A DNA stretch of 54,355 bases, counting the filler, from Basidiobolus ranarum (Eukaryota), in assembly GCA_040143965.1 (NCBI GenBank). It is 4 parts of 4 records of this genome, joined end to end, with 100 filler letters (N's around TTAATTAATTAA, not from the genome) between each part and the next. Parts side by side here need not be neighbours in the genome. Positions count along the whole stretch, not along the records: positions 1 to 13,562 come from JASJQH010007352.1; 3 more parts are not named here. One strand, written 5' to 3'. Positions 1-54,355 of this stretch are shown in pieces. Position 1 is the stretch's first letter; each line of letters begins with the position of its first letter. Position numbers and translations under genes: made by a program. Below the pieces are notes generated by a model, which worked only from the letters and a program-made list of their open reading frames with translations, made no database searches and was not told the DNA's origin.

Positions 1-234
1 GTAACGAGCATCAGCCCAATCAGTGCATTGGCCGTTGTCGAAGCGAAACTGAAGAGGACAGGCGTAGAGGTCAGTAAGGCCAGGGAGCTCACTTTGTAAG
101 TCAGATACTCCGGTGTTGTTAAATGTTGGAGAGCTAATGGATTTTGCGGAAGTTGGAAGAGCTTGCACGGCCAGGCCAAAGAAGCTAGAAGTAGCCAACA
201 TGGCGCTAAGCAAGACTGAGGTAACTTTAATCAT
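1..234 (-). CDS. Secreted CHAP-domain amidase, copy 1 (N-terminal part only; runs off the contig start)
   Basis: Not in the ORF track. ATG at 234 reads MIKVTSVLLSAMLATSSFFGLAVQALPTSAKSISSPTFNNTGVSDLQSELPGLTDLYACPLQFRFDNGQCTDWADARY, colinear with the 1236..1787 protein. Bases 1-111 are identical to 1554-1664. Confidence 0.9.
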   Translation of the reverse strand, partial: MIKVTSVLLSAMLATSSFFGLAVQALPTSAKSISSPTFNNTGVSDLQSELPGLTDLYACPLQFRFDNGQCTDWADARY

Positions 235-541
235 GTTTTCGAATGTGGAGTAAGACTATTGATGCCAGACTGGTGGTTCCGTATTTATATACAATCACTT
301 CCGTGGTTCGTTTCAATCCATCGTTTTCTCTTGAGATCACATCGCAATATTTACTACCAAATAAAGATTCAATCCATTTTAATCGAGTTATTCTGGTCCA
401 GAACCGATCCCATATGTGGTAAGTACTTCTTAGATCCAATATTTTTTATGTATATGGTATTTCGTAGATGGTACTTCGATCCTTCGCTTACCTATTATAG
501 CTAGTGGCTTGAAGAAAGAGGCTAGTTTAGATGTTCGTTTC

Positions 542-610
542 TAGCAGTCTAACTATCCGTGATCTGACAAATAGCAGTTTAACCGTCCGTGATCGGGCAA
601 ATAGCAGTCT
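542..610. repeat. Imperfect 30-nt tandem repeat, about 2.3 copies
   Basis: tagcagtctaactatccgtgatctgacaaa / tagcagtttaaccgtccgtgatcgggcaaa / tagcagtct. Confidence 0.85.
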
Positions 611-1235
611 CTTATTTACTTCAAAAGATTCAAATCACTATCATATCTCCACATCGTAACTTCCATTATACCATTGTGAGAATTGATTCGCCCTACACTG
701 CTAGAGCAAAAAAAACATTAGTTAAGCCTTTACAGTGACTCGTTGTTGGTATAGACATCAATATGTTTCTGTCTGTTCACATTATATTTCACTTACTTTA
801 GGTTGAACGGATTGAAATTGATTGAGGGGCAAGTCACAATCAATCGAACATATTATTGGGCTGCTTTATCAGACAATTCTATAGCTTTATTAGGCAGTTC
901 ATTCTTTTTTACTCAGAATAGAGATACGAAGTAACCAACTACTTGTATAGATCTGCATTCTACTACTATTTGCAGATGTGACGGCTGCTACCTATTTCAG
1001 ATGCTGATACACGTATTAGGTTAACAGGAAATCACAACATTTATTCATTTTCTACCTTCGGTTTAATTCTCACGTATTTTAAACGAAAAGTAGTTAAACA
1101 CGTTCATTCTAACCAGGTATAATTTATTTCTTGTTTTTACTTGTATCTAAAAAATGATGCTGTTACTTACTATAATAATGGCTATCTAACTGTACTGATT
1201 TGGCCTTTGATTTTTGAATATTTCCATAATATAGT

Positions 1236-1787
1236 CTAATATTGAACATCGTCATGCCAGATAAATGATACTCCCTCTCCTGGATAGAAGTTCACGTATG
1301 TAGTAATGTAAGGACCACCTTCTCCATCAATATAGTAGTTCCAGTCACTAGTGTAGACACTGCCGTCATCGTTGATGCTTTCTACAACCGCAACATGGCC
1401 ATACGAGTCGCAGCCTTGATATCCAGGCTGGATAGCAATGATAGAAGGAACGCGTGGCTCGTTGGAGACTACCCAACCCTCAGTGTTCATAGCACTTTCT
1501 GGCCAGGTCTTGGCGTTACCCCACCATTGAACATGGTAGCAGGTGAGTTGGTAGTAACGAGCATCAGCCCAATCAGTGCATTGGCCGTTGTCGAAGCGAA
1601 ACTGAAGAGGACAGGCGTAGAGGTCAGTAAGGCCAGGGAGCTCACTTTGTAAGTCAGATACTCCAGTATTGTTGAATGTTGGAGAACTGATAGACTTCTC
1701 TGAAGCTGGAAGAGCTTGCACAGCTAGGCCAAAGAAGCTGGCAGTAGCCAAAATTGCGCACGACAAGACGGAGGAGGCTCTAACCAT
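1236..1787 (-). CDS. Secreted CHAP-domain (Cys/His-dependent) peptidoglycan amidase/endopeptidase, copy 2
   Basis: Signal peptide followed by CHAP motifs GQCTDWA (catalytic Cys), WGNAKTW, GW-V-x3-P, YGHVAVVESINDDGSV (catalytic His) and SDWNY. Intronless, 183 aa. Confidence 0.92.
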   Translation of the reverse strand: MVRASSVLSCAILATASFFGLAVQALPASEKSISSPTFNNTGVSDLQSELPGLTDLYACPLQFRFDNGQCTDWADARYYQLTCYHVQWWGNAKTWPESAMNTEGWVVSNEPRVPSIIAIQPGYQGCDSYGHVAVVESINDDGSVYTSDWNYYIDGEGGPYITTYVNFYPGEGVSFIWHDDVQY

Positions 1788-3601
1788 TTTAGTTGTAAAA
1801 GTAATTGAATAATGAAAGCAACTCGATCAATGACGCTTTTATATTGAATTGTTTGTTACAACATCCACATTCACTGACCAATCATTCTTGATTTCTCTTT
1901 TTCTGAGCCACGTTCGAATTTCAATTTAGATTTGGGAACTGTGGAAGAGATCCCGATCCTGGTAACAATTTTCAATCGAATTTTCAATCGAATATTCAAG
2001 GGATCCACACTTGGCAGTTTTTATCGTTACTCGATGGCTGCAAATCCTCTCGCTAGCGTAAGCCTATCAAAGCATAAGGGCAAGGCTTACTTTGGTTCTG
2101 AAACTCTCCTCTAAACTCAGCATCCTAAAGTTCACAACAAGTGTGAATCTAGACTCGGTTATTTTGATCTCCAATCGAGGAATGAGATTAGCATCTAAAG
2201 GCAGTTACCGTCCCACTGTATCGGATGAGATAAGAGTAGTTAGTGACTCGCAGTATTACAATTTTTTTACCATTTTAGATTAGATAGATACCAATGTTTG
2301 ATGATCTTGAACTCCTTGAATCTGCTTACTACTTTCCTACCCTACTTCATAGTTCAAGCGGTGGGTAAGAGGTGCAGTCCATCGTTTATTATGATTAACT
2401 CTCACTAAAATTCATTGAACATGGGGAAATCTTATGTATCTGTGCAATATAAACGAAGTCTACATTTATGACTCCGTATTCGTAAAGAATTGGTAATATG
2501 TAGCTACATATATAAGCTGATTAGAGAAGTACTTTGCACCAAAAGTGCTTTGCTTTCTGAACATGGGTACTTAATAGCTTTGGTATTAGGAAATATTTCA
2601 TAAATACTGCTTGAATTTCAAATGGGTTTGTCCGCTACAATTACAAAAGTCAAAGTATGTATGTTGTTGAGTCAGCAGTAATCATTCCCACTAACAAATT
2701 GTTTTTAATACATCCACACGTTTTCTTGTACAAAGAATATTGTGGATCAACTAGGTGCTATGTTCAGTATGCATTATCCAAGTTTCAATTAGAGGTCATG
2801 TTTGCATGAATTATTGCTACGAATATCAGGTAAGCATTATTGTGAAGAAGATGCATGCTCTTTCAATAAGCCACTAGGATGCAGTAAATGTTCACAGTAG
2901 ATACTGACTCCATTTATATTATAGTTAGAAGGTCGTTGAACTCAAGCATTGCTTCTAACAGTATTAAGGTAGAAATGAACCGCTTGTTTTTAGTGTCAGT
3001 TATTATGCACACTTGGAGTATCTATAGTTGTAGTCCTCAATCAGCCCAAGGCAAACCAAATAGAGCGGATGTGATGTAAATAGTATCCGTAAGTTCACCC
3101 TTCAGTGTAAGAGAGTGTTTCTATATTGACAAAGATTTTTCATTACAGCTTAGATAGATAGCTTGCAATATTAGTACTGAAAAATAAAGGCAAATTAGCG
3201 TTCTGAATGCTTCTGTAGGATTACTGAATGATAGAAAAAAGCAATCTGGAAATTATGGCTTCTCCATCTTCATTTTTTCGGAATTGCTCAGTCAAATATC
3301 AGCCTTCCTCATTGGTCATGAATAGTGAAAGTATAAGTTCAAATTAGCGCAACTCAGTACCAGTACTGTATAAGCAGGGAAAAAACTAGCTTCCCTTGAC
3401 TAGTAGAGGAGCGCAAACCGGCCAAAGATATTCCTTAATCCTGTTATGTATGGTTATAGTTGGATCCAAGTAAACATAAACCCTGAGAAAATTTTGTTAT
3501 CATTGGAGGTAGAGATTGCCTCTTGACAACTATGCTTACATAACTGTTATGCAAACTCGGTGATATAATACCAAGCTTGAGAGTCTACCCGGAAGGTTGG
3601 G

Positions 3602-3991
3602 CTTGAGAAATATTCTAAATAAAATATGGAAATTTATAATTCGCTTGGTTAGTCGCTAAGTAGCATTAGATGTATATGAATCACAATGCCGTAGAAGAAT
3701 AATCAGTATTGCAGTGTTTATTAACTATGCACTATAAATGTAACACTACTAAGTACATAAATCCTAATTAGTTAAATCCCAAAACTTAGACCTAGTTGCT
3801 TCTTTATCGATTGCATCTCGACGTTCTGTGAGCGAGCCTTCTGTACTACTTGTAGTTGTACATATGCTACCAAGCACATAATACTGCGTGTTTGGGTGGC
3901 CCAAATTAGAAATAGAATACCAATGTCACAGCACAAACGCCGGATGGTTACGATATTCGACAACCCAAGTGTCTCGTACATCAAGGCTGGT
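3602..3991 (+). repeat. Diverged direct repeat, copy 1 (upstream region of the Cys-rich peptide gene)
   Basis: Colinear blocks shared with 4860-5199: tattaactatgcac, aaatccc-aaactta-acctagttg, gtagttgtacatatgctac, gggtggcc, aatagaataccaat. Confidence 0.85.
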
Positions 3992-4024
3992 TCCAACTTT
4001 CTCTACTGGAAACAGATGCGCCAA

Positions 4025-4032
4025 TATATAAA
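4025..4032 (+). promoter_or_regulatory. TATA box of the small Cys-rich peptide gene
   Basis: TATATAAA about 45 nt upstream of the ATG at 4074. Confidence 0.6.
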
Positions 4033-4073
4033 CTGATACTGGCCATCGTATCGTATCATATCAACCAACTATC

Positions 4074-4265
4074 ATGAAGTTCTCTCCTCTCCGTGTGATC
4101 TTAGCTGTTATTACCGTGGCAATTGCTGTCGAAGGTCAAGCCGCCTGTAGGGATGCATGTTCTAGTGCTACAACCGCCTGCCTATCCAAATGCCAAAAGG
4201 GCCAGTACAACTGTAACCTATCCTGCATCAGCTATGGTAACTCTTGTCGCGATAGGTGCACCTAA
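4074..4265 (+). CDS. Small secreted cysteine-rich peptide (8 Cys; CX3C-X6 periodicity)
   Basis: Signal peptide MKFSPLRVILAVITVAIAVEG, then a 42-aa mature part with CX3CX6CX3CX6CX3CX6CX3C. TATA upstream and AATAAA near 4309. Confidence 0.88.
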   Translation: MKFSPLRVILAVITVAIAVEGQAACRDACSSATTACLSKCQKGQYNCNLSCISYGNSCRDRCT

Positions 4266-4859
4266 ATCTATGTTGTTATAAGAGCGAAAATAATGTTACA
4301 TGACCGGAAATAAAATTCACCGTCACTTCGAAAATGTTACATATCAGATAGATCAACTGAAGTAGATCACTATTACTATGATATTAGAACTTCCTAGCTA
4401 TAAAAATAATTCAAGTGTCAAGGCGACGCAATTCAAGCAATGTACTTCATCGGTTGATATGCAGATGTAGCACTAACCCAAAGGTATACATAGCGTATTT
4501 AATATCTTGAAAGCAATGATAGAAAGAGCCTAATTAGCTTTGTAGGATTCATTACTACTTCTGCAAAGCCAAATACTGCAGCATCGCCTATGGAATGCTC
4601 CTTGACTGAAGTATATTGTTCTTCGGCAGTACGAAGTTCATCTGTTCACTATCACACTATCTCTAATTAGTCGAAAGACTCAGTAACCCAAAAGCATATC
4701 AGTAGTAATATTAATATGGGCAGATGTCTATCATCACCTGGGTACCTGCTTTGAACAGTCATGATTCTGTATAAATCAGCTTTTGGAGGCCAAATATGCT
4801 TATGATACAAAACTCGACGTTCTAGTACCTAGCAAAACCGTTTACCACGAGTGACTAGA

Positions 4860-5199
4860 CTTGAGAAGATATTCTAGAATCACTATTAGTAACTAAGTAG
4901 TATTGATTGTATGTAAACACAATGCTGTTGAGTAATAATCAGTGCTACAATGATTATTAACTATGCACCATAAATGTCACACTACCGAGTAAATATACCT
5001 TAATTAGTGAAATCCCGAAACTTACACCTAGTTGTTTACAGCTTACATACTACGAGCAAGTCTCGTAGTTGTACATATGCTACATTTTGTAGTGTGTCTG
5101 GGTGGCCAAAATTGGTAATAGAATACCAATAGCAGGGTGTAAAAGTCCAATAATGACAGTATTCCACATCCCAGGTACCATGAACATTGAAGCTTGATT
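4860..5199 (+). repeat. Diverged direct repeat, copy 2 (no gene follows)
   Basis: Homologous to 3602-3991. Similarity ends just before the position of the TATA box. Confidence 0.85.
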
Positions 5200-5987
5200 A
5201 AATTAATAATAGTATACTAAGGTCACAGCAAATCATGATGTTGCTTTGTAGAGATAAGGGATCGTTGATGTACATATTTGACATGCACTAGCACTCATAT
5301 CTGCATTCGCATTTTTTGCATTTATCTTTTCAAATGACAATATCCTTGCATTTACTCAACGTACTAACTTGATATACCTTACTTTCTTAATAACTATGCA
5401 AGATTTCTGACTTGCAGGCCGCTTTGAAGTTCTCAGCGCAAACAATCTAGTCAAACGATACAACTTCAGGTCAAAAATATTGATAGTCATAAGGTCGTAT
5501 AGATGTCATAAAGAGATCAATATTGATCATTAACTTCAAGTTGTCATATGCATTATGTTCAAGTAACACATAGCAGGGATTCCTCAATTAGCTGCATATT
5601 GATTTTAGCTTTGAACATAAAGTTCACATTGACACTGAGCTATAATTCTGTATCTAGCTTTTATCATAATAATTTGATACGGTTACATCTGGCTTTACTC
5701 TTTGTGTTTTCTATTTACATCATATGACTTTTCTCGTCATAGGAAATCCAACTTTTCTTTCCTGTATATTTATTAGCAAGTTGGGAATTCATAAAGAATG
5801 AAGTGGCTATTGGCACAGTTCATCCCACTGCGCTGCTGTTATTGTTATTTGCGTTCACCGTAATATCTGCCCTAAGCTCTTGTATGTACTACCAATGAAA
5901 TCTCAGTTAATAAGTTACAAAACCCGGATAAATTGCTATAAAATAGGAATAACCTTGTTTATTACTACCCCTATGATTTCTAAACTG

Positions 5988-7305
5988 TTACTCCGCCCCG
6001 TTGCAGTGACGTTTATCAACAAAATGCTTCATCTTGGCACCTGTTCGCCCTTTCTCTACCTGATCATAGGTAGTTGGTACGATAATAACATCCTCAGAAT
6101 GTTTTACTTCCAACAGATCCACCATTTTTTGATGCAACAACCGTAGAACACTATCAGAGACGACTCTAAAAATTACCCGAAAAGTAAGAGTATCTCGCTT
6201 CCCCGAGGTATCCTCAAATACAGCTTGCCAGTCCAATATATTCCACTCTTCTTTTTGTAGCTCTTGTTCCAACTCTAGAGGGTTGAAGTAATCCCCTTGA
6301 AAATTCACTGATTTTACTGGGTTTCTCCCATATAATCGTAATACAGCTAGACTTCGACCATTAGTCGATGCATCGCCAGAGTAGCTATGTAATGAACCCA
6401 AGTCACCAGTACAATAGCGGATCAACGGATTACGTAATCTCATCAATGAAGTCAATACGATCTCTCCCGCTTCCCCCTCTGCCACGTGAGTACCATCCTC
6501 TTTGAGAATCTCAACTATCATCATATTTTTGTCGTAAATGAAATCGGACCGCTGAGCGACATCTTGGTTAAGTTTAGCAGCCCAAACCCCTCCTTCAGCA
6601 GACCCATACACGGACGTAATGACGCTAGCTCCGAATATGGTCCTGAGATAATTTTCTTGATGCAATGGTAACACTTCCGATGAATAAAAAATCTTGTCAA
6701 AGTTTACGAATGATTGCAATCCATTCGCTTCTATATATTGTGCAAAGCTGATCATTTGCGTACACGTGCCCGATATAGCATTAGCACTAAACTGTATAGA
6801 AAGGTTTACAAGAATATCTGGGGAAGTGCTTGCACCAGCCGCGAGAGCCGTACCATGAGAGTTCTCAATTAATTCACATATTAAATCCAAGGATCTAAAG
6901 AGATTATTAAGTGGATTAGAGTGTAATCTTTTTCGTTCTTTTAAAATAAAGTTAGACTAACCTGTACATGTACCTACCGCCGTGGATCACTAGTACAATA
7001 TCTTCTTTTGTAATCACATTTTGTTCATTCATAAATCTACCCATTTCTTCCCTTTGTGCTCTGTTTTCATGAGTATCTGTGATGAAATATAACAAAGGAC
7101 CGCTGGAAGTCCCACCGGTGGGGCTGAGATAAGCAGATTGAAGAATAGACTTGTCTGCTTTGACGGCATATTGGATTTGGTTGTAGAGAGTGACTTTGTC
7201 TAGAAGAGGAATGGCTGCCAAGTCTAACTTGCTCGGGTACTGGAGCGAAGCATAGAGAGGGTGTTTAGCCCCCGAAGAAAGCACTTCTTCCAGACGGTAC
7301 AACAT
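5988..7305 (-). CDS. ANL-superfamily adenylate-forming enzyme, phenylacetate-CoA ligase (PaaK)-like; candidate amide-bond synthetase. Exons 7305-6962 and 6894-5988 (about 416 aa)
   Basis: P-loop-like SPTGGTSSGP, YGSAEGG, GEIVLTSL, PLIRYCTGDLG. A GT-AG intron at 6961-6895 joins the two ORFs in frame (YMYR-SLDL). TATA near 7336-7343 on the minus strand. Confidence 0.88.
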
Positions 7306-7599
7306 TGATGACAATATCAAGTGTATGGCCAAGTGTTTATATAGTGATGGCGAAGATTTTCAAGGTCATCAGCGATGATTTCCCTCTATACTAACACAAT
7401 GGAATCACTAGGAGATCTTTATACATATAGAGTGCTAAGACCAGTTACGCCAGGTTACACAGCATAAATTTGGTATTGAAAATATCGTAAATTGACTTGG
7501 CCATCGATACGTATTTTGTTCACTGAATCTCCTCAAACTTTAGTTAATAAAAGTGGCTCTCCAATTGCAACCTTGCCCCTGCGTGGTCGGTCCTTTTTT

Positions 7600-8169
7600 A
7601 AACAGAATGTACTCATCTTGTCCTCCTGGTGCTGATCTGTATCGAATAGGGATAAAAAACAGACCTTTTAAAATTCTAATTCGTACAAAGTATACTTTTA
7701 ACTCGGTTGCAATTTTGATTCAAAACTTCATCAAATATTTCCCCAAACTATACCCTTTCATCCTCAGAACTTCACTCGTCCTTTATCTATTTGAACTTCA
7801 TTCCAACATTCATGGATGCTATTATGCACGAAAAAGTTATCAACAAATCACTGCCCTTAGTTTGTCCATCACATATAGGACATAATATATCCAACACCGA
7901 AACCATCATTTCACACCACCAAACCCTTTCCAAATCACTTTGTGTAATAATATTCTGCATCATGTCTGAAGCACCATGACAAATCAAACAATCCATCTCC
8001 ATCTCCCCAAATCTTAAATCTTGGCTCTTCTCGAAACAGGTTGCCTACTAAACGCACGCTTAGAACCAGATGGTATAGTCTTATCCTTTATTTGATGCAG
8101 AAACGCCAAATAATGTGCCGCTCCTACCAACATAGGACTCTGTACCATGTTCCCATAAATCCCACATAT
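7600..8169 (-). pseudogene. Degraded fragment of a divergent multisubunit-type RNA polymerase (beta/RPB2 C-terminus, possibly running into beta-prime-like sequence); probable virus or linear-plasmid origin
   Basis: Minus strand reads ICGIYGNMVQSPMLVGAAHYLAFLHQIKDK...SRQPVSRRA, frameshift near 8020, then LRFGEMEMDCLICHGAS...QSD..RVWWC...CPIC...ASMNV. This parallels RPB2 [57 protein letters not shown]..AMNI. Confidence 0.85.
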
Positions 8170-8434
8170 TCCGCATCATACCAAGTATTGCCTCATCCGC
8201 TGTAAATGATATCTGATCCATTGCTGATAGCTACAAGGGTAACAGTAACGCTCACTCACGTGTGATTTATGGGGCTTGTGTCTTATATTTACTGGCTTCA
8301 CACAAACATTCATGATTGAAAGATCAATACTAAATTTGGCCTTAGCATTTTTTATGCTTATAAATTTCCACTCTGAAGCACCAAATCACACAACCAACAT
8401 TAGTGAGGATTCCATTACAAACTTGTGAATTGAA

Positions 8435-10705
8435 ATGTCGTTTTACCAGGTGCTCCCTTCTCCTTACGTGTCTCATCAAGAATATTGCCAAGAGCAGAGA
8501 AAACTCTTGATAGCTTCCGATAGTGACTGGCCATACTCTATCCACCTGTTAGCGAATCCGTACCCTATCTTTTGTCCTGCACATAGGATGCAAGAGATGA
8601 AGAACTTGCAATCTGCCATCCATGAGGGGCTACATCTTATTATCGATTCGTGGTGGAGCGAGCCGGAATTTTATAACGCAATACCAGTGCCGGCAAAATT
8701 AGAAAACGTATTAAAGAGGCTGGCCATCCATAGACCGTATGAGGTAGGATCTTACCGACCCGATTTCCTTGTACCCGAAGACGACAATGCGCCTATACAA
8801 GTATGCGAAATAAACTGCCGATTCATGTTCAATGGATTTCTAATGGCGCAATACGTTCAGAAATCCATTGAACCTTGGATTGATGGTCAAATATTTGGTG
8901 CCGTTGAAGGAAGCGCCAATGATAATGTAAGTTCAGAAATTTATCCAATTCAAATAAGAGACTCTCAGTAACATTTTTACAGATTCCATCGCAGTTTCTG
9001 CAGCTATTTGATCCCGCCAAGCCCCTGGTTCTTATTAAGGGACGTGAACAAGGATACAGCATACACCTTTTCCAAAGGTGGTTTAAAAATTCGCGGTTTG
9101 CCGATCCTTCTGAGTTGGCTATTGTTCCTGATCCTACTTCAGCAACCGGGTATCAATTAGTTGATCGAGTGGGTGTAATTGAGCAATGTGCGCTGGAACT
9201 CCACCAAGCCGAGTTGGAAGCATTGGACGATGATCTTTTGTTTGAATTGGGAATGAGATGCTTCAACGATTTAAGAACTGTCACCTTGGCTCATGACAAA
9301 CGAATGCTGGCATTACTACAGAGCGATAAGCTTAGATTGCTTGGATTATCTGATTCTCATCACCAAGTGTTACGCGATGGCATTGCGCCAACATTTTTAC
9401 CAACGGATGAACAATTCCACATAGCAGCAACGGAGAATCACTTTGATCCCAATGACTGGCTACTAAAAGCTTGTCGACTCGGTAAAGGAGAGGGAATTGT
9501 GTTCGGAAGCGATGCTAGTAAAGAGGAATGGCAAGCTTTAGCCAAATCTCAACTGGAATTGCATATCCCGGATAATTTCCGCAATTTGGGTAGTTTTGAA
9601 ACACCAGTGTATATCCTACAACGTCGAATTAAACAAAAAATATTTCGTTTATTGATATCCAACGAGGGCTCAAAGGATCCGAAAACGTGCCACTGGTCCG
9701 TTGTTGGCACATTTCCGTGCATCAATGATACTTTCCTTGGAGCAGTTCCATGGCGGTCCTCTTCTGGAGATATTATTGCTGTATCTCGAAATGGAACGTG
9801 GTTTCCAGGCGTGACTCCCAATGGAGGGTATAGCCAAGTGGAACCTAAATATTCGAAAAAGAAATCATGGGAAGTTCCGAAAAGTGCCAAGCTCACCACA
9901 GCTGGGGTATTACCATCTCTATCAGAAATCTCGGAAGTTCAAACGGCATTAAAGAAGCACGGTTTCGCGTTAATTAAGCTAACTGAACCTGATCCTGAAA
10001 GTAGTTATGTTCTGTCAGTAGCAGAAGCCATTGGAGTACCCATTGAGCACTCTTCAACTCATGGCCCTTTGTGGGATATCAAGCCCATAGCAGGAGGATT
10101 AGCTCGATCGCAGACAGATAAAGAGTTTGAGTGGCATACGGTAAGTTATGAAAGTGTTAATGTAAGATCGTATTAGCATAAAACTGAATCCTGGTCAATT
10201 TGAAATTTTATAGGACTGCTCTTATGTGCCAGAGCCACCACGCTACTTCGGGTTGCATGTTCTTCATTCTGATAAGATGGGAGGAGGTACCTTACAGTTG
10301 TTACGCGTTTCCACATTATTGGAATCTCTGTCGGCATCAGTGCTGGCAACTTTATCTCGGAATGATGCGTTTCGTATAATGGTTCCTCAAGAGTTCTACA
10401 GTGGTACCTCCAACATCATCGCATCACTGATAAGTTCGGATATTGATGAAGGGTACTTGATGCGTTTTCGGAGGGATATCATTGAGCCATTAGATTCCGA
10501 AGCTAGAGAAGCTTTACAACAACTTGAGCTAGCATTAATTCGTGCCGAAGAAGATTTTGTCCACTCATTAACTAGTGAGGTCATGGATGATTCCACAGTT
10601 TTGATTGTAGATAATTGCAAGTGGCTACACTCACGTACTGGAGTGAAGGATCAGAACCGTTGGTTGCGACGAGTAAGGTTCGAATCAAAACCCAATCAAT
10701 CGTAA
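8435..10705 (+). CDS. Fusion of an ATP-grasp-like (glutathione/glutathionylspermidine synthetase-type) ligase and a C-terminal TauD/clavaminate-synthase-like Fe(II)/2-oxoglutarate dioxygenase. Exons 8435-8926, 8983-10140, 10214-10705 (about 713 aa)
   Basis: N part: YRPDFL, VCEINCRF, NDLRT..LAHDKRML, WLLKACRLGKGEGIVFG, YILQRRI. C part: HTD facial motif formed across intron 2 (WHT-DCSY), GGGTL, IVDNCKWLHSR, RWLRRVR. Both GTAAGT..AG introns are phase 0 and keep the frame. TATAAA at 8359. Confidence 0.9.
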
Positions 10706-10793
10706 GCCAATACAGGAATGTTACCAACAGTCATTTGCTGACATAGAAGCAAGAAAATAGGCAAGATGCATATATAAGCAAATTTAATCTAAT

Positions 10794-10848
10794 GAACTTA
10801 GCGAAACAGATTACCCATCTACGAACTTAGCAAAACATATTACCCATT
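10794..10848. repeat. Imperfect 29-nt tandem duplication downstream of the stop codon
   Basis: gaacttagcgaaacagattacccatctac / gaacttagcaaaacatattacccat. Confidence 0.75.
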
Positions 10849-11289
10849 TGTACACCCTTACTGGTACTATACCAATAAGATATAATAATAAATCACTTGT
10901 TTCAGGGCGATGTCAGCTCTAGATTTTCACACTGAATCTGCCAAGAAAAAATCAAGAGATAGCTGTCTATGCAGAGTAATTAGAATTATTTCATGTAGAT
11001 ACAGATAATTGGAATATGCATTTTACCTTTCGATTATACTCATAGTCTATATATCTTACCTGTCTTCTAGTTAAACATTGTTATCAGACTAATATATCGC
11101 TTTGTGACTTTAGATGATTGCCATAGAACTTGAATGTACTCCTGATTAATCCATTGGAGTTTGCTAATGGCTTGTACCACATGAAATAATAGTATCCAAG
11201 TCACTGGCCACATGTCAATCCATTCTGCAACAGCTTGCTTACTTGATCACGGTTTGTGTAACGCAATTACCGCGGTTGGATGCAGATGA

Positions 11290-12240
11290 GCAATGTAGAA
11301 ATATCAACCCATGCCAATCATAAAAAAGTCGGATAGTAATTGCATAATTTATTTTTAGGCCCAAGTGTTATGTTTGAATAATGATGTATATTGCATTGGT
11401 AGAGTTAGGGAAACGGTAGTTGTGGCCCATTTGGCGAATTCTTGAGCAACTTTGAGAGTTCGTTTTCCAATTTTCAACTAAAGAAAGTAGACTATCAACC
11501 CTAACTCTAAGCATAGAGGTAACTAGTAAGATAAGGAAAGAATATTCTTATACCTACCTAACTGCTACTCTTTGTCATATTAAAATTCTGCTGGACAAAG
11601 GCGAAACAATCTCGATCAACAATTTACTTCGTTTAGATCTGGTTATGCTGCCAAGGAAGGTAGTGAACTTAGGTTTTCAGTGGGTAACCTGGTCCATTTG
11701 ATTTCAGCGTTGTTGTATTGTCTCGTGGACATATATACCCCTGCCATTGGTAATACGCAACATGATTCACGATAGCATGATCGCAGTTATTAGGTGCTAT
11801 TACCATTCATGAAATAAGAACCTGTTATTTCACTGCTACTTGAACGTAAGTATTGGCCAACATAGTGACTTGTTACATAGTTCTTCAAAGGGGTGGGAAG
11901 TATACTTCTGCTTGATTTAGAAATCCTACTGGTAATCATACTTGAGTGATTCTGGGGGAACTTTCTGAATCAAGTTACATATCCTGTGTATAAACGCTGT
12001 CCCCATTTAATCAGTTCACTACTTTTATTCAAGGTGGCTGTAACAAGTTTAGGCCTATAAGATAAACTAGTTTGGTGAAGAAATATGAGGCGAGATGTAC
12101 TTGATAAGCAAGAATATTGGGTTTGGTAGCATTTATGCTGGAAACTAAGTGGCATTGTATTCGTAAAATTAAGGTGATTTAATGAAAAATTAGCCGCATA
12201 ATGTAATACGTTGCGTACCAGTTTGATGGTGAACAACTCT
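11290..12240 (-). mobile_element. Possible heavily degraded LINE APE-endonuclease region
   Basis: Fragmentary motifs in the expected order: LIFLHQT (cf. LQET), EVYFPP (cf. VYxPP), TNGRG. Many stops and frameshifts; boundaries approximate. Confidence 0.35.
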
Positions 12241-12553
12241 CAACATTAGATTAAGTCATGGCTAGAACACCGTCATAAAGAATTCTCAATAGCGTCATGA
12301 AATGAGTAATATTCCATAGGAACATTAACGCTGTTAATAATTTTATTCACATCAGTCATCACGTGCTACTTAGAAGATCTATAATACATGAGGTTCAAGA
12401 GAGGCTTGCAACACGACACGAAACGAGTACTTAAAACCCTCAACACGGCAACTTTAACATTGTACTTTTCATCACTTCGACAAAGCTCATAGCATGCCTA
12501 CTTTCACCGAATCTTTATATCATTGGGTCCCAGTATAGAATGGTGAAATTAGC

Positions 12554-13562
12554 GGGATGAAAAGCACCATATGGTGTGAGCTTTATTTAGCTTAAATCCT
12601 AATCTAAACAAAGTGACAATCAAGACATTAATCTTTTAAGATATTGTGACAATACTGCATCATATCCATACTTAACTTGATGACCAATGTATTCAAGTTC
12701 AGAGGATGTAAATATGGTATTAAGGGGCAGAGGTAGCAAGCTGAAAGGAAGGTACTCAGTACAAACTAGATGGACAATAGAACAAAAACCTGGAATAATG
12801 GGAATCAAGAAAGGTGTCTTAGAGGCAAGGTATTGCTTCCAAAGGTCTAGCTGGAAGTCTATAGCAACAATTTTAGGCTGTTTTTTTTCATGCAGCTGTA
12901 AAGCCAACTCAGCAACAAGAGGATCATCTTGTATCAACTTCCAGCATGATAGTGCATTTGACGATGGTGTGGCTAGCCACTTCTTAATCAGTGGATTTCT
13001 ACAGTCATTTAGTTGGAGTAGAAATCTTGCCCTGAGTAAAACTACTCTAATATAATATGGGAAAAATCCAAAAGTTTCATTCAGAGCATGATCATAGGGA
13101 GTCTCAGGCAAGTTAGGCATCAGCAGCCTGAGGCAGTAGCTGATGAATCTATCAAGCTTACAGTAGTCTCTTTGGTTGAGTGGGAGCAGATGTACTCCAT
13201 ATTCCAGAACTGGTATCACAAACTCCTTGAGAAGTCATTAATAGCCATAATAAGATGTATTGGATGGTGTAACAGCAAGTAACTTGTGAACAGCCTGTTT
13301 AGCCAAAGCAATTCTAAATGACAAGCGTTTCTTCACATCAATGCCAGTTTGAGTAAATGGAAAGCCTAGATATGTTGCATGGCTCATATGAAGAAGCTGA
13401 GTATCATACAAGGAAATAGTGCAACCAATTAGAACTGTTTTGGCAATAGAAAGCTCCAAGTTATTTTCTGAAAGGTATCTCTGAATAGTAGCAGTATCCA
13501 GCTGAGGCTGAGAAGTAGAAACTCTGATATCATCAGCAAATAAAGTAAGCAGAGATCCAGGG
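12554..13562 (-). mobile_element. Non-LTR retrotransposon family A, 3' part of the RT ORF plus 3' UTR (disrupted; cut by the contig end)
   Basis: One frame reads LFADDI...TYLGFPF..GID...IPVLEYG, with in-frame stops near 13235-13240. Second copy at 27314-28020. Confidence 0.88.
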
Positions 13563-13662
13563 NNNNNNNNNNNNNNNNNNNNNNNNNNNNNNNNNNNNNN
13601 NNNNNNTTAATTAATTAANNNNNNNNNNNNNNNNNNNNNNNNNNNNNNNNNNNNNNNNNNNN
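13563..13662. other. Artificial contig spacer
   Basis: N44-TTAATTAATTAA-N44 (stops in all six frames). Confidence 0.99.
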
Positions 13663-16600
13663 CTGGCTGAGCTCTTTGAAGGGAGACCAATGTAGCTCGC
13701 TGATTCTCTTCAGCTTCTCGTCTTAATTTTGCTAAAGCTCGCTCAGATCGATCATGTGTAGAGCGCAATTCATTAAGCTGAGTTTCAAGAGTCTCCTTAA
13801 TCTGCTCTAGCTCTACAGTTCTCGTTTGAACATCTGAAAGTTCGGTTTGAAGTAATCTATTAGTCGCCACATGCATGTCAATTTCATCTTGAAACCGAGC
13901 CTCCAATTCATTGATAACTCGAGGATTATTGGGATTAGATTCATCGATCACCCCTCCTGTCCATTTACTCCGGAGCTGTTGATAGAAACTTCCTCTTCTT
14001 TCAGGAGAGTTGACAATCGTTGCCCTTCTGGCAATAGTGAATGACTTGACTTTGTCACGGATCTTCAGATCCATATCCTTAAGTTTAGAATCGTAGAGTT
14101 GCTTTTGTGACGCCAACTCCAATTCCTTAATTCTTAAATCTTTACCCAAGTCTTCACATCGTTGTTGGGACTCGAGTAGCTGCTTCTCGGCGGTACGCTT
14201 TTCCTTCCAAGTACGAGCCAACTCAGTTTCCAGCTGTTCGGTAAGTGAAACAGCGTCTGCACAAACCTTTTCAGTTGAACTGACTTGTTCTTTGAGACGT
14301 ACAATCCTCTTTTTTGCGACAAAGAGCTCTCTTTCAGATTCTTCAAGTTGCTGTTTACCTTTTGTCTCAATCTCAGCTACGGATTCGCGATATTTTGCTT
14401 GAAGCGTTGTTAATGCATTCATTGACTCGACTTTGTGGGCCTCTAACCGTGAACGAAGCTCTTGCACTTCTCTACCAAGTTTTCCCTCACGAGTTTGTGA
14501 CACCATGATAGTCTCTTGGAAACTGCGACACTGCTTTTCGTAACTTGCTTTTTGCGATTTAAGAGTCTCGATTTCGAGAGCATATAAACCAAGATCACTT
14601 TGAAGCTTACATATTTCTTGGACACTATGGCCAGAGAAAGTAGAAGCACGACCTCTAGTAGAGTCTCTGAAAGATGTAGTAGGGATATTTGATCCAACAT
14701 CTGGTGTGATATTTGGGTCCGCTGTGAGAGTGTCAATGGATGACTCACAATTTCCAAAAGTCAATCTTCGAGTCTCCTCCTTTATCTCAAGAGTAACATC
14801 AGGTTTATCAAAGCACGCAATAACATCTTCAATCTGAGTGGTTGGATCATCCAGTGTATTATTGATATCGGCAATAAACTCTCCAAAGGACTCGCAACTC
14901 TGGTCGCAAGTAATCAACTGAGCTATAGTAACTTTCAACTTGTTCTTAAATAACTGCAATTGGTCATCCATATCTCTCCGCGATGCTTGAGCTATGCGCA
15001 CCTGAGCTTGTACCTCCGCAAGTTTGTTGGTCAGTTCAGTCATGGAGTAAGGAAGTGCTTTCCGGCCTTCATTACCATCAGATTCGTCATCTAAAGCTAC
15101 TGCTGAATCACGGTCATGATCGAAACTGGACACACTACTTCTAGAGTTGCTAATATCGATGGCTTCTAATTTTTCCGGTATTGAAATCCGGGTTGTGTTG
15201 ATTTGAGCTAGGTCTTGACGTTCTTCAGAATCGCGATCAATTATAACTTTAGTAGACATCTTTTCGACATTCTCCAGATTTTTCATGACGGACTCTGCTA
15301 TCTTGGACTTTTCTATTTCTTGAACTTCGAGATCTCTCTGTGCACACTGAAGTTCCTGCTTCAACTTTTCTATGCTCTCTTCCAATACGTGTATGCGATT
15401 CGAAGACTCTACAACTAATTGCGTCTTTATCTCCAGCTCCCCTTGGAGTGACGAAACAGCATCTAAGAGGTCATGCTCCTTCTTTTGTGCCAATATCTCA
15501 AGTTTCTCTTGTTCAGTAGCATTTTGTCTCAAGTCATTTAGTCCTTTTTGAAGTTCGTTGGATTCCTTTAGCAACGTACCTGCCTGGGTTTCTAACATCG
15601 CAAGGTGCTTATTTCTCTCGGTTACCCAAGTTTCCATTTGTTGCGTTACTGAATCTATAATGGAGATTAGATTTGGAGATGTGGAAGCTGTTTGCTCCTC
15701 TCGTACTAGTGTACTAGATAAGTGTGCATGATCCGGGTCAATATCAATCCCGCAATCCAGCATAGATTGGATATGAGCAGAAAGCGCTATGCCCATCTGC
15801 TTGATTTCTGAGGTTTGACCTTGAAGTTGATGTTTCCAAGCACTCTGATCAGTTTGAAGATTTTGAATTTCAAGATTCTTGACTTCAAGTATCCCCTGGA
15901 GCATCTCTAACGTCGCTTCAAGCTTGTTGACTCGGCTTTCCATGGTAGATAACTCGTCTTTACTAACACGAAGAACGGATTCCTCTTGAGATTGGCTAAT
16001 GCCTAATTCTTGAATCTCCGATAACTTTTCATAAACTGAAGATTCAAATAAGTAAATTAACTTTTGCTGCTCTGCCAAAGTGAGCACAGCATGGTCAAAT
16101 TCTTCAGCTAGTTCAAACAAGCATTTGAGGTATTCTTTTTCCTTAACCTCAGCTTCCGTAAGTTCGGCGGTCAAGGAGGAAATCTTCTCTTCTTTTTGAT
16201 TCGTTAGATCTATATTCTCTTGGATATACGCCTCTAACAGGATTACCCGGGTTTCATTTTCTGAAAGAGATTTATCCTTTTTCTCAAGTTCTACATTCAT
16301 ATCATATAGAGCCCTTAGATACTCTTTTTCCAAAGTATCGTAGTCATCGAGTTGTTGCCGAAGTTCGGAGATCTGAGGAACGTCGACTGTTTCTTTAGAG
16401 GTCAACCGCTCCTGAATAGCTGACTCAAGTAAACAGATAGATCTTTCGTAATCAAACTGCACTTGTCTTGCCAAAGAAAGCTCTTGGTTCAACTCTAATA
16501 TGGTCATATAGTAGTCTTTCTCCGCAATCTCGAATTCCATAGAGTCTGGCTGCGATCTATGCAGTTCCTCAGCATTGATATTCTCAATGGCATCAACCTT

Positions 16601-18970
16601 TGGCTCAATGGCCCTAAGATTCTCCGAAGTGGCATTTAAAGCTGTCTCTTGCATATCTTCGAGTTCACGTTGGAGTTTTAATACCGTTTGCTCCAGAACA
16701 GTCTCTCTTTTCTTAGCATGGGAAAGTGATTCAATCGTTTCATCTAGTTCTGATTTCATACTCATAATGTCAGAGTTTACTGAATCATCAGATGTAGATT
16801 TCTCTAATTGAATACTAAGATCCCTTATAGTCGAGTCAAATAACTCAACTTTTTTGAATGCGCTATCAAGTACGGCCTTAGTTTTCTCCAGCTCAAGGTT
16901 CAGTTGAATAACTATTTGATTGTGCTCGCGCTCATTTTCCTCTGCGATTGATAGTTTTTCTTGGGTTTTCAAAAACTCGGCTTTCAAATTCTGAAGCCCT
17001 CCTTCCAGATCAAAAGTTGGACTCAACTCCTGGTCTTCAATGTGCAAACCCAAATCACACACAAGACTTTGAACAAGACTAGTCATTTGGTCTAATTCGT
17101 CGGAGTTCGCTGGTATACTACGCTGCTCATCTCTTTGAGCTTGAGATTCGCTTTGTTCTTCGACTAGTTTTGAGAGCTTATCAGCTAACATGTCGATTTC
17201 TTCTCTCTGCTTTGCGACCATGAGTGTCAACTCAGATTCTTTGGCTTCAGAAATTGAGTATCTCTCCTTGAAACTGGCTATTGTCAATTCGCTCTCTTTT
17301 AACTTCGAATGAACCGAATCTATATAAGACTGGCCAAAATTGGCATGTTCAAGTTTTTCTGCCAGTCGTTCGGTATGTTCAACTACAAGCTGAAGATGAA
17401 TCTTTTCGTCTTCTAATTCAGTGACCATTCTATGATTAATAAGCGACAATGATTCCTCTCTTTGCTTTGCTTCGCTTAAGCTCGCTCTGAGAGCATCTAA
17501 TTGTTGATTTAAACTTTCATTGATACTCTGTTCGTTGACCACATGGTCAACATCTAGGTCTTGAATATCCTCGTCTTGTAAAGAAAGCATGGTAGTTATC
17601 AACGCTTCAAGTAAGCGTTCTCTGCTACTTGCTATTGCAAGGGTATGGCCAATCTCCTTGTATTCAGCATTCCAAGCACCAGCCATGGAATAAAATTGAG
17701 TCTCACGACTCTCATACTCCTGCAAGCACAGTTGAGTATTCTTGAGTTGCTCTTGAAGCTCGGATATCCTATCATTATATATTGAAATTTCATGATCAAA
17801 ATTGGATTTAACCTCGAGTTCCAAAGTCTTGTATCTCTCCTCTATTTCTGCGTTGTGTCGTGTTAACTGCTCATTCTCAGCTTGAATAGCCACAATACTA
17901 TTGTTGAGTAAAATCTCATGTTGCTGACTCTCGAATAGTTGTTGTTGAACAGCTTCAAACTGTTGATTTAATTCGAAGATGGCCTTGGTGAATTCTTGTT
18001 CACGGGAATCTACTTCAGGAGCTGGAACATTCGGTTGGCTCTGGTCTTCAGTAAACTTCTCATCCTGAGATTTTTCACTGAATTGTTGTTCTGCTTCCTC
18101 GGATTCATATCTGGGCCTTTCTAAATCTTCATCCTCAAGTGAGGCTTGACGATCCTTTCGGTCTGGGATGGTATCATTCTTGGTTTGTGTTTTCGGCCTG
18201 GGGGAATGAGATTTGCATTCCAGATTCTCAGTATTGGCTTTCATATCGGTGACTATTTCATTGATATATGCTTTTAAATTATCCTGGAAAATCGCGAAAT
18301 GGTCCTCAATTAAACTCCTATCAGCCTCGGATATCGTTGAATTACTTAAAATTTGACCTTTAATACCAGTTGCTTTGCTCAGTACCTCTTCTTCAAGAGT
18401 TTCGATATGGTTCAAATAACCTCTACTATAAGCTAACGGATTCTTTGATTCGTTTGCTGAAATCAAAGCAGACTCTGATTTAAAAGCATTCTCAGCCATT
18501 TCACCTTTTGAGATCACACGGGTATGCTCTAAATCGCCAGTATTTTTGGACCCAAGAGTTAGAACCCCAAAGCATCGATCAAAACCCTCCAATAGAGGCC
18601 GAATATTTTTCACTCTTTGCTTTAATATGGCCTTGGCAAGAGAATAATCCTCAAGCTCTTCAACAGTAGATTGTTGTTTTAGAGTTGGTTCCTCTTCTTG
18701 TTTACATTGAACGTTCTGCTCTATAGGTTGTGAAATGCAGTCTTGAAGTTCAAGTAAAACATCTTGAAGTTCTTTAACATTAAGCTTCTCAGTAGTTTCT
18801 TCTTGACTTTCAGTTCGCCCAATAATCAAAGACATAAGCTCCACTTTCTCCTGTACACTAAGAAACACCTGTGAATAAGTGGAACCCTTGGTCTCAACAA
18901 TTGGAGATATTGGGGAATTTAAGGCTTCTTCTGGTTTCTCTATAGTTTCCTCATGTTGTAAACCCGACAT
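13663..18970 (-). CDS. Very large acidic coiled-coil protein (>1760 aa; 3' end missing), function unknown
   Basis: Uninterrupted 5.3-kb ORF rich in E/L/Q/K heptads with no recognisable catalytic motif; runs into the contig gap. Confidence 0.9.
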
Positions 18971-20249
18971 GTTTTCGGTGGCGTTCAGAAACCCTCAGTT
19001 TCCGGGATGACTTCTTGTTTCGCAATCTGAAAAAGGTATCTTGGTGAAAAGAGCTCTATACACCGCAAAGTATACAAATATAATAGGTCCCAACTGTGAA
19101 TATGCAGTCAGTCAAAAGAGTTTGAGCTCAAGTATAGTTGAATATATCAACTTGAGAGAGGGGTAGAGAGTGAAAGTATAATCCAAGAATAAAAAAATAT
19201 AGTTGAAGAGACCAAAGTAGAATATCAATCTTTAAGAGAAGGAAATACCACGGCTCATAAAGTACGATATCTATGCAAGTGAAAGCCTCGGGGACTGACT
19301 TGAAAGGGTTAAATATGGAACAGGTAATACAACACTACATAAATATATTAAGAAATATAATAGTTTGTTTGATATATAAAAGTGTACAGCATGTCGTGTC
19401 TGTTAATGCCCATATGTCCATTTGCATCATTTAATCAATAAAGTATACTATATAAGCAGAGAGAAGTAGAATTCCCATAGAGTGCCACAGTAATACTTAG
19501 TAGTCACAAAACTCCAACAGACCAAGATAAATGCCCGACAGGGATGTATACTTGATACAGAGCTTGGTGCATCAAATATGCAGGGATCATTACTGCAAAA
19601 GATGCACCTCGCATATTGGATAAGTTTCAATGTGTTACGTGCTTAATAAATACGATATTGGATGGGATTGATTGAGGAATTCAAATCTAATACCGTAAGT
19701 TTACAGCTCTCGATGGATTAGTCATTAGAATGGCACAGATAATGATGAGCAAAATATTAAGTCAGCTTCGATATTAAGAGCAATATTTCCTTCATGAAAT
19801 CATAATAAGTGCTCTGGCTGGTCAGTGGCACCTTTTGTGTTGATAATCCCCACTTTGCTCCTGCATCTTCCCCTACGCAACAGAAGTTATTCTCTGCTCA
19901 CTCTGGTGTTTTTATACCATAATCTATACAGTAACTTTCCTATACAATATGGAATACCTACGAGACGATGCAATAGAGTTGGCTCTTATCATAAACAATT
20001 TTGTATAATCGTATTAGTACTGACTTGTGTTCCACTATCGTCTATCTTAAATGAGTACAATAATTTCTTTCCTTAACCAACCTCAAGGAAAACGTAAACA
20101 GTGTTACAATCAATGAACTAATAAAAAGCCTAAGAATACTGAAGCTCAGAACATGGTTACTTTCAAATTATTGGGACATGTAGATATCGTACAAGAGTGA
20201 TAGTTAATTTATTTGTGGATTCTTTCATCAGGCATTAACCATTAATGTC

Positions 20250-22030
20250 TATCCCAATCCAGACTCTACAAAATAGCTAACCAAAGAATTAAGAGATATA
20301 AATTATTGTGAAACATTCCAAATTGCCTACCGTAATTGGATCAAATTACAATGACTGATTCTTAGATGTCTTGTGATTGAATATAATGGATTTAGTCGTT
20401 TAAAGTCCTAAATACATTAACAGCAGCGTACTTAATCCTAAACAAAATCGCAATAAGGCATCACGCCTCCAACTAAATATTCTTCTAATGCCACACCGAC
20501 CAGCATCAAATATTACACAGAATTGATGAGCCAGTGAATTAGAATCTTCATAGGAAGGATATTTCATATTTTGATGCGTATAGGCAGCCCTTCAATGGTT
20601 AAGTTAATATTCTCAAATGTCAGTATTTAATACTAAGAATTTGCCACCATTGGCATCTATGTTCAGTTAGATATTTGGTTCCAGAACATTAACATGGAGC
20701 CTCGGATTTAACGTTTGTTTGCATCAGCAATATATAGAGGCTTGTCAGATGGCCAATCATCATGAATCTTAAGCTTAGACAAGTAAGCCTGCTTCACTCA
20801 CTTGAAGATCTAGCAAAGAGATGGCATATCTAAACTAGTTGAACAGAGCAAAGCGAAATTGGCCATAATGTTTGCGCCATAAGTGCCTAAGATACAACTA
20901 GCGCCATAGATAATACGGCTTTGTTTCGGTAGCTTCAGGCTCAAGCAATGAAGCATAACTGCAATTAGTAAAGAAAAATCCCGAGATATCATGGATATGT
21001 GATGGATGTTGCCTTACTTTGCAAATGTATAGACTCAGAACACGATATAGAATGTACCGGTCAAAGTTCCATCTTGGCGAAAGATATCTCTCATATTTGA
21101 GCACAATTAGAGGGTATAACCCATTCCAATTGAATACTGCACACTCACTGGAGTGTATATACCCATAGTTAGTGAAGGAATGCCTTTTTTGTTTACTGTG
21201 TGAACAAAATAGAGACTAACATAGTATTTAGCTTCAATGTATAATCGTGACAAGAGAAAAAGTATAATGATTCAAGAAGCACAATTTCAGTTTGGTGTAT
21301 TCTAGTAGATCGATGTTACATTGATAGAAGTTTTTGTGATTGAATATAATTAATGCACTCTCTGTCTTATCAAATCCCCCTCAAACTACTGCTAAACTGA
21401 AAAAACCTATTGGCACTTCTATCCTCGTAAGTAGCTATTACTTAGTGGATTAGCACAGAGAGTTTGTACATGTATGACTCTGACGTACTGTCTAAAAGGA
21501 CCTTTGAATCTTAGATTTGGCTTCATCTCTATAATTAGTCGTCCAATCAAGCTTTTGTATGACCCAAAAAAATTAAATATGGATTAGTGAAAGTTTTTTA
21601 ATGCATCTAGTATGCACCTAGAGCCTCTATAAGACAAAGCGTTGCCCAAAGCTGCAATTTTTTTCTCTGGTTTGGCCACTTACAAGTCCAATGTATTCCA
21701 ATCTGTGCCGTAATAAGCCTAGAGAAAGTCAAAGGTGACCAGTATTGCATCTGTCCCTCAACAAAATTTAGAAAAATCATCATCTCAACATACACAAAGG
21801 GGTATTTACAGTGGCGTACCCGTGTAACAACTGAATCATCACGCTCATTGGAGCTTCCCATCTTTTGGCTCCATATCAAAAAACCAACCAATTCTAAAAG
21901 TTGATTGCTGGTAAAATTATATTGTTAACTTGAATTCACTCCTTGTTTCATCAGCAGCATATCCAAATCTAGAAATCTGGAGGGATCTGTATATCTCATT
22001 CAACCATGAAAACTAAGAGCACTCCAAAAA
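20250..22030 (-). mobile_element. Heavily degraded LINE reverse-transcriptase relic
   Basis: Remnants in order: LLMKQG..NFTSNQLL (cf. K.G..NYRPISLL), VTFDFL*AYYGTDWNTL (cf. FLDFxKAYDxVxW), RRIFSWR (cf. C-terminal RWR). Boundaries approximate. Confidence 0.5.
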
Positions 22031-23519
22031 CAGCCCTTTATGTAATCCATGTTCATTTTAATCGTGCTAGTTATTTTTCCCTAAAAGAGTTTAGTAAGAC
22101 TTCATTGCATCACAAGTATAATGAATTTCCTGTACGTATTAACTTGTATTAATCTGTTTCATAGTGTGGTTGACTGTTCAATTGTTTCTTGCAATCGTGC
22201 ATAAGAATCTCAAACATATTTGGCAACAGATTAGCATGCTAGCACTATACCTTCAATTCTGCTGATAATAGAGTAACTTCATGCCTACCGTGAGCGGCGA
22301 ACATGATATGGGGATAAAGGCCGCTTAGCTTGTATCTGGAGTGATAACTCGTAGAAGATCTTAGCCATTAGGGTCGGTAAGTAGAAAGGTGCTACCTACT
22401 GGAACCATCCTCGAGTTGGATTTATGCGTGCAAGTTTATGGTAGAGTTGCTGTCTCGTGTGATGTTTGGGTTTATATTCTTTGGACCCGCATTAATGTTA
22501 AATTTTGAGTTTTGAGGCGTAAATCACTAAGAGATGTTTGATATATGGCTCACATGCATACCTGGAACCTACTCTGCATCAGTATTTATAATTATTTCGA
22601 TGTAAACGTTGTAGCACCTATTCCACTTCCAAGTCTTATTTGTGTGTATGCACTTTGCTTATATAATTTGTGTATTTTAACCATCGAGGTTCTATTCTAG
22701 ATCTGCCTGAAGTACATCTGGTATCAATTTATCCTTCTTGACTGGAACTGGAAGGAAGAGCCAACTACTGGAAAAATGTCTAAGGGTTTCTCAACCAAAT
22801 ATATCATTCCATAAGGGGATGAGAGAGGTTCGATTCATATCGAAAACGGGTCATGTTCCAGACAAACCATCTTATTCAGTTCACCAAGACCATGGAGAAA
22901 CGCGGCTCTTCACAAGCACAGTAGGAAGGCTTCCCATTCAGTATCTCTTCAGAGTAGCCCTACAAGTAGCCAGATAGTATATCCTTAGGGTACATTCTCA
23001 TCATTCAATCTGGATACTCGATTCATCAACATCTTTAGGTGACAGAAGCGTACGAAAGGGGTAAATTCAACTAATCTAATCATATTTGGAGCGCTTGTGA
23101 ATTCCCACCAAGACATTAGTTGGGCTTGTATAGCGATCATTTGTTCAATAAATCCCTCGCTAATGATTATGATCCAGTTTGTGTTTTACTCCTTAGAGTA
23201 TTTTTGCTTATGTGTAGTGATGATCATATTCTTCGACCCTGGATCACACGTCAAGTGAACTGCTCCTTTCTAGGAGCCAGGTAGTCTGCCAAGGACTATA
23301 TATAATATACCTCACTTTCAGCAAATCACCAAGATCTACTACTATAGTAGCTGAGTAGCTCTTGTACTTCAATTTTTTCGAAGTTGGTTGCCTTGCTTGT
23401 ATTATCCTGTCGTGTTGTGTGTACTTTCAATACTTCAACTATTTAACCCAATTTGCACAGAGCCAATTACTTCCAATATCCCTCTCATCTCTACGTATTT
23501 TGATTGTGATAATTGAAGC

Positions 23520-25652
23520 ATGTTTTCGGAACACTCGGGCAATCGTTCTGGAGAACCTCCAGTCAAAAGGTATCGCGGGATGCTGATCGATAGTATTCCG
23601 CCAACTACTGATTTCAGTCCTATCTCTAGAAACTTCTCAACTGATAGCGCTACTCCCCCTTCAGCTCATTCATCCAGCATAACGAATTCTACTCAAGATC
23701 ACAAAGAGGGTGATATGCCAGATATGAGTACAGAGATCATTTCAGCTGAGGAAGATGAATATACTGAATTCAAAGATTCTTCACAACCTCTCTCTAGCAT
23801 ACCGCATTATCCAGGAAGTGAGAATGCGGAACCATATTCCACATACCTCAAACTGGAAGATGAATCTAACGAAACGACTGGTCAAGACAGGGAAGCAAAC
23901 GAGAACGATACTTCAGCAAAGGACTCATCAACGAATAGTCCAGCTAAAAAGCGAACCCGTGCAACTCCAGAGCAACTATTAATCCTAGAAGAAGCCTTCA
24001 TGACAAACATATCTCCTAATAGTAAAGTACGAGAAGCACTTGCCGAGCGCATCAACATGTCGGAAAGATCCATCCAAATATGGTTTCAAAATCGTAGGGC
24101 GAAGGTCAAGCTTATGCAGAAACGCTCACATTTAGTTCAAGAGACAATGAGTAGGCAATACTTCAATTCGTGTATGCCGTTCACCCAGGGTATGTACCCT
24201 TTCAGGAATGACATAACATCCGATCAAGGAGGGATGTACACCAATGGAAGCACTGCCCGCTTCACCACTGGGGTAGAAATGAGCGAAGATCATCCAAACT
24301 CCTACACTTCATCTGGGTATCAATTTGACCCAACCTCAATAGGTATGAATCCACACTTGGCACCAAGAGTTGCTATTTCCCCTTCGATGCCGACGCAGAA
24401 TGGCGTTGCCAAATTGGGTAAGTGAAAATACTTTTTAAGTTTATATATCCGTTTTTGTGTTCTAAATGGATCTTCCGTAGCTATGGTAAGAGGCATGTCA
24501 GCGCCCGTAATGCCTGTTGTAAACCCTACAACCGGTGTCCATCCCTTCACCTGTGATACGCTTAGCATTGGAACATGGAGGCGTATGGCTATTACCAAAA
24601 ATGACTTGTTGTGCTATTTCAACTTGACTGATAAAAAGATGTCTTGGCATATAACTGATAACAATAGCCGCTTCAAGATGGAATTTGATTTCCTTGCCAT
24701 TGTGGGGATCGAATTTAAGATTCTAGATGCGGTGTTTGGACAAATTGCTATTAATATCAACCAAGTTCCAGAATTTTCAATGGAAGTCAAAGTTGGGAAT
24801 AATTCAGTATGGACCACGTGTCGTGATTTTACAGAAGGAAAGCAAGCTTCCAGTTTCTTTCGACATGTTATTCGAGGGCATGCCCAGCCTTTAAAACGAC
24901 AGATCATTACATTGATGCAAGCTGATATGAGCTTGCAAAAGACTGTCCGGATTGAACCTCTCTCAAACATGACACGAGTAATGGCGCCACAAAGACGGCA
25001 GTCTTTTCCCGATAAATCTATTGCCCATAGCTTCAACACCAGTTGTGCAGACTTGCTAGCAGCCAGAAGAAACTCTGTTGATGAACATACGACACGACGA
25101 GCAACTTCTGTCCCTATGCAAAATATTATGAGTCTTCATAGGTTTTCCCGAGAATCTTCACTATGTGCGGATACATTCGATAGCACCAGGTATAACAGCT
25201 TGATGGTAATCGACGAAATTGGGAATGTATCGCCAATGAATGACTTTTCAAGACATGACTTCACCTCTAATGAAAACATACGAGGGAATGGAACCGCTCC
25301 ACCAAACTTTGTGGCAAGTGGTGCCATGCCTCCACATCCGGTGATGGCCGCATCTCCATTGGACATTGAGGCATCGTCAGCTGAAAATCTCACACTGACA
25401 TCCCCACTAGATCTTTATCGAAATCATCAGTATGAGCAATTACAAATGATATCTTCTGGCATGGGTATTTCGGATTGCGTATCTTCTTCCTGGGAGGATG
25501 CATTTGCCATGAACTCTATGTATCTTCTAGGTTCATCAATTAACTCTCCTGGAGTTGATGAACTTAATAATAGCATATTGGGACATGTACCTTCGGCTGA
25601 ATGCCCAAACGAACACTTACCATCAGAGTCATATGATAAGAATTTTTCATAA
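23520..25652 (+). CDS. Homeodomain transcription factor of the fungal Hoy1/Phx1/Pah1 type. Exons 23520-24417 and 24481-25652 (about 689 aa)
   Basis: Homeodomain KKRTRATPEQL...ERSIQIWFQNRRAK and a second conserved domain CDTLSIGTWRR..DLLCYF..FKMEF. The GTAAGT..TAG intron 24418-24480 joins the two ORFs in frame. Confidence 0.92.
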
Positions 25653-27003
25653 CAAGATCGAAGGAGCACGGGTCTTTCAGATACGACCATAACCAAGATT
25701 TTCTTTTACCATGTATTTTTTGTTGGAATATTTTTTGGTGTATGTAGGAACTTTTTTTCGTTGCGATGTAATATATTGTTGTTTATCTCCATTGACTCGT
25801 AAGCATGAGTTACCAACTAATTTTCTTCCATTTCCCGAAACCAACCTCCCAGTTGGTCTGCAATTCACAGATATATACCCTTGCTCTTTCTGTGAATTTA
25901 CATAAATATAAGCATAAGCATCATTTAAGGTTCAATGTCGAACATATATATTGGAGGTACTCAACTACTATATCTTGATGATAAGCTTCAAGAGGATTTC
26001 TCCTAGCGAATCAATATTTTGAAGATTTAACCTTCAAATAGCAAAGTGGGGGCCAATTTCAATCCTCTGATTGACCATATATGAGTAACTCAGTCACAAA
26101 TTGTTAAGATAACGGATTTTGAATACATTAAGAATTGCACATTGTAGAAGCCTTGCCCCAACTAATGATGCGTAAAGTCAACTAGGTCGCACCCGAGATC
26201 GACCGAGAAAGGCCGATCTGATACCGAATCGTATTCAAAGATCCGGCCGAAATGTACATCTCTTACCATAACGAAATACTAACCACAGATATCGAAAATA
26301 GGTAAAAATGGTGTTTTCTGGTTAGATGATGCAGCGTGTCATGCAACACCAGTACCACTGCTACTATTTCGATAATCATTCATAGAAGTCACTTGACATG
26401 AAAATACGAAGGATACCAAATATATAATAGCCGCCAAAAGTAAAAACCATGAAAGTAACATGGTTCTGAGGGAAGTGCGTCTCTATGCTTGAAGCTTACC
26501 AGGGTTTATCTAAGTATCTTGAATGTGTGCATTTATCTGATATTTCCAGTATCCAGAAAGACGGGTTACCTCATCTTTTGGCTTGAATCCATTTTCAGAT
26601 TATGGTAGAAGTTCCCAGCACGTGTGAGAAGAAATGCTGATGAGACTAGTCAAAATTCCGAAAACTTATCCTTGTCATACCTATCCAGTTTTAAGCTCTA
26701 CTGTTACTTTATATGGATCCGTACAATGAATAGCATCAATATATTGCAGTGTTTCAACTTTAGTAAAATAAGCTTCCTTTAGCTGGAAATCTCTTTCTCA
26801 CGATTCTTTTTACTCACCCACACATCAAGAACTATGTACAACATGGTGAGAAGATTTTTACATTACCAGGTGATCATATCTCTTGGGAATGAAATGTTAA
26901 TGATAAGCAGTATAATTGTCCGAGTCACCGTAACGATTTTATGTATATATAGTCCAGGCCTCTCTTGAATAACAGACATCAGCCTCACTTTGGATATACA
27001 ATC

Positions 27004-27213
27004 ATGGTTAAACTTGCTCTCTCCGCTCTATTACTTTTATCTTCTGCCCTTGTTTTCTCTCCTAGTGTTCTAGCCCAGCGAGGAAACAAAATTAGCTGTG
27101 ACGCTATCACCAACACTACTATGAGTATTCATGATCGTGTTGCACGTTTCCAGCCTGTAGAATTGGGAGCTGATCTTTCCGGTTTATCGAAAAGAGAGAA
27201 GCTTGCTGTTTCT
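27004..27213 (+). CDS. Secreted protein, N-terminus only; resembles the start of bacterial/plant-type M49 (dipeptidyl peptidase III-like) metallopeptidases
   Basis: Signal peptide MVKLALSALLLLSSALVFSPSVLA, then RVARFQPVELGADLSGLSKREKLAV. TATA-like tatatata near 26945. Catalytic motifs lie beyond the contig end. Confidence 0.6.
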
Positions 27214-27313
27214 NNNNNNNNNNNNNNNNNNNNNNNNNNNNNNNNNNNNNNNNNNNNTTAATTAATTAANNNNNNNNNNNNNNNNNNNNNNNNNNNNNNN
27301 NNNNNNNNNNNNN
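27214..27313. other. Artificial contig spacer
   Basis: N44-TTAATTAATTAA-N44. Confidence 0.99.
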
Positions 27314-28020
27314 ATATGATAAAGACACTAAACTTCAACATTCTCAAGCATTCTGTGATACCAGTTCTAGAGTATGGAGTACATCTGCTCCCACTCAACC
27401 AGAGGAACTATTCCAAACTTGGTTGATTCATCAGCTACTGCCTCAGGCTATTGATGCCTGACTTTCCTGAGACTCCCTATGATCATGCTCAAAATGGAAC
27501 ATTTGTATTCTTCCTGTAACACATCAGAGTAGTGCTACTGAGGGCTAGATTTTGACTCCAACCAAATGACTGCAGAAATCCATTGGTCAAGAAGTGGCTA
27601 GCCACACCATCTTCAATTCCACTATCCTGCTGGAAACTGATACAAGATGACCCTCCTGTTTCTGAACTAGCTTTACAACTGCATCAAACATAACAGCCCA
27701 AAGTTGTTGCTATAGACTTCCAGTTGGATCTTTGGAAGTAATACCTTTCCTCCAAGACACCTTTTTGATCCCCATTATTCCAGGTTTGGTCCTATTGTCC
27801 ATTTGATTTGTACTGAACATCTTCCTTTCTGCTTACCACCTTTACCCCTTAACACTGTATTCATATCCTCAGAACTGGATTATATTGGTCATCAAGTTGA
27901 GTATGGATATGATCCAATTTTGTCACAATATCTTAAAAGATTGATGTCATGATTGTCACTTTGCTTAGATTAGTATATAAGCTAAATAAATTCCACACCA
28001 CCTGGTGCTTTTCATCCCCC
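27314..28020 (+). mobile_element. Non-LTR retrotransposon family A, second (more degraded) copy, 3' end
   Basis: Colinear with the reverse complement of 12554-13250 (IPVLEYGVHLLPLNQR...LSQYLKRLMS plus UTR). Several internal stops. Confidence 0.88.
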
Positions 28021-28039
28021 TGACCCTTTTGTCATAAAT

Positions 28040-28260
28040 TTTCCAAACTTGATAATTGGTTATATCCTATTTTTCAGAAGAGGGAAAAGTTCCAGAAATT
28101 TGAGATGTAGACATCACAGAGAGTGCAAGCTTGAGGCTTATGACTTGTTAAAGTGTTTAAGAGCCTGCTGGAAGTGGTTTCAAGAATTAGAGAAATTGGT
28201 GGTTTCCACTTATTGATATATTGAGTATTCAGTTGACATTTATAGTTTTGTAAAGATGTA
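28040..28260 (+). mobile_element. Repeat family B 3' fragment (probable non-LTR element end), copy 1
   Basis: Encodes LLKCLRACWKWFQELEKLVVSTY* and shares about 90 nt of ORF end plus UTR with 35145-35236. Confidence 0.7.
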
Positions 28261-28791
28261 AGCAAAATAACGCGTAGAATGTGTTAAGAAAGATCTCAGA
28301 AACACGTGTGCAAAGTTTGGGGCTTCTAGCACAAGTTTAAAAAATCGATATATCAGAGAACGTCTAAGTAAGCTTCGATATTGAATAATGAGTAATAACT
28401 TAGTTCAATATAGGATAACTAAATACTAAGCTATATATTACTATATAGGTGATTAGGCAATGGTAATTTCAACAGATCCTAGTGGACTGCTAGCAATGAT
28501 TACATGATGACAGGCAAGACGATACAATGTGTCTGATGTGATGGTGGCCAGAAGAAAGCGGTAGCCATGTAGAAGCTACTTCATTGATCATCAACAGTAT
28601 ACTCAATCTACAGCCCTTTTCTTATAGTCTGAAGCTTTCTATGTGTCTCCATCAATCACAATTGAAGTCGATTCTTGTTTCACTGCTTACATTCACCACC
28701 CTCATTTATAATAAGATGAGAGCAAACAAGTTTCGTACTCTGGGCAAGGAATAGAAATAGGCTCAAATTGAAATAATTTTTTCGAAATGAG

Positions 28792-28871
28792 CCAAGTAAT
28801 TAGACTTCAGATCTAGCAACAAATTAGAATTCCAAGTAATTAGACTTCTGATCTGGCAACAAATTAGAATT
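28792..28871. repeat. 40-nt tandem duplication (2 mismatches)
   Basis: ccaagtaattagacttc(a/t)gatct(a/g)gcaacaaattagaatt x2. Confidence 0.95.
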
Positions 28872-29104
28872 TTCCTTATTCGCGCACCCTGAGCTCAATG
28901 CGTACCATTTTCATATAAAAAAGACGTCTGGGCCGAAATGGCTATGGCTAACCCGGAGCAAGATATCTCAGGCACATAATTGTTTAATCAATTGGCCATA
29001 AGTGGCATCTGATGATTAACCACAAATGTAAAAAGGAAACGGGGATTTCGTTTACGCGAAGATGATCCAATCTGCTAGTTAATATAAAGCTGATTAAAAA
29101 TTCC

Positions 29105-30376
29105 ATGTTCAACATCATGAATTGGTTTTTACTTTTTCTAATCTACGTTCAGTACGCTCGAGGGGTCGATGTAAGCTTAAGCTTCGAGGACTACTCGGGT
29201 GATGTAGATATCAGGTCCATTTATACAAGCTTTGAAGCTCCTGTAGGATATACCCCCACTGGCACTTATTGGTGCGTTGCCGCTTGGTGGGGTGGCTACT
29301 TTGGTGTTCAGAGAGCAGGCAACGGATCCTATAACTACATTACGTCAGTTTGGAATCAGGGCAAGTATTCAGCCAAAATCAACATGGCACTACCCGGAGG
29401 AGTTCCTGCTGATTGTCAAAACGAGAGCTATTGCGTTGAAGGGGCTGTTGCCCATGATCTCATTTTCTCAGACCCTTGGCAACCTGGAGTCAGGTATGAT
29501 TTCATGGTCAATTACGAAGTCGAAGGAGAAAAAAAGACACTTTCTAGTTATGTCTTTAAAGATGACCGTTGGATGCTGATTACCCAGTTTCAACTCCCTC
29601 ACTTCCAACATTATCTTGGCAATTATGTCTACCAGTTTCTTGAAAACCCCTCATTTAATTCTTTCGACTGGACGTGGAGAGCGGAGACTGCTCGTTTTCA
29701 AAAGAGAGGGCTGTACTACAACCAGCATATTAGAAAAGTTGGCTCCGACAAATGGCTTGGTGTGACAAACTTTTGGCCCGATGGCAACAAACCAGGCAAT
29801 AAGACTCATGATGAGTTCTATGAATACTTTCCTTTGCCGAATAGAAACGGTTATATGCTTGTTCTGGATGGAGCCAAGCCTGGTACTGAGAAGCCAGGTA
29901 CCTATAACAGCCACTACCGCGCTAATACTTCCAACCTGGAGCCACCACTCCCTTTGAACTGGTCACCAAAGGGCAAGCATACTGTTACCATGACCGAGAC
30001 TTATCTAGGTTTTAAGGTGGCTACAGATTCGCCAATAACTACCACCACCACTAAACAAACGTGGGTTACCAACACTAAAGCTGCTGAAGGCTTCACCTTG
30101 ACCAGCACGGAGCTGCTGACTACTGTCGAGACGGTAATATCAAGAGCCACCAAAACAGAAGTGCATACCGTGACTTTGCCTACAAACAATGTAACCGAGT
30201 TCACCACGGAAACCGAGGTTAACATCGAAGTGGATACTGTGACTGAGTCCGCAAAACCTGAAAAGCTACGCAGTGTTACAGACCTCACGACAGAAGCAAG
30301 CACTGTTACCATCTACGATCGCATACAGTCTACTGTATATGCCCCGGCCATTACGGTTTTTAAAAATGACTACTAA
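29105..30376 (+). CDS. Secreted protein with a DUF3472-like domain and a Thr/Val-rich C-terminal tail
   Basis: Signal peptide; motifs TYW..GGYFGVQ..SVW, WQPGVRYDF, WMLITQF, YQFLEN recall DUF3472. The last ~130 aa are T/V/E-rich. Intronless, 423 aa. TATAAA near 29083. Confidence 0.78.
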   Translation: MFNIMNWFLLFLIYVQYARGVDVSLSFEDYSGDVDIRSIYTSFEAPVGYTPTGTYWCVAAWWGGYFGVQRAGNGSYNYITSVWNQGKYSAKINMALPGGVPADCQNESYCVEGAVAHDLIFSDPWQPGVRYDFMVNYEVEGEKKTLSSYVFKDDRWMLITQFQLPHFQHYLGNYVYQFLENPSFNSFDWTWRAETARFQKRGLYYNQHIRKVGSDKWLGVTNFWPDGNKPGNKTHDEFYEYFPLPNRNGYMLVLDGAKPGTEKPGTYNSHYRANTSNLEPPLPLNWSPKGKHTVTMTETYLGFKVATDSPITTTTTKQTWVTNTKAAEGFTLTSTELLTTVETVISRATKTEVHTVTLPTNNVTEFTTETEVNIEVDTVTESAKPEKLRSVTDLTTEASTVTIYDRIQSTVYAPAITVFKNDY

Positions 30377-30686
30377 GATTGCCTTCTCTTGATTCATTCC
30401 GCTTGATGTGATAAGCTTTCCCTCAGCTATTTGGAAGAATCAGCATTTACCAGCAATAAATTGAGTTTTAATGTAAATTAATATGGCCAAATTAACTAAA
30501 CCATACAAGGTCAATGGACTTGTTCCATCATTCCAGCTGACCATAGTGCCAGAAAGTGCCATAGCAAATCTATCACGCCAATATAGTACGATAGGGTGCC
30601 TGATCTGGAGACATGTTTTGACCCTAGATTATCAAATTGATAACAAAATATACAGCACTATAACTATATTATACTATATCATAATG

Positions 30687-30764
30687 GGAGGCATGATAAG
30701 CCAAAGACAGATGGATGCGCAGGAGGCATGATAAGCCAAAGACAGATGGATGCGCAGGAGGCAT
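30687..30764. repeat. Perfect 35-nt tandem duplication (2.2 copies)
   Basis: ggaggcatgataagccaaagacagatggatgcgca x2 + ggaggcat. Confidence 0.95.
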
Positions 30765-32013
30765 TTATCACTGGTGCACACCGATCATTACTTTAGTCTG
30801 GGTCAATCATATGTCGCAAGTGAGGGCTCGCTGTGCTTTTAGATCCACATCCGCTTCTAACCCACCAACGATGGGACCCATTTCCAGTTTTGGAGGCCCC
30901 ATTTCTATATTCGCCTCCAATCAGAGTGAGGGTATACTGACGGGTTTATACTAGTGTCTCTGACCATTCTCACATTCCATGGAAATACGCGATATGATTA
31001 CACTAAGCGAGTGGTGAGATGAGGGTAATGATTACCAACAAGTGGTGAGATTTCTTGGGTTGTCAAGTGGTCGTATTTTGCTACGGCTTATATTAGGATG
31101 TCCAACTTGATTTGGAATGCTTCACATGACGAACTTTCTAATTGCCAAACTAAGCGTTATTCCTATTGGTTCGAACAGCAAAAAATTGGCCTATGGTAAC
31201 GACTCCATATCCACGCATAAGCCTTCAGTGGTAATTGATAATTAGTCATCTGATTTGATGAACAATCAGTCCCGGATAGCGAGAAAACTTTAATCGGAGG
31301 TTGATAAGAGATTTCTCAATGATTTTGAATTCAACATGCGTAATAGTGTATTGGCTAGATATATTGGAATCAACTACAATCAGTGCGATGTCCAGGCACA
31401 ACCAATATGGTACTACCAGGTCTATTTGCCAGCGGAGGGAGTGAATTCTTTGCATAAGGCTCAATTATCTTCTTCAGCTAATCTATTCAAGTTTCCTCAA
31501 CACATGTGTATTCTTGGCCTTACAAACTGTGTAGCTTGCAATACAATCCCCCTATTTTGTATCAAGAAACGAAAGTGGTTGTGGCTTCTTTTTTCAATTG
31601 AAATAAAGATTTTATAGAAAGGTGCAAGTAACTAGAATGGTTATCTTATTCTCCAGCGGAATCCGTTGATTTTCCTTAGGACCAATCTGGAAATATTCTG
31701 GAAATGATTTAGGCTTTCTATGGATGCTGATCCTCGCATCAATTTTAATTCAACACAAACTCAATTTTCCATTTGATTGCGCTGCTACCGTTAAATACCA
31801 AAATCCAAATGATTCTAAGTAAATAAATACTGATAGCCTTTATTTGGCAGTGAGCAGAGAAGTTGAGAGAAAATTCCAACCCAGTTTGCGTATTTCAAGA
31901 GATAGTGTGGAATATACGAGACGATGGGCACCTGACCTAAGTTATATACTTGGAAGGAATTAAGTCTATTCTGGATGTAAAATACACATGGCGTTTTTCA
32001 TTTCCTCGCGAAA

Positions 32014-34672
32014 ATGGTTCAGTTAAATATGTGGCAGCACATTTTGATTTTTCTACTGTCAACGTTCTCTATTGGAAAAAACGTTAATGCTGACAAGGCG
32101 GCGACCAGTGTGCCCGATACTGTTACAGTTTACGGCACATATTTCGACTATCAGACATACACTGATCCTCCCTCTATCATTGTAAAGACTGAGCATCAGT
32201 ACCACATTACCGATGTTACTTCAGGCTCGTTGAAAAAGACTATTGGGTAGACAACACACTCAACCACGACCAAGAAAGTTACAGTAAATGATATAAATAC
32301 CGTGCAACTCACTACCACTGTTCATGCGGGGATAAATACAGAACACCATACGGTTGTCGAGAGTGTTACCAAGCATCAGACATTGACGAAGAAGGAATCA
32401 GAACGCCCTACGGTTTCTAGCCTAACAGTTTTGCATACTGAACATAGAATGCACATCGTAATTTCAAAGGTTGCTTTGCAGCCTGTAGTCATAACCCCAA
32501 TAGTTACTGTGGCAGCGCATTCTGTTCACCAGTCAGGTGCTTCAACAGCAACTGAAAAGAAAATAAAGCAGCATAATGTTGCTTCGGAGGAGACCAAAGA
32601 ACACACCATTACAGCACTTTTGGTAACCGGCAAGGAGACAATGAACAATACGGTCACAGCTCCTACAGTGACCGACAATTAACAATACCGTTATGGCCCC
32701 AACGGTGACCGAAAAGCAAACTTTAACAGTTCCAACAGTAACTGATAAAGAGACATGGACCATACAGTCACTGCGGAGGAAACCATAGAGCACACTGTCA
32801 CGGCTCCAACGGTTACTGACAGCACCAACCGTGATCGAAGACAAGACAGTAAGCCATACTGTCAATAAAGAAGTTACCAAAGTGGTACTAACGAGACAAT
32901 CCATTATACGGTGACTAAGGAAAACACTGTTACTGTACCAACAGTTACTAATAAGGCAACATTGAACCAAACTGTAACCAAGGAGCAAACCTTAACGGTC
33001 CCAACTGTTACTGACAATAAGACAATCCAGCATACCGTGACGAAGGAGAGCACTATTACAGCTCCAACAGTCACTTCTGAGGTGACTCACAAGGAGACAA
33101 TGGACTACACTGTTACTAAGGAGCAAACCTCAGCGGTTCCTACTGTTGCTGACGACAAGACAACCCAAAATACAACTCCAACAGTCACTTCTGAGGTGAC
33201 TCAAGAGCAAACTGTAACTGTGCCGGCGGTTACTCACAAGGAGACTATAGACTACACTGTTACCAAGTAGCAAATCTTAACAACCCCGACAGTTACTGAT
33301 GATAAGATAATTCAACGTACCGTGACAAAGGAGAGTACCGTTAATGCTCCAAGGGTTACCTTGGAAGTCACTAAAGAAAAAACTGTAACAGTGCTAATGG
33401 TCACTGACAAGCAGACAGTTGACCAAATTATCGCTACCTTTACGGTCCCATCAGTTACTGGCGATAAGACACTCCAGTATACTGTAACAAAGGGCAGCCC
33501 TATCACAGCTCCAATGGTAACTTCAGAGATGAATAAGGAACAAACATACAGTACAGTCGTTACAGTTATTGTGAAGACAATTCAAGATACTGTAATAATG
33601 GATAGCACTCTCACTGCTCCTACAGTTACTACGAAGGAAACTGGGCAGCACAGTATCTCAGCTTCAACAATTTTGGATAATGAGACAATTCAGCATACTG
33701 TTACAGAGGGCAATCCTGTTACTGCGCTACGACTTCTGCCGCGGCGACTCATAAGCAAACCATCAAAATTGTAACCGTAACTGATGATGAGACACTTCGG
33801 TACACTGTAACAGTGGACAAAACTGCCACGGCTCCCACGTTTACTTTGAAAGAGGCGGTTCAGCCTACATATACATCCGATGTTACTAATGAATATAGTA
33901 ACAGAGTTATAACGGCTACCCGACGAAAAGACAATTTCGCGTATTGTCTCTGTAGAGACTAATAAGCCTTCTATTGTAGAGGAGACGATACAACCTGCAA
34001 CTACTACTAAAGAGATTGGAGAACCCAGTATCGTAACTCTAACGGTCACTGTTATCGAGACAACATCGCATATGGTGACCAAGCAAAAGACTATCATAGC
34101 TACTACAGCAACTGATGTTGAAACTATACAGCATACTGCTGCCAAGGAATCCACATTCACTGCACCAGCACTGACCGACATTGAGACACTACGCGCCACT
34201 GTAACAAGAGCATATACTTTGACAGAGCCTATCATCACTCTTGAGACAACGCATCCTACAGCTACTACTGAAGAAATTAAGGAAACGATATGACGTACTA
34301 TTTCTATTACTAACAAGGTAAGTCTTTATTTTATTTTTATGGTAACAATTGACTTAATCCAAAATTAATTTTGTGTTCCTCATCGATTAGGTTAAAGTGC
34401 AGGATTCGGTGGCTACACCTACCGCAACATTGAATTCAGGAAAGGTTACTAGAATAGAAACTGGAGGGAGAATTAGCACCGCAGCTAAAGCTCATTCAAG
34501 TCTAGATCTTCGTTCCCCTGACGAGAGTGAATGCATCAATGGACATTACGAATGTTTGGCTTCAGGCCTGTCGCAAGTGTTCTTCATTTGTAGCAATGGG
34601 AGATTGTTCACTGTTCATTGCGCCGAAGGAACTGTATGCACAACATTTGGTCAATCCATTATTTGCAATTGA
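32014..34672 (+). pseudogene. Disrupted secreted mucin-like Thr/Val-repeat protein with a C-terminal CBM19-like Cys-rich domain
   Basis: Signal peptide and many TVTKE-x-T-x-T-(A/V)PTVTD-x-KT repeats. Stops end at 32250, 32682, 33270, 33774 and 34293, and there are frameshifts. Intron 34318-34390. Last exon ECINGHYEC...FFICSNG...CAEGTVC. Confidence 0.8.
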
Positions 34673-34859
34673 CCTGCAGCCTAGATACGGAAACTGTCGA
34701 AAGTAATAGGATCATTATAGCATTCTTTTACCGTGGAAATATTTGCGTGTAGGGTGCCTGTGTTTAGAGGGAGGGTCGGGTAATGACCCGAATGTGTAAC
34801 CATTCGTTTGCAAAATACAGAAGTCATTCACAGCAAGGAAGCTGTCTGATTGATCTAGG

Positions 34860-35236
34860 TGATGATCTTGTCGGATTCTCCAATTCCATGTAAGCCACGA
34901 ACTGCCACGGCTTGGTGGAGCTGCAGATTAAATTGGATTGCATAGTTGTCAAAAGAATCAAGGGACTCATCAACTTGGTGGATTTTAAGCAATGTTGGCA
35001 TAACAAACTCACTGCTTCTCCAGTTGGTGATCAACTCTGGCTACCTTATCTACATGCTAGAAAATTTCAGGAAATCCTGATACTAAATCTGACATGGCAA
35101 GGTCTGACTAGAGAACACAGTTGTCAAAGCAATTGGGAATTTGTTGGAAGTGGTTTGCAGAACTAGAGAAATTGGTGGTTTTCACTTATTGATTTATTGA
35201 GTTGAAAGTTGACATTTATAGTTTTGTCAGGATGTA
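34860..35236 (+). mobile_element. Repeat family B 3' fragment, copy 2
   Basis: RILQFHVSHELPRLGG, HSCQKNQGTHQ (possible decayed Zn knuckle), GICWKWFAELEKLVVFTY*. UTR matches 28230-28260. Confidence 0.7.
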
Positions 35237-35491
35237 TACAAGCTAGCATATGGAAGAAAACTATGGTTGGACAATGATAGTGCCATATAACCATCATATT
35301 GATAGTTTGAGAAAAGATATTGTAACACCTCCAAAAGTTTACATAACTGGAACATCTTAAGATGTTAACTATAAGAGAAGATTAAGTAAGCAGGAAGAGA
35401 TAATATGGAAAGCTTTATTGATAGCTAACTCTGTAGAGTGGCTGAGCTAATATAACAATATTTGCAAAGAATAGATATTTCAGACATCTGT

Positions 35492-36238
35492 CTATTGACA
35501 TGCCAAGATAAGAATCATTGCAGTGAGTGAAGGATCTAGGTCATGCACTCCAGCTGCTTGTATATTTCTTTTGAATCTTTTATAAAAGTGTTGGATATTT
35601 TCCCCCTCCTGTCTTTTGATTTTCCACAGACTGGGATGTAAGTTGAGAGTCTTGAGTGGATCTTGAAAATGTTTGTAAAATAGATCTTGAGCATTTTTCC
35701 AAGTACAGGTTGCTGGAATATTATGTTGAACCCACTGTGCATCTTGCATGGTAAGACAAAGAGGTAATAGTCTTGCCCAGTGAGAATCTTTATCCAGCTG
35801 GTAAGCTACTAATACATTGTTGAATTTATACAAGAATTCCATTGGATCTTTGATAGCATTAGGCCCTTCTGAAAAAGTAGGGAGATAGCTTGGAACAATG
35901 ATGGTACACTCTTCAGAAATAGTAGTGGGATAGGGCATAGCTGATATTCTGGCAAGATTCAAAATAGCAACTGAGGAATTCTCCATGTTCCACAAGGCTA
36001 TAACAAGTTCCTGGATATTTTTCTTAAGGATGGCAACTTCTTTCCTCTTGGCTGTGATTACCTCTTGTAGGTTTTGCCTTTGATTTCCTTTGGTTCTATA
36101 CTGAAGGAGAGAACAGTACTCCAGAACAAGAGCATCTTTCTCCATCATAAGCTGTTTGAGTTGCCTTGACAGATTGGTATAGATTGTTTTGGGTTTATCA
36201 AAAGAATTGGGATTCTCAATATTGGTAGGTGGGAGCAT
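35492..36238 (-). mobile_element. Retrotransposon Gag-like ORF (Ty3/Gypsy-type capsid), truncated relic with no pol downstream
   Basis: Coiled-coil N-terminus, then LPTF..DPMEFLYKF..WARLLPLCL..AQWV..TWKNAQDLFYKHF..LWKIKRQEGENIQHFYKRF. No CpG seen. Confidence 0.8.
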
Positions 36239-37607
36239 CTTGAATGATATATAAGTAAAGTGAAGGTAAAACTAGAATAAAACTACAATGCCAGTTAAGA
36301 TGTATGCTCAACTTAAAGGGTTAGTGCTGTGTATTTATACTTTTCATAAAAAAAATAATTAGTCAGCATCAATGCCAAGGATTACTAATTCGAATTATAG
36401 AGGTATATGATTGGATAGATAGACAGATACATGAGTGAGTCAAGAATCAGCTGCACTCTTGGCAATGAAATATCATTGGATATGATTCATATGACTCATG
36501 TTGACTTGTATCTTCACAGATGAAGACTTAGCAATATATATTGATTGGATAATGATCATGTGACAGCTCACATGATTTGATAGAAGATATATCAGTAGAT
36601 AGATGCTCATATGCCCAGTCATAAGATAAGGTCATGTGACTTATCTGCAGTAAAGATTAACTTAACAAGCAACTATACAATCTGAGTAGAGATAGTATAA
36701 GTCATGCTACTTTATTTGTTGATCAACATTGGTAATTTATAACACTAGTTGTAAAATTGAATATTAAACAATAGGATCCTATGCTTGTTTATATCCTTAA
36801 TTGAACTAATCATATACATAAGTAAGCTGCATAAAGCTCTTACAAGTTAAGAAACTTAAAATGCCAATACATACTTATTAGTGCAGAGGGCAAATATTCT
36901 CTGTAACTCATTCTGCTGGCATCCATTTACTTATATCAAATACCTTGTTATTAATCCGATTGAAGCAAGTAGGCTTTAAAAGTAACTTTGCTTGATTAGT
37001 CATCAAATAAAGCTCAATTAGAATGGTTGTTAATATACTGTGATGAAGCGTGAAAATGTTCCACCAATCCATTGGTTCGCCTAGAAGAATATTGATAATA
37101 TATTTAGGACAATTATTGTGTGGGTTTATTCAAGAATAAACTATACACTTTGGATAGTAAACCTACATAGTGTTGAATAAACTCCGACAGTTACGCAATA
37201 GTATTGTGACACCTTGATAAGCAAAGATAGACGGCGAAATAGTTGTTATAATCTAAGGGTGGATGATGCTATCGTAGAAATAGATTCAACCATGGCCATA
37301 ACAGGAAGTACGAGCACTTGAGTGGGTACTGACCCTAACCCTGGTTGGCTTAACTCAATCATATATATTGACACCATAAATAGAACCTCTTGTATCCCTA
37401 TAAATACTTACATGATAATTCTGGTAATACTTCCGATACACTCGACCATAGAGTCAGCTGTGATTTGTCATTTCATCGTCACACTAGCTAAACTTAGGTG
37501 CACTTCAGTTTCGCCAAGTCGTCTCAAGCGAATGTAAACAGCATAATATAAAAGACTAAGGAAGACGTCGTGTATCCAGATTTTTTCTTGGAAACTGCTA
37601 CTCTACT

Positions 37608-38822
37608 ATGAGTGATCAGGAAGAGTATTATGTGGACTCCTCGACCACTTCACACAGCTTACTTTCTCACAATGGAAGTGAAAGTAAGCGTGTGCTCAAA
37701 TATCCTCGACTTAAAACCAGACTTCTCATTCTATTCTTGGTGATAGTCATATGTTGTACTCTAACATGGGTTTTCTTTACCTCACACTCGTCAGTCAAAT
37801 ATGAGCCTTGGTTCCACTCAACCGAGGTACTACAGTTTAGAAACACATATCCCCCCAAGGAGTATTCGCTTGAGACTCCCTCCCTGACCTATATGCTCCA
37901 AAGTTGTCAATCCGGATTTGGAAGCTTTGTGAACAACTTTTTAAATGTGTTCTTACTTGCATTAGATAACAACATAGCATTCCATCTCCAATCCTTAGAC
38001 TGGTGTTATGTATCCTGGCTTACCTTTTTCGAAGACTTCTCGAGTAATTCACAATCCCCTATTACTCTCGACCGGTTTAACATGACTGGTGAGCGTTGGC
38101 GCTCCCCCTCAGGGTCTTTCGGAGAGATAGATTCCCCTGATTTCAATGGACATATATTTATCAACCACGGAGCAGACAACTTTCAAGAGTATCGGAATAT
38201 TTGGATGAAAAAAATTTCTGATCCCGTTCTCGAAAGGAAAAGAATAGTAGCTCAAGCCTTATGGGACCCCAAGCCAGTTATCAAAAAGGTGGTGGTAGAT
38301 ATACGAAAGCACTTTGTAGAAGAACAGAAGAAAGTGTTTATATCAATGCACATACGTCGTGGAGATAAGATTGGTCTTGAAATGGGAGCAATAACGACAT
38401 CGTCCTACGCTGATGTATTACTTGACATATACAACACTAAATACTCTGGAAGAAATGTGGCCCTCTTCGTTTTCTCCGACGATGATAAAGCAGTGGAAGA
38501 ACTAAGACACCTGTTAGCTGAGTACATCGACATTGAGATATTTATATTATCTGATGCCTTCAGACATGTACCTGACCTTCCAATGGAATGGAGACCACTG
38601 ACCCAACGACAAGGATATGATCAGAATGTCTATCGAGAGACAGATCTGGATAATCGATACCGTTTAACTGCGGAGATAATTACTGATATGACCTTAGCAG
38701 CCACAGCAGATGAATTCATCTGCACATTTAGCTCCAACATTGGTCGTTTAGTTACTCTACTTCGGAACCAACCATTAGATACTGTGTATAGCTTAGACAA
38801 ACCAGATTGGGATTATGATTAA
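37608..38822 (+). CDS. Type II membrane glycosyltransferase, alpha-1,6-fucosyltransferase (GT23/FUT8)-like
   Basis: Short cytosolic tail plus TM helix; SGFGS, MHIRRGDK..E (motif I), FVFSDD (motif II), D..LAATADEFICTFSSNIGRL (motif III). Intronless, 404 aa. Confidence 0.88.
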   Translation: MSDQEEYYVDSSTTSHSLLSHNGSESKRVLKYPRLKTRLLILFLVIVICCTLTWVFFTSHSSVKYEPWFHSTEVLQFRNTYPPKEYSLETPSLTYMLQSCQSGFGSFVNNFLNVFLLALDNNIAFHLQSLDWCYVSWLTFFEDFSSNSQSPITLDRFNMTGERWRSPSGSFGEIDSPDFNGHIFINHGADNFQEYRNIWMKKISDPVLERKRIVAQALWDPKPVIKKVVVDIRKHFVEEQKKVFISMHIRRGDKIGLEMGAITTSSYADVLLDIYNTKYSGRNVALFVFSDDDKAVEELRHLLAEYIDIEIFILSDAFRHVPDLPMEWRPLTQRQGYDQNVYRETDLDNRYRLTAEIITDMTLAATADEFICTFSSNIGRLVTLLRNQPLDTVYSLDKPDWDYD

Positions 38823-38884
38823 CTTCTAGGGATGATTTTCATATGATCGTTTTCATATTAGCCTGAAACGGAGGTATTACCACC

Positions 38885-39727
38885 TTAGTCATAAGTGAGA
38901 TAACTGCAAGCCATAAATGAGAAATGATTTACCAATGTATAAATTGTGACCTTCAATTGTATATTGTATCTACTGATGTGCATGCTTAATAGTTGAATTG
39001 TATTAGTTTTAGAAGTGAGATTAACTTCGACTGATTCTCTTGTTCCGATGATTTGACAATCATCTGTAGTAATGGCAGGGCGGTAGAGACATGATACTAG
39101 CATAGTGTTCAAGACGAAGCTAGTAGAATGCATGAAAAATAAGCCAACTCTTGTACTCTCTCACTAGTTAAAGTGCTTATTAATATTAAGTATCAAACCG
39201 AGCCAAAAGTGGAGGCTGAAAAGGAATCTACTAAACCGGCAGGTAGGTGAGAAGTAAAATAGTTTAAAAACTCCATCCAATTCAAGAGTTAAGCAGTATA
39301 TTTCAAGTTTTTTATGTAATAATGGAGCCAGAGCAAAATAATCGGCTTGAAACTCCAGTCTAGAATTCTCATTTAACGGATAGGGCGAATAGTTCAGCTG
39401 AAAGTTAACCAGCATAAGTAGAGGAATCGCAACTTGAAGCACTTGTTCAAGATCAATCAAGTGAAGGTCGTTGTGGAATCTGACGTGAATATAATGCGGT
39501 CACAACATGAGCAATACTAGCGAAAGTCCAAATAAATACAACTTCAAGGGAGTATCAGTCAAATCATGCTCACAACGAATGAAGCGCTTTAAACCAGAGT
39601 CAGACAGAGAATTAAACTTTTGGAAACTGACAATCTTCTTCACTTTCAACTTCCGTCGGGGGTTTGAATATTGCTCAGTAACACCCAGATCATGCATTAG
39701 TAGATGATCGCTCAAACTGGTTAACAA
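38885..39727 (-). pseudogene. Relic reading frame, possibly the 5' part (ORF1/APE) of a non-LTR element
   Basis: Three listed ORFs (39500-39727, 39164-39460, 38885-39133) share one frame, about 280 codons with only 3 internal stops. RVGLFF and SCLYRPA weakly recall APE motifs GVAIY and IYRPP. Confidence 0.3.
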
Positions 39728-39915
39728 CGTGAAGGAGGGAATAAGAAAGAAAAGAATACGGACATGGTTTTCTCAAACCTATATATTTCCAATTATAACC
39801 AAAACCATTGATTAATTCGGTATAAGGTATTAAGGTAAAGTAAGTTTACTATCATTTGTTTAATACATAACGATTTTCATTGTTCTATTATATTAAATGT
39901 GGTATAAGGAGGAGG

Positions 39916-40078
39916 AAGGAGGCGGCGCATAGCGCTCACCTCCCACAAACAAAAATTTAACAGTCGAGACACCCCGAAGGATGTTCGCGTTAAGGACCCT
40001 GAGACGCTGTGCAATGCTCAAGTTCCAAAACGAAGAGCCCACCTTCATGATCGTAGACTCTCCCTGCCAGGTAAGTAT
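39916..40078 (-). ncRNA. U1: U1 spliceosomal snRNA
   Basis: 5' ATACTTACCTGG; stem-loop I GAGAGTCTAC-GATCATGAAG-GTGGGCTCTT (U1-70K site); ATTGCAC loop (U1A site); CATCC-TTCG-GGGTG hairpin; Sm site AAATTTTTG; terminal hairpin GGGAGGTGAGCGC...GCGCCGCCTCCT. About 163 nt. Confidence 0.97.
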
Positions 40079-40739
40079 GCTTGAACCTGGAATCGCAGGG
40101 CAACCTTTAAAGGTAAAGGGGGACTCATGCATATTGTGGGATCTAAGTAAATAATTTACAAATGAGTGACAAAAATAATCACCCTTTATGGCCGAAAAAG
40201 TGAATTCATTTCGATTATCCTATTTTCACTATCATGTTACCCAAATCTTCATATCAACAAATCACTGAAGTCAGTATACATTTGAAGAGTGAGACTGTCC
40301 AGACAGTTCTAATATTTCCATTGGTCATGTTGCAATCCGTTCTAAAGTGAAAATTATTTGGCATGCAGTGAAAAACCCAATACTAGATAGCTTGATGTTT
40401 CATGCTTGGGCTATTTCATTATAGCTATAGCCAAGCATTCTTCCAACACAGTAAAGTTAATGATACAACCATTATAGGCTTGAAGTATATAACTAGAAAT
40501 GTGATCTGTTTTACAGATGCTGAATCATTTGGATTGTGTATGAGCTGTAAGGAGTATAGATATTAGAAACCTCTTACTACTTATTACTCGGACATATATA
40601 AAGCTAGTATCCACAATAGCTGATATTAGTTGGCACATATCTGACACGATTAATATTCTTTTGATCCAAGCATTAAGTCAAAATAGTTTACAACCATTCT
40701 TTGTCATAATGACTGTTGTATTTGTGGTAATTTATTGGG

Positions 40740-40796
40740 CCAATCATACCATATTCTTGTTAAAGTATTTGGGAGCCTGTTGGAAGTGGTTTGGAG
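40740..40796 (+). mobile_element. Repeat family B fragment, copy 3 (cut by the contig end; may extend further left)
   Basis: ttgttaaagtatttgggagcctgttggaagtggttt matches 28145-28180 (LLKYLGACWKWF). Confidence 0.6.
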
Positions 40797-40896
40797 NNNN
40801 NNNNNNNNNNNNNNNNNNNNNNNNNNNNNNNNNNNNNNNNTTAATTAATTAANNNNNNNNNNNNNNNNNNNNNNNNNNNNNNNNNNNNNNNNNNNN
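40797..40896. other. Artificial contig spacer
   Basis: N44-TTAATTAATTAA-N44. Confidence 0.99.
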
Positions 40897-40902
40897 CTAC
40901 AG

Positions 40903-41390
40903 GAAACGGTAGTACACCTTTACACTATGCTTGCGCCAATGGTTGTATGCGGGCAGTTGTTCTTTTACTGAGCTATGGGGCATTTCCCGATATTCCAGAT
41001 AAATATGGTAGTACTCCTTTATCCATTGCCTTAGCTAAGAATTTTCACGACATCGCCCGGTTGCTACAAAACCATCCGGTAGAGTCCGTCCCTGATGATA
41101 GTGATATGTATGTTTCTCCACCACTCTCACCAATAGAATCAGAGTTTCCTTCCAAGCCAACTATTTCAGAAAACGCTGGAAGGAGAAAAGTACGTCGTGG
41201 AAGTATGCAAGATCTGCTGGACAGTGTCAGTCAGACTTTTGGACGTAATAAGGCTTTTAGATTGAGAAGTGGCTCAGACCCCGTAAAGTTATCTCCAGTT
41301 CAAGAAGAAGTAGAGGCTATCGGGTTTACTCCCTCAAGCAGACGAAGAAAATCCTCATTAGGCGCTATTGTTTCTGTCACTCATGTCTAA
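40903..41390 (+). CDS. Ankyrin-repeat protein, last exon (5' part missing)
   Basis: After ctacag: NGSTPLHYACANGCMRAVVLLLSYGAFPDIPDKYGSTPLSIA, then a disordered tail with RRGS/RRKS sites. Confidence 0.88.
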
Positions 41391-42425
41391 CAAATCAACC
41401 ACCTTTACTTGCTCTTCTATCGGTATATTCTCCTGTAAAGTCGGTTCATATGAAAAATGAGATGTAACCTAGTATATTCATATTCTTCTTTTGGACCATC
41501 TCTCTTTTGTGTAATATGCAAAACTTTTTTCTCTTGTGGATTCTTTTTATCCACTTACTTTGTTGTATACTTCTTTCTCTCTGGTCCTTCTATTCCACTT
41601 TCAATTTGTGTACTTAAACTCAATATCATCAACGTACGCCTACGTAGAGTCTTTATTTGTTAACAAAACGATATACCTGCCCTACACTCACACCCACTTT
41701 GATCACATACCTTTGACGACTGAGATACCATCAAAAACGACTGTGCTTACATGTTATTGCTACTCATTACTCTCTTCTACCCAACTGTGAATAAACCTTC
41801 CATTCATGATGTGGCCTAAGAACCAGCAAGTCTCAATGCGTCATCCAAAGCTAAATATAAAATATCCCTTAAAACAAAGGGTAAACGTATGTGATATATG
41901 TCATTGCATAGTTTAGTTGTTATCATCCAGTATTATTTGCTAATACTTAATACATATTCCCTAATAGCCGGGTTGGATCTTGTCCATTTATTCGCTCATT
42001 TTTTATCGTAGATTCTACTTCATTTCATTCTCAGTTTAGTCTGATCACCTGTAGTGAACTCTGAGTTTGAGGTCATCCGAGAAATATAAGCATATAAATA
42101 CGTTATGGCAATGTTCTTGGAACCAAAATATCAAACTAATCAATGTAAGGTGTTGCTTAGAATTCATCTGTAGGGATGCTTAAGGATAGTGTGCTATCAG
42201 TATTTGGCCATCTGTCGTGCCCTATGCAGGATCATTTCCTCTTTTGATAGTAATATGTCGTGATGTTGACTAGATATTCAATACTCACGTAGCCCATTAT
42301 TACACCTATAGGTTAGTTCTACATTCTGGTGTCGAAATAGTCAATAGAGTTCAAGAGTATAAAAGGCTACGAATGATGCATAGAAATCATTGCCAATTGC
42401 AATATCCTCATCCCCTTAGATTCAC

Positions 42426-43432
42426 ATGCTCTTGTCAACTATACATCTACAAGCTCTTTTTGCGATTACTCTTTCGGTAAACGTTCAGGGCATACCACCA
42501 GCTTTAAGAGTTTTACACCATAGCTCTGCAGCATCTTTCCTAAACGCAGTTTCTAATGTGATTATTGGAGAAAACGAAGCAATTGTCATTGATTCAGGAT
42601 TTACCAAGTCTGCGGCCTTGGATATGATCGCTTTCATCAAGAAGAATACCAACCTGCCAGTTACCAAAATATTCGCTACTCACGAACACCCCGATCACTA
42701 TTTTGGAGCCACTGAGTTCCTAAAGGTCTATCCTAACGCTTTGTTACTTGCATCTCCCAGAGTTGTCAATACTATGAAACAACATGTTCATGAAAAAGGT
42801 ACATTTTCACATCCCATTTGTTGTTGTTAATACCTCAGTTATTTAACTAGCCCATAGTGAATAAATGGACAAGTGTCTACGGCCCAGATGAAATTCCAAG
42901 ATCACCGAGAGTGGCTGGACCCTACAGACAAACCGAAATTACTCTCAAAGGGAATGAAAATGAACCGATTGAACTTTTGCAACCCTTACAAGGAGATGTC
43001 GAGGATGTCACGGTATATTGGATCCCATCTCAGAAGATACTTCTAGCTGGTGATCTAGTCTACTCAAGCAAAGAACATGTTTGGCTGGCTGAAGCGATGG
43101 GAGCCAAAAATAGGGAGAACTGGATACGTAGTTTAAAATGTAGGTGAATCGTGTGTGCTTTCTTTCCACCTGCGATGTTACTGATGTATCATTTAGATCT
43201 ACTTAGTCTGCAACCTCTCCAAGTGATTGGTGGGCATATACCAGGAACAGAGGAACCCAAGGTTTCGGACATCGATGCCTCAATAGAATATATAGAATAC
43301 TTTAATAGAAATGTTTACGGAAAGAACTACTCGGCTAAGGAAATATTTGATAAGATGAAGAGCAGGTTCCCTGACCGTGTGGGGCTGGCTAATTTGAATT
43401 ACACAGCAACAACCTATGGTAGAAAAGAATAA
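42426..43432 (+). CDS. Secreted metallo-beta-lactamase-fold hydrolase. Exons 42426-42798, 42858-43139, 43197-43432 (about 296 aa)
   Basis: Signal peptide, VIDSG, THEHPDHYFG (HxHxDH), LLAGD, IGGH. Two GT-AG introns restore one frame. TATAAAA near 42358. Confidence 0.9.
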
Positions 43433-44714
43433 GCTTAATAATTAAAAACATATCTCATTCAATATTGATGCTTTTTTATTCAAGTAACTATACAAACATT
43501 AACTTACCATACTCTGCCTTGTTCAGATGATTGTCACCCAACATGGTGTGATTTATGCTCTGTGTAGCCTACATCATGTCATTACCAAATAATCATAATT
43601 TATAACAGCGCGACATTCAAATTTTGATCTAAAATGGTAAGGCCAGAAATATAGCTTAGACTCCACGCACGCTTCTTTGTTTCGTGGTAAGATTTTCACT
43701 TGGAAATGCCCTTGTTCCCATAATTCTTGTACAATAGCACTATTAGAGTTGTCGAAGCCACCTGCTACGGCAATAGATTTAGTATATCGTTTTCATCTGA
43801 TTTCTACAAGACTTATTTAGAATGGTCGGGTAATGACTAAGAACTTATCATTGCTAATATTACTTGAGTTATTTGTTCACTGATTCTTACCAACCAAATA
43901 GGCCATTAAAGTAAGATCAGATCAACACTCACATGCCACCAGTTCTTTAGTATCAGTCAGAGTACTGCATGGAAAATGTATGGCAGTCACTCTTAGCATA
44001 TCTAATAGGATGAAATGTCAGAGTTTTGCATGATGTAGGGTTAGACTGCAATACTCGGCAATGTACCTTGATAATCACCATTGCCCGTGCTTAGGTTTAC
44101 ATATCTAATCATAGCCCATCCAAACTCGTATCTATATTGCTCGAGACCAATTATATGAGCTTAATCATGAATGAATGTACCAGTTGAGGGATCTGTATTT
44201 TATAATTTACAACCTCACAAAATGCTGTTCTCAGTTGTTCCTTTATCATCTATTTACTTAATTTCCTCCGTGTCAAGTTTACTACATTCAACACCCAACA
44301 TTAATGTTGATGTCCCTGTACGTTTCGTGGTGCGGCTTAAACATGTTTTTGGAAAAGTGCTACTAAATGTAGGTGATTTAACTCTGCATGAGGTTATCAA
44401 CGATGTTGCACAACGGAATTGTGTTGACACTATCAATGACCAAATCCCCATGTTCTCGTAACTTCTCATGCCAACTAGAGAGCATTAAAATATTAAAATA
44501 CCCATTTGTAATGGGAACATGTCGACCCCAGTACTCAATGGTAACATATTTACAATCCTTTATCTTGAACATAAATTTAGCCACGTAGTGATAGCAAAAA
44601 AATTATTATTAGTGAGGGACTAGGCGTTATGTAATTACTTCTTGAAAGGAACTAGATCCAAGTTCTTTATTATGTATATAGATTTAATACATGACTAGGT
44701 TATTTACATGCGTC

Positions 44715-46229
44715 CTACTTCTTGATTTCCTTCTTGGCATCGCTGGCCTTATCCTTGGCAACATTTTCGCCTTCGTTCTTAGCCTCTTCCTTAAGTGCCT
44801 TCAACTCTTTCAATTTCTTTTCAAGCAAGTCTTTTCCTTCCTTGACAGTGTCCTTTCCAACGCCCTTTTCAGCAATCTTTTGAATTTCAGAATAGGTATC
44901 GGTAATTATTTTGAACGCTTCGGGGCCCTTTTTCTCCGCAAGCGTTTTCATCTCTTCAATCCCTTCGTCCACGATTTTCTTTAACTCTGGAACTTTCTTT
45001 AATACTGGATTGGCAACATCTGCTGCCTTTTTCCAGGCTTCGTCACTGATTCCACTAAGTCCTTTGAGTTTTGATAGATTCTCCTCCACAAGTGTTTTGG
45101 CTTCTTTAAGACTTTTTTCATTAATACCCTTCTCAGATAGTTTCTTTAATTTGGCTATTAGATCTTGAGCCATTTCCTTAACTTGCGGTCCGTTTTTCTT
45201 GGCTGCATCTGCAAAAGAATCCTGTGCTTGTTCCAACATTTTTTTCACCTCCGGCATCTTATCAAGGACAGGTGTAGCCAAGAGTAAGCCCTTATCCCAG
45301 GCTACATCGCCAGCTTTTCCTAAGAGTTTTTTAGCTTCCTCCATCTTCTCTTTTATGAGTTTATTAATCTCCTCGACTGTATTTTCGTTAAATCCTTTAT
45401 CGAGAACCTTTTTGATATCAGCATAGGTTTTGGTCACCAACTCCTGAGCTTCTTCACCACCTTTTCCGGTAAGTGCCTTCAGCTCCTCGAGACTACCACC
45501 GACAGCCTCTTTAACTTGAGGAAAGGCGTTTAGGACTTGATCACCTACTTCACCCAAGATGTCCTTGCCTAGCTCCTGGATGCGACCCATTTTGTCTTTT
45601 ATAAGTTCATTAACTTTTTTAATTGACTCTTCATCCCAACCTTTAGCCGTGATTTTTGCTACTTCGTCGGAAGTTTCTTTCCAAATTTTCTCTATTTCTG
45701 GGCCATGCTTATCTTCTAGTTTTTGAAGTTGATCAAGTAAAGTCTGAGCACCAGGAACTGAGACCAAGAAAGGACCAGCAAAACTTTTGGCAGCATTTAC
45801 AACTACACCTGGAGGTGGAGCCTTTGCTTGAATATCTTGTACAGTCTGATATGCAGATTGAAACTTGTTCACCACATCCTTTGCGCCAGAGAAATAATAC
45901 CACCCGTAGCCTAATGAAGAGAATCAACATACATGGGGTTACATGGTGTGTTGATTGACCTAGCTCATATTAAAGATAAAGAATCTTACCACCAGCAACG
46001 ACCGCACTTCCACCAGCAAAACCAGAGAGTATTTGACTACAGTTGGATGTAGGTGCAGGAGGGGTTGTAGACTGATTTCAGCAAGTTAGTATGTGTTGTT
46101 AAATGCAAGATAATAAGCTTCATGCTTAGCACTCACAGAGGTTAGACGAGCGACACTCATGTTCGGCAAACGACCTTTGATAACAGAGGCTCTGAATAAC
46201 GAACGTGACATTGGTACGGAGCGATACAT
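44715..46229 (-). CDS. Helical-repeat (apolipophorin/LEA-like) protein with a probable mitochondrial presequence and one TM segment. Exons 46229-46137, 46071-45990, 45910-44715 (about 456 aa)
   Basis: Arg/Ser-rich, acid-free N-terminus MYRSVPMSRSLFRAS; GFAGGSAVVAGGYGWYYFSGA; four K/E-rich repeats. Both introns are GT-AG and in frame. Confidence 0.82.
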
Positions 46230-49200
46230 AATCGTATTGGAGGATTTAGCTTTGTGAAGTATGAGATGAAAGTAAGTTATTTGATTGTTGAGAAAGTGTA
46301 AGCAGAGCTAGTTATATGGATGTGACGTGGTACAGTAAACTGGATGATGTGGCTTACAAGAATCTCCGAATATGTGGTGGGATGTTCTTCTAGGGAGTAT
46401 GAATAAACATAACAGGAATCTACTGTAAGTACCAGGGTCCAAACTTTGAAATTAAATGTATGTCATGGTCCATTTTAGATGCCGTAATTCGCGTATCTGT
46501 ATTGGACATTAAGATAGTGTGAGAATTTTAAATTCGCTGGCTACTAAGACTTGTACGGTGAGTCTGTAGTTACTGCTGACAACTGCTTGATTTCAGAGCC
46601 CAGGAGGACTGCTTAGCTCTGCATTGGACGAAGGTGACGTACTACTTTCTGTAGGAAACACCTAACATTTCAGTGGATCTTCACTGCATTGGATGGCAAA
46701 TGATAGAGCTTTAATGACTGTTTATTAAGATGGCAAATGGCGGAACATGTTCAGAACTGTGGAAATGCAGGTCACAGTTCAAAATGTCTGTCAGTCATTG
46801 AGGAGAATGGTATCCCAACAAGCAACGTCATATCTGGCAAGCATCAATATTCACATGACACCCCAGCTAAGCCTCCATCAATATACGAACAATATGCATT
46901 TGTAGCTTTTAATTAGGTTGGTTTGGTATGGTATGCAGGTCGATAAGACATGCCCAGGTGCTTACGTACCACTCTATCTGAGAACAGATATTCACCGACA
47001 TTATGATGTCTATAATCCCGAGAAATCTCTAAACCACGATCACATTACAGGAGGTTGCCATGTAGTTTTGATTTTTGACGTGCTGTACAAAGTTGAATCA
47101 TGTGAATCGAGGAGCTTTCGTCAGAAGCTGAGTCACATTCAAATTACATTAGGCAAATGACGCATCCCATTTTAGCCGACTAGTCGTGACGTCTCAATTT
47201 CTGAACACTACCTGACTTGCTATATTTAGTTATTTTCACTAAGGAATGCCCGATCTTTATAGATTATGCTACTTTTGAGCAACATGCTGGCTAACTCCGT
47301 AAGGGCGTACTGCATTAATTTGAGAAGTGACACACACACCCCATATTCACTAACTCAGCCAGTAATTACAAGCCCTAATATCTACACACCGATGATTACA
47401 TTGAGAAAAGCAGTAACATCGCGAGAGAGGACTAACGCTAATCGGATGGACTCATACCTTTCATATGTAGATGTTGAAGAAATATAATACCAACAACTCC
47501 CGCATTTGATAGGTACGGCTGAGAGTATGGTTGATTTTCTTTTTTACCATGGAAGGTAAGCTCAAAAGTTCACCTGATACGTAGACTAGATGCGAAAAGT
47601 AGCATGGAAGTTTAGTAAACGACAATACTATTCGCCTTAGCATCTCGACTGTGGAATTACAGCAATTGGCGCTTCAACCGTCTAGTATCGTTTCTACTAG
47701 ATTCGCAACGACTAATCTATATAGTTGATACCTATCTGGACTAGAGATATTCGGCAAATTTGTCCTCCCAAACGCGTAGATCGTATCTTAGGAATAGCTC
47801 TGCATGTTGGCAAATAGTTTAATCTATCCCATCGTTGAATATAGTGTATAGCATCTGAATCCCCATGAAAGCGAGGTGCTTTTGAGTGACCAAAAGTGGG
47901 CTAGATTCTCAGAAAGGAGACTGTACGCAAGTCTACTAACGAATAACTACTATATATCATACACACGTATTGCTTTGTGTCAGTGGTACCGAGCGTCTGT
48001 GTAGCTGATGGGTAAACTAATGATGAGAAATATTAAGATTTAAGTTGGCAATGTCGTCATAGTATTTATCAATATAGATTTACCTATTTAGGAAGAGATT
48101 TCATTGTCTGATTTCCATTCAATGCTTAGTGCCCAAGTCATCTTACTAATGAGACAGTTCGCAGTAGGCACAAGATTGCCAAGTGAAATTGTCGACATAC
48201 TGTGGTCGACAGTCTCACAGAGAGGCATTTACCACTGTTTACTTTGCTGGATATCTAGTTGAACTCATTATCTAGTTCTTGCTTCTATTAGAGCACACTG
48301 TTCTGGAACACTTCCGTTACTGTAGTTGAGATGCGCTTCTATCGGCTAGAGAACATGTATTAAGGTGCTCTTCTATTGGCCATAGAATATTTATTTAGCG
48401 AGTTTAGAAAGCACAACGATGGCCCTCTTTTTGTAATGGTGAATCACTTGCTGACTAGCAGTTATAATGGTCTCCGCCTATTGAGTTAGTGTACACCTGG
48501 TGATCTATATGCCTATAGATTAATCAGTGGATGGATGAAATCTAGAGTAGCAGCGTCGTATATGCTCAGTATAATTTCTCACTTCACTTGATTGCTGTAG
48601 TATATGTGATAGGACTCATCATGCAGATGGAGGTTAATTTATATTTGATACATTAGAAATAGTAGTATTTTACCATTAGTAGACCAAAAATACCCGATTC
48701 TAGTTATAGAACTTACTAGAGTAGGAATTGCTACCTTAGGCAGGTAAGAGATGTATCCAGCCTGTACATACAGACCGTACTTGTTATTCTCTGAGAGATT
48801 TAAAGTAAACCTGGTAGGAAATGGTAATGAATATAGTGATTTTGCATGGAAATACTGCAGATAATATCCATTGTACTTCTACATTCCATGCGTAATTAAT
48901 CTACTTGAATACTATTCTCATATGACTTAGCGTCTCCATAGCGCAAAACCTTTGTAGCCTGGTTTATACTGAATTCATTTTACATGTGCAATCAACAGTG
49001 CTAAAATAGTATTCATGAATTGAATGGATTGCTACAAAAAAATGTTCATCTTATGGTGTTAGTATTTAGTAGTCCCATGAAGTGATCCTTACAGAATTAA
49101 TACTCCGTCCACTATTAATGCTGTGTCTGTTAACAAGCACTTGAGTGACACTTCGGTGGCAATCTAATGGTACCTCCAACTCCAATTTCCTCTCTTATCC

Positions 49201-49399
49201 CCAATGCAAGATATTTCTTAATAACGATTGACAGGCTCAGTGATATCTCAATTAGTGAGTTAAAAATATAGACATCGGTGTTATTGTTGTATAGTGCATG
49301 TTATACAGAAGCACTCAATATCAAATATTCTCCTGGCACTTCTGTAGAATGGAGTATTTGCCAATCAACATACCTTTTCAAATAAAAATTCTGGACTTG

Positions 49400-50330
49400 G
49401 TATCTCTTAGGAGTTACAATATGTAGTATATATCTTGACAGGTAGAATGCCTCTATATGATTCGGAGTTTTTCAATTACTTTCAAGCTGACATTCAGATT
49501 TAGTATACTGCTAAGAGTTTTACATTCTGTAGGATAACCATTTGAATATCTATACCAAAATATCGTAAAATACGCCTCCAGCACCTGAATAGATACAATA
49601 CTCTTGTGGTCATCCTAATTCTTTTCTTATTTGACAAGTTTCTTAAAGGTTAGTATGTCTACTATCACTCCGTCATTCTATATAATATCAGAGCAGGTTC
49701 TCAGTAAAATTTAAAATGCCAAGTACGCAATTATTTGCAATCTTTATGGTTCTTGACATGAGTTACTTGGGTTTGATTAGATACTACATGATGACTTGCC
49801 CAGTATTATTACATTCTGCTTTAGGAGAATATGCAATGATATCAAACAATAAATCAGCATTTCTAGACAATTTTTTGCTCAAGTTGTGCAATCATAATGG
49901 TAATATAGTTTTCTGGGTTATAAGTGCTTCTAAGCTAGCTTCAAAACCACTATAGACTGATATTATTGGTATATTGCAGATAAGTATCTAAGTATTCTTA
50001 TATCATGCTTAATATATTTCAAGTTTATCTACTTTGGATATATCCCAGTGTCAAGAAAAGATTAAACTTTAGCGTTCATTCTAAACACCATCTTCAACCT
50101 TCTTAGTGCTGTAGGAATGCAATTCTGTTGCTACTTTTCTTCATTTCCAACGTAGGAACAAGTACTTATTTGCAATAGAGTGCATTGTTCTTCCAATTAT
50201 TCCAAACAGTTCTAATCCATCACAAGTACTTACAACAGATAGAGCTATTGATTATAACGGAAGTGGATACACCAGAAAAATACGGTTTGCCGAATACTAT
50301 AGGAAGGAATCCACAATCCCCAATATTCTT
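49400..50330 (-). mobile_element. Possible very degraded LINE RT relic
   Basis: Only weak remnants such as WCLE*TLKFN (cf. W..xLxFNxxK) and LRYL. Boundaries are guesses. Confidence 0.25.
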
Positions 50331-52670
50331 ATCAAAATATCAGAGAATCTAAAATTGCTTCACATTAAGGATAACAATTATTGATGACAAAGTGGCTAGA
50401 AGCTCAAGTAATGTAATATCTTTAGAGATCACATAGCCTGTGGGAAGCCTTAGCATGATCGATCTGGGATTACTGAGTTATAGCCATTTATAAAGGCGAA
50501 TGAAAAAGGTGGATCAGCTATGAACGCGAGTGTATATTCCATCTAGCACCATTGATTCTGTCAAAACAAATCGAACGAGCCGGAAACTGTGGTGAAACAT
50601 TGAATCTAGAGATTTCACTTTTACTCAAGTTGATATTCATACAAAAGCCAAAGAGAAAGAAATTCAGCTATAGTTTGTACATTTCAATCTTACTATTCAC
50701 TACCAGATCCTTTCTCTTCTACTTCTCCACTTCGGCCCTTTCTAACCTGAGAGCAGCTCGTTATCCACATTTGAAGCAACCAAATACTTTGGATGTTTCG
50801 TTCGCATTGATGAATGTGCTTGGTTCTGATGAACATATTTAGGAGTAAGTGACTTTAGAAATTTCTTTACACCAGTGAACAAGCCCTATATTTTGTGAGC
50901 AGGTAGTGTTTGAGAAAGTCGAAGGGTGAGAACAATAGCATTGGATTCTTGGTATTGGATGGAGGAAGGGAATATCAGTAATCTTTGGGAGGATTTTAGG
51001 TTTGTTTACTTGGAGTGTACTCGGGCATCAATAGCCATAGGATAGACTACTATATTTTATATAACTCTCATTACTACAAAAAACATGTTTATTAGAGTTA
51101 ACATTTATGATTTGCGCTCATTAAAGCGAGTCACCGTACTTTATATGTGTACTACAAAAAGATGAATGTAGAAAACAAATCAATATTCATGCTAGACAGT
51201 TTGGTCAGTATGGGTAGCCGACGCTAAACACTTCAAACTCAATGGTAAGAAGTGGGAATATCGTAAGTCGTTATAGGGATGAAATTGACATTCATCTACA
51301 TTCTATTCAAATCTACTGCAAAGTCAGGCAAGTTCTTACTTGAAGAAATAGTACAATAGATAGAGATATACATAGATGATCTGCTCACGTGTATTATATG
51401 GAGAGTAGGGAAGATGATATAAGGTGAGATTTGGCGTATATCTTTGAATCCTGTAACATGCCTAGATCCTCCTGACTAAAACTATAACACTAGATATGTG
51501 GATATCAGCTCACCCCATTCGGCAATAACTATGTAATCACAAGTTGCAATCATCTTAGATGCATCTATTAGCATTGTGCTATTTGAGACAAAGCTGGGCA
51601 TTGTAGAATTGAAGACGTAACAACAACACGATCATTAGCAACTTGCTTAAGGAATGAGCCATAAAGAAGGTTCTTCACTTCTAGCTTATTTCACAAGTTC
51701 TTGGAAACTTACTGGTACGTCGGTAATGATATGCCGCAAGAGGCCATTTTTTAACTTATTCATGCAAATTCCCTGATCCTATTTCTCAATTCACAGTAGC
51801 CAATCAAATTTGATTCTCTGATTTGCCAACACTAATCAGTATCTGAACACTTAATTATCCCAACGCTAGAGGTTGCGGTACCGCGAACATACATGAATAA
51901 ACATGGTAACAGAGATGACCCAAGTTGCTGTCTAAGATGGTATAGTGCAAGGTTAGGCATATCTATAGAGATTCTCAAGTCTCTGAGTTACAAGAGCCGA
52001 GCGCCTCTTATGCTACGCTGAATATGCTCTCATCAGGCCTTAATCCTAGTCACAATTTGGGCATCTTGTGACTGTATTCTCTGAAATTCAAAACTGACAT
52101 CAGCCCTAAAAAAAATATGGATTACATCACCGTCCATTGATGAGCGCGGGGATCCATTTAGTTCAAACGTTGGTCTGTACTGAGAACACTTTTCCGCGCC
52201 TTTATTCGCTGTGGTTTCTTCGATTTGAATTCAGCCATGCAAGATTTTGGTCGGTTAATCTAATTTTGCCTAGCCTGACGTCAGTTACCTTGCTTTAACC
52301 AAACTCCGATGTTGGCGAACAAACACTACCGAAAATACAAGTAACAAATGTCTCAATGCGGGAAAGGATCGGGAAACTTGATATCTGAGTCTGGTTGTTA
52401 ATGTAAATCTTTAATTACTTTGATGGAAACTTGACAGTAGGATGATTGTACAGCCTGATCACCAATAAGATGTCCGTATAGTGAATTGTTCCTTCTAGTC
52501 GGGCCCAATCATGGATGGCTGAGTGGGTCTAGGTATAGATATAAATGAAGCTGAAGGAAACGAGAGGGTCCTGAAACTACAGCTCTACATTCCCACTTCA
52601 CTCATAGCCAACCAACTTTGTCTAACTCTTTCATTACAGCTAACGCGTCTGCATCTATATTTCTTCTTCA

Positions 52671-53638
52671 ATGCTGAATATTAAAAGAAGCCTGCCCTTT
52701 CTACTGACTGCGATCATTGCGTTAGCTGGTTGGATTTGCTCCTTCATAGGAGTGATCATGTATGGAGCAGCGGGCTTTCACTGGTGGATCGTTATATTCC
52801 ACCTCATATTGATAATTGGAGTTTTCGCCTACGCGTTAGTTTCTAGTGTTAGAGGGTTCCGCTACTCGGTAGGATCACATCATACTACCATGTCCCTCAT
52901 TTCTAGTCAAACTGGTATTAACCTCATTATGCTCACAGTTTTTGCCATGGATTGCCATTGGACTAGTGCTGCTAACTATAGGAACTGATGAGACCGTCTA
53001 TTCGCACGTCTCTAAAGTGAAACTCATCGCTGCGGGATATATCATCATGGGGATTCACCTTGTACGTTGACATTTTATTTCTCTTTGGTTCCCCCTCCTA
53101 ATGATTTTTCACAAGGCTATCTGGGCATTCGGTTTCGGAAGCGACCATGGATCTAAAGTCCACCGTTGGTTCCATCCAGATGCATATGAAGCTATCCCGG
53201 AGCAAACTGCTAGCTCACGACCAGAAGCCCCACCAGCCATGACCCAGACTGCTCCAACACATCCAGCCGGCCAGTATCCAATCCTTCCAGTGAACCCAGA
53301 GTATAAATATCGTGTTCGCGCCTCCCATCCTTGTAAGTACCCTTGGGGCTTTATCCTACTGTTGTTACCCATTCATGGACAAGTATTCTAATCACAAACT
53401 TCTACTTCATCATTCTGAACTACAGACACCGCTAGCCGTGAAGATCCAAACGAGATGTCATTCAGTAAAGGAGATGTCTTAGAGGTAGTCGATACAAATG
53501 GAAAATGGTGGCACGCGCGCAAACCTGACGGAACTATCGGCATCATACCTAGCAACTATGTAAGTATACACCATGTACAATTCACTTAACTAACCAAGCT
53601 AATACCCGACGAATTTGTAGGTGGAAGTAATAAACTAA
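52671..53638 (+). CDS. SHO1: Sho1-like osmosensor (4 TM + SH3). Exons 52671-52868, 52939-53061, 53116-53332, 53426-53559, 53621-53638 (about 229 aa)
   Basis: TM motifs AGWI, WW, AAGYI, W..FGS and SH3 YTASREDPNEMSFSKGDVLEV..GKWWHARKPDGTIGIIPSNY. Four GT-AG introns all keep the frame. Confidence 0.92.
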
Positions 53639-54355
53639 TATCGGGCCTAACTCTTAACCAACTAAGCACCTACAGTTCTTTAAACCAAATTTGGGTCATA
53701 AACAAACCCACAAAGAGCCTAGTTAACATTAAGCCATCGTACCAATAGTAACATATATCTCATCTTTGAATAGACTACCACTTGTCTTTTCTTTGCCAAT
53801 ATTTTAACCCAAACCTATATCATTCATGTAAACCCCATTCATCTGTGAGATAAGGTCTACCCATCTGTCTTCACTGCTACGCTATTATTGATGCTATAAG
53901 TAAATCCATCATTTCTTTCACTCTTTTACTAATCAGTTTGTGAAGAATTAACGAAGCTAATAAATTTTTCACCGGATTTCTGTTTATTAAATCAACTGTC
54001 ATCAATTTCACGGTTATTTTGGATCGTATCTGTATTAGTTGGGTTTACTGTATGATGAGAATAAATAATTTACTTAACAAATGAAGGGAAGTCTTGGGAT
54101 GTATCTACTGTAAAAGGGAGAATTGATCAGTTGGTTGATCTCCCTAGTGTAGTCATTAAGTGCTTGATATATATATATGCTTACTCAAAGTGTAAATCAA
54201 AATTTCAAGACCAGTCTGTGATGATAGATCAGAGCCATAGTTAAAGTTGGAGTAGACGATATAGATCATCTATGTAACCATTATGGCTCAAGTCTATTAC
54301 CTTCTGAATTCCCAAGTTGTTTCTCAAATGATTTACATATTTTTGGACTGAATAT

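What the first reader, a model, noticed from the sequence alone, without database searches (positions are those of the whole stretch)
5988..10705. Two-gene NRPS-independent biosynthetic cluster with E-64/dapdiamide-type logic
Seen: two divergently transcribed, intact, spliced genes supply three activities, namely a PaaK-like adenylating enzyme, an ATP-grasp-like ligase and an Fe/2OG dioxygenase. Known, from recall: the fungal E-64 (epoxysuccinyl cysteine-protease inhibitor) pathway uses an Fe/2OG oxygenase on fumarate, an ATP-grasp ligase and an adenylating amide-bond synthetase. The bacterial dapdiamide pathway likewise uses DdaC, DdaF and DdaG. Inference: this is a minimal cluster making an oxidised diacid-amino acid-amine pseudopeptide in an apparently early-diverging fungus. 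NRPS/PKS-centred mining would miss it. No decarboxylase, transporter or regulator is on the contig, so the amine would come from primary polyamine metabolism.
Basis: partly seen in the sequence, partly recalled or inferred. Interest (0 to 1): 0.85.

Follow-up and report, generated by a model that had tools for sequence, protein, structure and literature searches.

The report
Fused E-64-type protease-inhibitor gene pair
Two back-to-back genes in the fungus Basidiobolus ranarum encode the three enzymes of the recently solved E-64 (cysteine-protease inhibitor) pathway, two of them fused into one protein, so the fungus probably makes an E-64-like compound.

Summary
Gene A (5988-7305, minus strand, one intron) and gene B (8435-10705, plus strand, two introns) are intact, divergent and translate exactly to two annotated Basidiobolus ranarum proteins.

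- Gene B residues 9-441 match the solved E-64 ligase Cp1B (PDB 9cjn, E 1.8e-53), with all four catalytic residues kept.
- Its C-terminal TauD domain is 40% identical to the oxygenase of a canonical oxygenase-ligase-decarboxylase-ANL cluster.
- Gene A belongs to the ANL clade that travels with these two enzymes, apart from true PaaK ligases.

The three activities sit together in 10 of 16 bacterial loci and in 11 of 20 long metagenome loci. They are fused in every order among database relatives. Four fungal-like contigs repeat the same divergent two-gene layout and share exact intron positions.

New here are the Cp1B-oxygenase fusion, which the E-64 paper's text does not mention, and the host, an early-diverging fungus. 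The product is unproven.

The window is four contigs joined by N spacers. Only 1-13562 is linked to the pair, so absence of a decarboxylase or transporter is weak evidence.

Verdict: real, largely explained by 2025 literature, a variant of a known pathway. Interest is moderate.

The parts
5988..6894 (-). Gene A (ANL, CpD-type amide bond synthetase candidate), exon 2 including the TAA stop. It carries YGSAEGG (aa 211), CTGD (aa 276), GR (aa 304-305) and Lys402.
6895..6961 (-). Gene A intron, 67 nt, GT..AG, phase 2 in the Arg codon of 'MYR'. L041 and L042 have an intron at the same position and phase.
6962..7305 (-). Gene A exon 1, from the ATG at 7305. It carries the P-loop-like TGGTSSG (aa 63).
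7306..8434 (.). Shared divergent intergenic region of 1.13 kb, the presumed bidirectional promoter. The one ORF of 110 aa or more that was scanned there (7544-7882) gave no Pfam family.
   Evidence: inference
8435..8926 (+). Gene B exon 1 (aa 1-164): start of the Cp1B-type ATP-grasp domain, with R108, D110, E125 and N127.
8927..8982 (+). Gene B intron 1, 56 nt, GT..AG, phase 0.
8983..9822 (+). Gene B exon 2, first part (aa 165-444): the rest of the Cp1B-type ATP-grasp domain (ELHQ 236, HDKRM 268, GKGEG 331).
9823..9858 (+). Inter-domain linker (aa 445-456, pLDDT below 50), inside the same exon.
9859..10140 (+). Gene B exon 2, last part (aa 457-550): N-terminal half of the TauD-type Fe/2OG oxygenase domain, ending with W-H549-T.
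10141..10213 (+). Gene B intron 2, 73 nt, GT..AG, phase 0 between T550 and D551 of the iron-binding HxD motif. L019, L021 and L024 have an intron at the same position.
10214..10705 (+). Gene B exon 3 (aa 551-713 plus stop): C-terminal half of the TauD domain, with D551, H689 and R699/R703.

Best explanation
The locus is a two-gene version of the E-64-type (cpA/cpB/cpD) pathway, which works without a nonribosomal peptide synthetase (NRPS).

Gene B encodes one polypeptide with two domains.
- The C-terminal TauD-type Fe(II)/2-oxoglutarate domain (CpA-like) is inferred to epoxidise fumarate to trans-epoxysuccinate.
- The N-terminal Cp1B-type ATP-grasp domain is inferred to activate that diacid as an acyl phosphate and join it to an L-amino acid.

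Gene A encodes a CpD-type, PaaK-fold adenylating enzyme. It is inferred to adenylate the free carboxylate of that pseudodipeptide and amidate it with an amine, probably a polyamine from primary metabolism.

The expected product is an epoxysuccinyl-(amino acid)-amine that inhibits cysteine proteases. If the oxygenase step is bypassed, the product would be a fumaryl or malyl analogue.

Shown here: gene structure, domain identities, conserved catalytic residues, and co-conservation and fusion of the three activities. Inferred: substrates, order of steps and product.
For: (1) Gene B aa 9-441 against PDB 9cjn 'Ligase Cp1B': E 1.8e-53. The predicted structure (pLDDT 85.9) has 9cjn as best fold match, E 4.1e-34, TM 0.77 on the target.

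(2) The residues the paper shows to be needed for Cp1B activity (R139, D141, E163, N165) align to R108, D110, E125 and N127.

(3) The TauD domain keeps H549-x-D551, H689 and R699/R703, which are conserved in A5.
- It is 40% identical (E 9e-46) to the oxygenase of metagenome locus L034. That locus has the published layout: oxygenase, ligase, PLP Orn/Arg decarboxylase, ANL, plus an MFS transporter.
- It is 39.8% identical (E 1.9e-50) to the TauD part of P0006, whose first 463 aa are the Cp1B orthologue (E 2.5e-241 to 9cjn).

(4) The ANL falls in a clade of 23 cassette-linked ANLs (SH-aLRT 100) apart from 8 PaaK-type rows. It matches ANLs next to the ligase in bacterial loci at E 1e-16 to 3e-57.

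(5) Co-conservation.
- All three genes are adjacent on one strand in 10 of 16 bacterial loci.
- Of 46 metagenome loci, 14 hold all three; of the 20 that are 10 kb or longer, 11 do.
- L020, L021, L041 and L042 have the same layout, with the ANL divergent from a ligase-oxygenase gene.

(6) Fusions among the 150 best representatives: B-A 47, B-A-D 10, A-B 4, A-B-D 1, B-D 1.

(7) The paper shows that cpA, cpB and cpD are sufficient and that the decarboxylase is dispensable.
Against:
- I never held the Cp1A or Cp1D sequences. The A and D assignments go through proxies (L034, L037, P0006 and named ascomycete ANLs).
- Identity to the characterised system is modest: about 30-33% for B, 40% for A and 31-37% for D.
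- The four residues lining Cp1B's proposed amino-acid pocket (F175, V228, V477, I488) align to M137, Y189, P420 and V431, so all four differ.
- The paper notes that Cp1B and Cp1D homologues also occur in clusters that are not E-64-like, and that AnkG is a related ligase of about 30% identity in another pathway. AnkG could not be compared.
- The nearest solved folds of the TauD domain are amino-acid hydroxylases (KDO1, AsnO, OrfP, VioC), so another oxygenase substrate is possible.
- In 5 of the 20 long metagenome loci, B and A occur without an ANL in the stretch held.
Confidence: 0.75

Rival explanations
1. The enzyme families are the same but the chemistry differs. The TauD domain hydroxylates or desaturates an amino acid or another acid rather than epoxidising fumarate. 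The two ligases then build a different pseudopeptide with no epoxide warhead.
For: The closest solved folds for the TauD domain are the amino-acid hydroxylases KDO1, AsnO, OrfP and VioC. All four proposed pocket residues of Cp1B differ. The paper says Cp1B and Cp1D homologues occur in unrelated clusters, and that AnkG is a distant relative in another pathway.
Against: The TauD domain is 40% identical to the oxygenase of a locus with the canonical layout (L034). By sequence it matches AsnO- or VioC-type chains only at E 0.39 or worse. The paper reports that a cyanobacterial homologue at only about 20% identity still makes trans-epoxysuccinate. All three cassette activities are present together, here and in relatives.
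Confidence: 0.17
2. The pair is a silent or decaying relic: the sequence is intact but it is not expressed and makes nothing.
For: No expression evidence could be obtained. The contig is short and ends in a retroelement-like fragment. The related fungal-like loci L018 and L020 are flanked by retroelements.
Against: Both reading frames are open with canonical splice sites. Every catalytic motif checked is intact. A second ANL copy at 83% identity is also intact.
Confidence: 0.06
3. The ANL is an ordinary phenylacetate/aryl-CoA ligase of catabolism that lies next to gene B by chance.
For: The fold and the best solved-structure matches are PaaK-family. NCBIfam lists PaaK and other CoA-ligase models.
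Against: It scores 36.9 bits on the PaaK model against a cut-off of 646.3. It lies in the cassette-linked clade, separate from PaaK rows. ANLs of this clade are adjacent to or fused with the ligase and oxygenase in bacteria, fungal-like contigs and triple-fusion proteins.
Confidence: 0.02

Closest known systems
E-64 biosynthetic cluster cp1/cp2 of Aspergillus flavus and A. oryzae (Cp1A Fe/2OG epoxidase, Cp1B ATP-grasp, Cp1C PLP decarboxylase, Cp1D ANL amide bond synthetase); Liu et al., Nat Chem Biol 2025, PMC12568646
   Same: The three essential activities come from homologous families. There is a direct match to the Cp1B crystal structure with its catalytic residues kept. The route needs no NRPS. 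The decarboxylase is dispensable in the published system and absent here.
   Different: The ligase and oxygenase are one polypeptide (B-A), not two proteins. The unit is two divergent genes, not three or four. Identity is only about 30-40%. All four proposed amino-acid pocket residues differ. The host is Basidiobolus (Zoopagomycota), whereas the paper's text names Ascomycota, Mycena and cyanobacteria.
Bacterial three-gene cassettes.
   Same: The same three families are adjacent on one strand, in the order B-D-A or A-B-D.
   Different: The bacterial genes are separate and lack introns. They are 27-34% identical to the Basidiobolus proteins. In the ligase tree they lie outside the fungal clade that holds Basidiobolus. 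I could not confirm that these loci are equivalent to mfa.
Eukaryotic glutathione/homoglutathione synthetase and YgiC/YjfC-type ATP-grasp ligases
   Same: The fold of gene B's N-terminal domain (Foldseek E about 1e-14 to 1e-12).
   Different: No family-level sequence match. The acid substrate and the partner domain differ.
PaaK-family adenylating enzymes that make amides or esters without CoA (NatL2, AjiA1, ClxA)
   Same: The compact PaaK-type ANL fold. They set a precedent for CoA-independent bond formation in this fold.
   Different: Their substrates are aryl acids and they sit in bacterial benzoxazole pathways. No close sequence relationship to gene A was shown.
Dapdiamide pathway DdaC/DdaF/DdaG of Pantoea (named from recall)
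   Same: The same kinds of enzyme build a warhead-bearing pseudopeptide from fumarate.
   Different: This is analogy only. The order of steps differs (recalled, not from a call), and the E-64 paper states there is no sequence similarity between Cp1D and the bacterial synthetases. It was not tested here.

Membership tests
E-64-type cpA/cpB/cpD cassette | Cp1B-family ATP-grasp ligase | tested here: met
   phmmer against PDB 9cjn gives E 1.8e-53 over aa 9-441. 9cjn is also the top Foldseek match, E 4.1e-34.
E-64-type cpA/cpB/cpD cassette | Cp1B catalytic residues R139, D141, E163, N165 | tested here: met
   They align to R108, D110, E125 and N127. The residue list is from section 8 of the paper.
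E-64-type cpA/cpB/cpD cassette | CpA-type Fe(II)/2OG oxygenase with an intact iron and 2OG site | tested here: met
   H549-x-D551, H689 and R699/R703 are conserved. The domain is 40% identical to the oxygenase of the canonical-layout locus L034 and 39.8% to the TauD part of P0006. Cp1A itself was not available.
E-64-type cpA/cpB/cpD cassette | CpD-type ANL enzyme | tested here: met
   It sits in the clade of cassette-linked ANLs. It is 31-32% identical to the ANL of L034 and 37% to that of L021. Motifs and Lys402 are conserved. Cp1D itself was not available.
E-64-type cpA/cpB/cpD cassette | The three activities are encoded side by side | tested here: met
   Window 5988-10705. The same linkage is seen in 10 of 16 bacterial loci and in 11 of 20 metagenome loci of 10 kb or more.
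E-64-type cpA/cpB/cpD cassette | Makes trans-epoxysuccinyl-amino acid-amine | not testable with these tools
   Needs expression and LC-MS.
E-64-type cpA/cpB/cpD cassette | PLP-dependent decarboxylase (CpC) in the cluster | tested here: not met
   No Pfam hit on contig 1-13562. The paper shows CpC is not essential and is not conserved, so this is not a defining feature in the strict sense.
Phenylacetate-CoA ligase PaaK (TIGR02155) | Score above the curated equivalog cut-off | tested here: not met
   36.9 bits against a cut-off of 646.3, for exon 2 alone, which is 301 of 416 aa. It also forms a separate clade.
TauD/TfdA family (PF02668) | Pfam gathering score | tested here: met
   Exon 3 alone scores 28.5 bits against 27. 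The precomputed Pfam annotation of the whole protein lists PF02668.
Dapdiamide Dda system | Homology to DdaC, DdaF and DdaG | not tested
The paper reports no similarity for the ANL.

The most novel reading that the evidence does not exclude
The unit 'ANL divergent from a ligase-oxygenase fusion' is an old, intron-bearing fungal module. It was either inherited or passed between fungi as a unit. It is shared by Basidiobolus and early-diverging Pezizomycotina, and it is distinct from the three-enzyme Aspergillus system.

Fusing the epoxidase to the ligase hands the reactive epoxysuccinate straight to the next active site. In some eukaryotes the whole pathway has collapsed into one B-A-D polypeptide.

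In Basidiobolus, a vertebrate-gut commensal and occasional pathogen, the product would be a new E-64 analogue with a different amino acid, acting on gut or host cysteine proteases.
Probability: 0.3. Interest if true: 0.6.

Novelty: new variant of a known kind. Interest (0 to 1): 0.45.

Why it matters
E-64 and its relatives are standard cysteine-protease probes and drug leads, and their enzymes are being used for combinatorial biocatalysis.
- A natural ligase-epoxidase fusion, and the triple fusions seen in passing, would be ready-made single-protein catalysts. Their altered amino-acid pocket could widen the range of accessible inhibitors.
- The locus extends this NRPS-independent pathway to Zoopagomycota. 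Published surveys of secondary metabolism in that phylum looked only for NRPS, PKS and terpene genes.
- Shared intron positions give a handle on whether such clusters are ancient in fungi or move between them.
- Basidiobolus lives in vertebrate guts, so a secreted cysteine-protease inhibitor would be a testable factor in that association.

Tried and rejected
- Whole-genome search of the window's own assembly: none is held. Paralogues and a second cluster copy could not be sought. Only a second ANL (P0016, 83% identical, on a 3.3-kb contig) is known.
Most rows in the trees therefore have no organism.
Splicing and co-expression remain untested.
- Supplement of the E-64 paper: the main file is a PDF without text, and the three files held as text had no hits. 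I could not see the accession numbers for Cp1A and Cp1D, the cblaster table, or whether fused forms or Basidiobolus are listed there.
It was repeated with the closer set A5.
- Earlier findings of this scan: nothing for this place or this sequence. A word search returned two unrelated notes.
- Organism of the EukProt triple fusion: no paper holds its accession prefix.
- Bacterial origin by recent transfer, the usual story for Basidiobolus: rejected for this locus. In the quick ligase tree Basidiobolus sits inside a fungal set of 20 rows (SH-aLRT 98) with Rhizina, Peziza and Wilcoxina, and bacteria lie outside. The ANL tree agrees. Intron positions are shared with eukaryotic contigs. Both trees are quick searches with no bootstrap and no AU test.
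- P0006 and similar Aspergillus or Metarhizium 'fusions': P0006 lacks the last 40 or so residues of Cp1B and may be a merged gene model. I used it only as a proxy.
- No complex prediction was run, because I make no binding claim.
Full report
**What is in the sequence**

The stretch 5988-10705 holds two divergent genes.
- Gene A is on the minus strand. It starts at the ATG at 7305, has one 67-nt GT..AG intron (6961-6895) and stops at 5990-5988.
- Gene B is on the plus strand. It starts at the ATG at 8435, has GT..AG introns of 56 nt (8927-8982) and 73 nt (10141-10213), and stops at 10703-10705.

A script that joined the exons from the window file gave translations identical to two database proteins. 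These are P0015 (416 aa, 'hypothetical protein K7432_008520 [Basidiobolus ranarum]') and P0001 (713 aa, K7432_008521).

The boundary between gene B's two domains (linker aa 445-456) lies inside exon 2, a single open frame (8926-10176). The fusion is real and is not a splicing artefact.

**A caveat about the window**

The window contains three N44-TTAATTAATTAA-N44 spacers, at 13563-13662, 27214-27313 and 40797-40896. The first segment has exactly the 13,562-bp contig length reported for both proteins. The window is thus four contigs placed end to end, and only 1-13562 is physically linked to the pair.

On that contig, ORFs of 65 aa or more outside the pair gave only two Pfam hits: a CHAP domain (1239-1826, minus strand) and a weak reverse-transcriptase match at the very end. 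It rests, however, on flanks of 6 kb and 2.9 kb.

**Identity of the three activities**

*ATP-grasp ligase.*
- Exon by exon, Pfam and NCBIfam found nothing for the N-terminal 550 residues of gene B. This fits the E-64 paper's remark that Cp1B has no detectable Pfam domain (PMC12568646, section 6).
- Against solved structures, aa 9-441 match 'Ligase Cp1B' (9cjn) at E 1.8e-53.
- The four residues whose mutation abolishes or attenuates Cp1B activity (R139, D141, E163, N165; section 8) align to R108, D110, E125 and N127.
- An AlphaFold model built on 28 sequences (pLDDT 85.9, pTM 0.64) has 9cjn as its best Foldseek match (E 4.1e-34), followed by glutathione and homoglutathione synthetases.

*Oxygenase.*
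- The C-terminal domain is TauD-type. Exon 3 alone scores 28.5 bits against the Pfam cut-off of 27.
- The iron ligands H549-x-D551 and H689, and R699/R703, are conserved among the fused relatives.
- The nearest solved folds are KDO1, AsnO, OrfP and VioC.

*ANL enzyme.*
- Gene A is a distant PaaK-like ANL enzyme. It scores 36.9 bits on the PaaK model against a cut-off of 646.3.
- The best solved matches are PaaK-family chains, at E 3.7e-5 by sequence and about 6e-23 by fold (model pLDDT 84.8).
- The core motifs and Lys402 are conserved.

**Link to the E-64 pathway**

I read the abstract, sections 6-9 and the first part of the extended-data legends of the paper.
- It shows that Cp1A epoxidises fumarate, Cp1B joins the epoxy-diacid to an L-amino acid, and Cp1D amidates the product with an amine.
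- The three genes are sufficient and the decarboxylase Cp1C is dispensable.
- The three-gene cassette occurs in more than 100 fungal species and in cyanobacteria.

I did not hold Cp1A or Cp1D, because the supplement was unreadable. I therefore used context.

Metagenome locus L034 has an MFS transporter, a TauD gene, a Cp1B-like gene, a PLP Orn/Arg decarboxylase and an ANL, in the published A-B-C-D order.
- Its ligase is 45% identical to P0006.
- P0006 is the Aspergillus alliaceus protein whose first 463 residues match 9cjn at E 2.5e-241.
- Its oxygenase is 57% identical to the TauD part of P0006.

Against L034, the Basidiobolus domains are 30% (B), 40% (A) and 31-32% (D) identical.

*Bacteria.*
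- A scan of prokaryotic genomes with an alignment of ligase-only relatives gave 16 loci.
- In 10 of them the ligase, an ANL like gene A and a TauD like gene B's C-terminus are adjacent on one strand. These are L001-L010, from Obscuribacterales, Chloroflexota and Planctomycetota.
- The six more distant loci (L011-L016) lack the TauD. Only L016 has an ANL, a weak match that falls with PaaK in the tree.

*Metagenomes.*
- A scan gave 46 loci: 14 hold all three, 14 hold B and A, 11 hold A only, 5 hold B only, 1 holds A and D, and 1 holds B and D.
- Of the 20 loci that are 10 kb or longer, 11 hold all three, 5 hold B and A, and 4 hold A alone. Some loci are duplicates from different samples (for example L034/L035 and L055/L057).
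- Four fungal-like loci (L020, L021, L041, L042) repeat the Basidiobolus layout, with the ANL on the opposite strand upstream of a ligase-oxygenase gene. L022 keeps only an ANL fragment.
- L018 has 8 kb upstream with a retrotransposon and no ANL.

*Fusions.* Among the 150 best of 904 representative proteins (E up to 0.001), domain architectures were: B alone 63, B-A 47, A alone 24, B-A-D 10, A-B 4, A-B-D 1 and B-D 1. The three activities are thus linked by neighbourhood and by repeated fusion.

**Origin**

- In a quick maximum-likelihood tree of the ligase domain (46 rows), Basidiobolus lies in a set of 20 rows (SH-aLRT 98) with the fused proteins of Rhizina, Peziza and Wilcoxina. This group is next to a group holding Orbilia and the Cp1B orthologue. 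The triple fusions come next, and the bacteria lie outside.
- The ANL tree (31 rows) gives the same neighbours.
- Gene B's second intron splits the iron-binding motif between T550 and D551 in phase 0. The identical position is used in L019, L021 and L024.
- Gene A's intron, phase 2 in the Arg codon of 'MYR', is at the identical position in L041 and L042. Alignment breaks fall at the same residue in L034 and L037.
- These points argue for a shared eukaryotic ancestor of both genes. That means inheritance or fungus-to-fungus transfer, not a recent bacterial acquisition.

**What remains inferred**

- Substrates and product are not shown.
- The residues the paper proposes for the amino-acid side-chain pocket of Cp1B (F175, V228, V477, I488) align to M137, Y189, P420 and V431. 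The amino acid may therefore differ.
- The paper warns that Cp1B and Cp1D homologues also sit in clusters unrelated to E-64, and that AnkG is a distant relative. I could not place AnkG.
- Expression could not be examined.

**Novelty**

- The pathway was published in 2025 and described as widely conserved.
- The words 'fused', 'fusion', 'Basidiobolus', 'Zoopagomycota' and 'Mucoromycota' do not occur in the paper's main text or legends. 'Fused' does not occur in the preprint.
- No paper in the held library contains both 'Basidiobolus' and 'E-64'.
- Searches for epoxysuccin*/ATP-grasp/gene cluster/fungi and for Cp1A/B/D returned no work on the biosynthesis beyond that paper and its preprint; the only other hits naming Cp1B and Cp1D were a MicroED/native-MS study of papain-inhibitor complexes.
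- The survey of Basidiobolus secondary metabolism looked for NRPS, PKS and terpene genes and does not mention ATP-grasp or TauD (passages only).
- The locus is therefore a new lineage and a fused two-gene variant of a known pathway, not a new kind of system. The fused form is itself common in sequence databases (47 of the 150 best representatives).

**Verdict**

Novelty is moderate. Interest is 0.45.

Noticed in passing
window 13563-13662, 27214-27313, 40797-40896: The window is four contigs of about 13.5 kb each, joined by N44 + TTAATTAATTAA + N44 spacers. Features beyond 13562 are not linked to the finding.
   Followed up: yes
window 1239-1826 (-): An ORF of 196 aa has a CHAP domain (Pfam E 1.1e-16), a peptidoglycan-amidase domain typical of bacteria and phages. 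It lies 4 kb from the gene pair on the same fungal contig and may be a horizontally acquired gene.
   Followed up: no
window 13610-18994 (-): An uninterrupted 1795-aa reading frame with no Pfam family fills the start of the second contig. The region has a strongly negative AT skew (-0.12 to -0.21).
   Followed up: no
proteins P0012, P0085, P0086, P0121, P0135, P0137, P0140, P0144, P0160, P0175, P0193, P0220: Single polypeptides of about 1030-1330 aa carry ligase, oxygenase and ANL in the order B-A-D. Ten are among the 150 best representatives, and one comes from a EukProt transcriptome. A-B, A-B-D and B-D fusions also exist. Such a protein would be a one-protein version of the whole pathway. 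The organisms are unknown.
   Followed up: partly
protein P0016 (K7432_016295, 3.3-kb contig): The same species has a second intact ANL that is 83% identical to gene A. This hints at a second copy of the module.
   Followed up: partly
L034 5905-16309: A metagenome contig carries an MFS transporter, TauD oxygenase, Cp1B-like ligase, PLP Orn/Arg decarboxylase and ANL in the published cpA-B-C-D order. It served as a stand-in for the canonical cluster.
   Followed up: yes
protein P0028 ('Jimgerdemannia flammicorona'): This ANL, named for a Mucoromycota species, is the closest neighbour of the one from Tirmania nivea (Pezizales) in the tree (branch lengths 0.21 and 0.27). This could reflect contamination of that assembly or a transfer.
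   Followed up: no
window 13241-13561 (-), 35495-36271 (-): Retroelement remnants: a weak RVT_1 match (E 0.014) at the end of the first contig, and a Retrotrans_gag match (E 4e-5) on the third contig.
   Followed up: no
window 23517-25649 (+), 29066-30373 (+), 40845-41387 (+), 42420-42827 (+): The unlinked contigs carry a homeodomain ORF next to a TRF2/HOY1 PH-like ORF, a DUF3472 ORF, ankyrin repeats and a metallo-beta-lactamase-fold ORF.
   Followed up: no
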